Source: Mytilus trossulus
Lineage: Eukaryota
Assembly (NCBI RefSeq): GCF_036588685.1
Contig: NC_086382.1
Coordinates: 32,798,001-32,862,000, forward strand
DNA: 64,000 nt
Direction of reading: 5' to 3'
In this document: positions 1 to 64,000 of the stretch, in pieces
How positions within the stretch are numbered: the stretch's first letter is position 1
How the letters are laid out: each line of letters starts with the position of its first letter
Notes under the pieces: generated by a model
Database searches by the model: none
What the model was told of the DNA's origin: nothing
What the model saw: only the letters and a program-made list of their open reading frames with translations
Program-made: the position numbers and the translations under genes

Positions 1-79
1 TCCATTTATCGCGTGTTAATTATCTAACATCATTGCGCATTTTATGTTACAGTGTACAAGTACTCCCTTAACATGAAAT

Positions 80-234
80 CAGTGGCGGATCCAGGGGGAG
101 GGTTCCGAGGGTTGGACCCCCTCCTTTTTTTTGGGACGATCAATGCATTTGAATGGGGACATATAATTGAACCCCCCTCTTTTTTGTCCTGGGTTGGGAC
201 CCCCCCTTTTTTTAAATGGCTGGATCCGCCCCTG
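80..234. mobile_element. Short MITE with CAGTGGCGGATCC / GGATCCGCCCCTG terminal inverted repeats
   Basis: TIRs at both ends. Related copies at ~7851-8002, ~46435-46545, ~48952-49080 and ~50590-50704. Confidence 0.75.
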
Positions 235-465
235 TAAGTATAAACCAAACAATTAAGGATGTTCGCTATTCTTGTTTTTTGTCAATTTGTCAGATATTTG
301 TCAGATATTTAATCATTTTGTCCATTTAGTGCCAATAGAAAATGAGCTCGCTAACATAGATTTATTGCATATAGTTTTAAAATCAATTTTTGAACATCTT
401 TGAAAATACTTGTTATTTTTCATGGTTTTTGAGAGAATAATAACATTAACGGTACCAATTTTCCT

Positions 466-509
466 GCACCCGATGCGCATTTCGACAATACATGTCTCTT
501 CAGTGATGC
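466..509 (-). ncRNA. Minimal type I hammerhead ribozyme (retrozyme/Penelope-associated type)
   Basis: The minus strand reads GCAUCA-CUGAAGA-GACA(UGUAU)UGUC-GAAA-U-GCGC-AUC-GGGUGC: CUGANGA and GAAA cores, 4-bp stem II, palindromic loop III and an AUC cleavage triplet. Stem I has one mismatch. Confidence 0.75.
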
Positions 510-906
510 TCGTGGCCGAAATGATGGTTATGTTAATTTTATAAAAATCCAGAGAGAATCAATTCCCGCCTAAATTGACTATTGAAGACCTGGTGGTAAC
601 CTTCTGCTGTTGTCGGTTCTACGATCGGGTTGTTGTCTCTTTGACACATTCCCCATTTCCATTCTCAATTTTATATTTATCCCAAAAAAACAAAGCACGG
701 AGCTTTCATTTTTCTGGGTTTTTCATATTCATTTCTTTATATCCTATATATCGTTCATTTTTTTATAAGCCTGTAATTTGAAAGAGGAGCGAACATCCTT
801 AGAGGTTATTAAGCATTAATAAAATTAATCAGCTCTGAAACCGTAGGCTAAAACAACGGTTAAGCACTCGGGGTAAATAAATATATAGGAATAAAAATGA
901 CTGTAC

Positions 907-1107
907 CTGGTTGGAGTCAATACATTTCACTGTAATATCATCTCCTTTTGTGGACTGAATTTCAGCCTTAACAAATCCTTCTTTGTCGTCGGTAATCCAG
1001 AACATTTTCTTGCCATCGAATTCCTTAGTTTGTTGCGCCAATAACTTCTTCCTATCTACCATTAAGTATGGATAATCAGGATCCTTGGGATCGATTTGAG
1101 ACGCCAT
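907..1107 (-). CDS. MYH: Muscle myosin heavy chain (class II), first coding exon (N-terminal SH3-like region); gene continues beyond the left edge
   Basis: MASQIDPKDPDYPYLMVDRKKLLAQQTKEFDGKKMFWITDDKEGFVKAEIQSTKGDDITVK is a typical invertebrate muscle myosin N-terminus. The exon ends after 67 codons at the donor CAG|GTACAG (906-901). Confidence 0.92.
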
Positions 1108-1557
1108 CTTGATATAGCGAAAATGTAAAGGAGACTTTATATACTCTGGACAAGTCCGTTAAGAATTGCCGACACAGCTCTGCTCTGCAAAAGAATAGCT
1201 CTAAAATGTCAAGGATCAAGGAGAAGGAAAAAGTTAAAAATTAGGGTGTTAAGTGATTGATTCTCTGACTAGCAGTTGAGTTTATTAAGATATAAGGCTT
1301 TTTTGTCAAAAAGGAAGCACCAATGAAAGCATATAACTTCCAATGACTTTTCCGTTATTTCCCGTTCTATAGTACTAATTGAAATCCAATAAAAATAAGA
1401 TATTGTTAAATTTTTAGCCTCCAGTAATTATATTTGTCATTATCGGTTCAGTATTTATCAGAAGAAAAAAAAATCTTGAAAATATTTAAGCTTGATTTTT
1501 TAAAGTATATAGTACACAATCAAAAAGGGGAAAGGAATGAAAGGAAACACGCTGTAA

Positions 1558-1656
1558 TACTTACAAGTCTACAAGTCTAAAGCTGTCCTGGCAAGGGTTT
1601 CTGGAGTTTTTATACTATATTAATGGACACCGATTAGTTTACTGTAATCTGATTGG
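1558..1656 (-). promoter_or_regulatory. Putative myosin heavy chain core promoter with a short non-coding first exon
   Basis: On the - strand: CCAAT (1656-1652), TATAAAAA (1614-1607) and a GTAAGTA donor (1564-1558). Candidate acceptors for the next exon lie near 1185-1200. Confidence 0.55.
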
Positions 1657-4600
1657 CTGATCACTGTCATTGTCGGTTTTTGGAAAGCGATGATACTAAT
1701 ACCATGGCCAGATTATTCAACGGGGTGCTAATTATCTCCAGATATTGATGCTTCTGCTGGCACTCAATCACTGATCATATAACTTCCAAATATTAGTATG
1801 CAATCGTGTATTATTATGTACTCTGGTTGTTGCAATTTTTGGGGATGTAATTTGTTTTCATGTATTCCACTTCTCAGTAAATTATGGATTTAGATTTTTT
1901 TTTTTTTATTAATTATTGTACACTTTTTATGTATCAAAATAAAATAACTTGAAATAAATTCGTATTTTGCATAAGAAATATATACTACTAAGAAAATATA
2001 TAGCAACACAACTTTTGAACAAATTAAGTAAAACAAAATCCCAATTTATTTTTAATTTTTGTGTTTCCTTAATCTTCATTCATTTATGTATTCAAATAAC
2101 TACATATATGTTGGTTAAATTGCTGAAAGCTTCGCTGTTCGCAAACTTTGAGAAAAGGGGTCAGAATTGGAAATCATTTTATTCATTTTTTGCCGTTTTG
2201 CACATGGTCTAGTTTAAATGCACTCAGTACGTCAAATTGATGAATGTGATGCTAAAATCAAAAGTCATTACATTTTCAGTGAAAATAATATTTTTTCTTG
2301 CGAAATTATGGGAAAAAAAAGGATTTAAAGTAACAAATTTTATCCTATTTTTCAGTTTTCTTCTTCAATCAATCCAATATGCTTTAAAACATAAATGCTT
2401 TTAATTTTAGATCATTTTGAATAGTGTACACTGCTCCTCAAAGTTTTACCACTATCATGACTATTGTCAATCGATGTTTTACAAAAACTTTCTTTGAGTA
2501 AAATATTATCTATTTTACCAGATTTTGGAATATCTTAATATGTTGATTAATATTTTATATTTTATTTGCAAATTTGTATTTAATTAATTATAAGAGGTTA
2601 TTTTTTTATAAAATTCTATGATATACAATATTGCAATTTTGTCTTTTTTGTGCTTCTAGTAATCATCGTTTATTAATTTAAAGCTATACTAGAATAAACT
2701 CCGCCTTTCAAATCATTAATAATAAGTATACAAATAATTTACTATAGTACTTGAATTGGGACTTCTGCTAAATGTTCATCAAACCTCTTTGCAACAAATA
2801 AATATATGTGATATATATGCTTTCAATGCAACACTTAGATAATGAAATAACCTAGGATTATATGTAAGTTCAAGGATGTTCTATTGGAATGAGACATATA
2901 CCTATATATTGGTTAGTTTGCCAAAATAAATGTTTTCTGTTCTTAGGTACTAGTATATACATTTTGTATTGTTTCGAGCATTATTCGTGTTACGCTTCTT
3001 TGTATTTTGTCTTTTCTTTAATTTTATAAAAAGAATAAGATTCAACTATATGAATAAGAGAGATTTCTGATTTTACTTTTCGTGATGTCAAAACGTGCCA
3101 ACAAAAACAAATCTGCTCTCAATTAGTAGGACTTGATCACGTAAATATATTACAGTAATTAATGAACTATCAATAAGATGGGAATAATTTACACTTTAGT
3201 GCATGTGGTATTAATAATATGTATTTCAGAACCCCAGTAGTTGCTAAAAAAAGGCATGCTGCACAATTTTATCCAATTTGTGACGATTAAAATATACATG
3301 TATACATATTTGTTGCCGAATCAAAGATTTGTCGTTTATATAGGGGGGAGAAAAGCTCCTGAGAATTATGAGGACCATATTTTGATAAAAAAAAATCTTT
3401 AATTTTCTATCTTAAAAATTACATATTTTTTTATGGGATGGGTCGCGCGCCTGTCCACGAATGCCGCTCTTTAGCATGCACAGATATCAAATAAAGTCAG
3501 AAATAAAGGTTTAAGAGTTGTCTCACTGGCACGCATACCACATCTTCCGTTATATCTATGAAAAATGTGGTATATATTACTTTCCATAATTTACTTAAAA
3601 TTTAATTATTGTAAATATTTACATTGGCTGCCTGAAAATGTAAGTTTGTATCAACTGTTGTATGTGTACAAATATTCGACGCTGTCATATATTGCATACC
3701 TTAATTACTTTTTATATGCTTAACAGCAGCAGTCACAATTTTCCCGACCTTTATTCCGGACGGATATTATTACAAGACCTAACTATTGTATTCATTGTTA
3801 ATTTGTTCTCCGGTCATGAACATGTTTGAAATATTTGCCACTGGACGTTATGCAAATAATATGCAAGCAATCAAAGATATGTATGTAAGAATTGCCAGTG
3901 GTGTGGACAGATTTGATAGACCATGGTTTTTTATCAATATACAATCACAGTAAATGCGGATTATTAAATTATGTTTCAATTGCAAATATTTAAAACTTTC
4001 AGGTAGATGTTGCATTTTATTACAAATACTAAAATTGAGAATGAAAATGGGGAATGTGCCAAAGAGACAACAACCCGACCATAGAGCAGACAACAGCCGA
4101 AGACCACCAATAGGTCTTCAATGCAGCGAGAAACTCCCGCGTTAGAGTCAAATTTCGAATTTAAGATACCTCGGTTTATATGAATGGTTGATTTGGTTGT
4201 GGTTGCTTAACGTCCAGTGGCACATCTGTTACAGTAATGCATGTTCAGGACGATCTATAAACAAATTACCAAATAAATAGTGTCATGTGTGTTAGGAAAT
4301 ATGCATTGTATTTTACAATGCTTTCTTGCATAAATTGTTTATTTTGAACTTTTGAAATGTTTTGATATTTTGCAACATCGAGTCAATATAAATGTATGTA
4401 TAGAGTTATAAAAGTCGTTAAATTTGTGTGTTATATTAGCAAACAATCGTCTATAATGTCATTATTATATGAAAATGTCTGCATTTTATATCCGAATACA
4501 GTGATATACATAAGCTTTATTTCGAAACATTGATATGTGCGAACATTTTTCCACCGTTTGGTATAGTTTCGTGATGTTTTTATTTACTGTAGTACAAGAT

Positions 4601-5822
4601 CATACACATGTCGAGAGTTTCTACTTGGGGAAAACGACCATCATTCAGTTATATCAGAGACATGTATACTAATATATGTCTCTGGTTATACTGTTATTTT
4701 TTTTATGACGGATGTCGTAATGATAACATTTTTCAAAGATTTTTTTTTTACTTTGTTGACGGCTGTTTGTTGACATTTAATAGATGTCTTTTAAAAGAAG
4801 TATATGTACAAAAGTTAAATGAACACTTTTAAGGGGGATAACTCAAAGTATAGAAGCAGTGTCCACTGTCCATTAAACTGGTCCGCTAATTCATTAACTC
4901 GAATAATTCAGCGCCCTCTATCGGTCAATGTCCTCTCGAGGTGTAGCGATCGATAGTGAGTCGGAATATAACGACTGGATTATTCGGGTTACTAATTCAT
5001 CTAAATCTCTCCACCGTTAGTGTTCAGCGATAAACAAACACAACAGGGGTCCAGTTTATCCAGTTAACAGGACAAGACATCTCAGTTTGATACTACTTGT
5101 AATTGTCGATGGATGTCGCAATGGTCTAAATGTGTTAATTGATTAATCAGTGGGAATCTTAACGGCAGGACCATATGGCAAGATTTGCGTAAAGCTTTAA
5201 AAAAAAAATGTCCGAATTATAAAAGCAAGTTTTGAAGAAAAAAAACCCCATTTATTTCACCTTTTTTTTATTTTTTATTTTTTAAAGAGAGAAGTTTCTT
5301 TGAGATTAATATTTTTTCTGTTAAAAGCTTGAAAAGAACATACGATTGATTGTAATAAAAAGGAATTGCGGGTAAACAAACAGAAATCTTTAGGACAAAC
5401 AGGTGACACGATTCACTGTCACACAATTGTGAGGACAAATGTTCACAATTTCATATTCTGAGAAATATCCTGAAAAATGTTCTTCCTATATATCGGGATA
5501 TTGTTAACTGGGATTGGTACATATTGATTTATCAAAATGTATATGCATTATAAACAGCTAGATATATTTCTTGGCACTATAAAGCCAGTCAACTTACATC
5601 CCGCTTTCATTTCATAAGACAGCAATCCGACATCGATCAAAAAATGAATGGTTATTTTACGGTTTTCAACCTCAACATTAAACAAAACCAATACTATATA
5701 ACTATATAAAGTTTGATACACTATTCAAAAATTCAAAAGAGAAACGAACAATCTGGTATATTTTCAAACTTGGTTCAAATGATTGTCTTTAAATCAAAAC
5801 TGATTAAATTCTTTTCAAAGGA

Positions 5823-6712
5823 GTAGATCCAGTAATACCCCTTTTTTGCCCCAAAATATAGCAGTTTTACAATATTGTTAGAATTTTTAAGCTATTCGTT
5901 GGAAAGAAGAATACTTCTGTTACATGAATGTGGGCTGTTTTTTGACAATACAATGCACATATGTCGGGTACTAACATCATTATGTCATGCTAAATTACTG
6001 AACTCTTCGCATTTTTACCATTTGAGTTCAAATTTAGACGTTTTCTGTCTTAAACGAAAGTGGCCGCATTTGTGTTCATGGATTTCTTAATATTCAAATG
6101 TAAGTTGTATTTGATGATGATAGATAACATATATAAAGTTTGAGAGTAGGTCCAGTAATACCCCTTTTTTGCCCCAAAATATAGCAGTTTTACAAAATTG
6201 TTAGAATTTTTAAGCTATTTATTGGAAAGTAGAATACTTCTGTTACATAAATGTGGGCTGTTTTTTGACAATACAATGCACATATATCGGGTACTAACAT
6301 CATTATGTCATGCTAAATTACTGAACTCTTCGCATTTTTACCATTTGAGTTCAATTTTAGACGTGTTTTGTCTTAAACGGAAGAGGCCGCATTTGTGTTC
6401 ATGGATTTCTTAATATTCAAATGTAAGTTGTATTTGATGATGATAGATAACATATATTAAGTTTGAGAGTGAACACAAATGCGGCCACTTTCATTTTTGA
6501 CAAAAAAAACATCTGAAAAGTGACTTATTATGGCATATTTGATATATTTGTCATTTTTAAGCTTGAATTTAAGCGTCTTAAATGAAAAAATCAGTACGAA
6601 TCTTTCACATAAACTAAGTGAATTGACTGAAGACATTTAAGTGAAAGTATCAAACATCTTTCATCAGATGAACCTAAAATTTGAGGCCATAATCGGCCCT
6701 TACCGGACCTAC
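5823..6712. mobile_element. Non-autonomous TIR element with a 323-bp tandem duplication of its left end
   Basis: GTAG(A/G)TCCAGTAATACCC starts at 5823 and again at 6146. The right TIR TTACCGGACCTAC ends at 6712. The near-identical ORFs at 5875 and 6198 are 323 bp apart. Confidence 0.7.
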
Positions 6713-7850
6713 GTCTTTTAAAATAGCTGTTTTCAGAAGGTCGAAATAATAGTTTTTGAATTTGTTTGACTAGTGTGTAATATTGTATGCAATATTCTTC
6801 TATTTTTCGTATTATGCATCTACGTCATATGTTCGTTACAACTTTTGGGATTTATTCATTGACAAAAGTGTATTCTTATTCCGTATAACGAAGAAATGAT
6901 GTGAGTTTTATGCCAATAAAGACAGCAATCCATATTTAACTTAATTAATTGATCCATCTTATCAAGGAGGTTATAGGATCTTATGTAACCTCCTTGATAA
7001 TATGTTTATGCATTGGCATCAAGTTAATCTATCACATGTGCACTATCATTATAAGTATATGTATCGCAGAGGGATCATTTGCTATAGTATTGTTAACAAA
7101 ATAATATAATATACAACTCTACATGAAATTCATAGATTTGTAAAACATGTATGTGTAATAGGCTATATGTTATAATAAACCACTAGTACATCTTTTTCTT
7201 CTTTTGAGTATCATCGTTTGTGGTGTTTCTCAATCAAGTTTAAAAAGCAATTTATATTGATGAAGAGAACACATATACATGTGGGTATACTCATATACAT
7301 ATAGATTAACCGCAAAATCGGTAATTGCTAGACAATTTCTGTAGAGCAATGGGATACGCTTTTTCAATTACCATTTTAAGCCCAAAAAAAACATCACATA
7401 TTTGTTTTATGCTTTCTTTTTATACCAGAAGAGAGAAAATAGGAAAAATCATTTTTTCAAAAATGTTTAAAATATATATCTCTATAATTTTTTTATCATT
7501 TGGAAGGTCGGATGACTCTTAGATAGAAAAGCAGCAATTGGGACTTAATTCATTATTGTCTAAAATGTAATAACATGACCAAGGATATTAGGTACAAAAA
7601 AAAAGGATTACAAGTGTAAACTTAAAAAGACAAGAGGAAAGTGTTTTTCCTGTTTTTATGGACGTTATTTTAATCTACTTATGGAGGGTTAAGATCTTAA
7701 ACAGCGTAGTTTAAGTTAGCCACATTTTCAATTATCTGTCCAAAGTCCAGAACCGCTTTTGTAAAATCTAGTTGAGGTATTTCATATCTTATCCCCCTTA
7801 TTTAATGATTCTTATTTCTAGATTGCTATTTATTCACAATGTATATGGAC

Positions 7851-8002
7851 CAGTGGCGGATCCAGAACTTTTCCTAAGGGGGGCCCGCTGACTGACCTAA
7901 GGGGGGCCCGCTCCAGTCATGCTTCAATGATTCCCTATATAATCAACCAATTTTTCCCACGAAAGGGGGGGGGGGGCGGCCCCCTCCCCCCTGGATCCGC
8001 GC
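7851..8002. mobile_element. CAGTGGCGGATCC-family MITE
   Basis: Starts CAGTGGCGGATCC and ends GGATCCGC; same family as 80-234. Confidence 0.7.
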
Positions 8003-9644
8003 GGCTATGTGGACTGTTGATGATTTGAAACTTGATATTGTTTTACCTATTTTCACCTTTTTGTATATAAAGTTTCTCTTTATTTTTCAGATATACAAAT
8101 ATAAAGGAGATAAAGTAAAACTATGATTGCCATTTAGACAAATATATCCACCAAAAAAATAAAGTGGGTGTAGGACTGTCTCAGTACTGGAGGTTACATG
8201 TTGCGATTCAGATAATTTGTCGTTGGGTTATTATGTCATTTACGTAAATCAAACATTTTCCTTATAAATATGTTTTGTCTCATCATGGTCTCATAGAAAT
8301 GATTTCACTGTTGTTCAAATGCAAAGCAATTATTATTTTTGTAATATCAGAACCTAGTATCATATATATACTTGCCAAACAAGGTGTCCAAATTGTGAAC
8401 TTGTTATAAAAAATAAATTTTAAACTGGGGGCACGTGGGTACTTTTTTGTTTAAAACCGTGTGTGTTTTTTTATCATTTGTCCTTTGAATTTTCGAGATT
8501 AACTATGTACAACATTATCTTATATCTAATCTGATATTAAGATTCCATATTTTTGGTTAAATCTCTCGTGTAAACTGCAGGGGACGGGATTAAAGCTACA
8601 GGGGACGGGATTAAAGCCGCGATAAGTTTATTTAAACATTACATACTGTTAAATAATGTTTAAAATCAGCATGAATGTTCCTCTTTCATTAATCAAATAG
8701 CTGGATGATAGCACAGCTGGGTGGTTCCTGTTTCAATTCACACCATTACAGTCCTTTTATAGTTAATTCAAATACAAAATAATAATGATATTGCATATTT
8801 TTATGACGCGAGTGAATAAAGCAAGCATGCAATGCCTTTTCGGGATGCCCCATTATATCATAAATGTTTTTCTTTTTAAGTTTATAGTTCCATTTTAAGG
8901 ATTTTAAAATTCATTAGATGTGTACTGCAAATATGCTCATTTTATTTCGCTGACAAAAACGAGCGGAACAGCAGCAGAGTTTCTAACCAGTTGTCACCAT
9001 GTTATTGTCAATTAAGGAAATATTCCTCCGAAAAAATACATATTCTCACAAAAGTTGTTTTTAACGTAACTGTTATTCAGTTTGATAGTTATGATCGGTC
9101 AATGCAATTTACACGTAAATAACCTCTCGAATGTTTTTAATTTTAGTCAAATAAATATTTATGACTGAGACATTTCAGCAGCATACTAAGAATAAATGTT
9201 GGCACTCCTACCACATCTTAATTCTTATATCTATTATATCTGCTTTAAAAAAAATGTTTTAAAGTTAAATCATACATGTAAGATAGAGATAGAGATAATG
9301 TTGATGGCCAATCAAGTTACTAGTATGCTTTCAATTAATAATAACATTATAAACAAATCAGACAATAAAATAATTAAATTTAAATGGTTCATTTGAATAA
9401 TAATTGAATGGATTATACATGTTTTTGTACTGAGGACATGTCCAACTAGATTTGAACAAAGAGAGATAACTCCACATCTTTTTTACATTTCAGATGCGGG
9501 TGGTTTTATTTAGCAATGACTCCCAAATGTGCTGTAAGATCTGGGGTTGAAGTCATAAAACTTTGCTCAGTGCTCTGAGCACAACAATCATGCTCGAAAC
9601 ATGAAATTCAGCATTTTGATTGGTTGATTTTGGAGTAGGAGTAA

Positions 9645-12430
9645 AAAAAACTGTTAAGTTGCCTGGTGTTTCATGTAATGGCGACAAGGTACAGGTACAT
9701 GGACTTGATATAGTAGAAGGTAAGATCGATAGTGATAAAATCTCAGTTTTGAGAGATACAGGTTGTTCTACTGTATTTGTTCATAGTAGGTTTACTAACC
9801 CAGATTGTCTTACAGGTCAGACTAGAGACATATGTTTAGCAGATGGTTCAGTGAAGCAGTGTCCAGAAGTATGTATTAATATTTCTACTCCTTATATTTC
9901 AGGTGATATTATTGCATTGATCTTAGATACACCGTTTGCAGATCTGATTGTTGGAAACTATGTGAACACATCAGTACCACATAGTGTCGATGGTTTATCA
10001 GTGACTAGTGGAGAAGATATTTTTGTTTCAGGTGACTCAGTCCCATGTCATGCAGTTGAGACTCGATCTCGAAAGAAGAAGCAGGATGAAGCAGATATTA
10101 TGATTGATCAGACGAATGTTCAGCGTAGTAGCGATATACCTATATCTCATTCTATAGATTTTTCAGACGTATGCCATGATTTTAAGATTTGTGATAGGAA
10201 GCAGTTGATTGAGTTACAGAAGACAGATGAGACTTTGGATAAGGTAAAATCTTATGTAAGTGATGTGCATGATAACCCAGCATCTTATTTTATATATAAT
10301 TCAGATTTACTATATAGAGTGTATACTAAGCCAAGTGGTGAAGTTATTCAGCAAATTGTATTACCAAGCAAGTTGAGAGGAACAGTTCTTTCGTTGGGAC
10401 ATGATATTCCGTTGGCAGGTCACCTTGGGAATAAGAAAACAAGAGACAGAATCATGCAGCACTTTTTCTGGCCAGGTATATTTAATGATATTGCCGAATA
10501 CTGTAGGTCTTGTCCAGATTGTCAGATAGGTACATCGAAGGGTAGAGTACCACGTGCTCCATTGATTAGCATACCACCTATGGATGAGCCATTTCAGCGC
10601 ATTGCTATTGATTTTGTTGGCCCTTTGCCTATGACTGATGACAAAAACCGTTATGTACTTGTTTGCGTCGATTATTCCACTAAATATCCAGAAGCAATTC
10701 CTTTAAAAGACCAAGAAGCTTCTACAGTCGCTAATGCTCTTATAAGTTTATTTTCTAGAGTTGGCATACCCAGGGAGCTGTTGACAGACCAAGGCAGTAA
10801 CTTTATGTCAGAGCTGATGGTTGAGGTATGTAGACTATTAAAGATAAGTAAGTTACGCACTAGTCCTTATCATGCTATGTGTAATGGACTCTGTGAAAAG
10901 TTTAACGGTGTACTGAAGAAAATGTTGAAGGCATATGCACGACAGACACCAAAAACATGGGATGCATATATCCCCTACTTATTATTTGCATATCGGGAGG
11001 TACCAAATGAGAGTACTGGTTTCTCACCGTTTGAATTGTTATATGGCAGGCACATTAGAGGACCTCTAGCAGTACTTAAAGAAGAGTGGGAAGAGCCTAG
11101 TACATGTCAAAACTCTGTGTTGAGTTATTTATTAGACACTAGAGAAAAGTTGAGAACAATGGCTGAGTACGCCATTGAAAATGAAACAAAAGCGAAACAA
11201 AGACAGAAGTTTTATTATGATAGAAAAGCTAGAGACAGAAAGATTGAAGTTGGTCAAAAGGTGCTTATATTATTGCCTACACATACATCAAAGCTGTTAG
11301 CGAGTTGGAAAGGACCATTTATAGTGACTGATAAAGTTAGTCCTGTTGACTATAAGGTCAAGGTTAGAGGAAAAGACAAAGTATTTCATGTAAATATGTT
11401 GAAGTTATGGCATGAGCGGGTAGATAATGATCTTGATAATAATGTCACAACAGATATTGCTGCGTGCTTAAATGTAATTTCAGGTCTTAACACAGATGAA
11501 GGCACAGATGATAGTGAGATGACTACAGATATAACTCCAGTGTTGAAAAGCAAAGAAAATGTAGATGACGTTACGATCTCACCAGAATTGACAACTGTCG
11601 AAAAACAGCAGCTTAAAGAATTATTATCAGAATATGAAGACATCTTTAGTGACGTACCTAAGGTAACAAATATTATAGAACATAGAGTAGTTACAAAAAC
11701 AGATGAACCGATTTACCAACGTCCGTACCCACTACCATACGCACTTAGAGATAAGGTCAGAGAAGAGATTGACAATATGTTAGCTGCAGGTATAGTTGAG
11801 CCGTCTGACAGTCCGTATGCAGCTCCGATAGTACTGATCAAGAAAAAAGACAACACACTTAGATTTTGTGCCGATTATCGTTCCTTGAACAAACAGACTA
11901 TCTTCGACCCGATTTTTATGCCACGCATGGATGAGGTACTGAATAAAGTCAGCAGAGCACGATATATCAGTAAACTTGATTTAACTAAGGGCTATTGACA
12001 GGTACCACTTGATAAAGATAGCCGACAGAAGAGCGCATTTATAACGCCGTTCGGACATTATCAGTTTACTGTTACTCCATTTGGTATGATGAACTCAGGT
12101 GCTACTTTTGTTCGTATGATGGATAAAGTTCTGGCAGGATACGAGGAATTTGCTGACTCGTTCATTGATGATATTGGTATATTTAGCGATACATGGGAGT
12201 ACCATATTGAGCATTTAAGGGCAGTATTCGATTCACTGAGACAGGCAAACCTCGTTGCAAAACCGAGTAAGTGTTTATTTGGCTACGATGAGCTTGAGTT
12301 TTTAGGACATATTGCCGGCGGTGGCAAGATTAAGCCTGTTCAGGACAAGGTATCTGCTATACATGAATTTCCAGTGCCTGTCACGAAGAAACAGGTGAGA
12401 TCATTTCTCGGTCTGATAGGTTTCTACAAA
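9645..12430 (+). pseudogene. Truncated Gypsy LTR-retrotransposon pol, Gmr1-like order (protease - integrase - reverse transcriptase)
   Basis: Protease LRDTGCS; integrase HHCC (GHDIPLAGH...CPDC), DDE (AIDFVGP, LTDQGSNF, NGLCEKFN) and GPF; then RT (PYAAPIVLIKKKD, RFCADYRSLN, SKLDLTKGY*QVPL, FIDDIGIFS). A single nonsense codon at 11996-11998 (TGG>TGA) with the frame continuing. No gag, RNase H or LTRs seen. Confidence 0.92.
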
Positions 12431-13957
12431 GTTTTCTTCTCGAAAGTTTTATGACTTCAAGACCTTATATCAAATTTAATATAAGTTTTACAACCCTATT
12501 ATATTCGTTAACTTAGTCCCTCACCATAAAAAATCTTTTCTGAAGAAAGCTTGGTGAAATTATTATAGATATGTTTTTTATTCAGATCATTGGTGAATGA
12601 CTTTATACAATTTTCATAATAGATATAGAAAGATGTGGTATGAGTGCCAAATGAGACAACTCTCCAAGTCACATTGAATTAAAGAAAAACATTAAAAGTC
12701 AAACTAAGGGCTATAAAGGACCACACAAATTAATAGTGTAAACTCATCATTCTAACGAGAAAACCCAAGATGAAATCTGTATGAAAAAAAAACAAGAAAT
12801 GAGAAACAAATATGAACATCATATTCTTGTCTTAGGAAAGTTGCAAACAATGTCAGCTGGTGTCAACGTTTAAATGGTACCAAACCTTCACCCTTATCTG
12901 AAGCAAAAGTATAACATCATATACATAAATCACTTGATTTGCTGTATGTTCTTAACTTATTTCCATCTTTAGCTCATTATCATTATTTAGTTCTTCATGT
13001 AAAAGACCTATAAATTATATATAAAATGAAGACTCGAGATAGTTTACAGTTAACAGATTGTATAGACACTTCACACGTCTATTGTGTTGTGAACAGTATG
13101 TTGACCTCTAGAGGCCCTTCTAGGTTTGAAAGCACCGTTGGATTGCTGTCTCATTGACGTTTACACTCAACATCCTTTTTGATATTGTTTTTACCTCTCT
13201 AAAGGTTCTAATCTTTATTCAAGCGTCATGTCTATCAATGAAATCCCCGATTCCAAAATAACTAAACCATGAAAATGAGGTCAAGGTCAGATCATACCTG
13301 CCAGTTGGAAATGTACACCTTACAATACTTCCATACACTAAATATAGTAGACCTATTGTTTAAAATATCTGAAATATGGGCTTAACCTAGTTCACTGATC
13401 CATGCGCTGATATGGTTTTTCGAGGTCGGGGTCAAATGAAAACTGTCTGACATGAACGTTGACTCTGTAAGGTACGCACATACCAAACGCAGTTATCCAA
13501 TAACTCATAATAAGAGGGAAATATTACTACTATCTTTTTTATATATTTATATATATTCTCGTTATGTAGTCTAATAAGCGAAAAATAAAAACAATAAATG
13601 ACAGAAGAACAACCAATATTGACATGTTGAGAAAATAACGGAAAATTAAAATAGTCGCCCTCATAAAAACAGAGTATTATAATTGATATCAATAAAATTT
13701 CTTTGAGAAAATGAAATTAAATAAAGGTAAATAAATAAATAAATACAATAAAAAAAAACATGAAGCCATGTCCCATTTATGTATACCACTTATCAAAAGA
13801 TGTAGATATACGAATAGGAAATAAGATAAGAAATGCACTTCATAAAGTTATTAAATATAAGTATTATTAGTTGCACAGTGTGCGCTATTGAATTTTAAAT
13901 ACGATATATATGGGTCAGTAAATTCCATATGGGTGAGAGCAAACTATACTTATACAG

Positions 13958-14124
13958 TGACTCAACCAATCAATAAAGACATTTAAAATACTTTTTAAAT
14001 ATACCAAAAAAATCGGGTATTTCCACTGTCACCTTACCACAAACAAGCTTCCTGTTTATACCAGACAGATGTAGAGCGTACAAAAGTTTGATGTTGTTTA
14101 AAACGTAACCGGTATATGGTAAGT
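13958..14124 (+). promoter_or_regulatory. Candidate inducible promoter and non-coding first exon of the TIR-DD-CARD gene
   Basis: AP-1 TGACTCA at 13958, CCAAT at 13966, kappaB-like GGGTATTTCC at 14015, ETS CTTCCTGT at 14048 and a GTAAGT donor at 14119. Confidence 0.45.
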
Positions 14125-15565
14125 ATAAAACTCACATGTATGTATAATTTAAAATTTATATGTGGAGCATGATCGGCATTCTGCCTACCCTTCCGGAGCA
14201 CCTGAGCATACCCACATTTTTTGGTGGGGTTCGTGTGTCTTTAGTTTTTTGTATTGAGTCTTGTGTACTATAATTTGTAAGTTCGTCAGTATGTCAGTTT
14301 ATTTTCGATCTATCAGTTTGGATGTCCCTCTGGTATCTTTCGCCCGTCTTCTTTAATAAAAGAACATGTAGAGTGTTGCTTTGAAAAGCAATATCATGGC
14401 TTCTGGTATATCGATTGAAGATAACAAACTTTAATATTATCATGGATTGATCTCTTAGACCCTGCTTGGCTCAGTGTATCAAAACTATAAACTAAAACAG
14501 ATGCTGGTCTGCCCCTTCACCTATATTATCACACTGTTAATATACAAAAATAAGATGAGGTCATAGTGGTGTGATTGTCAAAGATACAACTCTTCACAAG
14601 AAACTAAATGACACAGAAATTAACAACCATAGTTCACCGAAATCCCATACCGCATAGTTTGCTATAACGACTGTTCGAAATGCCAATTGTAAAACAGTTC
14701 AAACGAGAAAAGTAACTAAATTTATGTACAAGATAAATGGAACAAAAACAAATATGCAACACAGCATAAAATGACAACCACTGGGTAACAGGCCTATTTA
14801 TAAACTTCCTGCGTCAAAACAATCAACACAAAAAATCCAACACGATAATATTCAAAGATGTCCTGTTTTTTTTACTTTTGTGGACAAAAGATGTATACAA
14901 AAGTAGATTTAACAGGAAGTGATTACAAGAACTTATACTTGTATACATCGACCTTCATCCGAATCGGTGAAGATATTTAAATACTTGTTTATATAGATAA
15001 ATAAAAATCAGGGTTTCCCAGTGTCATGTAAACATAAATACATACAAAAACTTCCTGTTTGCATGGAGTTGGAGAGCCATTAATTTAATGAGATGCTGTT
15101 CACAATAGATATAATGCAAAAGGAAAATCTAGATTCGTATAGGTTTACGACACAAAACTTAGATAAAATACAATCCTACTTAACTTTTGTAACTCTTATA
15201 TTAACTTTCGAAATTGCATCTTGTAAATGACCGTATAATGTATGTGAACAAAATGTTTGTTTGCTTGTGTTTAAGCGTTATGTTATATATATTTACGGAC
15301 TTTATAATTTGAGGATGCCAGAGTAAATGATGGGACCTTCAACCTTTGCTAGGAAAAAAAGGGGCCTGGGCTGCAAATTGCCAATGCTTTTCATTTAAGA
15401 TAGAACTTGCAACAATAGAGTTGACATTCTAGTATACTAACTGTAGATAAACCACCAATAGTAGACTAGTCAATATGTCACTTAGGGTCGGAGAACAATT
15501 GCGCTTTGCTAATACGGTATTTTAAAAGATATGTTCCCATTTCCTTTTAGATTTAATGACATTAA

Positions 15566-15980
15566 ATGGTAATGGACGTAAGCGGTAACTTTACCATTTA
15601 TTTGTCTGACGGTGGAGATGAAGACGAAAGAAATAAATCGAAACGAGTCATCGAACGCTTGGAAGATTCTAATATTGGAATTATATACGGAGACAGAGAT
15701 TTTATACCCGGATGTATGATACTAGACAACAAAAGAAATGCGGTTCTAAAGTCAGACTTAGTGGTGGTACTTTTGTCCGATAGCTATATAGACTCGACTG
15801 AATGTGTTTATGATGTTGCTTTGGCAATTTGTCTGGAAAGACACATTATCATAATAGACAAAAGAAAAACAAGAAAGATGCCGCCATTATTAAATGAATT
15901 GCCAAAGATAAATGGACGTACAAACTTTGTCAAAGTGTTACAGAAGCTGAAAAGAATGGTTGATGGGTATTATGTAGAAG
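15566..15980 (+). CDS. TIR-CC-DD-CARD-CaaX gene, coding exon 1: TIR domain
   Basis: Box 1-like FTIYLSD, BB loop GDRDFIPG, VVVLLSDSYIDSTECVYDV. Acceptor TTTTAG| at 15550, in-frame TAA upstream of the ATG, phase-1 donor G|GTTAGT. Confidence 0.85.
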
Positions 15981-16708
15981 GTTAGTTCTGTTTTAGAGTT
16001 GTACCTTTTATAAAAAGACTGTTTCAATTCCGAAAGGTTTTGTATGGAAAGCTGTTCTCGTCAAAAATATGATGAGGCCAATTTTCGAGGGGAAAAAAAT
16101 ACATTTAGATTTTTGTCTTTCCATGGTTTTGTTTATGCTTTTTTTAATTATTCATCATTATATGCGACGATTTTGCTAGGACTGGATTTGGATTACTTTT
16201 GTTTATTTTTATGTCTTGTTGAAAAACGCTTTTATTTTTGAATGGTATAAAATACACCTAATCGATATTTGGTACCATCCGAAACAAATGCCCAGTAATT
16301 AAGACAACTTCCTGTTTGGGTCAACCATTGTAACAACAAAAGTCATCAGTATCAAGCTAAGGAAAGAAAATGGTTAAAAAGCAGACATTTTGAAAAACTT
16401 TGATAGATTATGATCCACTTTAAAAAAAAAATGAAAAAAAAAAATGATGCTTTACAAATATTTGTTTTATATATATAAAAAAAAAAGAAAGGTTTATGCG
16501 TAATACATTGTTTAAACTTGTCCCAAGATAGATGTTAACTGGATGTAAAAGTTGTGTAATTTCTGATCTTTTTCGGATTGGAGTAAAAAGCAATATGGTG
16601 TATTAGTTTAAATTCTTCGTATACTTTATATCGGCATGAAATATTTGCAACTGAACGTTAAGTATAGAAACCAGCAATCAATCCTATATTTTGTTTGAAT
16701 ATTTACAG

Positions 16709-17013
16709 AAAAAAATCAATCAAGGAATAGGAAAGACGATGCACAGATATATATCAGGGAAGTGGAACGAACAGCTACTTTAGAAAATGAACAAGGATTT
16801 CAAAAACAGATTCTTAGACTACAGGCTCAAATAACGCATACCCAAAGAGACAAGAAAATAGCAAAACACATTGCGATTGTAGATGGAAATAACGACTTTG
16901 ACAACTTTCACCATGAACAAACAATTAGATACCAGTTGGAGAAAAGGATAAGAGAAATGGAGAACCATATACAAAAACTCAGAAGAGAAAACGTTTTGCT
17001 AAAGCATCCAGTG
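16709..17013 (+). CDS. TIR-CC-DD-CARD-CaaX gene, coding exon 2: predicted coiled coil
   Basis: Acceptor TTTACAG| (phase 1) and donor GTG|GTAAGT (phase 0). Heptad-like segments FQKQILRLQAQI and LEKRIREMENHIQKLRREN. Confidence 0.78.
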
Positions 17014-17446
17014 GTAAGTTCGCAACATAGGCACTGTCACAGAATAAAAACTTGTATTTCATAATAATTTCAGAGACAAGTGCCTGATTCGCAAGTTTTC
17101 TTTCGTAGTTTCTTATGTTAGACATGGAAATATGTCATAACTTTGTTTGCCTTCTTTTACATCAATTACAATATTCTCTGGGGCAGTATGGCGATTAAAA
17201 GAATGACAAATAAAAACAGCGTGTTCATTTGAATTCCATATAATTACATTATATGTATTTTTCATTATAATACGTCATTCTGATTGGCTAACAGTACATC
17301 ACGTGTTATTCCTTAAGCAATTGCATCACTCAATAAAACTTTACATTCATGATAACACGTGGTTCCACAAAAAAAGTGCACAGGTGAATTAAATTAAAAA
17401 AATATAAAATTCGTGTTTTTATGATCATAGCTAAAAAATGTAATTA

Positions 17447-17604
17447 TAAGTATTGAATGCTTCTTTTTGTAACTTCATAGGGTTGTAAAAGCGTGACCGT
17501 GCGTACATTTTTAGAATGATGCGCTTCAGCGCTTCATGCAAAATGTACTTCGGTCAACGTTTTTACACCCCAATAAAGTTACAAAAAGAAGCATTCAATG
17601 CTTA
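17447..17604. repeat. Long imperfect hairpin at the end of a non-autonomous element (~17255-17604), intronic
   Basis: TAAGTATTGAATGCTTCTTTTTGTAACTT... is mirrored by ...AAGTTACAAAAAGAAGCATTCAATGCTTA. Confidence 0.75.
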
Positions 17605-17778
17605 AATGAATAATGATACAAAATAAAATATGGGGTTTACATAAATCATATCAGACTGATATTAAAGGGAAGTAACTCAACGAACATAAATCAAAGTACG
17701 TAAAGTACTATATATATAAGAACACTGTTTGATACAAAAAAAAGACACTAGTTTAAAAGAATTTTATTTTACGTCAAG

Positions 17779-17968
17779 GTTTCTGTTAGTCCAATGGATG
17801 ATAGACCTTCACAGCAAACTCCATTTCAAGAAATTCAAAAGCAGATAAACCAGGTTTTGATTGAAATATCAAATCTGAGTCATAATAATGAAGACAGCCT
17901 GGATACTACAAGCTACAGAATTCCGTCTGAATTGAGATCATTTTGTCAAAAATATGAGGAAATGATTG
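17779..17968 (+). CDS. TIR-CC-DD-CARD-CaaX gene, coding exon 3: linker and first helix of the death domain
   Basis: Acceptor TCAAG| (phase 0) and donor G|GTATGT (phase 1); frame matches both neighbours. Confidence 0.72.
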
Positions 17969-18403
17969 GTATGTATATACATTTGTTAACCGTTAGTGGC
18001 CTGAGGGGACGACCATTTATTTTTTTTGTGCCCTGGGGAGGGGAGGGAAGGTAGAATGATTTTGTAAATGAATGTTTGGCCTGTTAAGAATGAAATAGAT
18101 AAAAATAGATAACCAATGGAAGATTTAGAAAAAAAAGTCCGAGTCACTTAAGTTTAGAAGTTTTATTTGAGATGCCATGGTGATGGCGTTAACATGTTAC
18201 AAAATGTGAAATATGACTGATTGAAATCTTTCAAAATAGGTGAAAATTTGTATAGAAAGCACGTATAATCTCCGAAAAGAGTTCTTTGTTTTGTCTTTCA
18301 ATCTGACATCAAATCTTCAATTTTAAATTCATTGATTTAAAAAAAAACCAACACCTATATATATCTTATAATAAATTTGATTTGAATGAACTTTTTCACC
18401 CAG

Positions 18404-18598
18404 GTCCAAATATTTGCCGACTGGGAAGAATTCTTCATTTATCAAACCATCAGATCGATAAAGTAGAAGAGTGCAGGGAGTATGGTTATGTTGAAATGTT
18501 TTGGCAGACGATAAAGTTTTGGCAGTCAAACGAAAGCTCTGATGAAAGCTTTGTGACGTTACTGAATGCATTAGAAGACATTGGTGTTGATATAGGAG
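18404..18598 (+). CDS. TIR-CC-DD-CARD-CaaX gene, coding exon 4: death domain
   Basis: GPNICRLGRILHLSNHQIDKVEE...EMFWQTIKFW...SFVTLLNALEDIG fits the death-domain pattern. Phase 1-1 exon (CCCAG| ... G|GTAAAC). Confidence 0.8.
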
Positions 18599-19110
18599 GT
18601 AAACTTTAATACTATATGAATTACTGAAGCTGCGCGGGAACGCAAAAAAAGACTACGCTTATGTACTTTTGCATAAAAAGTTCAACAATAAAAAATATAG
18701 TTTATAGTACTTTTAAATCAATCAATGATGAAAGAAATTTGAAAGAAATATAGTAAACTCTACAAGGTTAGAGATGAGTGTAAAAATTTCAAACACGTTT
18801 AATAATATCAGATCATTACATGACATTTTTCATATCAAATGTATTATCAGCCCTATGTTCAACATCATCTTAAGAGCCGCATAGCTCGAGGGCTGATAAT
18901 ACATGCGATGTGAAAAATTACATGTTATGATTTTTTTATGTTATGCTTCAACAATGGAGAAAAATAACAGATTCATATATTGATCCTTTTATGTGGTTCC
19001 AAAATAGAAGTTCAAAGATTGAAAAGTTCCCGGACGTCGGACCCCAAATTAAAAGCTTAACAACTTTTTCAGAAATTAAATAATATACACGACTCTTTGA
19101 TATGATTTAG

Positions 19111-19383
19111 GGAAGCCAATGTCAAAGACAGAAGTGAGAATACTCCAGGAGAAGATTCCATTCATATTGAACAATATTTACCAAGTAAATGATTTGATAC
19201 CATACCTGATATCTCAGCACGTGTTAACGCACGTGACTGAGATGTTTATCAGAGAACCTAGGAATAAAGAGGAAAGACTATTGCGTTTAATCAACGTTCT
19301 CACAACAAAACACTATGGAATTAAGGCCCTCTGTAATGCCCTTATCCATACAAATCAGGAATTTATAGCAGACGAGATATCAC
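19111..19383 (+). CDS. TIR-CC-DD-CARD-CaaX gene, coding exon 5: CARD
   Basis: ILQEKIPFILNNI.QVNDLIPYLISQHVLT...IREPRNKEERLLRLINVL...ALCNALIHTNQEFIADEI fits the CARD pattern. Phase 1-1 exon (TTTAG| ... C|GTGAGT). Confidence 0.83.
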
Positions 19384-19900
19384 GTGAGTATATATTGACA
19401 TAGTAGACAAACTGAGGTCTGCTTTAACTTCCTCAGATATACTTCGGAGTAAGCTGGTCCGCCGTTCCAACTAAACTCCGCACCGAAGTGTAGCAATAAT
19501 TTAACACAACAGGGGTAAAGTTTATACTAGAGAGCTCAAATGAGCTCTTACATTTAGGGATAGATCTAAGATTTTTCATAAGGGGCGTAATTCCATTAAA
19601 TGGACAAAAAAACCCGACTTGAGCGTAGAGAGGGTAAATTTGTTTTGAAGATTTTATGCTAAAACGATTGTTCCAATCAAAGGTGTATGCGTGCGCCCTC
19701 TTCTCCCTTTGAATCATCTTTTAATTAGATATAGGAAGATGTGGTATTAGTGCCAATGATACAACTCTCCATTCAAATAACAATTTATAAAAGTAAACCA
19801 TTTAAACTGAGAATATTTTCCATAATATAATTTATAAGCTATAACCGTGAGAAATACAGTAATATTGCATGTGGGCTTAACAATTATTATTTTCTTGTAG

Positions 19901-20181
19901 GTTCTATGCCAAATATACCAACAAGCCGTTTCCCTGTTGAATTAACTGATGAAAGCTGCGATTCTCAATGGAGTTCAGATGAATCTAAATTACAAGTGGC
20001 ACGTGTTGCACCAATCACCGCTACAGTTAATTCGGTAACACCAAATGTGCACCTTGAACAAAAACATCAAGGTCAGAATGAAGACTTAAGTAACACATGT
20101 GTTGATGGAATTCAGCAATTAATCAAGAAAGACTCTAAGGAAAAAACTGTAAAATCCCGTAGGGGTTGTAGTATTCAATAG
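19901..20181 (+). CDS. TIR-CC-DD-CARD-CaaX gene, last coding exon: low-complexity tail ending in a basic patch and CaaX box
   Basis: Acceptor TTCTTGTAG| (phase 1). Ends KKDSKEKTVKSRRGCSIQ*. AATAAA at 20684. Confidence 0.78.
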
Positions 20182-23036
20182 TACAAGTCCCCGTCACGAA
20201 TTAATAGTGTGCATAGTAGTCAAAATATACCGCCGTAGACATTTCCTTAACAGTAACAATATAATTCAATACCGTTTATAGTACAAATGTACAAATATAT
20301 AGTAACTGTAGTCAGATGGCTCATTGAGGTCTTGCATGTTATAGTGCAAATTTGGACACTTGAGAAAATGTGACTAGGACTAAATATTTTATATATACAT
20401 TTGTAGTTATGCATTTTGAAATTTTCCCAATGACCATGAATAAGACTGTGAAGATCAGATACCGTACTTCACATAAAACAGATCACGACAGTCGAAATAT
20501 ACAACACTTATATATCAAGAAAGGATAAAAAAAACTTTAAAAAATTAGTATGAAGTAAAAGTTTCAGTTGCAAATTAATACATAAATGTTATTTTTTTGT
20601 ACATGATATATTTTTCTGTAAATTATTATGTGCTGTTATTGTAATTTTTACTTGACTGTTGTTTTGTTTTGCGGGTTACCGTGAATAAAGATAAAGTTAT
20701 TATATAAAAATAAGGTATATTTATATATTTATTAAATATGAGTGTTTATGAATCAGATACAATCCGATGATGCAGATGCGAAATATTAGGGTTAAAAATA
20801 TGGAATGTTTGTTATAGAGGGTAAAAAGAAAGAGGGATCTGGGAATTAAGAAAGGGAAAAGTGGGCAGTACTGTATATTTACGACTTAATTCACGGCCTA
20901 GCTTTTCTGGCAAAACAGCCTTTGAACGTCATTGCCATCTCTGACTATTTCGACTTGAGAGTTTGAAAGGTCCTTTTGTCAGTCCTCTTTCGGCTCCCCT
21001 TGCATGTAAGTTCGGCTACAGCGAAGAACTATGCGAAACTATTTTCGCCGGGTAGCTTATATTTATAAACATTTCTTTAAAGTAAAATGTCACAATCACT
21101 ATTATTAACCAGCTGGCGTCTCAAAGGTATTCAACAATTGACCCCAAATCTTAAAAAAAATAACCTTAAAGAAGTGACAGTTGTGGGTACGATAGTAAAC
21201 ATCATACACGAGTCTATGGATTTATGATTATTGCCAATTTCACATAAGATTATTACACTTTAAAAGAAATCATTGGTCACTAAAACTGATATTACACACT
21301 TGACTCGATTTCACTTCCCTTTTTAAAAAAAAGTTCAAGTATTAAAATAGTGAATCGAGTGTAAGTAAATATAAAGTAACCATACCCAACTATATCAGTC
21401 CTATTCAGGACCGGTAACTCTGTCGATAGATATTATAGGGTATACAATATTGTTAAACCAGATCATACGTCTCTGCTGGAATTTGTACAATAACTCTTTT
21501 TTTAACACAATTTAAACTTTATATCGATTCATTGCCTGGATTTAGCTTTAAATATTGAATTAAAAGATAAATAACAATAAAATCATATTCAATGTTCGAA
21601 ATTCATTTAAATTAAAATTTGAATCAGTATATTTCTTTGAAATAATTATAGAAACATATAAATATTTGAATGCCTTTTAAGCAAAACATATTTTTTTAAA
21701 GAAATTTTCATAATATTAATATTCTCCTAAAGTTTATTATGAACCATTCGTCTTCTGATTTGACACGGGAAGGAGAAGATATTTATTTGTACATTTATGA
21801 AAACTTTTGTATATCACAAAATTTAAACTCTGGTAATACAAGTATACACACTGACAGGATGTTGAATGTCACCTGATTGCTTTTGGTTTGCACGTCTACC
21901 TGACAATATATTATGATGTAACATTTAACCCAAGATAGATTTCACCTGTCCGGCCAAGGAATGTAAAGGTATAGAATATTTATCTTTTGTAATTGGACAT
22001 CTTTTTTTTTCTCTTAGGATAATTTTATTTTTGTTCTTAAAGGAATGTATAATATATTTCTAAAGAAAAAGAAAATATACAGATAACTTTAAAACATTTT
22101 TAAAAAAAGATGAGATTTTTTTTTATTATAGATATTGTAAACTTTCTGGTAATAGTATCTCCTGGATGAATATCTGTCAAAATAAATGTTCCCGTGTCAC
22201 ACTTAAAATATTTTTTTTTTATTAAGAAATTTTGAAATCTTTGATATCGAAATATCACTAAAGGAAAATAACAGAAACATCGGCGATTTTTTTATGAATA
22301 ATTATTTATAATCTAGGAAAGTCTTACTTAGAAAATTCCACTCATTGATTTGATGCAACATTTCAATATGATACATCAGCCGCCATTTTGGAAAATCTCG
22401 GAAAATTCCCCATTTTAAATCGATGTTTGACCGAATTTGCCCTGAAATTAAACTGTTTTAAGTAGTATTTTTCGCCAGCTATATGTTTGAATATACTTGA
22501 TCGATTTGCAAAGTTTGTGTTTTATTTACAGAATTTCTTTATTTGTTGTAAAAGTAGACATGGGTATCGGTAATTTAGCATTGAGTCAACGGAGAAATGA
22601 CGAGAAAAAGTGCATGTTTTACGATGTCGATTTGACCGAAGTTAATCAAAAATTAAACTGTTAGGACCAACATTGTTTGATAGAAATATGTTTGAATATC
22701 AAGGATTGATTTGCAAAAGTAAGAAAACGGATCAGGTTTATGAGAAAATTAAACTTTATTGAAGCATATATGCATTTTATATGGGGAAATATAATACAAA
22801 ATGGCGGATATTATACGTCACAAAAGTCACGTGATGTCTAACTTAGTTGGATATGTTTGTCCTACTGTTTATTTCTTTATGATGTTGTATAATTTATAAA
22901 ATTGGTACACCTACCGTGTTGATTTATATTTACGCTTTATGTGGGTGTCATAGAACAAATATTGGTCTCTTCTGCATGTTCCTGTTCTTAAATATAAGTC
23001 GCAAGGAAACCCAACGTATACTCCAGGTCAAACGAT

Positions 23037-23527
23037 AAAATTGAGAATGGAAATGGGGAATGTGTCAGAGAGACAACAACCTGACCATAGAACAGTCAAC
23101 CAACAGGTCTTCAATGTAGCGAGAAATTCCCGCACCCGGAGGCGTCCTTCAGCTGGCCCCTAAACAAATATATACTAGTTCAGTTATAATGAACGCCATA
23201 CTAATTTCCAAATTGTACACAAAAAACTAAAATTAAAATAATACAAGACTAACAAAGGCCAGAGGCTCCCGACTTTGGACAGGCGCAAAAATGCGGCGGG
23301 GTTAAACATGTTTGTGAGATCTCAACCCTCCCCCTATACATCTAGCCTATGTAGAAAAGAAAACGCATAACAATACGCACATTAAAATTCATTTCAAGAT
23401 AAGTCCGAGTCTGATGTCAGAAGATGTAACCAAAGAAAATAAACAAAATGCCAATAATACATAAATAACAACAGACTACTAGCAGTTAACTGACATGCCG
23501 CAGCTCCAGACCTCAATTAAACTGATA
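23037..23527 (+). mobile_element. Interspersed repeat, probably a Helentron-associated non-autonomous element
   Basis: Head AATTGAGAATGGAAATGGGGAATGTGTC.AGAGACAACAACC recurs at ~4030 (+) and at ~630-670, ~45390 and ~49415 (-). Confidence 0.6.
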
Positions 23528-23731
23528 CATACTAAAAAATATTTGGTCCGTTTTAAATTATGTTCTTACTTATTCATATGTGTTTCATAACAAATTGTGT
23601 TATGTTGGTGTGTCTGTCATATGCTCCACGAATACTGTTTTTAAAAAACCCCACCATTTTGCGACCAATGAAAACACCGCCTCCAACTACTTACTATAAA
23701 AACGGTGTGGATTAAATGTATAGGCACTTAA

Positions 23732-25051
23732 GGCTGTGTTCACATTGACCTAAATTCGGTGTTGTGTTAGTGTAACTCACACGTAAACTAAACACAATTG
23801 CGTTCCCATTGATAAAACTGAATGTTTACATGTAGTTTAAATCATGTTTTACCTACACACAGTCGATAGTCAATGTAGGCCTTGTGTAGGTTAAGTGTAC
23901 ACAAAACCAGGCAGTTAGAACATTAGTTTTATCGTATATATATTTAAGGAGGAAACTATTTTTGAGTAAAATTGATATTTTTGATAATTAATAGTTGTCT
24001 AATTTTACAGATTTTTTTTGTTAAAAAAAATTAAAGTACTTTATTAACCCCTAATCAAGACTCAAATCAGCATCATTGCCGAACCCATAAGGCAGCAACC
24101 AATTGATTTTCGGGTGGTAGCTATTATAGTCGAGTTTAAAACATAAAGGCAAGGGGTGGGGTGGTGGTCTTCGGATTTTGTTTGAAAAGGTCTTCCCGAA
24201 TCGACTTGACGTACACAGAAATATTCGCCACTGGTCTTTACTCAAAAAACGATTCACGCATAAATGCACGACTTAAAAAAAATGTGCGAGGTAAATGGTA
24301 TGTTTGTCTAGTATCTCAGTTCCGTTAAATAACACGTAAAATAAATAAAAAAAAACGTTTCCCTATTCCTTTACCAAATACTCCTTGGAGAAGAAATACC
24401 ATTTGAAACGAATAGAAAAGATAAAAATGTAGTGATCCCTAATATATCAATCCTTTTTTTTCCCGGCTGTAAGCACGCTGTTGCAGCTAACGTTTTCTAA
24501 TGCGTTATCGAGACATCTCTAGTATATTCAAACTACTGCAAATTATAAAAATGGCTTTCATAAAGTAGCAACCACTTAACCTAAAAAAAAAAGGGGGGAG
24601 GGTTATTTTTTTTTATCTGACTCAGATTTTTTTTCGCGCGTACGTTTTTATTCCTTTTTTTTCGATGCTGGTGATCAAATACTTTTTTTCAATATTTAAC
24701 ACTATAATGTATGGGGAAACTCTTGATTCAGAATATTTTTTTTATCATCTGTATGACCATTTTTTTGTTATCAAATTGGGGATCGAAATATTTCCATTCC
24801 CATCCCCCACACCCCTTTTCAAATGGTTGTTCCCTTACCGCTAGAAAAAATTTCCAAAAATTTTGAATTCAGTTCTACGTAATGAACATTTAAATGACAT
24901 ATAGTTTACAAGTGGGAACAAATCTTATGTACAGGTAGCTAAACAAGGTGTATAGATGTGAACAAATGTAATGTGAAACCAGTGTATATACACTACACTA
25001 AACTAATTGTAAACATGTTTACTCTACACGGCGTTTGGTGTGAACACGACC
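23732..25051. mobile_element. Non-autonomous TIR element (PIF/Harbinger-like termini)
   Basis: Left GGCTGTGTTCACA and right TGTGAACACGACC are imperfect inverted repeats, with similar subterminal TACAC/TAAAC motifs at both ends. Confidence 0.5.
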
Positions 25052-25243
25052 AAAGACTTGTAAGAGCTACATACAATATGTAACTTCATCTCCCCGTGAA
25101 ACTGTGAAATTTACGACAAAAGAGGATTTTTTTTTAATTTCCTATCGTGAACTTACCATTTTTATACAGAAAAATTCTAGCAACATCTTCTTATAAATTG
25201 TTAATCAACAGCAGTTGATATTTAAAATGTTATGTTTCCCACC

Positions 25244-25540
25244 AGGATTTCACCCGTATGAGGTTGTTGTCAAGGAAGCTTTTGAACTATACTGGTTTTG
25301 ATGGTAAAGTCATCAGCTCTTCAAAAGTTAAAAAGATGCCATCATGATTGGGTTGACATTGTGGAATATCAGTGTCAAAGATGACCAGCACAAGTAAGGC
25401 TGCTGTATCTTATCCTCTTTGTGTCGTTTATGGCATCCTCAAAAGAAACTAGCTGATCATCGGATTTTTAATCGCCATGAGCAAATCTGCAGGTGTCGTT
25501 CGTTAATCAGGCATTGTTTACCCTTCCGGGGCACTAAACT
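25244..25540 (+). mobile_element. Degenerate 3' fragment of a Penelope-like retroelement
   Basis: Broken frames give RLLSRKLLN, HHDWVD and GISVSKMT, which resemble the C-terminus of a bivalve Penelope-like RT (from memory). Followed by the TTACCCTTCCGG motif that also occurs at ~14186, ~35880 and ~48424. Confidence 0.45.
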
Positions 25541-25833
25541 ATAGATGTTGTATTTAGTGGACTTTCGGGTTTGTATTGGGGTTTTTTGGCAGCGTCTGTC
25601 TTTCTTTAACTTATCGTTCTGTATTTTTTTTTTACGTCTTTTCTCCTTTCATACGGATCTTGCGGATTCCATTTTTAGTTGTTTGATACACATAACGGCC
25701 TAGCTGGTCGTCACAAGTCTGAGCAATCTCGGTCTATTACGCCCTTACAAAAAGAAATCCCAAATTGTTTATCCGCAACCTAGATTTTAACTTTCAAATG
25801 GGATTACTGTGGCCTTTTTAACATTTTATTCGA

Positions 25834-25877
25834 GCTTCACTGATGAGTCTTTTATAGACGAAACGCGCGTCTGGCGT
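25834..25877 (+). ncRNA. Minimal type I hammerhead ribozyme
   Basis: GCUUCA-CUGAUGA-GUCU(UUUAU)AGAC-GAAA-C-GCGC-GUC-UGGCGU. Predicted cleavage after C25871. Stem I has one mismatch. Confidence 0.8.
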
Positions 25878-25907
25878 AAATATATTTCATCCCCAATTTT
25901 CTTAGTA

Positions 25908-26372
25908 TATAAAAAAGAAGATGTGGTATGATTGCCAATGAGACAACTATCCACAAAAGACCACAATGACACAAACATTAACAACTATAGGTCACCGTAC
26001 GGCCTTCAACAATGAGCAAAGCCCATACCGCATAGTCAGCTATAAAAAGCCCTGATAAGACAATGTAAAACAATTCAAACGGGAAATCTAACGGCCTTAT
26101 TTAGGTAAAAAAAATTAACGAAAAACAGATATGTAACACATAAACAAACGACAACCACTGAATTACAGGCTCCTGACTTGGGATAGGCACATTCATAAAT
26201 AATGTGGCGGGGTTAATTATGTTAGCGGGATCCCAACCCTCCCCCTAATATGGGACAGTGGTATAACAGTACAACATAAGAACAAACTATAAAAATCAGT
26301 TGAAAAAGGCTGAACTCATCAGATAGAACAAAAATACAAGTGGACGTGGCCGGGTACTTATACATCCCGACA
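25908..26372 (+). mobile_element. Interspersed repeat of the AGATGTGGTATGATTGCCAATGAGACAACT family (Helentron-associated type)
   Basis: The head recurs at ~12632, ~14567 and ~19737 (+) and ~3520 (-). Shares an internal GGCGGGGTTAA...CAACCCTCCCCCTA block with 23037-23527. Confidence 0.6.
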
Positions 26373-27018
26373 TGTATTTTTATCACTCGACTTAAAGTTG
26401 CACGCATGTAAAGAATTGAATTAGGAAAGTTATACACTGTCCACACTAGGGGTGACTTTGTTTGTGTTTAGACAATGAAAGTCAAAAGACGATAACTGTG
26501 TACTCGGAATTCAGAATTTCTTCCGAGTTATTTCCCTTATGCCGTTCATACAAACATAATCCTGATCTAGAATGCCTTTAAAAGATATCGGAAAACTATC
26601 CAAATGGACTGCTAGCACCAATATTTATAAGTTAAAAGTTTATATAAGATTCATTATATGGTCTTCTGTATACTGAAAATCGGCTATTTAGTATACGGAT
26701 ATAAATTGCTCACCAATCGAACCTTTATTCAGTTTTTATCACTAGAAATATATATGCTTGCTGTTGTATACAATTGTGACCCCCCCCCCCCCCCCCCAAT
26801 TGTATGCATCAATAATTGTACAACTGTATCGTAAACAAATGACAAAAGTAACTTCCTTCAACAAAATACTTTACTTACTCAATATATATCTTAAATTCGT
26901 ATTGTGTTATCTTTGCCTTGACTCATGCAGTCAAGAATTTTGTATAACATGATATTATTATTATGATATGCAACACATTATACAAACTAGTCTACAAACT
27001 GCTATGATATTGTTGTTG

Positions 27019-27507
27019 TTACTCAAGGTATAACATGTAGCAAGTTGCCACGATCACACTATCCCCAAGTGGCACAGTCACAGATGTGTGTGTGTCTGTA
27101 GAGTTATTCCATAAACATCTACTTCCAACAGAAATTGTAGCATTTTCTTGAACAATAGTCACGTGCACTATTATTCTAAATCGACTGTTAAAATACTCCG
27201 CTTTGATTCGTTGTCTTATGGCATCACTCAGTCGCGTGCAGAGAAAACCACGCCCCTCTTTATCTAAGAAATCTTCCTCCTCTCCGACAACCACCTCCAA
27301 TATGGTATTGTTCATGATACTATTGACAATTGTGGTTGCGATAGTGTCATCCGGTGCCATTCTGTATGTATTCTCATAACGAATTTTAGGTTCTTCGCTC
27401 GTTTCAGTTCGGCTACTGTCATCATCTCTCTTAAAGATGTGAGGAGACTTGATAACGTTTCTAACTAAATTAGAAAATCGACTAAGTCTTGGGAGACTCG
27501 TTTCCAT
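27019..27507 (-). CDS. Tctex1-domain protein (dynein light chain Tctex-type), paralogue 1, single coding exon
   Basis: IRYENTYRMAP ... RFRIIVHVTIVQ ... VGSRCLWNNSTD ... ATCYMLYLE. Confidence 0.9.
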   Translation of the reverse strand: METSLPRLSRFSNLVRNVIKSPHIFKRDDDSSRTETSEEPKIRYENTYRMAPDDTIATTIVNSIMNNTILEVVVGEEEDFLDKEGRGFLCTRLSDAIRQRIKAEYFNSRFRIIVHVTIVQENATISVGSRCLWNNSTDTHTSVTVPLGDSVIVATCYMLYLE

Positions 27508-28396
27508 TTTGTCTTGTTAAGATATACTCGCATAATGTACTTGGGTTAAACGTACCAAGTAATTAACGATTAACAGGCAATTAAATCTTTTGTTTTTAGT
27601 GTGAAAGTTTAATGATTCAAAAGATAGAACAGTGACAAGTCAACCCATGAATTTAGTTTGTGTTTCGTTACTTTATAGAAAACAATAAAAACTCGTATTT
27701 GACAATAGACCATGCATGAATGAACAGAAAACATGTTTTCTTCTGGAGTGGCAAATATAAAAGACGTTTTTTTGTAATAATGTATGTTTGGGTACAAAAA
27801 GGGGGTCCATACCCTAAGCGATTAAGCTAAATAATGCATGTCTCATCTGACATAAACGTGTGTTTGCTTGGTAACGTGGTAATGGCTTAATCCATTTAAT
27901 CTTATTAACTGCTGATGAAGCATGTTTTAATATTGACAAGAAGAATGACACATTTTAAATGAAAGATTTATTATCCAAATAACATGCCGATTGTACCACA
28001 CATTACATGTTACAAACTATTTGGTAATTTAGTATCGTTTTAGTTTATCCGATTATATAATATATTTGTTTTAAAAAAAACTTGCAGGGTCTATGAATAA
28101 AATAAATGTTTTACCCCCACAAAAAGGTTAATAAAGTCATCGTATAAATTTTCAAGTTTAGCTATTACGTGCAAAATGGACCAACTCACATTTTGAAAGC
28201 ACTGTTGCACAATGGAGTTTTTTTTATTCAGTATATATATTCCGGACCATATGAGTATTTGGACCATACGCGTATGGTCATGACCATATGCGTATACTCA
28301 TATGGTCGGACCATATGAGTATATACTTGTATGGTTATTAACGGGCCGGACCATATGAGTATTTTGACCATATAGGTATTTTTTTTATGAAGTAAA

Positions 28397-29962
28397 ATGG
28401 CGTCCGATGTGAATGGACGTACATGTAAGACGACAGGTGTTGATTTGTCTGATACAAGTATTATGTCTGATGTAGGAGCTGATAAAAGTGGTAACGTAGA
28501 TTCCTTTTACAATATGAATGACACTTTCAAGCAATACTCCCCACAGAATAGTCAGATAGTGCATATATTAACAGAAATCGGCACCCCTGTCCGCCAAAAT
28601 GTAAACAATGACGACTCCATTGTTGATAGTCAAGATTCTCAAGACAGTAGTCAAGGGACACATTTTATACCTAACCAAGATTTTATTGCGATGTTAGACC
28701 TTGAATTGATAGATCTTCCTAGAGACTCATATATTGTAAAATTAATTGAATTAACGAATGATTCTGATGATACTATAACATGGTATAGGAGTATGTTGAC
28801 CAGTCGAGCCAAGTCAATACAGGGGTGTCCTTTAGGGAAATTAATCACGAGGAAAAGTACAAACAGAGGTTCATCCTCTCAAAAGTATGCAAAAGACTGT
28901 TACTTATTACAGCAATTTATTTCTGGCGACCCGTCTAGCATTGATGAAGTTTTTCGTAAGGACGAACCTAAATCTGTAAGCGAACATAACACAGTACCGC
29001 TGAATTGCCATCTCATAGAACTAAAAACAACGCTTCATATGACTATTGATAGGTTGAACGAAGTTGAAAAGTTGGGTAAAGCTAACCGTACAGTGATTGA
29101 AAAATTACAAACTGAGAATGAGAAGTTGAGACGAGAATTAGAAGACTCAAACGAGAGACTGAGTAAGCATATTGTATTCAGCGAACGTAAATACACGCAA
29201 TACGAAGCGAACTTAAAATTATTAAATCAGCAATCAAAAGCAATTGGTGAATTTGATTTTAATATGTATTCAGAAAAAATTAAACAGATAGACAGTGAAC
29301 AAATACGACATAGCAAACTACTTCTAAGTGCACAAAAAAGTTTTAACGAACTAAAAATGTCGTGTCAACAGTCGTACGCAACAAAAGTTAACCCACACAT
29401 TACCCCAGATAACATTCCGGTCAGTTCTACTGATAGTACAACTCAGAGTTATAATTCACGAATGCGATCACCCGAATCGGAGATTTCTAACGGTACAGTT
29501 AAAGAATCACAACAAACACACGAAACACTCCGTACAAATGTCCTTGCAAAAAAAGACGACAGTTATAAAAGTGATGAACCAACGACGTTCAAAATACCTG
29601 TTCGCTTACAGGGTTCCACTGCAGCAGTTCAGTCCACTGATGACAACTTCTTTACTGGTGTTTCACGGAAAAAGTCCGCAAGATATTACTTGTCAGGAAT
29701 TGATTCGAAGTCAACCCGTTCCGGAATTATGACTTATTTAGAGAGTAGAAATGTGCAAGTGACATACCTGAGATTGTTTCAATCGCGAAATAGTTTACGC
29801 TATGTGTCTGCTAAATTGAACGTATCCGAACACTGTGCTGATATTATTGAAGGGGAAAACTTTTGGCCTAGTGGTGTGCATTGTAGGAAGTGGCTTAGTA
29901 ACCAGGCGTGGTATCAACGAAGCTCCGAGGTTCCAAGCGACCCAAAACAAGGCGAAAACTAA
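28397..29962 (+). CDS. LINE ORF1 (coiled coil plus C-terminal RRM-like domain)
   Basis: 521-aa ORF with a central heptad region and the C-terminal YYLSGID...SAKLNV...FWPSGVHCRKW motif typical of LINE ORF1 proteins. Confidence 0.85.
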   Translation: MASDVNGRTCKTTGVDLSDTSIMSDVGADKSGNVDSFYNMNDTFKQYSPQNSQIVHILTEIGTPVRQNVNNDDSIVDSQDSQDSSQGTHFIPNQDFIAMLDLELIDLPRDSYIVKLIELTNDSDDTITWYRSMLTSRAKSIQGCPLGKLITRKSTNRGSSSQKYAKDCYLLQQFISGDPSSIDEVFRKDEPKSVSEHNTVPLNCHLIELKTTLHMTIDRLNEVEKLGKANRTVIEKLQTENEKLRRELEDSNERLSKHIVFSERKYTQYEANLKLLNQQSKAIGEFDFNMYSEKIKQIDSEQIRHSKLLLSAQKSFNELKMSCQQSYATKVNPHITPDNIPVSSTDSTTQSYNSRMRSPESEISNGTVKESQQTHETLRTNVLAKKDDSYKSDEPTTFKIPVRLQGSTAAVQSTDDNFFTGVSRKKSARYYLSGIDSKSTRSGIMTYLESRNVQVTYLRLFQSRNSLRYVSAKLNVSEHCADIIEGENFWPSGVHCRKWLSNQAWYQRSSEVPSDPKQGEN

Positions 29963-29973
29963 AAACTTTCACA

Positions 29974-32900
29974 ATGAAAAGAACTATTATTTCAAATGTT
30001 GTATTATTTCTGAATGTATTACTCATTTTGTTTTTTATGTCTAGTATTAAGTTAGTAGCATGGAACGTCAGGGGTATCATGTCCTCTACTATTTGTCTTA
30101 GTAAACTTGTAAAGGACACTGATTGTGATATATGTGTAATATCTGAACATAAATTGAAAGAAAGGTCTTTACATTATTTATCTACTATAGAAAGAGGGTA
30201 CAACTGTATAAGTAAAGCTGATGCATTACCCATAGGGTATAACGCATATCATGGTAAGGGTGGTATTGCCATATTATACAAAACTTCACTCCAGTTTTCT
30301 GTAAATGAAATAAGTGACATTAACTCCAGTAGAATAGCTGGTATTGAACTTAAAAACCAGTCTTATGGTTCACTTTTTATCTTTGGTGCGTACTTACCAT
30401 CTGATGACTCTATTGAAAATTATAAGAGTGAATTAAATATACTAGATAATTTATATACATACTATAGTGTTTATGGTAATTGTATAATTGCAGGTGATTT
30501 AAATGCTAGCTGCTTAGGTAAAGACAGATCTATGTCAAATAATTATAAATCAAAAGAGTTATTAAAATTTGTATCTAGGCATCATTTGTTGTATGCCGGG
30601 GGTGAAATACAAATAAAAGGGCCAAATTATTCGTATATAACCAAACAAACAATGTTAGATTATATCTTATGCAATGAAAGTATGTATAGAAAACTAAGGT
30701 ACTATGAAATCCTTGATGAAGGGAAGATAAGTAGCACGTCCGATCATTTGCCAGTTGTAGCTGAGTTTGTGATAGACTCAAACCCGCATCGTGTAATGAA
30801 CTCTTGCGACAAGTTACCTGCTTGGCATAAAGTTTCAGATGCGCAGATAAATGAATACAAAAAACTGCTGAATGATCCCGTTGATATGTTGATTGATAAA
30901 ATTAGGTCTTTTTCTTATGTCGATATTGACGCCATCAATGACGAATTCGTTAACATTTTACACACTGCTGCTGACATTGCAATCCCGAAATGCGGTTTTA
31001 ATCCACATACAAAGCCTTACTGGAACGCAGATGTAAAACGAGCACATGACAATGAAAGATCAAAGCGTAGATGTTGGGTACTAGAAGGTCGGCCTCGAGG
31101 CATGCATTTTGACTCTTATCTAATGTACAAAAGGGCCAAGTCCGAGTTTAGACGTGTACAACAATTGGCTAATGAACAGTATATACAGAGTTGTTATGAT
31201 GATCTCAATGAAACTGCCGAATGTGATGTACGTCTGTTTTGGAAACAAATAAAGCGTTTTAAAGGTCGTTCGTCTAAAGTGTATCCCGAGATTGTGTATG
31301 AAAACAAAGTGTATAATACTCCTGAGTCTGTAGCAAACTGTTTCGCCGAATATTTCCATGATATATACCAACCAAAGGATGAGAATAATTTTGACAATGA
31401 CTTTAAATGTTCTATCGAGAGTACATACAATGACATTATTAAAACATGTGGTGTTGAAGGTGAATACTTACCTGGTGGGTTGATAACTGAAAAAGAAGTT
31501 ACTGAATTAATAGGACAGTTAAAGTATAGAAAAGCCGCCGGACATGACAGAGTCCAAAACGAACATTTGCGTCACGGAGGTATCTCTGTTGTGAAGTGTG
31601 TAACTGCTATATTCAATATCATCGTCAAAAAAGGGCGAATACCGCAGGACTGGAAGCTAGGTCTCCTTGTTCCTATCTTCAAAGGTGGAACCAAGTGCAA
31701 GACTTCACCGGATAACTACAGACCAGTCAGTTTACTGTCCTGTATTTTGAAACTATTTGAAAGCGTTATCAAAGCTCGTTTAATAAATTTTGTGCTATTT
31801 GATAAAAACATTCCGAATCTCCAACAGCAAGGATTTCAAAAGTACCTTAGTTGCTTAACAGCATCATTTAACCTACATGAGACTATTTATCATAACCTTG
31901 AATTATTCAGTAAAATATTTGTTGCATTTTTAGATAGTAAAAAAGCTTTCGATACTGTATGGAGAATTGGGTTAATGTATAAATTGTATAATATAGGGGT
32001 AACAGGTAAAATGTGGTCAGTTATAAATGACTGTCATGTTGGTACCATGAGTTCTGTAGTTGTTAACCAATGTCATTCTGATTTTTTTCCTGTATTACAA
32101 GGTGTAAGGCAGGGAGGAGTATTGTCTGGTTTATTATATTTAATATTTATAAACGAAATGTTGGTTGAACTTGAAAAATGTAACCAGAAAACAGGTGTAT
32201 ATCATATAGCCAGTTGCTCTCCTGCTCTCGCTGACGACATTTCATGTATTGGCACAACCCCGTCAGGTTTACAGAGAATGTTAGACACATGTACTGACTA
32301 TGCTAATAGATGGCGTTTTTGCTTCAATGCGAAGAAATCTTGTGTAATGCAATTCTCCCTTAATCCACGAGAAGTTCGGTTACAACACGATTGGCATATT
32401 GCAAACAGTGTTCTCCCGTTAGCAGAGGATTTTACTCACTTGGGTATTGAACTAAACTATAAATTTAGATCGACAGAAAGAACCTCTAACTCATGTAGAA
32501 GAGGCAAAAACTCATTTTTCGCTCTTAACGGTGTATGTCTCAAGTCAGCAAATCCATGCGTTCTACTTAAACTGTATAAATCTATTGTGTTACCTACTGT
32601 ACTGTATGGTTGTGAAATGTGGACTAATTTAAAGTCAAACGATATAGCAACGTTGAATTGTTTTCAGCACTTTATAGTCAAGCGCATTTTAGACTTGAGA
32701 ACTTCCACTAGGTCGGATATGTGTCAAAGTATACTTGGATTGCATCCTATTACTTCAACTATAGAGATAAAGAAGTTATATTTCTTACAAAAACTTTGTA
32801 GCCTTGATGGTAAATTCCTGACGAAAAAACTATTTCTTGTGCGCCTGTACTCTTATTTTATTGACACCGAACGTAAACATTATGGGTTCATTCAAGAAAT

Positions 32901-33489
32901 TATGGATATCTTATATAAATATTATCTTCATGAATATGTGATTATCTTTATGCGAGATGGAGTTTTCCCTTCAAAACAATCTTGGAAAATTATAGTAAAT
33001 AATACGGTAGACAAAGTACAAACTGATGAATGGACTCGTCGAATACAGAGTGACAATAACTTTTCTCGTTTTAGAAATATTCACCTCTCGGTCAAAGTCC
33101 CTGATTTCTGGAAATGCGCTAGATCATCAAGAGAAATCATAAACGCATACTTCATAACAAAATTACTAACTGACATCCCTAACAACACGGGAAGTACTTG
33201 CGAGCTATGTGACAGACCGTTTCTAGATGTGTACGTACATGCGTGTTGTAGTTGTTGTGGTACTCAATCAATCAGAGATGTATGGTGGGATTTCATTATT
33301 GAAAGGTTTCCATTGGAATTATTTGTCGAACTGTATTCATATGATGATGAACAGTTATATTGCATTCTTTTGGGCAAGCACATATCAACAGTAAATATCG
33401 ACACTGACAGTTTTCTTAGTTTGTGCCACGTACACGTTGCACTCTGTGTTGCTGAGTATAGCAGAGTAACGAGAAAGATGATACAGTAG
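29974..33489 (+). CDS. LINE ORF2: APE endonuclease, reverse transcriptase and C-terminal Cys/His motif
   Basis: AWNVRG, ISEH, AGDLNA, SDHLPV; NYRPVSLL, FLDSKKAFDTV, QGGVLSG, LADDI; CELC...H...C. First ATG at 29974; the frame is open from 29902. Confidence 0.93.
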   Translation: MKRTIISNVVLFLNVLLILFFMSSIKLVAWNVRGIMSSTICLSKLVKDTDCDICVISEHKLKERSLHYLSTIERGYNCISKADALPIGYNAYHGKGGIAILYKTSLQFSVNEISDINSSRIAGIELKNQSYGSLFIFGAYLPSDDSIENYKSELNILDNLYTYYSVYGNCIIAGDLNASCLGKDRSMSNNYKSKELLKFVSRHHLLYAGGEIQIKGPNYSYITKQTMLDYILCNESMYRKLRYYEILDEGKISSTSDHLPVVAEFVIDSNPHRVMNSCDKLPAWHKVSDAQINEYKKLLNDPVDMLIDKIRSFSYVDIDAINDEFVNILHTAADIAIPKCGFNPHTKPYWNADVKRAHDNERSKRRCWVLEGRPRGMHFDSYLMYKRAKSEFRRVQQLANEQYIQSCYDDLNETAECDVRLFWKQIKRFKGRSSKVYPEIVYENKVYNTPESVANCFAEYFHDIYQPKDENNFDNDFKCSIESTYNDIIKTCGVEGEYLPGGLITEKEVTELIGQLKYRKAAGHDRVQNEHLRHGGISVVKCVTAIFNIIVKKGRIPQDWKLGLLVPIFKGGTKCKTSPDNYRPVSLLSCILKLFESVIKARLINFVLFDKNIPNLQQQGFQKYLSCLTASFNLHETIYHNLELFSKIFVAFLDSKKAFDTVWRIGLMYKLYNIGVTGKMWSVINDCHVGTMSSVVVNQCHSDFFPVLQGVRQGGVLSGLLYLIFINEMLVELEKCNQKTGVYHIASCSPALADDISCIGTTPSGLQRMLDTCTDYANRWRFCFNAKKSCVMQFSLNPREVRLQHDWHIANSVLPLAEDFTHLGIELNYKFRSTERTSNSCRRGKNSFFALNGVCLKSANPCVLLKLYKSIVLPTVLYGCEMWTNLKSNDIATLNCFQHFIVKRILDLRTSTRSDMCQSILGLHPITSTIEIKKLYFLQKLCSLDGKFLTKKLFLVRLYSYFIDTERKHYGFIQEIMDILYKYYLHEYVIIFMRDGVFPSKQSWKIIVNNTVDKVQTDEWTRRIQSDNNFSRFRNIHLSVKVPDFWKCARSSREIINAYFITKLLTDIPNNTGSTCELCDRPFLDVYVHACCSCCGTQSIRDVWWDFIIERFPLELFVELYSYDDEQLYCILLGKHISTVNIDTDSFLSLCHVHVALCVAEYSRVTRKMIQ

Positions 33490-36120
33490 CGTGCTTAGTA
33501 CATGAACTGTCGTTAGTGAGAGCAATTGTCTTATAATAATCTTTTGGAAATTTGCTTTAGTTATTGTAAATAGTGTAATATTATAATATTGTATTGTGTT
33601 GCCTGTTATGTAAACTTTTGTAATTTAATTTGTTAACATATATGTTGTTCATTGAATCTCTTGATAGAGGAAATAAAGAAATGAATGAATGACATTTACT
33701 TCCACACGGTAACATAACTTTTTTTGCATTTCCACGTCATGGTTGTGCACGATCCTTTTGTTTTTTAATATCGTAATATGCACTACAATACACCATATTC
33801 ACAAAGCAACTTAAATAAAATATGTTCCGCTTGCCAGTGACTTCTTGTGTAACAGTTTATTGAGAAATTTTTGGAAGTTATCTTTTCAAGTCGAAATATT
33901 GCTATTCACTCGTAATAACAAATTGGTAATGGACATCGGTATACAATGTGTTTATTATAATTTTGACTAGGTAGTAAAATTTACTATGTGAAACTTAGTT
34001 AATGTCTTTATAATAATATGATAATAAAATTACCTATATGATAGCATATTTTTAATGAACGCTCATAACAGAGTGTTAATTACCCCGACCATACGCGTAT
34101 GGTCGGACCATATGAGTATATACCCATATGGTCATGACCATACGCATATGGTCCAAATACTCATATGGTCCGGAACATATATACATCTGAAGATGCTTCG
34201 ATTAAAAACTTTGATAAACTTGTGTTGACTAGTTTATTATTAATCGAATGAAGTTACCACTCCATTTTTCTGGACCCACCATGCAATTTTCATTCCGGTG
34301 GTCATGTTTTTTTTCTCTCTCGATTAACACGAAATGCCGAAAGTAAACTGACAGTACCCCTTTCTCAATACTTTATTTTTTTATGCGCGAAAGCACATCA
34401 CCAAGAGACAAATAGTCAAAATCAGGATATGTTGTATACATTTTTGCATCTCATGTTTGTGGTATACCATCTTTCCTGCAAGTTTATTGTTTTTCTGTTT
34501 GGTATCAAATTCCCAGTACTATAAAGATCCATTTTGTTACCTCTTGTCACGGATCCATTTATTTGGCAATCGTCAATGGCCGTCAGCAGTGTTTCAGAAC
34601 ATCAGTTGTTCGACCTGTTAGTCAAATGGGTTTTGTAAATATATGCTTTTTCACTTTTTTATCTATTGAAAAATGTTGTTTTTCACTTCTTTGATCTATT
34701 GGAAAATGTTGTTTGAGTTTTATTTAGACACCTCTACCACGAAATTTGTTTTTCATGCACACGTATAAACAATGTGGTTATATCCAAAACAATCATAATT
34801 TAGACTTGTATATGTATAAAACTGTCAAACGTTTCCATCCCTCCCAATTGTGTCTGCATGCCTCGCTTTTACTCACAAAATAAACAAAAGTCTGAAGGAC
34901 TTCTATGTGAAACAATCTCCCATACAGACAGAGTTATCGTCCTTTCCTCTAGGAAAGGACGATAACTCTGTCTATGTGAAAGTCAGTGGTCCAGTTTTCA
35001 CGTCAATTAAATCTTTTTAATCAGTATAATTCTGAAACCATTTTTTTCTTTACATTTTAAACTTTCTTGGAACCCAAGAATTCCATTCATAAAAGTATTG
35101 CGTTTGAATATATCGCAGTCGAAATTTTACGTATCCGATAAAACTAGTTTCAGCAACAAAAAGTCCTGATCTATATATTTCGAAATTAAATCAAAAGGAA
35201 ACATTTTAGCGAACCAATCACATTCAAGTACTTGTATATATGCATATAAAAAGGTTTTCCAAAAGGATTATTTTTTAAGTTTTTGTGAGACATTTGTAGT
35301 ATATGTGGACCAAGACAGTATATAAGCTATTTACAAATGTATGTTTGTAATGTTTGTCACGATCATACACGTAATCAAGTTCCGTTAAAATTGAATGAAA
35401 AGCAATTCTCGTCTCGTCCGTATACATTTTAACTTAAGTGATGCCAAATTAATTTATAGTTGTTAATTTCCAACCATTTCATATACAAAACTGAACGAAC
35501 CCAAAACTAAGAATTTAAAGATTTATAGTTGTCCCACTCACATGCACTGATAATAAAACTTAAGTTACAGACCAACTTTAAGTATCATCGTAGTCCAAGG
35601 ATTCTCCTGTAGCCCATAAAAACTGACAAAAATAGAAACTATTCTAGATGTTATAAAAACCTTCAATATAGACACAGTTAGTCCCTTTATAGAAAAGGAA
35701 ACAATCGAGACTTCGTTCGAGACGATAGAGATAGTCTAGCAATCGATTTTCAAATAAATTTACACTATATAAAATATACAATAAAAAGAAGGTAACATTC
35801 AAAAACTTATCTGATAATATGTAGAATTCAGAATATTATCAATACGACGGATGTCACACACATGTGGAGCAGGATCTGCTTACCATTCCGGAGCACCTGA
35901 GATCACCCCCAGTTTTTGGTGGGGTTCGTGTTTCTTAGTGTTAAATTTTCTATGTTGTGTCTTGTGAACTATTATTTGTCTGTTTGTCTTTCTCTTTATT
36001 TAGCCATGGCGTTGTCAGTTTATTTTTGATTTATGAGTTTGAATGTTCCTCTGGTATCTTTCGCCTATCTTTCAGAATATAACTACCAAATAAGAACACA
36101 ATATCGGTTTTATGATTCAC

Positions 36121-36621
36121 TTATTCAAAATAAACTGCATAACAAGTTGACACAATATAACTATCACCAAAAGGTATGGATACTGTCATGTGATTGTCTG
36201 TGTTGTCGTTCCACAAACATCTACTTCCGATGGAAAAAGTGGCAAAATCTTGAACAATAGTTACATGAATTATAAATCTGTACCTAGTATTTGCATATTC
36301 CGTTTTGATTCGATGTTTAATGTCGTCTGTTAGTTTCGCACACAAATGACCCCTGCCCTCTGACTCGAGAAAATCGTCGTCTTCACCGGCAATGAGTTCT
36401 TTAATTGCCTGTCGCATAGTGCCTTGGATAGTATTTTCCGAGAGTAAATTGTCAGGATCCATTTTGTATGTATTTTCCCATTTGAATTTATTAAGTTCGT
36501 CCGTAGTTTCAGATCGACAGTTGCTTTCATCGTCTCGACGTCCTGACGGTGTTTGGCTCTTGGTGGCAGCACGAAGCTGAGCTGCTCTAGCTGTTGGTCT
36601 CTGTAGATATGCTTTATCCAT
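36121..36621 (-). CDS. Tctex1-domain protein, paralogue 2, single coding exon
   Basis: FKWENTYKMDP ... RYRFIIHVTIVQ ... IGSRCLWNDNTD ... STCYAVYFE; closest to paralogue 1. Confidence 0.9.
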   Translation of the reverse strand: MDKAYLQRPTARAAQLRAATKSQTPSGRRDDESNCRSETTDELNKFKWENTYKMDPDNLLSENTIQGTMRQAIKELIAGEDDDFLESEGRGHLCAKLTDDIKHRIKTEYANTRYRFIIHVTIVQDFATFSIGSRCLWNDNTDNHMTVSIPFGDSYIVSTCYAVYFE

Positions 36622-37858
36622 TGCTTATTTTGTAAAATCCACAAATTTCTGTTTATGATACTTCCCAACAAGAATTTATATTACAGAATGCTATATAAAG
36701 TCAAAAATGAATTTGCAAGTTTTGAATTAATGGAACCAGTGAATCGAATTAAAGACTTTCTAAAATGATTGATATTTTTCTATTGTTTAATTGAACTTGC
36801 TTGACAACCAATGCATGACAGTTGAATGAACACAATTGCTTATAGTTAATTAAATCTTGTTCAATGCTATAAATACTTAAATTATAATGGCGGATGTATC
36901 ATTGACTAATGGCTGCATACAATTCAATTGTATTATTAAAAGTGAGAAGATCCAAAGTCTCAATTAATTTTCAATAAAATGCATATTATCTTTTGTCATT
37001 ATTACCATGTTGCAATTATCGTTAGTTAAAATGGAATCAATTTTTTCAGTGCTTTTATTGAAATTATTTATATTTTTATTAATTATATTTTGTGAAATTT
37101 ATTTTGAAGCGAAAGTTCTTCTTGATCGTGAAATTGATTTAACTTTTGGGATTATTACAATCGATTTTTAATTGCTTTTAATAAAGTCGAATATCTGTAC
37201 CTAGTTACTTTGTACTGTAGTATAATACAGACGGGGAAAACTTCGTATCTCAATTAAACTCATCAAATATGTATACGGGTTGCTGACACCAAAAAGCAGA
37301 CGGTACATGCAAACTAAGCATTCTTCCTCTGTTCGAATCAAATAGTTCTTTTAAGTTAAAATACGAAAAGTATACCTAAGTTGTAAACTGTTTTAAATCT
37401 AGAAAATTTTGTCACAAACAAACATACCATTCATTTCTGTATCTAAATGTATACTGTGAAATGAAAGCATAGATTGTATTTATAAAATTAACGGTCAGCT
37501 AAACTAAAACAAAGCGGAGATAAGCAATCAATAGAAGCCGATGGTTTTCTCATGATTTACTAATTGTTGTTTGCTTTGCGGCCAGTGGCAAATATTTCAT
37601 GGCTGTTCATGACTATAAGAAATAACAGAAATTATTACATTGGTTGCAATGAATTACATTGATTTCCCAGTTAGATAAATCCGATAATTTCACATGTGAA
37701 ATAAACGTGGTTATTTCACTCTCTGACGTCATACAACAATAGACGTTGGCAAGCCGTCGATAACGTCGAAACAAAACATGCGTAGGAAAACCATATAGTT
37801 CCTTACATTTTCTACATTTTAATTTCATAAAAAAAAGCAATTTGACAATGTAATAAAA

Positions 37859-38015
37859 AGTATAACTAATCGCCGTATTTGAATATCAAAAATAAGACAA
37901 CTAGTGACCGAACGCCGCTATGGACTAAACTCGTGCTGCGCACTCGTTTAATCCATGCTTCGTTCGGTCACGGTTGTCTTATTTTTTATATTCAAATACG
38001 GCGATTAGTTATACT
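37859..38015. repeat. Long near-perfect hairpin (foldback/MITE end)
   Basis: AGTATAACTAATCGCCGTATTTGAATAT... is mirrored by ...ATATTCAAATACGGCGATTAGTTATACT. Confidence 0.8.
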
Positions 38016-38827
38016 ATAATTACAATAGGTATGTCTTGTTAAAGTGGTCGATAAGGATAAAATGCCGAAACAGAGACGTCATATTAAAAATGCTCCCATT
38101 CTCCATTTGTCGATGCCACTGCTGGTGGACGTTTCGTCCTCGGGGGGTATCACCAGCCTAATAGTGAAGCACTTCGGTGTTCACATGAATATCAATTATA
38201 TTGTCATTTTTATAAATTTCCTGTTACAAAACTTTGAATTTTACGAAAACTAAGGATTTTCTTATCCCAGGAAAAGATTACTTTAGCTGTATTTGGTCGA
38301 TGTTTATTTTTCTTTGCTACGTCTGTTTCGTAGAAACTATAAGCAATAGGTCAACTATATTTGGTGTATTAAATGATTATTAGGTGAACATGTATTTCTC
38401 GTTTGGTTTATCTGACATTGATCCCATTTTCTTGGATCATGTTAGATTTAGGTGAACTTAATTGTAATAAAGCTTTATATCAAGGAACCAAAGGTTTGTG
38501 AAGAAGGCGAGACATTTCAGCGTGTGCAATCTTGTTTCCTTTGACGTTATACTATTTGTTATAGTGTGATTTTTAAAAATACAACAATGCTGAAACATTA
38601 GAAATTTCTTCTTTTTAATGTGTTTACTGGTTGAAACTTCATTCATTCACATAAAAGTACGTGTTAAATCTATTGTAGTATAAGATAAAGAATAAACAAC
38701 ACTTGACTACAATTTTATATGCCCGCTTTTCTATTCGAAGATTGGCGACCTCCTCATCAAAAAGAGTTGACTAAAAGGTTATATATACTACTGTAAAAAA
38801 AGTAAAGTAAAAGATTTAGAAAGTTAA

Positions 38828-39100
38828 GGTGGTACCTAACACTACAGGGAGATAACTCTGTAATATCAGCTGTACGTTTTAATTACGTTGTGTTGTTGAG
38901 GGAATATTAAGCTTCACAATGATCATAATTGGTGTTTGTCAAATTGCTATATAACCAGTGTAATTTTTCTGACAAAACGGTTGGTTCAAATTCTTTTATA
39001 TTTTTACATTTTTGTTTAAATGTCAAAGTAAATAGTTTGACAAAATTTTATGAAAATTAAACGAGCCAAATTAATTTTAGTGAAAGTGTTGGGTACCACC
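38828..39100. mobile_element. 273-bp MITE with TTAA target duplication (Kolobok-like GG...CC termini)
   Basis: TTAA|GGTGGTACCTAACACT ... AGTGTTGGGTACCACC|TTAA. Confidence 0.85.
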
Positions 39101-39378
39101 TTAACATCGAAGTAAAAATTAAACAGAAAAGTTGGTTGGGACTCACAAAAGGAAAGTAAAAAACAGAAATGCAATCACGTGACAAACATTGCTTTGGTTC
39201 CTTTGACATTGATTCAGAAAATTCTTTATGGCTAACGCATCGCTTAATATGCGAAATTTTCGATGTAAGAGAAAAAGGTTAAGATATCAATGTTTGTTAT
39301 TGATAAGAAATCATGTGACTTATGGTGAATGGCTGTGTATTTTATCGTCCGAGGAAAATATGAAATTTTGTAAGTAAA

Positions 39379-40539
39379 ATGCCTAGAAGAGGCGTTAAAA
39401 GGACAAACACAAGTAACAAAAGTGACAATAGTGCTTCCAATGATCTCGAAGTAAAGAAACCTTCAAAGAAAAAGACAAAAAAGACAACAAAGAAGAACAA
39501 AAATATTGATAAAGGTGAAACCTCAGGTGACATTACAAATGTAAACAAACCCGAAAACACTACTCATCAAGATAATGTATGTTTAAACGACAATGTGGTA
39601 AACAATATGAATCAACAATCATTCTCACAAGATAACTTTTATTGCCCTAGTCCCAGCAACATGTTTCCGATGCCAAATCAGCAGATTTGTTCGACTCCAA
39701 ACCCTGGAATGATGGCACCTTATATGTCTACATCTATGCCTATGAATATGCCTATGCAACAGTTATCTCCATTTTCACAGCCTAACTATCAACAAAGGCC
39801 ACCTTGGGTGGATGAGATATTCCAAAGAATGGACAAACTCGAAAATAAATTGAATAAAATTGAACAAATTGACTCTGTTGTTAATAAATTGAATACAAAA
39901 GTTAATAAACTAGAACAGTGTACTGGGAGGTTTGATGGTAAACTCGATCAAGTTGAAAAAAGCACACAGTTGATGAGTGACGAATTCGATTCCCAGAAAA
40001 AATCTCTTTCTGAATTTAAACGCGAAGTTGATAAACTGACAAAACAACTAAATTCGAACAAAGTTAGTATGGATTCGATCGAAAAAAAAATCAGCGGTAC
40101 TGTCGATGAACAATTAAAAGAGAAACTCGTTGATGTGCATTTGAATTCGATGAGAAACAATCTGATATTTTATAACATTCATGAAGTTGATGGCGAAAAT
40201 TGCTCAGATGTTGCTTTACGATTTTGCGCAGAATTTTTGAAAATCGCTGAACCCGAAACGAACTTAAGATTAATCGAAGCATATCGTATAGGGAAAAAGA
40301 GTGAAAAAGTAAGACCAATTCTCGTTAAATTTCAGACAACGTATATGCGTGATCTAGTAAAAAAGAATGCCAAACAACTGAAAGACACAAATTTTGGAAT
40401 TTCTGAACAACTTCCTGTTGAAATACAAAACCGTCGTCGAGAAAAACTTCCACTACTAAAAGAGCTAAGACAGAAAAACATCAAAGCGTATTTTGTTAGA
40501 GATCAGATCTATGTCGGGGGCAAAGAGTATACACTATAG
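39379..40539 (+). CDS. LINE ORF1 (basic N-terminus, Pro/Met/Gln-rich segment, coiled coil, L1-type RRM/CTD)
   Basis: SMRNNLIFYNIHE...AYRIGK...RPILVKF...FGISEQLPVEIQNRR...AYFVRDQIYVGG. Confidence 0.9.
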   Translation: MPRRGVKRTNTSNKSDNSASNDLEVKKPSKKKTKKTTKKNKNIDKGETSGDITNVNKPENTTHQDNVCLNDNVVNNMNQQSFSQDNFYCPSPSNMFPMPNQQICSTPNPGMMAPYMSTSMPMNMPMQQLSPFSQPNYQQRPPWVDEIFQRMDKLENKLNKIEQIDSVVNKLNTKVNKLEQCTGRFDGKLDQVEKSTQLMSDEFDSQKKSLSEFKREVDKLTKQLNSNKVSMDSIEKKISGTVDEQLKEKLVDVHLNSMRNNLIFYNIHEVDGENCSDVALRFCAEFLKIAEPETNLRLIEAYRIGKKSEKVRPILVKFQTTYMRDLVKKNAKQLKDTNFGISEQLPVEIQNRRREKLPLLKELRQKNIKAYFVRDQIYVGGKEYTL

Positions 40540-43500
40540 GAACAAAGCAGGGAAAAGTTTAAGAACTTAAAATGTCTTTCATGGAACATTCATGGACTGA
40601 ATTCGGTATTTGAAGATAACACTTTTTTGAACCTAGTGAACAAATATGACATTTTGTTTTTATGTGAAACTTGGTTGAAAGATGACAATTCTATAGAAAT
40701 CGATGGCTTCGTTAAATTATTGAGTCTAAATAGAGATAATAACATTGGTACAAGGAATGAGGGAGGTTTAGCTATTTTTTGTAGAAGTTATTTAATAGAT
40801 GGTATTTCAATAGAAAAAGAACTGAGTTGTGGAATTGTTGTTATAAAATTTAAACATGATTTTTTCAATATGCTGTATGATATTATTGTATGTTTCTCTT
40901 ATATACCTCATGAGAGGTCAAATTTTTATGTAATTAATGATATTGATTTTCATGAGATTATTGAAAATGTTATTTTAGAGTACAATCACAATAGTTCAGT
41001 TTTTGTTTGTGGTGATTTAAATAGCCGCATAGGCATTATTGATGACATTTTAGAAAATGATAATTTAGATAGATATGTTTCTAGTTTCGAACACATTGAA
41101 AACCCCATAATTCCGAAACGCCATTCGCTAGATAGTACAACCAATGCGTACGGTCGAAAGCTACTACAATTGTGCTTCAATACAGGTTTAACGGCGGCGA
41201 ACGGAAGATTAGGAAAAGACCAGGACGGGAAATTTACATTTTGCACATCGAAAGGTAGAAGTGTAAATGACTATCTTCTCTTATCACCAGACGATTACAA
41301 ACTATTGTCGGATTTTAATGTTTTAGAATTCAACGAACATTCCGACCATGCACCGTTATTTTTTGAACTCGTTTTAGAAGATGCAAGCCCAAAAAACGTA
41401 TACCCTAAGACTCATAATATTTTGAAATGGGACGATAGTAAAACAAACGATTTTGTTGAAAGTATGCATCAACAAACAGAAAATTTAACATCATTAGTGA
41501 GTAATATTTCGAACGCGGATAATATGAATAGTGCAGTTAGGGATCTATCAAACATTTTGTATAACAATGCTTTTAAAGTCTTTGGTCGTTCGATTCTTAT
41601 ACGAGATAAAGCAACTACAGATAGACCGGATAATGTATGGTTTGATGTAAAGTGTACAACTGCCCGTGATCAGTTCCATCGTGCTCGCAATTTCTTCTTT
41701 AGACACCCCACAGAAACAAATAGACAATTGTATGTAACTGAAAGGAACAATTTTAATAAGGTTAAACGAAAGGCAAAGTTCAATTACAAGCGGCGAAAAG
41801 GCGAAATTTTGTGTAATATGGCGAAAACAGACCCTAGGAAATTCTGGACCGAGGTTCGTAAAAATAAAAGAAACTCTGGTTGCAAAATAGACAATGCATT
41901 AATGTTAAAACACTTTGAATCTATCCTTGGAGATAACCCACCGGATTTATGTGACGAAGTTTTAAACCTTATGAACAACTCTGTTTTTGAAATTTTGAAT
42001 ATAAATGATCTAGACACTGAAATATCTGAGGATGAAATTAAAGCTGCGATACATAAAATGAAGTCAAGAAAGAGTGCGGGAAATGATGGCATAATTAGCG
42101 AAATGGTATCTTGTTGTCCAATCTTATTTGCACCAATTTTGAAAATTTTGTTTAACTTTATTTTTTCATCTGGAATATATCCTGATCACTGGACAGAATG
42201 TTTAGTCATAGCGGTTCCTAAAACTGGTGATTTATCAGATCCAAACAACTATAGACCAATAGTTTTAGTTAGTGTTTTATCCAAACTATTCACTACTATT
42301 TTAACCAATCGTTTATTGTCGTGGTCAGAGGAAGAAGAAAAACTAATCAACAATCAATTTGGCTTCAGACCCGGACGATCTACTATAGATGCAATATTTG
42401 TATTACATGGAATTATAACTAATACTCTTCAACAAAAGCAAAAACTGTACTGTTCATTCGTAGATTTCCGTAAAGCGTTTGACAAGCTGGACCGAAGAAT
42501 ACTAATGTATAAACTCATTAAAAGTGGAATAAGCTCCAAATTTGTTACTATTGTAAAATCTGTCTATTCTTCTGTTAAAATGCGTGTTAGATCTGGTGGT
42601 ATTTTATCGGATTCGTTCGATAATTTAATGGGAGTAAAACAAGGGGAGCCCTTGTCGCCTCTTTTGTTTTTATTCTTCATCAATGACTTGATTGAGGACA
42701 TTCATATTGATATGCGGGATGATGCCGTTACTGTGAATAATATTCTTATATATCTTATTCTTTTTGCGGATGACACTGTGTTGTTTGGAAAATCACCAGA
42801 ATTATTGCAAGAACTTTTAGATAAATTATTGAAATACTGTCATAAGTGGAACATTGAAGTTAATACTGAAAAAACAAAAGTTATAGTATTTAGAAATGGA
42901 TGGCAACCAGTAAGTGCCAGATTCTTCTACGACAATAAAGAGCTAGAAATTGTAAATTCCTGTATATATCTTGGCATGATGTTTTATTTTAATGGAAAAT
43001 TCTTACAGACTCAGAAACGTGTGTCTCAACAGGGATCACGAGCTCTATCGTCATTGTTAAACTCAGTGAAAGATTTGTTCTTGTCAAAGAAGAAACAACT
43101 TGATCTATTTGACAGTATGGTGGCCTCTGTTCTTAATTACGCTTCGGAAATATGGGGTTTCAATCGAGGTAAAGATGTTGAGATTATTCACAATCGTTTC
43201 TGTCGATATATTTTAAAAGTTGGCAAATCTGTCCCAAATTGTTTTTTATATGGAGAATTGGGCCATTTTCCTATGTACATTATGAGAAAATTTAGAATTT
43301 TGAAATATTGGTTGAATATCTTATGTAGCAAAACACCTATTGTTTATGATGTTTATAAATTGTTACTTGATGATGCCAATAATGGCAAAAAAAACTGGGC
43401 TTCTAATGTACGTGACTTACTATTTGATAGTGGTCTCAATTATATATGGTATCAACAATCTGAACTACATACTACTGAATTTTTTTATGTAATTAAAAAT

Positions 43501-43938
43501 AGAATTATAGATCAGTATATACAAAGCTGGTTATCATATGTAGAAAAGAGCGAAAAACTTAGTATTTATAAGGATATAAAGTTAGAATTTAGGTTTGAGG
43601 ATTATTTAGATTTTTGTTATAATTCACACTTTTTAACTAAATTGCGAAGTGGTACATTTAAACTGAATATTGAAACAGGAAGATATACTGGCATGGCTAG
43701 AGAATTACGTTTATGTAAATGTTGTAATATGCAGTGTGTTGAAAACGAATACCACTTTTTACTAGTATGCCCTGCCTATAGATCAATTAGGCCTCTATAT
43801 TTGCCAAAATTCTATTGTTCTTGGCCAAACCTTACTAAATTACAGTATCTATTTAAATCAAAGTCTATTTTACATATTAAAAAATTGTGTAACTACATAA
43901 AATCTGCGTGGTCAATCAGATCACATATTGTTACTTAA
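40540..43938 (+). CDS. LINE ORF2: APE endonuclease, RT and zinc knuckle; open from the ORF1 stop, no AUG before the endonuclease
   Basis: SWNIHGL (40579-40599), LCETW, CGDLNS, SDHAPL; NYRPI, FVDFRKAFD, QGEPLSP, LFADD; CKCC...ENEYHFLLVC. Confidence 0.93.
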   Translation, partial: EQSREKFKNLKCLSWNIHGLNSVFEDNTFLNLVNKYDILFLCETWLKDDNSIEIDGFVKLLSLNRDNNIGTRNEGGLAIFCRSYLIDGISIEKELSCGIVVIKFKHDFFNMLYDIIVCFSYIPHERSNFYVINDIDFHEIIENVILEYNHNSSVFVCGDLNSRIGIIDDILENDNLDRYVSSFEHIENPIIPKRHSLDSTTNAYGRKLLQLCFNTGLTAANGRLGKDQDGKFTFCTSKGRSVNDYLLLSPDDYKLLSDFNVLEFNEHSDHAPLFFELVLEDASPKNVYPKTHNILKWDDSKTNDFVESMHQQTENLTSLVSNISNADNMNSAVRDLSNILYNNAFKVFGRSILIRDKATTDRPDNVWFDVKCTTARDQFHRARNFFFRHPTETNRQLYVTERNNFNKVKRKAKFNYKRRKGEILCNMAKTDPRKFWTEVRKNKRNSGCKIDNALMLKHFESILGDNPPDLCDEVLNLMNNSVFEILNINDLDTEISEDEIKAAIHKMKSRKSAGNDGIISEMVSCCPILFAPILKILFNFIFSSGIYPDHWTECLVIAVPKTGDLSDPNNYRPIVLVSVLSKLFTTILTNRLLSWSEEEEKLINNQFGFRPGRSTIDAIFVLHGIITNTLQQKQKLYCSFVDFRKAFDKLDRRILMYKLIKSGISSKFVTIVKSVYSSVKMRVRSGGILSDSFDNLMGVKQGEPLSPLLFLFFINDLIEDIHIDMRDDAVTVNNILIYLILFADDTVLFGKSPELLQELLDKLLKYCHKWNIEVNTEKTKVIVFRNGWQPVSARFFYDNKELEIVNSCIYLGMMFYFNGKFLQTQKRVSQQGSRALSSLLNSVKDLFLSKKKQLDLFDSMVASVLNYASEIWGFNRGKDVEIIHNRFCRYILKVGKSVPNCFLYGELGHFPMYIMRKFRILKYWLNILCSKTPIVYDVYKLLLDDANNGKKNWASNVRDLLFDSGLNYIWYQQSELHTTEFFYVIKNRIIDQYIQSWLSYVEKSEKLSIYKDIKLEFRFEDYLDFCYNSHFLTKLRSGTFKLNIETGRYTGMARELRLCKCCNMQCVENEYHFLLVCPAYRSIRPLYLPKFYCSWPNLTKLQYLFKSKSILHIKKLCNYIKSAWSIRSHIVT

Positions 43939-44157
43939 TGTTATTTGCTTTCTTGTAATGATTTATATGTATTGTTCTCTGCTGTTTATCATTTGTCATG
44001 TTGTAAATATGTTTTTCGTTGCTATAGCATATATATGCTTTTTGCAATAAAGTATTCATTCATTCATTCATTCATTTGATAAGCTGATGATTAAGACAGG
44101 TATATCATTGTTCTTTTAACTGATTGTTCAAACTATCAAGTGATCTTTATCAACTAA

Positions 44158-44410
44158 GAGGAAACCAATTCGGAAATCAAATCACATTAAATCAGTGTAT
44201 TTAATTTTTGTAGGTCTTCTTTTTTTTATACAGACTTAATTTTGCTATATATGAGAGGTTCTAGATGACAGAGTCACTGCATATTGAATAGGAGACCAAT
44301 TCGGAAATTAAATCAAATTAAAACGGTGTTAATGCTTTTTTATGGGTCTTTTTTTTTTACAGACTTAAGTTTGCATTGTATAAGAGGTTCGAAATGACAA
44401 AGTCGCCGCT
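44158..44410 (+). repeat. Diverged ~130-bp tandem duplication
   Basis: ACCAATTCGGAAAT.AAATCA...ACAGACTTAA...GAGGTTC...ATGACA occurs twice. Confidence 0.7.
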
Positions 44411-47097
44411 GCATAAAACAGACACAAAAAAATCATAAAATCAAGAGGATTATACAACTTTCTCAAGAAGGAAAAAAATCAATTACAGTTATTATGATAC
44501 AAAAACACCAACAGTTAAAATTATACAACCTTTGAAAAAAGATTTATTGCAGTTAATAAAAATACTTTCAAATTTTAAAATATGTAAGACATCTTTTAAA
44601 TAGTTAAACTAAGAAATGAATTTTCACTTTTAAATAGTAAAGACTAACTACATAAATAAACGATATTCGTTGATTTCGTAGATACAATTGAACCACGAAC
44701 TCATATGTTCAACAAATTACAAATTTCATATAGGATTTGTATTCAGAAATTGGCAAAACCACGATATAAAATATCAACAAAACTCAAGTTGTTTTCCATC
44801 CACGAAAATAATTACCAACGAAAATAAATGAATCCCGTGACAGTATACAAAATGTGTTTTGTCGTCAAAGGGACTCAGTGTCCCTGTACCTCTTGCGACC
44901 CCCTTTTACACCATTATTTTTACACGTATCCACGGGAGGTTAAAATGCATATTATACTGTTTGCTTTTATCGCACTTACATTTTTCCATTGCTAAGCAAA
45001 TTGATTCATTTTTTCAACATAGATTTTGTATTATCATTAATATTATAGAATAACTTGAATATGTACATTTAACTTAATTCATTTGTCAATCTGCATGCAT
45101 ATGAAAACTTGTCATATCAATAGAAATAATTTAACTACTAGGCAAGAAGTTCATAACACAAACATACATGTAATACCAGCGTTTGTCTTGTATAAAAGAT
45201 CCATTATATATGAAGATTTTAACTGTCAACCGAATTGTACTTCAAAGAAATGAAAACATGTCAATATTGTTAAATAAAAAGTTTATTTTATGTTTCGTTT
45301 TTTTGGATAAAAGATTTAGAACGCAGCCAAATAATGCACGACAATTGTGTTTTATAAAGAATTGTTTTATGCACTTTGGTCGCGGGTAGTTGTCTCTTTG
45401 ACATATTCCTCATTTCCGTTCTCAATTCAAAATTGAATTAAAGCATTCAACAACTTTTATCATTTTGTTCATATACATTGTAAGTATACATGTTTTCCCC
45501 TATCGTGAATGACAGCTGGAATATTTTTAATTAAATCAATTTTTATTTTTATTACTTAACAATGAAAAGGAACAACAACAGTCTTCAAGAAACCACTTAA
45601 AATTCATTTAAATGTTAGTTCTATATTAACAACACCATAGACAAAGGCAATAGTAAAATAAAACATTGGGTTTATAAATCATATTGTGTCCTCACGGTTC
45701 AAAGGTATGTAATTTCAAAAATCCATAAAATTTATCAAAGAAAACAAAGACAATACAACAAAAGGGCAATATAAATTTCATTACGACAATAATATACCAT
45801 GAATTCTCTAATTTTCTCTTTGTATCTGTTATGTTTAAAATTTGCCATGGACACACCAAACAATCATAAAGTAACACGGTTTCGTATATTTGTACATGCA
45901 ATCTATGAACAATTTAAATAAATCTGCATATCTATTTCATGAATTGAATTTATATTGTTTTATAGACCATGCGAAACAATGATTTATATTTGCATGGGAA
46001 AAATTCTTTCACTAGCTCAAATATATTTATTAGTACAATAAAACTGATGATTTAAATCAATTATTTGTACATAACATTAATAACGTTATTTAAATTGTTT
46101 ACAAAAAACTAAATCGATTTTAAATTAAAATTGATCATAGTTTCAGTCATCGATTTTAAGTACTAACAATTAACTTTCATTAATTGGTCTACTCGTCTAG
46201 CTGTATGATGTATCTGCCATCTACTCTAGACATAAAACGAATGAATTTTAAATCTGAAATGTTGCGTTCGAATTAAAATGTTGTAAAATTGCTTTGTAAA
46301 AGTCAACTAGCCAACTATCAAATGAAACTGACAAATAATCGAAGACGTTCAGAATACGATATCCAACAAAATTAGGTGTATAGTCACTATATTCTATTAG
46401 TCAGGCCCGAAATCGTCCGGGGTATAGAACAGTTGCCGGGGAGGATCCAGCCATTTTAAAAGAGGATTCCAATCATATGTCCCCATTCAATAGCATTGAT
46501 CGTAAAAGGGGTGTATCACCTAGATCCCGTCTTGGATCTGCTACTGCTACTGAGTTGAAAATGAACTATACAGAGACTATAAAAGATATGCACAGGATAC
46601 ATCTGGGCACCTTTTAGAGTAACTATTATCAATATGCAAAAGATATGCCATCAAAACCAAATTTCCAAAATAACAAAAAATTAAAGACACAAAAAAACAA
46701 CCTTTTAGAGATTCTCAATTTTGAAATTATGCAATAAATCCTTAAAATAAGACCTCGATGACGCAAAATTTGGCTTTTAGAAATCATTATATGTCCTTGG
46801 GGATGGGGTGGGGTATGATATTTACTGTATTCCGAATTTTCGGCTTGCTGTTTGAAAGATTGAATAAAATCCAAAAAAAAAAGAAAAACGTACCTCAAAT
46901 GAATTCCATTTTCACCATCTTGAATAAGAATTTAAAAGTTAAAACATGAAACTTTGTACATTTGATAAGAATTTCGTTACAGTAAATCTAAACAAACCGT
47001 TTCCATATAAAAAAAACTGAAAATACTGCAAACTATAAAATCCCATAGAATCCTTTAATACTAATAATAACAAATTAACAAATGTTCCGAAATGAAA

Positions 47098-47652
47098 TCA
47101 TTCTAAATAAATCCCATAACATGCAGCTACGGCAAACACAGTTTTATTTTTAAAAGTTACACACGCAAAATTATCGTTCTTTTCGTCCCATATACAACGG
47201 CTACCAATTTGTACTGCTTGTTCAGAATTCTCTCCAACTACAACTTGTACTACGTATCTGTACCGTTTCCATGGAAACTCCTTAGCTCGTTCTTTTATTA
47301 AGGATGACAAGTTTGCGGCAACTGTCGGGCATATTTTCCCGTTATAGTCCGTCTCAGATAACTGTTTGTCTAATATGTCCTTCATTACCCTTTCCATCTG
47401 TTTGCTTGAAAACTTATAATCCTCACATGGATTCAGTTGAAATGTATTTTCAAGTCTGACATGTTCATGAAAATATTTCCCTCTATCATGATCAGAGCTT
47501 TCGGATTTACTATCGTTTCCTTTATGATCCCTTAAAGTATGCCCGTGGGCTTTTGTAAGCCTGCCCGGCACAGTCAGGTTCTGTCCATGCCCTGGTACAT
47601 GTCCCCCGCCATGTCCGTGTGTTCTCCGTATCCTCCTAGAATCCATCGCCAT
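47098..47652 (-). CDS. Tctex1-domain protein, paralogue 3 (His/Gly-rich N-terminus)
   Basis: VRLENTFQLNP ... FPWKRYRYVVQVVVGE ... IGSRCIWDEKNDNFA ... ACYGIYLE. First ATG at 47652. Confidence 0.9.
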   Translation of the reverse strand: MAMDSRRIRRTHGHGGGHVPGHGQNLTVPGRLTKAHGHTLRDHKGNDSKSESSDHDRGKYFHEHVRLENTFQLNPCEDYKFSSKQMERVMKDILDKQLSETDYNGKICPTVAANLSSLIKERAKEFPWKRYRYVVQVVVGENSEQAVQIGSRCIWDEKNDNFACVTFKNKTVFAVAACYGIYLE

Positions 47653-49903
47653 GCTTTTCCGCAATAAACAAATACCTAGTCAATATTCACTTAATAACGG
47701 AAACCAGAATGAACTTCACAATTAGATAATTTTATCTAAAAGCGTGTCAAACATTGATTAAATCCATCCATTCACCGTACCTTCGTTATAAATATCTGTG
47801 GATTACAGCGAATTCTACCCGATAAATATCCTATGGAAAATCTGGCGTACAATCATCGATTCTGATCCTCAATTCGTGATCACAGCCGTCTATTTTGACG
47901 ATACAAATGGGTTTTATGAAGTATTTATGAATGACAGCCTTAATTATATTGACTTAGTTGAAATGTATACATTATCTTATTTTACAGATTGTTTCTTACT
48001 GTTAAATCTCATTTTCTACTCAGGTAAAGAGATAATTATAAAAATATAGATTTTTTTTGTGTGTGTACAATGACAATTGTTATTTTCTGAATTGGTTAGT
48101 AATTAATAAACACGACTAAAACCATTTTCTGCATTTTTTTCATAGCAATACGTCATTTAACTTCATTTATATTGAAGTGTATAAGCATGTGGGTTTTGTT
48201 GATTGGATGGTACAGTAATGCACAATTTCCGTTTGTATTGTGTAATGGTTCGCTTGAAGCTGCATGCCTGAAACAAATACTTTAAACTTATTGCAGACTA
48301 TGGTATCTTATCATTGCACAAGAAGATGACAGCAATTTTCTATGCACTGATGCATTAATTTGGACCTACTTCCAGGTTTGTACAGACATGAGCAACACGG
48401 CCACATACAGAGCAGGATTTGCTGACCCTTCCGAAATACCTAGCTATGATAACCTCCAGTTTTGGTGGGATTCGTGTTGCTCAGTATTTAGTTTTTTTTG
48501 TTGTGTTTTATGTACTTTTGTTTGCCTGTTTGTCTGTTGTCTTTTTTTAAACAACGGCGTGGTCAGTTTGTTTTTGACTTATGCTTTTGAATGTCCCTCT
48601 GGTATTTTCGTCTCGATTTAATAAATATCATACTTCTTCAATACTGCCACGTGATGTAGACAGCTCAGTTCGATGAACTCAGCATGGATTTAATAGGTGT
48701 TCAACAAGGGTGAATCTAATAACTTCAAATTTTGACAGAAGGGATCTAGGGGCTTAGATAGTTTATCCTATTTTTATCGATCATCATTTTATTAATATTT
48801 TACGTTATTAAAGTAGCTTAAGTCCAAAGAAAATGGATGTGTTGCGACAACCACTAGTACACGGCCTGTTGAAATTGCAACATCATGCTGTCATACGAAT
48901 CGACCATTGAACCAGTGATATTGTAACAAATAATCAAAGAAATGCATGTATACAGTGGTGGATCAACAATATTCCATAAGTGACTGTCTGAGAGGGGTCT
49001 CGCTCTAGTCATGCTCCAGTGAATCACTATAAAATCAACCAATTTTTCCCCAGAAAAGGGGGAGCCCGGGCCCGAGCCTCCTGTGACATAAAGATCAGTC
49101 AGGGTAGGTACGTGTATGTTTGTGGAGGGGTCTCATAACACATTCACACATAGTGTTAGTGAACAAAATACTATTTTGGAGCTTATATCAGAAAAATAAT
49201 TCTGTAATCTGGATAAAAAAATGTGTAATCCCTAATTCTTAATAAAACACATATTAATTATCCTTACATAGTTGTTTCATCGAATCCATACAGGACGCAT
49301 TTTTGCGCCTGTCCCAAGTCAGGAATCTCTGGCCTTTGTTGGTCTTGTATGATTTTTAATCTTAGTTTCTTTTATATAATTCGGAGTTCGGCTGTTGTCT
49401 GCATTTTGGTCAGGTTGTCTCTTTGACACATCCCCCATTCCATTCTCATTTTTTTTAATATGACTATTTTTGTATCTCGTGGATATTATCTAGACCAAAA
49501 TTCATTTAAAACATTAAAATCATTGAACAATTATTTCTATTTTAGGTAAATTAGATTTAATTGTTTTGTAATACTATGTCTATATTAATGAATTCTAAAT
49601 GTATTCGAATAACAATGATCATGGTCTCTATAGTGAATTTCGTCTCTATAGTGAAATTGATTTTTACCCCCTGCTTCGAACTTTTGATTTGAGATTCCTC
49701 TATTCCGTAGCTATTATTAATTAAGTTTTATTTCATGCCTCAAATATTATTGACAGGTTAAATGCAGTATTGTCCTCGGGTATAATAACAAAATACGTCT
49801 TAGGACTATAACGGATGACGTCGTTACACATTGTATAAATATACCATTGAAACGGCAGATTATTTAGATCACACACTTGTAGTTTTCCTTACTCGCCCAA
49901 TGA

Positions 49904-50237
49904 TACACAGGCAAAATTTGCCCACGTGAATTTCACGTGAAAAATTTCATGTGAGATTCACCTCAAACGTGCTTATACATGAAACTCACATGAAAATTTC
50001 CATGTGAATTTCACGTGAATTGAGATTCACATGAATGTCACGCGAAAATTTTCACATGAATTGTCATGTTAGTTTTACATGGGATTCACATGAAACTCAC
50101 GTTAACTGATTTCATGTGAGTTTCACGTAAAAGCTCGTTTGAGGTGAAATTCAATGTGAATTTCACGTGAATTGTACGTGAGATTCACATGAATTTAAAT
50201 TCACATGAACTTGATGTGAGTGAAATTTGCCTGTGTA
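49904..50237. mobile_element. MITE built from TTCAC(G/A)TGAA palindromes
   Basis: TACACAGGCAAA ... TTTGCCTGTGTA TIRs, with many internal CACGTG/CACATG units. Confidence 0.8.
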
Positions 50238-50905
50238 ACTTAAAGAATGCGTAAAAGGGAAAAACAGTTACTTAACTTATGAGTGTTCGAATACATGGGC
50301 GGATCCAGCCATTTTGTAAGGGGGTTGCAAACCCAAGATAAGGGAGAGGGAACATATGTCCCCATTCAAATCCATGGATCATAAAATAAAGAACCTTTTA
50401 TCCAAAACACAATGACAGAATTCTTAAATTATATTGGTTGCATTAAGTTGGTGTAGTGATTTGGTTAGAATGATTCATTTGTTAAAACGCAGATGATTGT
50501 CAGTAACTGTGAATATCAAAATATGACATAAGTCAGAGTATAGTAAATATATAGAGTGGGCTATTTCAGTGAAGAACTAATTGTATCTATAATATCTATA
50601 GTACATATGCGAATCGAGGGTGCTGGGGCCGCGCCCCCTCTCCCTTTCGTGGAAAAAAAAGCCCCCCCCCCCTTTTTTTATGAAAAGTTCTGGATCCGCC
50701 ACTGTAGCAAGGTCACAATATAAGACCATTACTTTATTTTAAGTAGTAAGTAGACCGGGTTAGTTCAGCGAAGGACTGACTGTATATAGGAAGTCGTGGA
50801 AAGGTCTCAATATAAGGCCATAACTTTGACCATTGGCATAATGATACGATTGCGTTATATGGCACACATCAGCAGACTGATTGCTTTAAGAAGTAAGTAG
50901 ACCAG

Positions 50906-51429
50906 GTTATTTCAGGGATGAACTGACTGTATTTAGAAAGTCGTGGCAAGGTCACAAGGTTATTTCAATGAAGAACTGACTGTATAAGGAAAGTCGTGGC
51001 AAGGTCACAAGGTTATTTCAATGAAGAACTGACTGTATATAGAAAGTCGTGGCAAGGTCACAAGGTTATTTCAATGAAGAACTGACTGTATAAGGAAAGT
51101 CGTGGCAAGGTCACAAGGTTATTTCAATGAAGAACTGACTGTATATAGAAAGTCGTGGCAAGGTCACAAGGTTATTTCAATGAAGAACTGAATGTATATA
51201 GAACGTCGTGGCAAGGTCACAAGGTTATTTCAATGAAGAACTGACTGTATAAGGAAGTCGTGGCAAGGTCACAAGATGTTTTCAATGAAGAACTGACTGT
51301 ATATAGAAAGTCGTGGCAAGGTCACAAGGTTATTTCAATGAAGAACTGACTGTATAAGGAAGTCGCGGCAAGGTCACAAGGTGTTTTCAATGAAGAACTG
51401 ACTGTATATAGAAAGTCGTGGCAAGGTCA
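50906..51429 (+). repeat. 53-bp minisatellite, about 9-10 copies
   Basis: Unit GTCGTGGCAAGGTCACAAGGTTATTTCAATGAAGAACTGACTGTATATAGAAA starts at 50940, 50993, 51046 ... 51415. Confidence 0.93.
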
Positions 51430-52635
51430 TAATATAAGGCCATAACTTTGACAATAGACATATGATTTGTTACGCTTTAAATGTCAGTATGATGAATATG
51501 AGAATACTGATAAAATAATGACGACACATTCAGAAGTACTATCATAAAAGTAAAGTTTTAATTATGACTATAACAAAAATGTTACTGTTAAACGTCCACG
51601 AACAGATCTCGTAAACGTCTTATTTCAATCTCTCTTATCGCTCCCGTTTTCTGATATGTCGCGTGGCGCGTAGTAAGCGACCTATCAGAAAGCAGAAGCG
51701 ATTAGAGATCGGTTTTTAATTCAGATTTGTCTTATTTTTTAAAAATGCATATGTAATATAAACAGTTAGAAAGAATATTGAAATATTGTCTTATAAAGGT
51801 ATAAAACATTCAAATTGAAATGTCTGAACGATTGAAGAGAATGGTTCAGTCAACCACCATTTTTGTATGAATTTTTTTAAAACATAATCAGAGCTGCAAT
51901 GTTTAATATAATTTAACAACATAAAATTCTCTAATCTGTTTGCCAACTGTCGATTTGCAAATAATCTAAAAAAAACGAACTGAGAAGACAAAGCCAGTTA
52001 TGTAATGGATAATCTGAATATTTGTTTGATTGTTAGTCCAGTGGCATATATTTGAGCCTGCATATTTATCCCTTTTGTTGACACTTTCATTTGTTATTCG
52101 ACTATAAAAAAAATCAATTAAATAAATCTATTAATAACAAATTTGTGATTTATTTTGGCTGACAAATGTCGAATGTAACTCTCAGTCTGAGATTTGTGGT
52201 GTCACTTCAACACCACACAATTGTGTATTTATTTTATAACTTTATAAAGTATGCTTATGACAGTTCTAAGCTCATAACAATAACATTATATTTACATGTC
52301 TCAAAAAATACATGTATAATTTCTTCAGTTTTCCAATAACGTTAAGCGTATCGTCTTATTTCTTGTTTTTTCTCTCTCTTTCTTCAGTTTTAGTTTTGTT
52401 TTAGGCAATTGTTACAAAAATGGTCTATCAATCTGATGTAAACACCATTCAAGACCCCATGCACTTTTGAAAACGATGATTAAATTCTCCTTTTTAAAGA
52501 AAATTCGATACATTTCTGTTTTTTGTCAAAGTTATAACACGAGGGAACATCTGAAATAATCAATCCAAATAAACGGCAAATTCAAGTCGCGGTGCCATTT
52601 TTTGTCAAAGTAACACGTGGAATAAAATAAAATGC

Positions 52636-53214
52636 TCAATCCAAATACACTGCAAAGCATGTTGCCATGGCAAATATTGTTTTGTTCTCATATGAAGCAG
52701 TAGCAAAAGTGTCACGATGTTCATCCCATATACATCTGCTGCCTACTTTTATTGATGTATTCGTGTTCTGTCCTAAGATAACATGAACTATGAACCTATA
52801 CCGTTTCCATGGGAATATTTTGGCTCTATCTTTGATCTGATTGGATACGGTATGAACTAGAGTATTGCACGTGACGGAGTCGTAAGGTGCGTCGCCGATT
52901 ACTTCTTCCATAATCTCTTGCATTGCTTTTTCCATCTTAGAACATGAAAATAGTTCGTCGTCCTTTGGTTCTAGACGAAAAGTATTTTCGTACTTAACTC
53001 CACGCTTGATTGACCTTAGCATATCCATACTATCTAGGTCAGACGACATTGACCTTTCTCTTGTCTGCGCATGGATACTCAGTTTGCTTCCTGCCCCCCT
53101 TGCTCTCGAGTTTTTACCAGTAGACTTTTTCCAATCTGATTTTGCTACAGATTTTGATCCTCTCCGTTCTAACACGGTATCCATTATATTGTCTAGTACT
53201 TTGTGATTCGACAT
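52636..53214 (-). CDS. Tctex1-domain protein, paralogue 4
   Basis: VKYENTFRLEP ... FPWKRYRFIVHVILGQ ... VGSRCIWDEHRDTFA ... TCFAVYLD. First ATG at 53214; closest to paralogue 3. Confidence 0.9.
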   Translation of the reverse strand: MSNHKVLDNIMDTVLERRGSKSVAKSDWKKSTGKNSRARGAGSKLSIHAQTRERSMSSDLDSMDMLRSIKRGVKYENTFRLEPKDDELFSCSKMEKAMQEIMEEVIGDAPYDSVTCNTLVHTVSNQIKDRAKIFPWKRYRFIVHVILGQNTNTSIKVGSRCIWDEHRDTFATASYENKTIFAMATCFAVYLD

Positions 53215-54768
53215 TTTTTTCACTATTCAATATGTGAACACTTACTAGTATGGAAGAGTCTAAATCCTAGTAAATTCTCTACTGAAAAGGAGAAAATTCA
53301 GTACGATCTACGATATAACAAATATAATCTACACTAAAGCGCACAAGACTATAGTGACGCAAAAAATCGCAGATAAACAGTTCACCAAAAGTGTTTATTT
53401 GTTGTCTAAACAATATTAGAAAAATATGCATTGATCCATTCCAGTAAGTTTGACTTGTGTTTTAAATTAGTTACCAATACAGATGTAATCTGAAACCGTG
53501 CCATTTTGTTTTTTTCCTGTAAACAATTTTAAGGTCTTTTTATGGTAATCAATTTTTCAAGCAGTTTCTTGTAACAGAGCATCATCAAGTTCATATTTAA
53601 TTATATAATGATATCATAAGAAACAGAAAAATATCGTCTGGTCAATAACCAACAAGTATTTACAGGAACGCAAGATGTTCTTTGGGAAAAACAGATCTGA
53701 TAAAAATTAGAAATTGTGATTTCAATCGACATAAGTACTGATAGATTTTCTTCCAAAGCGGTAACATTGAGTCATACAAATTCTGTTTCATTTTTCAAAA
53801 GTAAGAATTAAACAGTTCCATGCAGTTACATTTAGCTTGCCAATTAAAAAATGGAATGATCCACCGGTTTACGATCATATAATAACTAACTATGTCTTTA
53901 AATGTTTTTCACAGTGTATGCATCTTTAGGTAACTGATGTCAAAATAATCCATTCTTACAGTACGTAAGGATTTCATTGATGATTGTCACATTGATTTCA
54001 ACATTTCACAAAGGAGGGGGAGGAAGGTAGTCTAGTTTACGGCATGGCTTTAAAGAATCACACATTGTTTTTCTAGAAGAAATTTCAGAGACTCGGATTT
54101 GATAAAACATTTTTATTTAAGGATCTACTAAAATATTTCAGCACCTCCATAATTATAATTTGGGAGATATATAAATCATTGAGCATACTTAAATATTTGT
54201 GAACCTCCACAATTCATTTCAGGATATCATTTATAATAAATCGAATTGTGGAGTTTCTGCAATATTTGTGAATCTCCATAAACATTGAAGGTTATCTTAA
54301 ATTGGATTATAGAGGTCTTGAAGTATATATGATAGTGAATCTCCATAAATATTATGAAAATTCTAATAAATTTAAGCACCTCCTGATATTAAATGACGAA
54401 GGCTCACCAGGCAGAAGCTAGCGAACAATAGCTAGCGAACAATAAGCCAGCGAACAATAAGGCGATATATCGAGAAACCAAAAAACAAAAAAAGACAACA
54501 ACGGCCGTTAAATAAAAAAATATTCAAAAAGGCAGAAAATCAGTTAAAATATAGCAATTTTAACTCAATTTTGAAATGGTTTTTATCCAATCCATTGATT
54601 TAACAAGTCGCATAACTTTCTAGGCTAAAATTCAGTACCACAATAACTCTGCATCTATCGACGGACTATTTGTAGGTGTAGGGCCACCAATGCACCCACT
54701 TCAATTTAGAACGTATGTAAAAGTAGTCCTACCAAGTAAAATATAGTAACTTTTATGCCATTGTTTAA

Positions 54769-57700
54769 TCTAGAGCTCAAAAAGGGCGCTATGTTCAAAA
54801 ATCTGAAACTAGACCTCAAAATTTGAAAAAAATGTCAAAAAATAAGGGGGGTCGGCCTATTCTAGGGCTTCTAGAGAAAAATAATGAGGGGTGCCACGGG
54901 GTATGACTATATAGGTCTTGTAGAGGAGAAACAGGTGCTTCTTTTGCGCTAGATGTCGAAGGGCGCTATGTTCAAAAATTTGAAACTAGAGCTCAAAATT
55001 CGAAAAAAATGTCTAAAAATTGGGGACAGGGTCGGCCTATTCCAGGACTTCTTGAGAAAAATAATGAGGGGTGTCACGGGGTATGACTATATAGGTCTTG
55101 TAGAGGAGAAACAGGGGCTTCTTTTGCGCTAGGTGTCGAAGGCCGCTATGTTCAAAAATCTGAAACTACAGCTCAAAATTCGAAAAAAATGTCTAAAAAA
55201 TGGGGACAGGGTCGGCCTATTCCAGGACTTCTAGTGAAAAATAATGAGGGGTGTCACGGGGTATGACTATATAGGTCTTGTAGAGGAGAAATAGGCGCTT
55301 CTTTTGTGCTAGGTATCAAAGGGCGCTATGTTCAAAAATCTGAAACTAGAGCTCAAAATTTGAAAAAAATGTCAAAAAATTAGGGGGGTCGGCCTATTCC
55401 AGGGCTTTTAGAGAAAAATAATGAGGGGTGTCACGGGGTATGGCTATATAGGTCTTGTAGAGGAGAAACAGGCGCTTCTTTTGCGCTAGGTATCAAAGGG
55501 CGCTATGTTCAAAAATCTGAAACTAGAGCTCAAAATTTGAAAAAAATGTCAAAAAATTAGGGGGGTCGGCCTATTCCAGGGCTTTTAGAGAAAAATAATG
55601 AGGGGTGTCACGGGGTATGGCTATATAGGTCTTGTAGAGGAGAAACAGGCGCTTCTTTTGCGCTAGGTATCGAAGGGCGCTATGTTCAAAAATCTGAAAC
55701 TAGACCTCAAAATTTGAAAAAAATGTCAAAAAATAAGGGGGGTCGGCCTATTCTAGGGCTTCTAGAGAAAAGTAATGGGGGGTGTCACGGGGTATGACTA
55801 TATAGGTCTTGTAGAGGAGAAACAGGAGCTTCTTTTGTGCTAGGTATCGAAGGGCGCTATGTTCAAAAATCTGAAACTAGAACTCAAAATTCGAAAAAAA
55901 TGTCTTATAAATGGGGGTAGGGTCGGCCTATTCCAGGACTTCTAGAGAAAAATAATGATGGGTGTCACGGGGTATGACTATATAGGTCTTGTAGAGGAGA
56001 AACAGGCGCTTCTTTTGCGCTAGGTGTCGAAGGGCGCTATGTTCAAAAATCTGAAACTAGAGCTCAAAATTCGAAAAAAATGTCTAAAAATTGGGGACAG
56101 GGTCGGCCTATTCCAGGACTTCTAGAGAAAAATAATGAGGGGTGTCACGGGGTATGGCTATATAGGTCTTGTAGAGGAGAAACAGGCGCTTCTTTTGCGC
56201 TAGGTATCGAAGGGCGCTATGTTCAAAAATCTGAAACTAGACCTCAAAATTTGAAATAAATGTCAAAAAATAAGGGGGGTCGGCCTATTCTAGGGCTTCT
56301 AGAGAAAAATAATGGGGAGTGTCACGGGGTATGACTATATAGGTCTTGTAGAGGAGAAACAGGCGCTTCTTTTGCGCTAGGTGTGGAAGGGCGCTTTGTT
56401 CAAAAATCTGAAACTAGAACTCAAAATTCGAAAAAAATGTCTAAAACATGGGGGTAGGGTCGGCCTATTCCAGGACTTCTAGAGAAAAATAATGAGGGGT
56501 GTCACGGGGTATGACTATATAGGTCTTGTAGAGGAGAAACAGGCGCTTCTTTTGCGCTAGGTATCGAAGGGCGCTATGTTCAAAAATCTGAAACTAGACC
56601 TCAAAATTTGAAAAAAATGTCAAAAAATAAGGGGGGTCGGCCTATTCTAGGGCTTCTAGAGAAAAATAATGGGGGTGTCACGGGGTATGACTATATAGGT
56701 CTTGTAGAGGAGAAACAGGGGCTTCTTTTGCGCTAGGTGTCGAAGGGCGCTATGTTAAAAAATCTGAAACTACAGCTCAAAATTCGAAAAAAATGTCTAA
56801 AAAATGGGGACAGGATCGGCCTATTCCAGGCCTTCTAGAGAAAAATAATGAGGGGTGTCACGGGGTATGACTATACAGGTCTTGTAGAGGAGAAATGGGC
56901 GCTTCTTTTGTGCTAGGTATCGAAGGGCGCTATGTTCAAAAATCTGAAACTAGAGCTCAAAATTTGAAAAAAATGACAAAAAATTAGGGGGGTCGGCCTA
57001 TTCCAGGGCTTTTAGAGAAAAATAATGAGGGGTGTCACGGGGTATGGCTATATAGGTCTTGTAGAGGAGAAACAGGCGCTTCTTTTACGCTAGGTATCGA
57101 AGGGCGCTATGTTCAAAAATCTGAAACTAGACCTCAAAATTTGAAAAAAATGTCAAAAAATAAGGGGGGTCGGCCTATTCTAGGGCTTCTAGAGAAAAAT
57201 AATGGGGAGTGTCACGGGGTATGACTATATAGGTCTTGTAGAGGAGAAACAGGCGCTTCTTTTGCGCTAGGTGTCGAAGGGCGCTATGTTCAAAAATCTG
57301 AAACTAGAGCTCAAAATTCGAAAAAAATGTCTAAAAATTGGGGATAGGGTCGGCCTATTCCAGGACTTCTAGAGAAAAATAATGAGGGGTGTCACGGGGT
57401 ATGACTATATAGGTCTTGTAGAGGAGAAACAGGTGCTTCTTTTGCGCTAGGTGTCGAAGGGCGCTATGTTCAAAAATTTGAAACTAGAGCTCAAAATTCG
57501 AAAAAAATGTCTAAAAATTGGGGACAGGGTCGGCCTATTCCAGGACTTCTTGAGAAAAATAATGAGGGGTGTCACGGGGTATGACTATATAGGTCTTGTA
57601 GAGGAGAAACAGGGGCTTCTTTTGCGCTAGGTGTCGAAGGGCGCTATGTTCAAAAATCTGAAACTACAGCTCAAAATTCGAAAAAAATGTCTAAAAAAGG

Positions 57701-60700
57701 GGGACAGGGTCGGCCTATTCCAGGACTTCTAGTGAAAAATAATGAGGGGTGTCACGGGGTATGACTATATAGGTCTTGTAGAGGAGAAATAGGCGCTTCT
57801 TTTGTGCTAGGTATCAAAGGGCGCTATGTTCAAAAATCTGAAACTAGAGCTCAAAATTTGAAAAAAATGTCAAAAAATTAGGGGGGTCGGCCTATTCCAG
57901 GGCTTTTAGAGAAAAATAATGAGGGGTGTCACGGGGTATGGCTATATAGGTCTTGTAGAGGAGAAACAGGCGCTTCTTTTGCGCTAGGTATCGAAGGGCG
58001 CTATGTTCAAAAATTTGAAACTAGACCTCAAAATTTGAAAAAAATGTCAAAAAATAAGGGGGGTCGGCCTATTCTAGGGCTTCTAGAGAAATATAATGAG
58101 GGGTGTCACGGGGTATGACTATATAGGTCTTGTAGAGGAGAAACAGGTGCTTCTTTTGCGCTAGATGTCGAAGGGCGCTATGTTCAAAAATTTGAAACTA
58201 GAGCTCAAAATTCGAAAAAAATGTCTAAAAATTGGGGACAGGGTCGGCCTATTCCAGGACTTCTTGAGAAAAATAATGAGGGGTGTCACGGGGTATGACT
58301 ATATAGGTCTTGTAGAGGAGAAACAGGGGCTTCTTTTGCGCTAGGTGTCGAAGGGCGCTATGTTCAAAAATCTGAAACTACAGCTCAAAATTCGAAAAAA
58401 ATGTCTAAAAAATGGGGACAGGGTCGGCCTATTCCAGGACTTCTAGTGAAAAATAATGAGGGGTGTCACGGGGTATGACTATATAGGTCTTGTAGAGGAG
58501 AAATAGGCGCTTCTTTTGTGCTAGGTATCAAAGGGCGCTATGTTCAAAAATCTGAAACTAGAGCTCAAAATTTGAAAAAAATGTCAAAAAATTAGGGGGG
58601 TCGGCCTATTCCAGGGCTTTTAGAGAAAAATAATGAGGGGTGTCACGGGGTATGGCTATATAGGTCTTGTAGAGGAGAAACAGGCGCTTCTTTTGCGCTA
58701 GGTATCGAAGGGCGCTATGTTCAAAAATCTGAAACTAGACCTCAAAATTTGAAAAAAATGTCAAAAAATAAGGGGGGTCGGCCTATTCTAGGGCTTCTAG
58801 AGAAAAGTAATGGGGGGTGTCACGGGGTATGACTATATAGGTCTTGTAGAGGAGAAACAGGAGCTTCTTTTGTGCTAGGTATCGAAGGGCGCTATGTTCA
58901 AAAATCTGAAACTAGAACTCAAAATTCGAAAAAAATGTCTTATAAATGGGGGTAGGGTCGGCCTATTCCAGGACTTCTAGAGAAAAATAATGATGGGTGT
59001 CACGGGGTATGACTATATAGGTCTTGTAGAGGAGAAACAGGCGCTTCTTTTGCGCTAGGTGTCGAAGGGCGCTATGTTCAAAAATCTGAAACTAGAGCTC
59101 AAAATTCGAAAAAAATGTCTAAAAATTGGGGACAGGGTCGGCCTATTCCAGGACTTCTAGAGAAAAATAATGAGGGGTGTCACGGGGTATGGCTATATAG
59201 GTCTTGTAGAGGAGAAACAGGCGCTTCTTTTGCGCTAGGTATCGAAGGGCGCTATGTTCAAAAATCTGAAACTAGACCTCAAAATTTGAAATAAATGTCA
59301 AAAAATAAGGGGGGTCGGCCTATTCTAGGGCTTCTAGAGAAAAATAATGGGGAGTGTCACGGGGTATGACTATATAGGTCTTGTAGAGGAGAAACAGGCG
59401 CTTCTTTTGCGCTAGGTGTGGAAGGGCGCTTTGTTCAAAAATCTGAAACTAGAACTCAAAATTCGAAAAAAATGTCTAAAAAATGGGGGTAGGGTCGGCC
59501 TATTCCAGGACTTCTAGAGAAAAATAATGAGGGGTGTCACGGGGTATGACTATATAGGTCTTGTAGAGGAGAAACAGGCGCTTCTTTTGTGCTAGGTATC
59601 GAAAGGCGCTATGTTCAAAAATCTGAAACTAGAACTCAAAATTCGAAAAAAATGTCTAAAAAATGGGGGTAGGGTCGGCCTATTCCAGGACTTCTAGAGA
59701 AAAATAATGAGGGGTGTCACGGGGTATAACTATATAGGTCTTGTAGAGGTGAAACAGGCGCTTCTTTTGTGCTAGGTGTCGAAGGGCGCTATGTTCAAAA
59801 ATCTGAAACTAGAGCTCAAAATTCGAAAAAAATGTCTAAAAATTGGGGACAGGGTCGGCCTATTCCAGGACTTCTAGAGAAAAATAATGAGGGGTGTCAC
59901 GGGGTATGGCTATATAGGTCTTGTAGAGGAGAAACAGGCGCTTCTTTTGCGCTAGGTATCGAAGGGCGCTATGTTCAAAAATCTGAAACTAGACCTCAAA
60001 ATTTGAAAAAAATGTCAAAAAATAAGGGGGGTCGGCCTATTCTAGGGCTTCTAGAGAAAAATAATGGGGAGTGTCACGGGGTATGACTATATAGGTCTTG
60101 TAGAGGAGAAACAGGCGCTTCTTTTGCGCTAGGTGTCGAAGGGCGCTATGTTCAAAAATCTGAAACTAGAGCTCAAAATTCGAAAAAAATGTCTAAAAAT
60201 TGGGGATAGGGTCGGCCTATTCCAGGACTTCTAGAGAAAAATAATGAGGGGTGTCACGGGGTATGACTATATAGGTCTTGTAGAGGAGAAACAGGTGCTT
60301 CTTTTGCGCTAGGTGTCGAAGGGCGCTATGTTCAAAAATTTGAAACTAGAGCTCAAAATTCGAAAAAAATGTCTAAAAATTGGGGACAGGGTCGGCCTAT
60401 TCCAGGACTTCTTGAGAAAAATAATGAGGGGTGTCACGGGGTATGACTATATAGGTCTTGTAGAGGAGAAACAGGCGCTTCTTTTGTGCTAGGTGTCGAA
60501 GGGCGCTATGTTCAAAAATCTGAAACTAGAGCTCAAAATTCGAAAAAAATGTCAAAAAATAAGGGGGGTCGGCCTATTCTAGGGCTTCTAGAGAAAAATA
60601 ATGGGGAGTGTCACGGGGTATGGCTATATAGGTCTTGTAGAGGAGAAACAGGCGCTTCTTTTACGCTAGGTATCGAAGGGCGCTATGTTCAAAAATCTGA

Positions 60701-63700
60701 AACTAGACCTCAAAATTTGAAAAAAATGTCAAAAAATAAGGGGGGTCGGCCTATTCTAGGGCTTCTAGAGAAAAATAATGGGGAGTGTCACGGGGTATGA
60801 CTATATAGGTCTTGTAGAGGAGAAACAGGCGCTTCTTTTGCGCTAGGTGTCGAAGGGCGCTATGTTCAAAAATCTGAAACTAGAGCTCAAAATTCGAAAA
60901 AAATGTCTAAAAATTGGGGATAGGGTCGGCCTATTCCAGGACTTCTAGAGAAAAATAATGAGGGGTGTCACGGGGTATGACTATATAGGTCTTGTAGAGG
61001 AGAAACAGGTGCTTCTTTTGCGCTAGGTGTCGAAGGGCGCTATGTTCAAAAATTTGAAACTAGAGCTCAAAATTCGAAAAAAATGTCTAAAAATTGGGGA
61101 CAGGGTCGGCCTATTCCAGGACTTCTTGAGAAAAATAATGAGGGGTGTCACGGGGTATGACTATATAGGTCTTGTAGAGGAGAAACAGGGGCTTCTTTTG
61201 CGCTAGGTGTCGAAGGGCGCTATGTTCAAAAATCTGAAACTACAGCTCAAAATTCGAAAAAAATGTCTAAAAAAGGGGGACAGGGTCGGCCTATTCCAGG
61301 ACTTCTAGTGAAAAATAATGAGGGGTGTCACGGGGTATGACTATATAGGTCTTGTAGAGGAGAAATAGGCGCTTCTTTTGTGCTAGGTATCAAAGGGCGC
61401 TATGTTCAAAAATCTGAAACTAGAGCTCAAAATTTGAAAAAAATGTCAAAAAATTAGGGGGGTCGGCCTATTCCAGGGCTTTTAGAGAAAAATAATGAGG
61501 GGTGTCACGGGGTATGGCTATATAGGTCTTGTAGAGGAGAAACAGGCGCTTCTTTTGCGCTAGGTATCGAAGGGCGCTATGTTCAAAAATTTGAAACTAG
61601 ACCTCAAAATTTGAAAAAAATGTCAAAAAATAAGGGGGGTCGGCCTATTCTAGGGCTTCTAGAGAAATATAATGAGGGGTGTCACGGGGTATGACTATAT
61701 AGGTCTTGTAGAGGAGAAACAGGTGCTTCTTTTGCGCTAGATGTCGAAGGGCGCTATGTTCAAAAATTTGAAACTAGAGCTCAAAATTCGAAAAAAATGT
61801 CTAAAAATTGGGGACAGGGTCGGCCTATTCCAGGACTTCTTGAGAAAAATAATGAGGGGTGTCACGGGGTATGACTATATAGGTCTTGTAGAGGAGAAAC
61901 AGGGGCTTCTTTTGCGCTAGGTGTCGAAGGGCGCTATGTTCAAAAATCTGAAACTACAGCTCAAAATTCGAAAAAAATGTCTAAAAAATGGGGACAGGGT
62001 CGGCCTATTCCAGGACTTCTAGTGAAAAATAATGAGGGGTGTCACGGGGTATGACTATATAGGTCTTGTAGAGGAGAAATAGGCGCTTCTTTTGTGCTAG
62101 GTATCAAAGGGCGCTATGTTCAAAAATCTGAAACTAGAGCTCAAAATTTGAAAAAAATGTCAAAAAATTAGGGGGGTCGGCCTATTCCAGGGCTTTTAGA
62201 GAAAAATAATGAGGGGTGTCACGGGGTATGGCTATATAGGTCTTGTAGAGGAGAAACAGGCGCTTCTTTTGCGCTAGGTATCGAAGGGCGCTATGTTCAA
62301 AAATCTGAAACTAGACCTCAAAATTTGAAAAAAATGTCAAAAAATAAGGGGGGTCGGCCTATTCTAGGGCTTCTAGAGAAAAGTAATGGGGGGTGTCACG
62401 GGGTATGACTATATAGGTCTTGTAGAGGAGAAACAGGAGCTTCTTTTGTGCTAGGTATCGAAGGGCGCTATGTTCAAAAATCTGAAACTAGAACTCAAAA
62501 TTCGAAAAAAATGTCTTATAAATGGGGGTAGGGTCGGCCTATTCCAGGACTTCTAGAGAAAAATAATGATGGGTGTCACGGGGTATGACTATATAGGTCT
62601 TGTAGAGGAGAAACAGGCGCTTCTTTTGCGCTAGGTGTCGAAGGGCGCTATGTTCAAAAATCTGAAACTAGAGCTCAAAATTCGAAAAAAATGTCTAAAA
62701 ATTGGGGACAGGGTCGGCCTATTCCAGGACTTCTAGAGAAAAATAATGAGGGGTGTCACGGGGTATGGCTATATAGGTCTTGTAGAGGAGAAACAGGCGC
62801 TTCTTTTGCACTAGGTATCGAAGGGCGCTATGTTCAAAAATCTGAAACTAGACCTCAAAATTTGAAATAAATGTCAAAAAATAAGGGGGGTCGGCCTATT
62901 CTAGGGCTTCTAGAGAAAAATAATGGGGAGTGTCACGGGGTATGACTATATAGGTCTTGTAGAGGAGAAACAGGCGCTTCTTTTGCGCTAGGTGTGGAAG
63001 GGCGCTTTGTTCAAAAATCTGAAACTAGAACTCAAAATTCGAAAAAAATGTCTAAAAAATGGGGGTAGGGTCGGCCTATTCCAGGACTTCTAGAGAAAAA
63101 TAATGAGGGGTGTCACGGGGTATGACTATATAGGTCTTGTAGAGGAGAAACAGGCGCTTCTTTTGTGCTAGGTATCGAAAGGCGCTATGTTCAAAAATCT
63201 GAAACTAGAACTCAAAATTCGAAAAAAATGTCTAAAAAATGGGGGTAGGGTCGGCCTATTCCAGGACTTCTAGAGAAAAATAATGAGGGGTGTCACGGGG
63301 TATAACTATATAGGTCTTGTAGAGGTGAAACAGGCGCTTCTTTTGTGCTAGGTGTCGAAGGGCGCTATGTTCAAAAATCTGAAACTAGAGCTCAAAATTC
63401 GAAAAAAATGTCTAAAAATTGGGGACAGGGTCGGCCTATTCCAGGACTTCTAGAGAAAAATAATGAGGGGTGTCACGGGGTATGGCTATATAGGTCTTGT
63501 AGAGGAGAAACAGGCGCTTCTTTTGCGCTAGGTATCGAAGGGCGCTATGTTCAAAAATCTGAAACTAGACCTCAAAATTTGAAAAAAATGTCAAAAAATA
63601 AGGGGGGTCGGCCTATTCTAGGGCTTCTAGAGAAAAATAATGGGGAGTGTCACGGGGTATGACTATATAGGTCTTGTAGAGGAGAAACAGGCGCTTCTTT

Positions 63701-64000
63701 TGCGCTAGGTGTCGAAGGGCGCTATGTTCAAAAATCTGAAACTAGAGCTCAAAATTCGAAAAAAATGTCTAAAAATTGGGGATAGGGTCGGCCTATTCCA
63801 GGACTTCTAGAGAAAAATAATGAGGGGTGTCACGGGGTATGACTATATAGGTCTTGTAGAGGAGAAACAGGTGCTTCTTTTGCGCTAGGTGTCGAAGGGC
63901 GCTATGTTCAAAAATTTGAAACTAGAGCTCAAAATTCGAAAAAAATGTCTAAAAATTGGGGACAGGGTCGGCCTATTCCAGGACTTCTTGAGAAAAATAA
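54769..64000 (+). repeat. Satellite DNA array, ~177-180-bp monomer, about 51 copies, running off the window, with higher-order structure
   Basis: Monomer AAGGGCGCTATGTTCAAAAATCTGAAACTAGAGCTCAAAATT...GGTCGGCCTATTC...GTCACGGGGTATGACTATATAGGTCTTGTAGAGGAGAAACAGG. Rare variants recur at 3576-bp spacing. Confidence 0.98.

What the first reader, a model, noticed from the sequence alone, without database searches (positions are those of the whole stretch)
15566..20181. Six small ORFs splice into one TIR - coiled coil - death domain - CARD protein
Seen: exons 15566-15980, 16709-17013, 17779-17968, 18404-18598, 19111-19383 and 19901-20181 all have canonical AG/GT sites, their phases match (1,0,1,1,1), and they sum to 1659 nt (552 aa plus stop). 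Known: MyD88 is DD-TIR, RAIDD is CARD-DD and ASC is PYD-CARD. Inference: N-terminal TIR followed by both DD and CARD is an architecture I do not recognise. It could link TLR/TIR signalling to IRAK/RIP-type death-domain partners and to caspases in one self-oligomerising adaptor, combining myddosome and PIDDosome/inflammasome-like roles.
Basis: partly seen in the sequence, partly recalled or inferred. Interest (0 to 1): 0.9.

Follow-up and report, generated by a model that had tools for sequence, protein, structure and literature searches.

The report
Mussel TIR–zipper–death domain–CARD adaptor gene
This is a real, transcribed six-exon mussel (Mytilus) gene for one 552-residue protein that joins three immune or cell-death docking domains (TIR, death domain, CARD), a dimerising zipper and a probable lipid anchor. 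It is listed in public databases only as "uncharacterized", its CARD is not annotated, and nothing is known of its function.

Summary
All six exons are open in the stated phases, all five introns are GT..AG, and the total is 1659 nt. Single intron-free contigs from public runs cross all five junctions exactly, in two Mytilus species.

The model is identical to RefSeq XP_063403437.1, "uncharacterized protein LOC134687233", Mytilus trossulus. Orthologues at 89-90% identity exist in M. edulis and M. californianus, with two incomplete models in M. galloprovincialis.

- **TIR:** passes Pfam's threshold and is closest to the TIR domains of TLR1/2/6/15.
- **Death domain:** passes Pfam's threshold, and a profile built with paralogues hits only solved death domains, FADD best.
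- **CARD:** fails Pfam's threshold (20.5 vs 23.9 bits). It is nevertheless a CARD by profile-profile comparison (98.5%) and by fold (pLDDT 94; Apaf-1 CARD Z 15.2, TM 0.87).

I add three points:
- A leucine zipper at residues 208-237 is predicted to form a parallel dimer.
- A basic patch and a CaaX box (CSIQ) at the C-terminus are invariant.
- The DD|CARD exon pair recurs in three TIR-less genes, which suggests the gene arose by exon shuffling.

The gene is single-copy and I found it only in Mytilus. Function is inferred: a membrane-tethered adaptor linking TIR signalling to death-fold partners. I class it as a new variant of a known kind, of moderate interest. The scan has noted many other unusual death-fold genes in this genome.

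The parts
15550..15565 (+). 5'UTR part of the first coding exon. The AG acceptor is at 15548-15549. It contains a 10-codon out-of-frame uORF starting with ATG at 15555.
   Evidence: Contigs X1 and X2 begin to match at 15550 after 51 and 82 unmatched letters; sequence read.
15566..15980 (+). Exon 1 CDS, residues 1-138 plus 1 nt: the complete TIR domain. The start ATG has A at -3 and G at +4.
   Evidence: Pfam TIR 33.2 bits (cut-off 21.3) and TIR_2 30.8 bits (cut-off 28). The PDB profile search puts TLR15/2, TLR6, TLR2 and TLR1 TIRs first (E from 2.9e-6) and MyD88 at 0.011.
15695..15712 (+). BB-loop motif RDFIPG (residues 44-49), including the conserved proline of signalling TIRs.
   Evidence: Aligns with RDFKPG/RDFIPG of TLR TIRs; position.
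16709..17013 (+). Exon 2, residues 139-240: helical coiled-coil region.
   Evidence: Only weak coiled-coil or zipper Pfam hits (Shugoshin_N, TSC22, PKcGMP_CC, DivIC); helices 149-160, 166-191 and 202-234 in the model.
16915..17004 (+). Leucine zipper, residues 208-237. Heptad a/d positions are L215, I219, M222, I226, L229, N233 and L236.
   Evidence: Homodimer prediction: ipSAE 0.34 vs best control 0.01, partner pLDDT 75-76, at least 91% of contacts shared between runs, in-register i:i contacts at exactly these residues.
17779..17968 (+). Exon 3, residues 241-303: linker helix and the first death-domain helix.
   Evidence: On P0001 the Pfam Death match starts at residue 302 at profile position 13, which places helix 1 in exon 3. 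Helix 290-303 appears in the model. The equivalent exon precedes the DD exon in paralogues.
18404..18598 (+). Exon 4, residues 304-368: death-domain core (phase 1-1).
   Evidence: Pfam Death 23.5 bits for the exon alone and 25.6 bits on P0001 (cut-off 22.6). A profile with three paralogous exons hits only solved DDs: FADD 3.7e-7, RIPK1 2e-4.
19111..19383 (+). Exon 5, residues 369-459: the complete CARD in one symmetric (phase 1-1) exon.
   Evidence: Pfam CARD 20.5 bits, below the 23.9 cut-off. hhalign against 8 Mytilus CARD exons: 98.5%, E 2.3e-15. AF2 pLDDT 94.1 with helix 1 broken. Foldseek: Apaf-1 CARD TM 0.87, rmsd 1.4 A. VIA: Z 15.2, top 33 entries all CARDs.
19901..20181 (+). Exon 6, residues 460-552 plus TAG: a tail with a near-invariant block at 471-500, a basic patch at 535-547 and the CaaX box.
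   Evidence: Alignment A1; conservation counts.
20167..20178 (+). C-terminal CaaX box CSIQ (residues 549-552), a candidate farnesylation site.
   Evidence: Invariant in all six Mytilus sequences. A terminal C..[SMQAC] occurs in 0.4% of shuffles.
20182..20504 (+). 3'UTR, minimum extent. The first AATAAA is at 20684.
   Evidence: Contigs X1 and X2 run to 20504 and X5 to 20552.

Best explanation
This is a single-copy, Mytilus-restricted protein-coding gene (RefSeq LOC134687233 of M. trossulus). It makes one spliced mRNA for a 552-residue cytosolic adaptor with six parts. (1) An N-terminal TIR domain of the TLR type, with the BB-loop proline kept. (2) A helical region ending in a leucine zipper that probably forms a parallel dimer. 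(3) A linker. (4) A death domain closest to those of FADD and RIPK1. (5) A CARD directly abutting it, closest to Apaf-1, CED-3/CED-4 and caspase-9. (6) A tail ending in a basic patch and the CaaX box CSIQ. Most likely mechanism (inferred): farnesylation and the basic patch hold a zipper-paired TIR dimer at a membrane. Activated TLR or other TIR assemblies recruit it by TIR-TIR contacts. The clustered DD and CARD then seed death-fold assemblies with DD proteins and with CARD proteins such as the expanded CARD-caspases of mussels. That would couple TIR sensing to caspase and/or NF-kB outputs within one protein. Likely origin: a TIR exon joined to a coiled-coil-DD-CARD gene of a family whose DD|CARD exon pair survives in three TIR-less genes on another chromosome. 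Shown here: gene structure, splicing, domain identities, conservation, paralogy. Model-level only: dimerisation. Inferred: lipidation, all partners and all outputs.
For: - **Splicing and expression:**, in two species. No retrocopy in the genome.
- **Identity to an annotated protein:**
- **TIR:**
- **DD:**
- **CARD:**
- **Zipper dimer:** (ipSAE 0.34 vs best control 0.01; partner pLDDT 75-76; at least 91% of contacts shared). The mark was reached by 17 of 29 eukaryotic proteins solved as pairs of one chain and 0 of 30 solved as single chains.
- **Purifying selection on the three domains:** among the four full-length orthologues, pairwise identity is 93-94% in TIR, DD and CARD against 83-84% in coiled coil, linker and tail.
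- **CaaX and basic patch:** invariant.
- **Paralogous DD|CARD exon pairs with the same boundary:** ..IGVDIGG|KPMSK.. here and ..IGIDIVRG|DKPMPE.. on C14. They pass Pfam Death at 28.2 and 25.9 bits (the third scores 21.0, below the 22.6 cut-off) and Pfam CARD at 27.1-28.7 bits. No similarity to this TIR exon was found in the 10 kb upstream of them.
- **Candidate partners exist:** 12 CARD-caspases in M. coruscus (PMC10967218).
- **Precedent for membrane-targeted TIR adaptors:** arthropod MyD88 has a phosphoinositide-binding domain (PMC7075850).
Against: - No functional datum exists for this protein or any orthologue.
- The CARD is below Pfam's curated threshold. The orthologue-only profile (A1) found no solved CARD at E<=10.
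- The AF2 CARD model used an alignment containing bona fide CARD paralogues, which biases it toward that fold.
- The full-length AF2 model is unusable (pLDDT 36). The DD fold is therefore not confirmed structurally, and the Pfam match ends at profile position 74 of 86, so a sixth helix may be missing.
- The dimer pass may reflect memory of generic zippers.
- Farnesylation is predicted from a four-residue motif only.
- Tissue and conditions of expression are unknown because the run metadata are coded.
Confidence: 0.68

Rival explanations
1. Reverse polarity. The DD and CARD are the input: upstream CARD or DD sensors, such as the many STAND/ROCO/RLR-type death-fold proteins of this genome, recruit them into filaments. 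The clustered TIR is the effector, an NAD+-cleaving enzyme as in SARM1, plant TNLs and bacterial TIR systems.
For: TIR oligomerisation activates NADase TIRs in several kingdoms (established knowledge; also noted in the abstract of PMC7075850, listed). The zipper and the death-fold domains would supply the clustering. Earlier scan notes list many CARD-bearing sensors in this genome (leads only).
Against: The TIR is closest to scaffold-type TLR TIRs. At the position of the Glu in the WCxYEL motif, the residue used by NADase TIRs according to my own knowledge, it has Asp83 (ECVYDV) in every orthologue covering that region. Neighbouring Mytilus TIR exons keep the Glu.
Confidence: 0.1
2. Decoy or negative regulator. 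By offering a TIR, a DD and a CARD without any enzymatic output, the protein sequesters TLR/MyD88 TIRs, DD kinases or CARD-caspases and dampens signalling, as CARD-only and short MyD88 forms do in vertebrates.
For: No catalytic domain was found. A M. galloprovincialis model lacking the in-frame CARD exon exists (P0056), which hints at modular isoforms. The death domain may lack its last helix.
Against: All three domains are equally well conserved. Dimerisation plus a membrane anchor fit an assembly seed as well as a decoy. No CARD-less junction was among the joints listed.
Confidence: 0.17
3. Annotation or assembly artefact: the exons belong to separate genes or to a decaying pseudogene, and the fusion is not a functional unit.
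For: The region is rich in transposons and the introns hold high-copy repeats.
Against: Single contigs span all junctions in two species. The 552-554-aa frame is intact in M. trossulus, M. edulis and M. californianus and in a Logan-derived sequence. The folded domains are more conserved than the linkers.
Confidence: 0.02

Closest known systems
MyD88 (death domain - intermediate domain - TIR adaptor)
   Same: A cytosolic adaptor combining a TIR with a death domain. The nearest protein-language-model neighbours are MyD88 clusters (score 0.75-0.76, a lead only). It presumably works by TIR-TIR recruitment followed by death-fold assembly.
   Different: The domain order is reversed, with the TIR N-terminal. 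The TIR is closer to TLR TIRs than to MyD88 (E 2.9e-6 vs 0.011). The DD is closest to FADD/RIPK1, not MyD88/IRAK. It also has a zipper, a CARD and a CaaX box. It is not an orthologue.
RAIDD/CRADD (CARD - death domain adaptor of the PIDDosome)
   Same: Pairs a DD with a CARD in one small adaptor, so it could bridge a DD platform to a CARD-caspase. RAIDD's CARD is among the CARD profile's hits (E 3.6e-4; Z 9.4).
   Different: The order is DD then CARD, directly abutting. It also carries a TIR, a zipper and a lipid-anchor motif. The CARD is closer to Apaf-1, CED-3/CED-4 and caspase-9 than to RAIDD.
Domain-shuffled 'direct connection' immune proteins of amphioxus, sea urchin and bivalves (e.g. TIR-NACHT, TIR-NB-ARC-WD40, ecTIR-DC families; NLRs with juxtaposed Death and CARD)
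   Same: A lineage-specific recombination of promiscuous TIR, Death and CARD modules that shortcuts immunity and apoptosis networks (PMC2575513; PMC2858798; PMC8662601; ecTIR-DC family 6 with ARM-Death-TIR-TIR, PMC6836662).
   Different: None of the held papers names a TIR-DD-CARD protein (string search). This one is genus-restricted, short, dimeric by prediction and probably prenylated.
Sorting adaptors TIRAP/MAL and TRAM; arthropod MyD88 C-terminal lipid-binding domain
   Same: TIR adaptors positioned at membranes by a lipid-binding or lipid-modified segment (arthropod MyD88: PMC7075850; MAL and TRAM from my own knowledge). The basic patch plus CSIQ would do the same job.
   Different: The anchor would be a K-Ras-like polybasic plus farnesyl C-terminus, which I do not know of in any TIR adaptor. 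It is unverified.

Membership tests
TIR domain (Pfam PF01582 / PF13676) | Profile score above the curated threshold over most of the domain | tested here: met
   TIR 33.2 bits (cut-off 21.3) and TIR_2 30.8 bits (cut-off 28) for exon 1; 30.2 and 28.6 bits on P0001.
TIR domain, scaffold (TLR/MyD88) type | BB-loop RDxxPG with the conserved proline; best similarity to receptor or adaptor TIRs | tested here: met
   RDFIPG at residues 44-49. Solved TLR15/2, TLR6, TLR2 and TLR1 TIRs are the best hits, then MyD88.
TIR domain, NADase type (SARM1, plant and bacterial TIRs) | Catalytic glutamate in the alpha-C motif | tested here: not met
   The aligned position (WCxYEL of TLRs) is Asp83 (ECVYDV), invariant in orthologues. 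Equivalence to the SARM1 or plant catalytic Glu rests on my own knowledge. Enzyme activity is not testable here.
Death domain (Pfam PF00531) | Profile score above the curated threshold; similarity to solved DDs | tested here: met
   25.6 bits on P0001 and 23.5 bits on exon 4 (cut-off 22.6). Profile A5 hits only DDs: FADD 3.7e-7, RIPK1 2e-4, ankyrin, p75NTR, TNFR1.
Death domain (Pfam PF00531) | Six-helix bundle fold | tested here: inconclusive
   The full-length AF2 model has pLDDT 30-38 in this region. Five helices are predicted at 290-362. The Pfam match ends at profile position 74 of 86, so helix 6 is uncertain.
CARD (Pfam PF00619) | Profile score above the curated threshold | tested here: not met
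   20.5 bits for exon 5 and 18.6 bits on P0001, against a cut-off of 23.9. E-values are 4.8e-4 and 1.9e-3, covering profile positions 13-81 of 85.
CARD (Pfam PF00619) | Homology to bona fide CARDs by profile-profile comparison | tested here: met
   hhalign of exon 5 against 8 Mytilus CARD exons: probability 98.5%, E 2.3e-15, 88 columns. Four of those exons were run through Pfam and pass CARD at 27-47 bits. The joint profile hits Apaf-1 CARD at 8e-12 and only CARDs.
CARD (Pfam PF00619) | Six-helix death fold with a broken or kinked helix 1, closer to CARDs than to DD, DED or PYD | tested here: met
   AF2 pLDDT 94.1, helix 1 split at residues 13-15. All Foldseek matches listed, down to rank 50, are CARDs or designs modelled on the Apaf-1 CARD; TM 0.87. 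VIA gives Z 15.2-9.4 for 33 CARD entries and Z 9.4 or less for DD, DED and PYD. Caveat: the alignment contained true CARDs.
MyD88 orthologue | N-terminal DD, intermediate domain, C-terminal TIR; MyD88-type TIR | tested here: not met
   The order is TIR...DD-CARD and the TIR is nearer to TLRs.
CaaX-prenylated proteins | Cys four residues from the C-terminus with a permissive a-a-X; actual lipid modification | tested here: inconclusive
   The motif CSIQ is present and invariant, preceded by a basic patch. X = Q and a2 = I fit farnesyl-transferase rules (my own knowledge). The modification itself cannot be tested with these tools.
ecTIR-DC families of Gerdol et al. 2017 | Assignment by sequence and architecture to one of the catalogued bivalve TIR-DC families | not testable with these tools
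   The paper is not held. Citing papers describe only families 6, 11, 13 and 14.

The most novel reading that the evidence does not exclude
Mussels possess a farnesyl-anchored, zipper-dimerised TIR adaptor whose fused FADD-like DD and Apaf-1-like CARD let an activated Toll-like receptor recruit and activate CARD-caspases directly. That would be a one-protein TLR-to-caspase shortcut combining myddosome-like and PIDDosome/apoptosome-like assembly, with no counterpart described in any animal.
Probability: 0.22. Interest if true: 0.8.

Novelty: new variant of a known kind. Interest (0 to 1): 0.5.

Why it matters
TIR, DD and CARD are the three main homotypic docking modules of animal innate immunity and cell death. 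In vertebrates they are spread over separate adaptors (MyD88, RAIDD, ASC), and I found no description of one protein carrying all three.

If the protein works as its domains suggest, mussels wire pathogen sensing to caspases through a single membrane-tethered adaptor. Mussels lack adaptive immunity and are unusually disease-tolerant. Such a protein would be a natural test of the 'direct connection' idea proposed for amphioxus.

The gene is also a clean example of exon shuffling: the whole TIR sits in one exon, the whole CARD in one symmetric exon, and the DD|CARD module is shared with TIR-less paralogues. It further shows that standard annotation misses divergent mollusc CARDs.

Against this, bivalve genomes hold very many such recombined immune genes. 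This one is genus-restricted and has no functional data.

Tried and rejected
- **Joining the exons.** Full-length work used P0001, a database protein returned that proved identical to the model.
- **Full-length AF2 with the six-sequence orthologue alignment.** Mean pLDDT was 36. I used it only for secondary structure and did not search folds with it.
- **Orthologue-only profile (A1) against PDB sequences.** It found TIRs and a weak FADD hit (E 0.19) but no CARD, so the CARD call needed paralogues.
- **The search for homologous proteins on the whole protein and on residues 285-462.** It returned only the same six Mytilus sequences.
- **Exhaustive HMMER of the TIR exon against 1.84 billion representatives.** Only three clusters scored below 1e-10. 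The two non-Mytilus-named ones (P0002, P0003; about 50% identity) are TIR-exon-only fragments of unknown organism.
- **Literature.** Strings such as TIR-DD-CARD, TIR-CARD and CARD-TIR gave 0 papers. Gerdol et al. 2017 and one PMC id (PMC2493400, given from memory for an amphioxus immune-gene paper) are not held.
- **NCBIfam.** Nothing.
- **ESM Atlas.** Only MyD88 clusters at 0.75-0.76, below the level that means anything.
- **TRAF6-type motif PVELTD at 471.** It fits PxExx[Ac/Ar], but one hit is what shuffles give (0.32 expected, P 0.28). I keep it only as a lead because it lies in an invariant block.
- **Nearest TIR exons in the genome** (C2 tandem array, intron-less TLRs). They are about 33-37% identical and not informative about origin.

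Full report
**What is there**

The window is Mytilus trossulus chromosome-scale contig C10:32798001-32862000 (species name). The phases after exons 1-5 are 1,0,1,1,1. All five introns begin GT and end AG behind pyrimidine-rich tracts. The total is 1659 nt, i.e. 552 codons plus TAG.

**Is it one transcript?**

Yes. I laid four public runs on 14750-20650.
- One 2049-nt contig (X1) and one 2080-nt contig (X2) run from 15550 to 20504 with all five introns removed at exactly the predicted sites. They differ from the window at one base (19163).
- A 3131-nt contig from a second, diverged organism (X5) has the same five junctions.
- Three shorter contigs of X7 cover junctions 1, 3 and 5.

The runs are only guessed to be RNA. 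However, the genome holds each exon once and has no intron-less copy, so intron-free contigs can only come from spliced RNA.

The contigs start to match at 15550, right after an AG, with 51 and 82 unmatched letters before it. A 5'UTR exon therefore lies upstream of 14750. In X5 the leader instead continues colinearly upstream, which suggests an alternative 5' end.

**It is an annotated but unnamed protein**

An exhaustive HMMER search with the TIR exon against 1.84 billion representatives returned a 552-aa protein, P0001, at 100% identity.
- All six exon translations are exact substrings of P0001 at residues 1, 140, 241, 305, 370 and 461.
- P0001 is XP_063403437.1, 'uncharacterized protein LOC134687233 [Mytilus trossulus]'.
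- Its precomputed Pfam annotation lists TIR and Death but no CARD.
- Orthologues exist in M. edulis (554 aa, 90%), M. californianus (552 aa, 89%) and a Logan assembly (552 aa). M. galloprovincialis has two incomplete models. One of them, P0056, lacks exactly exon 5, which is an in-frame skip.
- Beyond these, only two TIR-exon fragments of about 50% identity from unnamed sources scored below 1e-10. Both end at the same exon boundary.

From here on, full-length analyses use P0001.

**The domains**

*TIR (residues 1-138, all in exon 1).*
- Pfam TIR scores 33.2 bits against a threshold of 21.3, and TIR_2 30.8 against 28.
- The orthologue profile matches solved TIRs of TLR15/2, TLR6, TLR2 and TLR1 best (E from 2.9e-6). 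MyD88 follows at 0.011.
- The BB-loop RDFIPG with its proline is kept.
- At the Glu of the TLR motif WCxYEL the protein has Asp83 in every orthologue covering that region. Other Mytilus TIR exons keep Glu.

*Coiled coil (exon 2).*
- Pfam gives only weak zipper-type hits at residues 214-238.
- The heptad a/d positions read L215, I219, M222, I226, L229, N233, L236.
- Two copies of residues 145-242 are predicted to form a parallel, in-register dimer with exactly these residues in i:i contact.
- ipSAE was 0.34 (runs 0.35, 0.34, 0.33) against a best control of 0.01. Partner pLDDT was 75-76, and at least 91% of contacts were shared between runs.
- That mark was reached by 17 of 29 eukaryotic proteins solved as pairs of one chain and by 0 of 30 solved as single chains.
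- This supports self-association but does not prove it. A generic zipper may pass from memory.

*Death domain (about residues 290-368, exons 3-4).*
- Pfam Death scores 25.6 bits on P0001 and 23.5 on exon 4 alone, against a threshold of 22.6.
- A profile of exon 4 with three paralogous exons hits only solved death domains: FADD 3.7e-7, RIPK1 2e-4, then ankyrin, p75NTR and TNFR1.
- The fold itself is unconfirmed. The full-length AF2 model is poor (pLDDT 36), and the Pfam match stops at profile position 74 of 86, so the sixth helix is uncertain.

*CARD (residues 369-459, exactly exon 5).*
- This was the weakest claim: Pfam CARD scores 20.5 bits, below the 23.9 threshold.
- The genome search found eight other CARD-like exons. 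The four I ran through Pfam pass the CARD threshold at 27-47 bits.
- Exon 5 alone aligns to a profile of those eight at 98.5% probability, E 2.3e-15, over 88 columns.
- The joint profile hits only solved CARDs, with Apaf-1 best at 8e-12, then CED-3, BCL10, CARD8, caspase-9, NOD1 and RAIDD.
- AF2 on exon 5 with that alignment gives pLDDT 94.1 and six helices, with helix 1 broken in two, the CARD hallmark.
- In Foldseek, all matches listed down to rank 50 are CARDs or designs modelled on the Apaf-1 CARD; Apaf-1 gives TM 0.87 and rmsd 1.4 A.
- An exhaustive structural search gives Z 15.2 (rmsd 1.2 A, 87 residues) for the Apaf-1/caspase-9 CARD entry. The first 33 entries are all CARDs. DD, DED and PYD folds follow at Z 9.4 or less.
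- Caveat: the alignment contained true CARDs, which biases the model toward that fold.
- I accept the CARD.

*Tail (residues 460-552).*
- The block 471-500 is almost invariant.
- The end, KKDSKEKTVKSRRGCSIQ, is a basic patch followed by a CaaX box. The box is invariant in all six sequences, and a terminal box of this form occurs in 0.4% of shuffles.
- An earlier scan note (s1-830144) had proposed this anchor. I checked only its conservation and chance level.
- PVELTD at 471 fits a TRAF6-type motif but is numerically at chance level.

**Conservation and origin**

Among the four full-length orthologues, TIR, DD and CARD are 93-94% identical. The coiled coil, linker and tail are 83-84%. This fits purifying selection on all three modules.

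The gene is single-copy. Three genes on contig C14, at 27.78, 48.896 and 48.920 Mb, carry a helix-1 exon, a DD exon and a CARD exon in the same order. Their DD|CARD boundary matches..IGIDIVRG|DKPMPE.. there and ..IGVDIGG|KPMSK.. here.
- Pfam Death scores 28.2, 25.9 and 21.0 bits. The third is below the 22.6 cut-off.
- Pfam CARD scores 27.1-28.7 bits.
- I found no similarity to this TIR exon in the 10 kb upstream of any of them.
- One of them appears to start directly with a basic, coiled-coil exon.

The simplest reading is that a TIR-encoding exon was joined to a coiled-coil-DD-CARD gene before the Mytilus species diverged.

The neighbours in the window are transposons, four intron-less Tctex-1 ORFs and a satellite. 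None is an immune gene.

**How it most likely works (inference)**

Every module is a homotypic docking device, and no catalytic domain was found. I propose the following sequence:
1. Farnesylation and the basic patch hold the protein at a membrane.
2. The zipper pairs two TIR domains.
3. TIR-TIR contacts recruit the dimer to activated TLR or TIR assemblies.
4. The clustered DD and CARD nucleate death-fold assemblies with DD proteins and with CARD proteins.

Mussels have an expanded set of CARD-caspases, 12 in M. coruscus (PMC10967218).

Two rivals remain.
- **Reverse polarity.** The death-fold domains are the input and the TIR is an NADase effector. The Asp at the Glu position and the TLR-like TIR weaken this reading.
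- **Decoy or inhibitor.** The protein sequesters partners rather than signalling.

An artefact is excluded.

**Comparison and novelty**

- The protein is not MyD88: the order is reversed, the TIR is TLR-like and the DD is FADD-like.
- It is not RAIDD: the order is reversed and there are extra modules.
- It belongs to the known phenomenon of lineage-specific recombination of TIR, Death and CARD modules in invertebrates (PMC2575513, PMC2858798, PMC8662601, PMC6836662).
- No held paper names a TIR-DD-CARD protein. The main bivalve catalogue (Gerdol et al. 2017) is not held, so prior classification cannot be excluded.
- Earlier scan notes list many other unusual death-fold genes in this same genome, so this is one of a crowd.

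I rate it a new variant of a known kind, interest 0.5.

Noticed in passing
window 54782-64000 (runs off the window end): A satellite array of more than 9.2 kb with a 180-bp unit (357-bp higher-order period), 92-93% matches and about 52 copies. GC is 0.42 with a strong GC skew of +0.3, against about 0.33 in the rest of the window.
   Followed up: partly
window 27019-27507, 36121-36621, 47098-47664, 52636-53223 (all minus strand): Four intron-less ORFs of 162-195 aa, each with a C-terminal Tctex-1 (dynein light chain) domain (Pfam 50-91 bits). They are spaced about 6-11 kb apart and interleaved with LINE elements: a tandem family or a set of retrocopies.
   Followed up: partly
window 28397-33489 and 39379-43938 (+): Two LINE-type retrotransposons with long open frames: an ORF1-like frame plus an endonuclease/reverse-transcriptase ORF2 of 1193 and 1103 aa. 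Observed only.
   Followed up: partly
window 9620-12454 (+): An LTR-retrotransposon fragment directly upstream of the gene: an integrase ORF of 792 aa followed by a reverse-transcriptase piece. The unlocated 5'UTR exon of the adaptor gene lies upstream of 14750, possibly near this element.
   Followed up: no
window 17114-17704, 18887-19083, 19675-19871 (introns 2, 4 and 5): High-copy repeats that are very abundant in the RNA-type contigs, with summed word depth in the thousands to tens of thousands against about 30 for the exons. The one in intron 2 contains a long hairpin-like inverted repeat around 17460-17600, resembling a MITE or SINE.
   Followed up: no
window 50904-51429: A tandem repeat of a 53-bp unit, 10 copies, 92% matches.
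   Followed up: no
G000:C14:27782503-27785800, C14:48895743-48900800, C14:48920133-48923900 (loci L015/L026, L010/L024, L013/L025): Three TIR-less genes with the same helix-1 | death-domain | CARD exon arrangement as the window's gene. Two of them lie 24 kb apart. They look like a small coiled-coil-DD-CARD adaptor family (DD then CARD, the reverse of RAIDD). I did not identify their full models.
   Followed up: partly
P0056 (M. galloprovincialis model), corresponding to window exon 5, 19111-19383: A public gene model that skips exactly the CARD exon, which stays in frame (phase 1-1). It could be a CARD-less isoform or an annotation gap. No such junction was among the joints listed.
   Followed up: partly
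G000:C2:49617706-49651681: A tandem array of at least three partial TIR exons about 17 kb apart. They begin at the BB loop (DRDFIPG) and keep the WCQYE glutamate.
   Followed up: no

Follow-up and report, generated by a model that had tools for sequence, protein, structure and literature searches.

TIR adaptors require a correct membrane position, and the anchors on record for them, in the passages of PMC6901815 that concern anchoring, are phosphoinositide binding, myristoylation and transmembrane helices. A sorting adaptor is described there as a protein that binds an activated receptor and seeds the signalling complex, its location being needed for signalling. TIRAP binds PI(4,5)P2 by means of a basic domain at its N-terminus, dMyD88 binds PI(4,5)P2 and is its own sorting adaptor, and TRAM is held by a myristoyl group together with an adjacent basic region; prenylation is mentioned in the same passages merely as a general type of anchor (PMC6901815). 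The preliminary description of the locus treated here contrasted a prenylated tail with the anchoring of TIRAP and TRAM, and was right about both proteins as these passages present them (PMC6901815).

No natively prenylated TIR adaptor was found in the literature searched, which consisted mostly of titles and abstracts and had most subscription journals outside it, and the same search returned no publication on the gene identifiers of the mussel protein family considered below. Neither "prenyl" nor "farnesyl" occurs in the searched portions of a review published in 2026 on the MyD88 family (PMC13564108). Ras and ICMT are described as acting through adaptor TIRs in the accessible part of PMC7291029, and the CAAX sequence in the accessible part of a connexin preprint belongs solely to a reporter plasmid. 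In mussel and oyster, according to the relevant passages of two surveys, there is no clear TRAM or TRIF, and the surveys put forward uncharacterised TIR proteins in their place (PMC3308963, PMC4346834).

Gene structure and domain architecture

The window, as the whole stretch of 64,000 nucleotides of Mytilus trossulus DNA analysed here is called, holds a gene of six coding exons on the forward strand, whose features are collected in Table 1. The spliced frame comprised 552 aa and was identical to XP_063403437.1 (P0002), an uncharacterized protein of M. trossulus (LOC134687233).

Table 1. Features of the gene and of its product in window coordinates
Feature	Position	Strand	Basis and remarks
5' non-coding exon	14046..14118	+	start approximate; donor after 14118
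Coding exon 1: ATG 15566, TIR domain aa 9-138	15551..15980	+	joint in 4/4 runs
BB-loop motif RDFIPG, aa 44-49	15695..15712	+	aligns with the TLR2, TLR6, TLR15 motif; present in mussels, not in oyster relatives
Asp83, alphaC position	15812..15814	+	Glu in TLRs and in oyster, Pinctada and chiton relatives
Coding exon 2: long helices, likely coiled coil	16709..17013	+	joints, alignment, model; far shorter in oysters
Coding exon 3: conserved helix, linker, Death domain start	17779..17968	+	joints, alignment, model
Coding exon 4: Death domain aa 302-364	18404..18598	+	Pfam, joints
Coding exon 5: CARD aa 372-463	19111..19383	+	Pfam, fold matches; 273 nt, phase 1-1
Last exon, coding part: ~90-aa unstructured Ser-rich tail	19901..20181	+	joint 19383->19901 in 4/4 runs
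Tail motif LQVARVAP	19990..20013	+	matches K[IVT][AV]x[IV][AST]P of oyster tails; Ser-rich stretch precedes
Basic patch aa 535-547, net +5	20125..20163	+	sequence
CaaX box CSIQ and stop	20167..20181	+	Cys549 = 20167-20169; stop TAG = 20179-20181
3' UTR	20182..20690	+	contig ends 20504-20633; AATAAA at 20684

The exon joints were taken from contigs of sequencing runs whose RNA status is guessed or undefined, so that spliced joints are claimed here and expression is not claimed from the run labels. The joints 15980-16709, 17013-17779 and 17968-18404 were found in all four runs and 18598-19111 in three of the four, among the joints listed, and the joint 14117->15550, with GT..AG at cut +1 and a short side of 51-73 letters, in contigs of X1 and X2. 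The contigs that crossed the last intron (GT..AG, with the acceptor preceding 19901) came from X1, X2, X3 and X24 and extended into the 3' UTR. In a second contig set, letters of the CARD exon preceded 19901 in three of four runs (X3, X17 and X14), and the contig of X9 began within the exon. The preliminary description had named use of a different last exon as something that would overturn its reading of the tail; in these contigs this is not the case, the CARD exon being spliced to the exon of 20122-20181 in both sets. In M. edulis and M. galloprovincialis, the annotated isoforms X2 (P0010, P0020, P0007) lack the CARD exon, with the reading frame and the tail preserved, and such a form would retain TIR, Death and the anchor but have no CARD. 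No CARD-skipping joint was present among the contig joints listed for the M. trossulus locus.

A search of the mussel's own genome revealed no close paralogue: the next-best matches of the TIR were 26-39% identical, the Death exon gave one match, and the CARD exon gave two matches on C14, which belong to a TIR-less subfamily. The region G000:C14:48895749-48920396 carries two copies, ~24 kb apart, of this TIR-less and CaaX-less Death-CARD subfamily, which is shared with scallop. Elsewhere in the genome, four short TIR-like exons are clustered at G000:C2:49617706-49668772, which may represent tandemly arranged genes for cytosolic TIR proteins. Within the window itself, long frames at 9620-12454 (+) read by translation like an LTR-retrotransposon pol, in the order protease, integrase, reverse transcriptase, and end ~1.6 kb before the 5' exon; a single-frame Tctex-1 family protein (Pfam E 2e-14) is found at 27019-27516 (-), two long frames of 523 and 1195 aa, LINE-like by translation, at 28391-33489 (+), and a satellite array with a 180-bp unit, 51.6 copies, 93% matches and a strong GC skew at 54782-64000.

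From its N-terminus, the protein presents a TIR domain, a coiled coil, a Death domain, a CARD, an unstructured tail, the basic patch and CSIQ. Pfam recognised the TIR at aa 9-87 (30.2 bits, cut-off 21.3) and the Death domain at aa 302-364 (25.6 bits, cut-off 22.6), and the CARD at aa 390-459 scored 18.6 bits in the mussel, below the cut-off of 23.9, and 25.6-30 bits in all four oyster proteins. An AlphaFold model built from 34 sequences reached a mean pLDDT of 68.6 (an earlier one from six near-identical sequences gave 36 and was unused); the TIR (pLDDT 84-95, aa 11-140), the Death domain and the CARD were modelled with confidence, TIR and Death being separated by long helices, and aa 465-552 stayed below a pLDDT of 50. 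When this model was compared with known folds by VIA-align, rows within 1 Z unit being regarded as tied and fold alone showing no function, the TIR matched TIRAP best (Z 17.1, rmsd 2.7 over 134; a second TIRAP row 16.6), followed by Hydra TRR-2 (16.5), MyD88 (15.8), SARM1 (15.2) and TRAM (12.2). The CARD matched 4rhw_E, from the Apaf-1/caspase-9 CARD complex, with Z 15.8 and rmsd 1.4 over 92, its other top matches were CED-4 and Dark, and Foldseek agreed with the fold search. The fold rows span aa 6-139 and 372-463, with the Death domain barely tested, and for the latter only weak matches to the FADD DD were obtained (E 0.16-0.9).

These features set the protein beside several described adaptors. 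TIRAP/MAL gave the top TIR fold match, tied with Hydra TRR-2, but the mussel TIR begins at residue 9 and has no N-terminal phosphoinositide-binding extension; identity with TIRAP/MAL was rejected because that protein has a lone TIR and an N-terminal region, and here Death and CARD follow the TIR. MyD88 also unites TIR and Death in a single chain, and its clusters were the nearest by language-model features, although these matches (0.76-0.84, all below 0.9) are leads only. The order TIR-then-Death of the mussel protein is the reverse of the Death-TIR arrangement that PMC4346834 gives, in its relevant part, for oyster MyD88. Moreover, the mussel protein adds a coiled coil, a CARD and a covalent lipid signal, its TIR is 18-20% identical to that of MyD88 in structural alignment, and identity with MyD88, in which Death is N-terminal and TIR C-terminal, was set aside on domain order. 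With RAIDD/CRADD and FADD it shares tandem death folds, a CARD resembling apoptosome CARDs and a Death domain weakly like that of FADD; RAIDD is arranged CARD-then-DD and FADD DED-then-DD, and neither carries a TIR or a CaaX box. Gerdol et al. (2017) reportedly classified invertebrate TIR proteins, ecTIR-DC among them, and that classification may already list the TIR-Death-CARD architecture. The ecTIR-DC proteins resemble the mussel protein as cytosolic TIR proteins of invertebrates for which an adaptor role has been hypothesised, according to passages of PMC6321704 and PMC5549309.

The C-terminal tail and its probable prenylation

Positions 20122-20181 (+) were found to translate to IKKDSKEKTVKSRRGCSIQ followed by the stop codon, which is the C-terminus of the protein; the cysteine is fourth from the true end of the spliced form, as in CaaX proteins. 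The 20 residues preceding Cys549 contain 7 K/R and 2 D/E, and only 2% of the 20-residue segments of the protein are equally basic, although one contig has K535N. Among the stop-ended frames of at least 20 aa in the window, Cys stands at -4 by chance in 87 of 2069, and an end of the form C-x-[ILVM]-[SMQALC] in 7 of 2069, or ~0.3% per frame. No variant was listed by the contigs in 20150-20181, the last 32 coding bases, versus 25 changed positions in 19901-20149, and this lack of variants is not significant on its own. As to other anchors, hydropathy revealed no transmembrane segment (highest 19-residue value 1.45) and there is no Gly2, which was absent in all nine proteins checked.

Two further elements of the tail were considered. 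The LQVARVAP motif might serve for docking or phosphorylation, and a PxExxD sequence (PVELTD, aa 471), which we take to be a TRAF6-type motif, was set aside, not being kept in oysters.

Taken as a whole, the tail is built like the two-part anchor of TRAM shifted to the C-terminus. Both TRAM (TICAM2) and the mussel protein are TIR proteins in which a lipid site is combined with a neighbouring basic stretch; however, TRAM has an N-terminal myristoyl group and no death fold, whereas the mussel protein has a C-terminal CaaX box, no Gly2, and both Death and CARD. Identity with TRAM was discarded on account of the missing Gly2 for myristoylation. The resemblance to Ras-family anchors lies in the boxes themselves, since relatives of the mussel protein share the H-Ras box CVLS and the yeast Ras2 box CIIS, and in the basic patches and upstream cysteines; unlike Ras, the protein has no GTPase domain, and its patch is weaker than that of K-Ras4B, whose tail is more strongly basic than net +5.

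Evidence on the competence of these boxes comes from screens and predictors that concern the yeast enzyme. CSIQ belongs to an experimental positive set drawn from the yeast Ras61 and Ydj1 screens, as do CMIS, CVLM and CVLS (PMC9231725, available portions). Its absence from both cleavage sets suggests that the entry for CSIQ came from the Ras screen. In the supplement of the same work, as far as available, all nine tetrapeptides found in the mussel-oyster family were positive by the SVM, PrePS and Freq predictors of prenylation and by the SVM and Freq predictors of cleavage, and FlexPepBind accepted six of the nine, rejecting CVIL, CIIL and CVLM. CSIQ itself was positive for prenylation in 13/13 models and for cleavage in 12/13, cleavage being less sure for CSLS (5/13 models) and CVLS (7/13). 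These calls are to be read against base rates over all Cxxx sequences of 33% (SVM) and 20% (PrePS) predicted to be prenylated, with 37% of SVM positives predicted to be cleaved (PMC9231725). In the Ydj1 screen, as reported in the accessible part of PMC10320760, the enrichment of CSIQ was 1.06 versus 0.49 for the H-Ras box CVLS.

In the mussel genome, three loci matched the prenyltransferase beta-subunit profile, and none of 12 candidates matched the ICMT profile in an exon-by-exon search, a result that is no evidence of absence. Boxes in which X is Gln, Ser or Met are farnesylated, and those in which X is Leu are geranylgeranylated. The earlier reading of the tail as a Ras-like membrane anchor on a TIR adaptor is thus supported in part: CSIQ is yeast-positive for prenylation, predicted to be cleaved and located at a real C-terminus, and plasma-membrane targeting and a TIR sorting-adaptor role are less certain. 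Since the nine boxes are predicted to be prenylated and cleaved, CSIQ is yeast-positive and the chance of such an end is ~0.3% per frame, Cys549 is very likely prenylated in mussel cells. A membrane location that depends on this prenylation is probable, and the chances are evenly balanced between the plasma membrane and inner membranes: endosomes or other membranes are possible because net +5 is modest, one contig has K535N, and the oyster forms have an extra Cys or X=Leu.

Relatives in mussels, oysters and other molluscs

Homologues were collected by scanning 1.84 billion representatives in full, which yielded 45 proteins, and by profile searches, which gave more. In two profile searches (best ~8000 candidates), solely mussel and oyster proteins were among the matches listed. 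Scallop, clam and gastropod orthologues were not among these matches, and the scan of 1.84 billion gave only TIR-less paralogues from scallop, which is weak evidence of absence.

CSIQ was identical in five Mytilus species (M. trossulus, M. edulis, M. galloprovincialis, M. californianus and M. coruscus), which says little because the whole tails are 79-89% identical. The oyster relatives, with the same TIR-Death-CARD order and an overall identity of 25-27% to the mussel protein, keep Cys at -4 and present eight further tetrapeptides: CSLS in the M. gigas/angulata cluster (P0026), CVLS in Saccostrea echinata, CMIS, CILS and CIIS (Crassostrea virginica), CVIL and CIIL (cluster P0087), and CVLM in S. 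cucullata. Thus the cysteine, on whose conservation in orthologues the preliminary description had made its reading depend, is kept from mussels to oysters with a varied aaX (nine tetrapeptides altogether). A Cxxx end was present in 57 of the 64 proteins of at least 240 aa in the TIR-type group, a set of redundant alleles and isoforms from about six lineages (a string filter had given 65, of which the TIR-less paralogue P0034 was dropped). The seven others are P0023, which is partial, P0025 and P0124, which end at the CARD, P0091 and P0092, which end at the tail motif, P0098 and P0030. P0092 (M. gigas model K1Q2N1) is an apparent fusion of two tandem paralogues, both cut at the tail motif, and oysters seem to carry tandem copies with differing CaaX types.

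When representatives of the six lineages were aligned from the C-terminus, Cys at -4 and I/L at -2 were found in 6/6, Lys at -15 in 5/6 and Lys at -17 in 4/6, and, elsewhere among the last 30 residues, no position had a residue common to more than three. The oyster patches have net charges of +2 to +6, and most oyster forms have an extra Cys at -8 or -5. Mussel and oyster tails share 19-26 identical positions of 75-87 aligned. In local alignment of the tails against 500 shuffles, the mussel-oyster score was equalled for P0026 in 0/500, for four others in 4, 14, 17 and 35/500, and for C. virginica in 292/500. Two unspliced oyster frames (P0132 and P0133) are interrupted by inserted sequence in the alignment column that corresponds to the mussel exon 5/6 junction. 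Together, these comparisons weakly suggest that the mussel and oyster tails were inherited rather than convergent.

No Cxxx end was found in any of the eight TIR-less paralogues, nor in the chiton protein P0038 (XP_064612480.1), which has the order TIR-coiled coil-Death-CARD and forms a long branch in the tree. The anchor consequently seems to have been gained later, in a single branch, and the chiton protein suggests that the TIR-Death-CARD architecture would be older than the anchor. In a tree of the Death-CARD region, built from 23 of 34 aligned rows after 11 fragments had been excluded, mussels, Pinctada and oysters formed a clade with support 90/90, unstarred, and the TIR-less Death-CARD subfamily of mussels and scallop separated with support 99/97. 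Both Pinctada models fall inside the mussel-oyster clade and are without CaaX: P0025 stops at the CARD, and P0030 has a long unrelated-looking end, so that in P0030 the anchor may have been lost or the gene model may be wrong.

The domains did not diverge evenly. Between mussels and oysters the Death-CARD part is the best conserved (62-68 identical of ~175), and the TIR is 24% identical; in oyster TIRs the RDFxPG motif of the BB loop is gone, and the Pfam score is under the cut-off or there is no match. Across Mytilus, the TIR is 91-95% identical and the BB loop intact. The S. cucullata model P0029 has the CaaX box (CVLM), Death and CARD, but no TIR.

Possible roles of the protein

The reading that we hold, with slightly better than even confidence, is that of a prenyl-anchored, pre-positioned adaptor that couples TIR receptors with partners bearing Death domains or CARDs. 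Cys549 would be farnesylated, trimmed and methylated, and the lipid and the basic patch would hold the protein at the plasma membrane or endosomes, on their cytosolic side, the flexible 90-residue tail acting as a tether. The TIR of the protein would then join an activated TIR receptor, and Death and CARD would gather downstream partners, such as IRAK-type kinases, an initiator caspase or another CARD protein. A predicted membrane anchor on a TIR-containing, putatively cytosolic protein is one mark of a sorting adaptor that is present here, and the domain content makes a receptor-to-effector role slightly more likely than not. The best TIR fold matches, to TIRs of adaptor and receptor type, agree with this role. 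Against the adaptor reading stand the oyster TIRs without the BB-loop motif and the retention of CaaX without TIR in P0029.

The same observations bear on a second reading, in which the protein is a prenyl-anchored death-fold platform whose Death-CARD core, RAIDD- or FADD-like, recruits an initiator caspase at the membrane, the TIR being accessory and decaying or lost in some lineages. Since P0029 has CaaX, Death and CARD and no TIR, the death folds may be what the anchor primarily serves, and the platform also agrees with the conservation of Death-CARD over TIR between mussels and oysters, with the Apaf-1/caspase-9, CED-4 and Dark matches of the CARD and the weak FADD matches of the Death domain, and with the existence of the TIR-less Death-CARD subfamily. 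Against it, the Mytilus TIRs are 91-95% identical and have an intact BB loop, the annotated isoforms lose the CARD and not the TIR, the TIR-less paralogues lack CaaX throughout, and P0029 may be a truncated model; we regard this reading as unlikely.

Returning to the adaptor, its output could in principle be negative. A membrane-tethered decoy or brake would bind the TIRs of receptors or of MyD88, together with Death-domain kinases, and dampen signalling, a role compatible with a domain order reversed relative to MyD88, with the degenerate BB loop of oysters and with the TIR-only MyD88-like genes of oyster that were proposed as competitors in the relevant part of PMC4346834. Two well-conserved death folds of downstream type nevertheless suit signal output, and a decoy appears distinctly unlikely.

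The alphaC position of Asp83, presumably the catalytic Glu site of enzymatic TIRs, bears on a role as an enzymatic effector, in which NAD+ cleavage by the TIR would be activated by Death/CARD oligomerisation at the membrane. The Glu of the oyster, Pinctada and chiton relatives and the fold match to the SARM1 TIR would fit, but all mussel copies and the related TIR fragments P0027 and P0028 have Asp, and the same Glu occurs in TLR TIRs and is hence not diagnostic; this role is very improbable. Membership of the SARM1-like NADase class was rejected for the mussel protein, as Asp83 takes the place of the catalytic Glu. That the CaaX match is unused, arising by chance or left unmodified, is the most improbable reading, for although the Pinctada models and the chiton relative are without it and the identity of CSIQ within Mytilus counts for little, nine prenylation-competent boxes with a fixed Cys and an aliphatic -2 stand at the end of otherwise divergent tails, and such an end is rare among the frames of the window.

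A wider proposal can be made tentatively, as a possibility with the odds against it: mussels and oysters may have a third positioning route, in which a single prenyl-anchored adaptor would replace TIRAP and TRAM at the membrane and wire TIR receptors to Death-kinase and CARD-caspase branches. Skipping of the CARD exon would turn the death branch off with the anchor kept, and paralogues would tune their location by a farnesyl/geranylgeranyl swap or by palmitoyl sites.

Prenylation would be an unusual anchoring for a TIR adaptor, and the mussel gene is a single-copy candidate for it. The TLR and TIR repertoires of bivalves are greatly expanded and have no clear TRAM or TRIF, and the mussel-oyster family offers a concrete candidate for their stand-in. 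In farmed shellfish, a single polypeptide carrying TIR, Death and CARD could couple receptor signalling to caspases.
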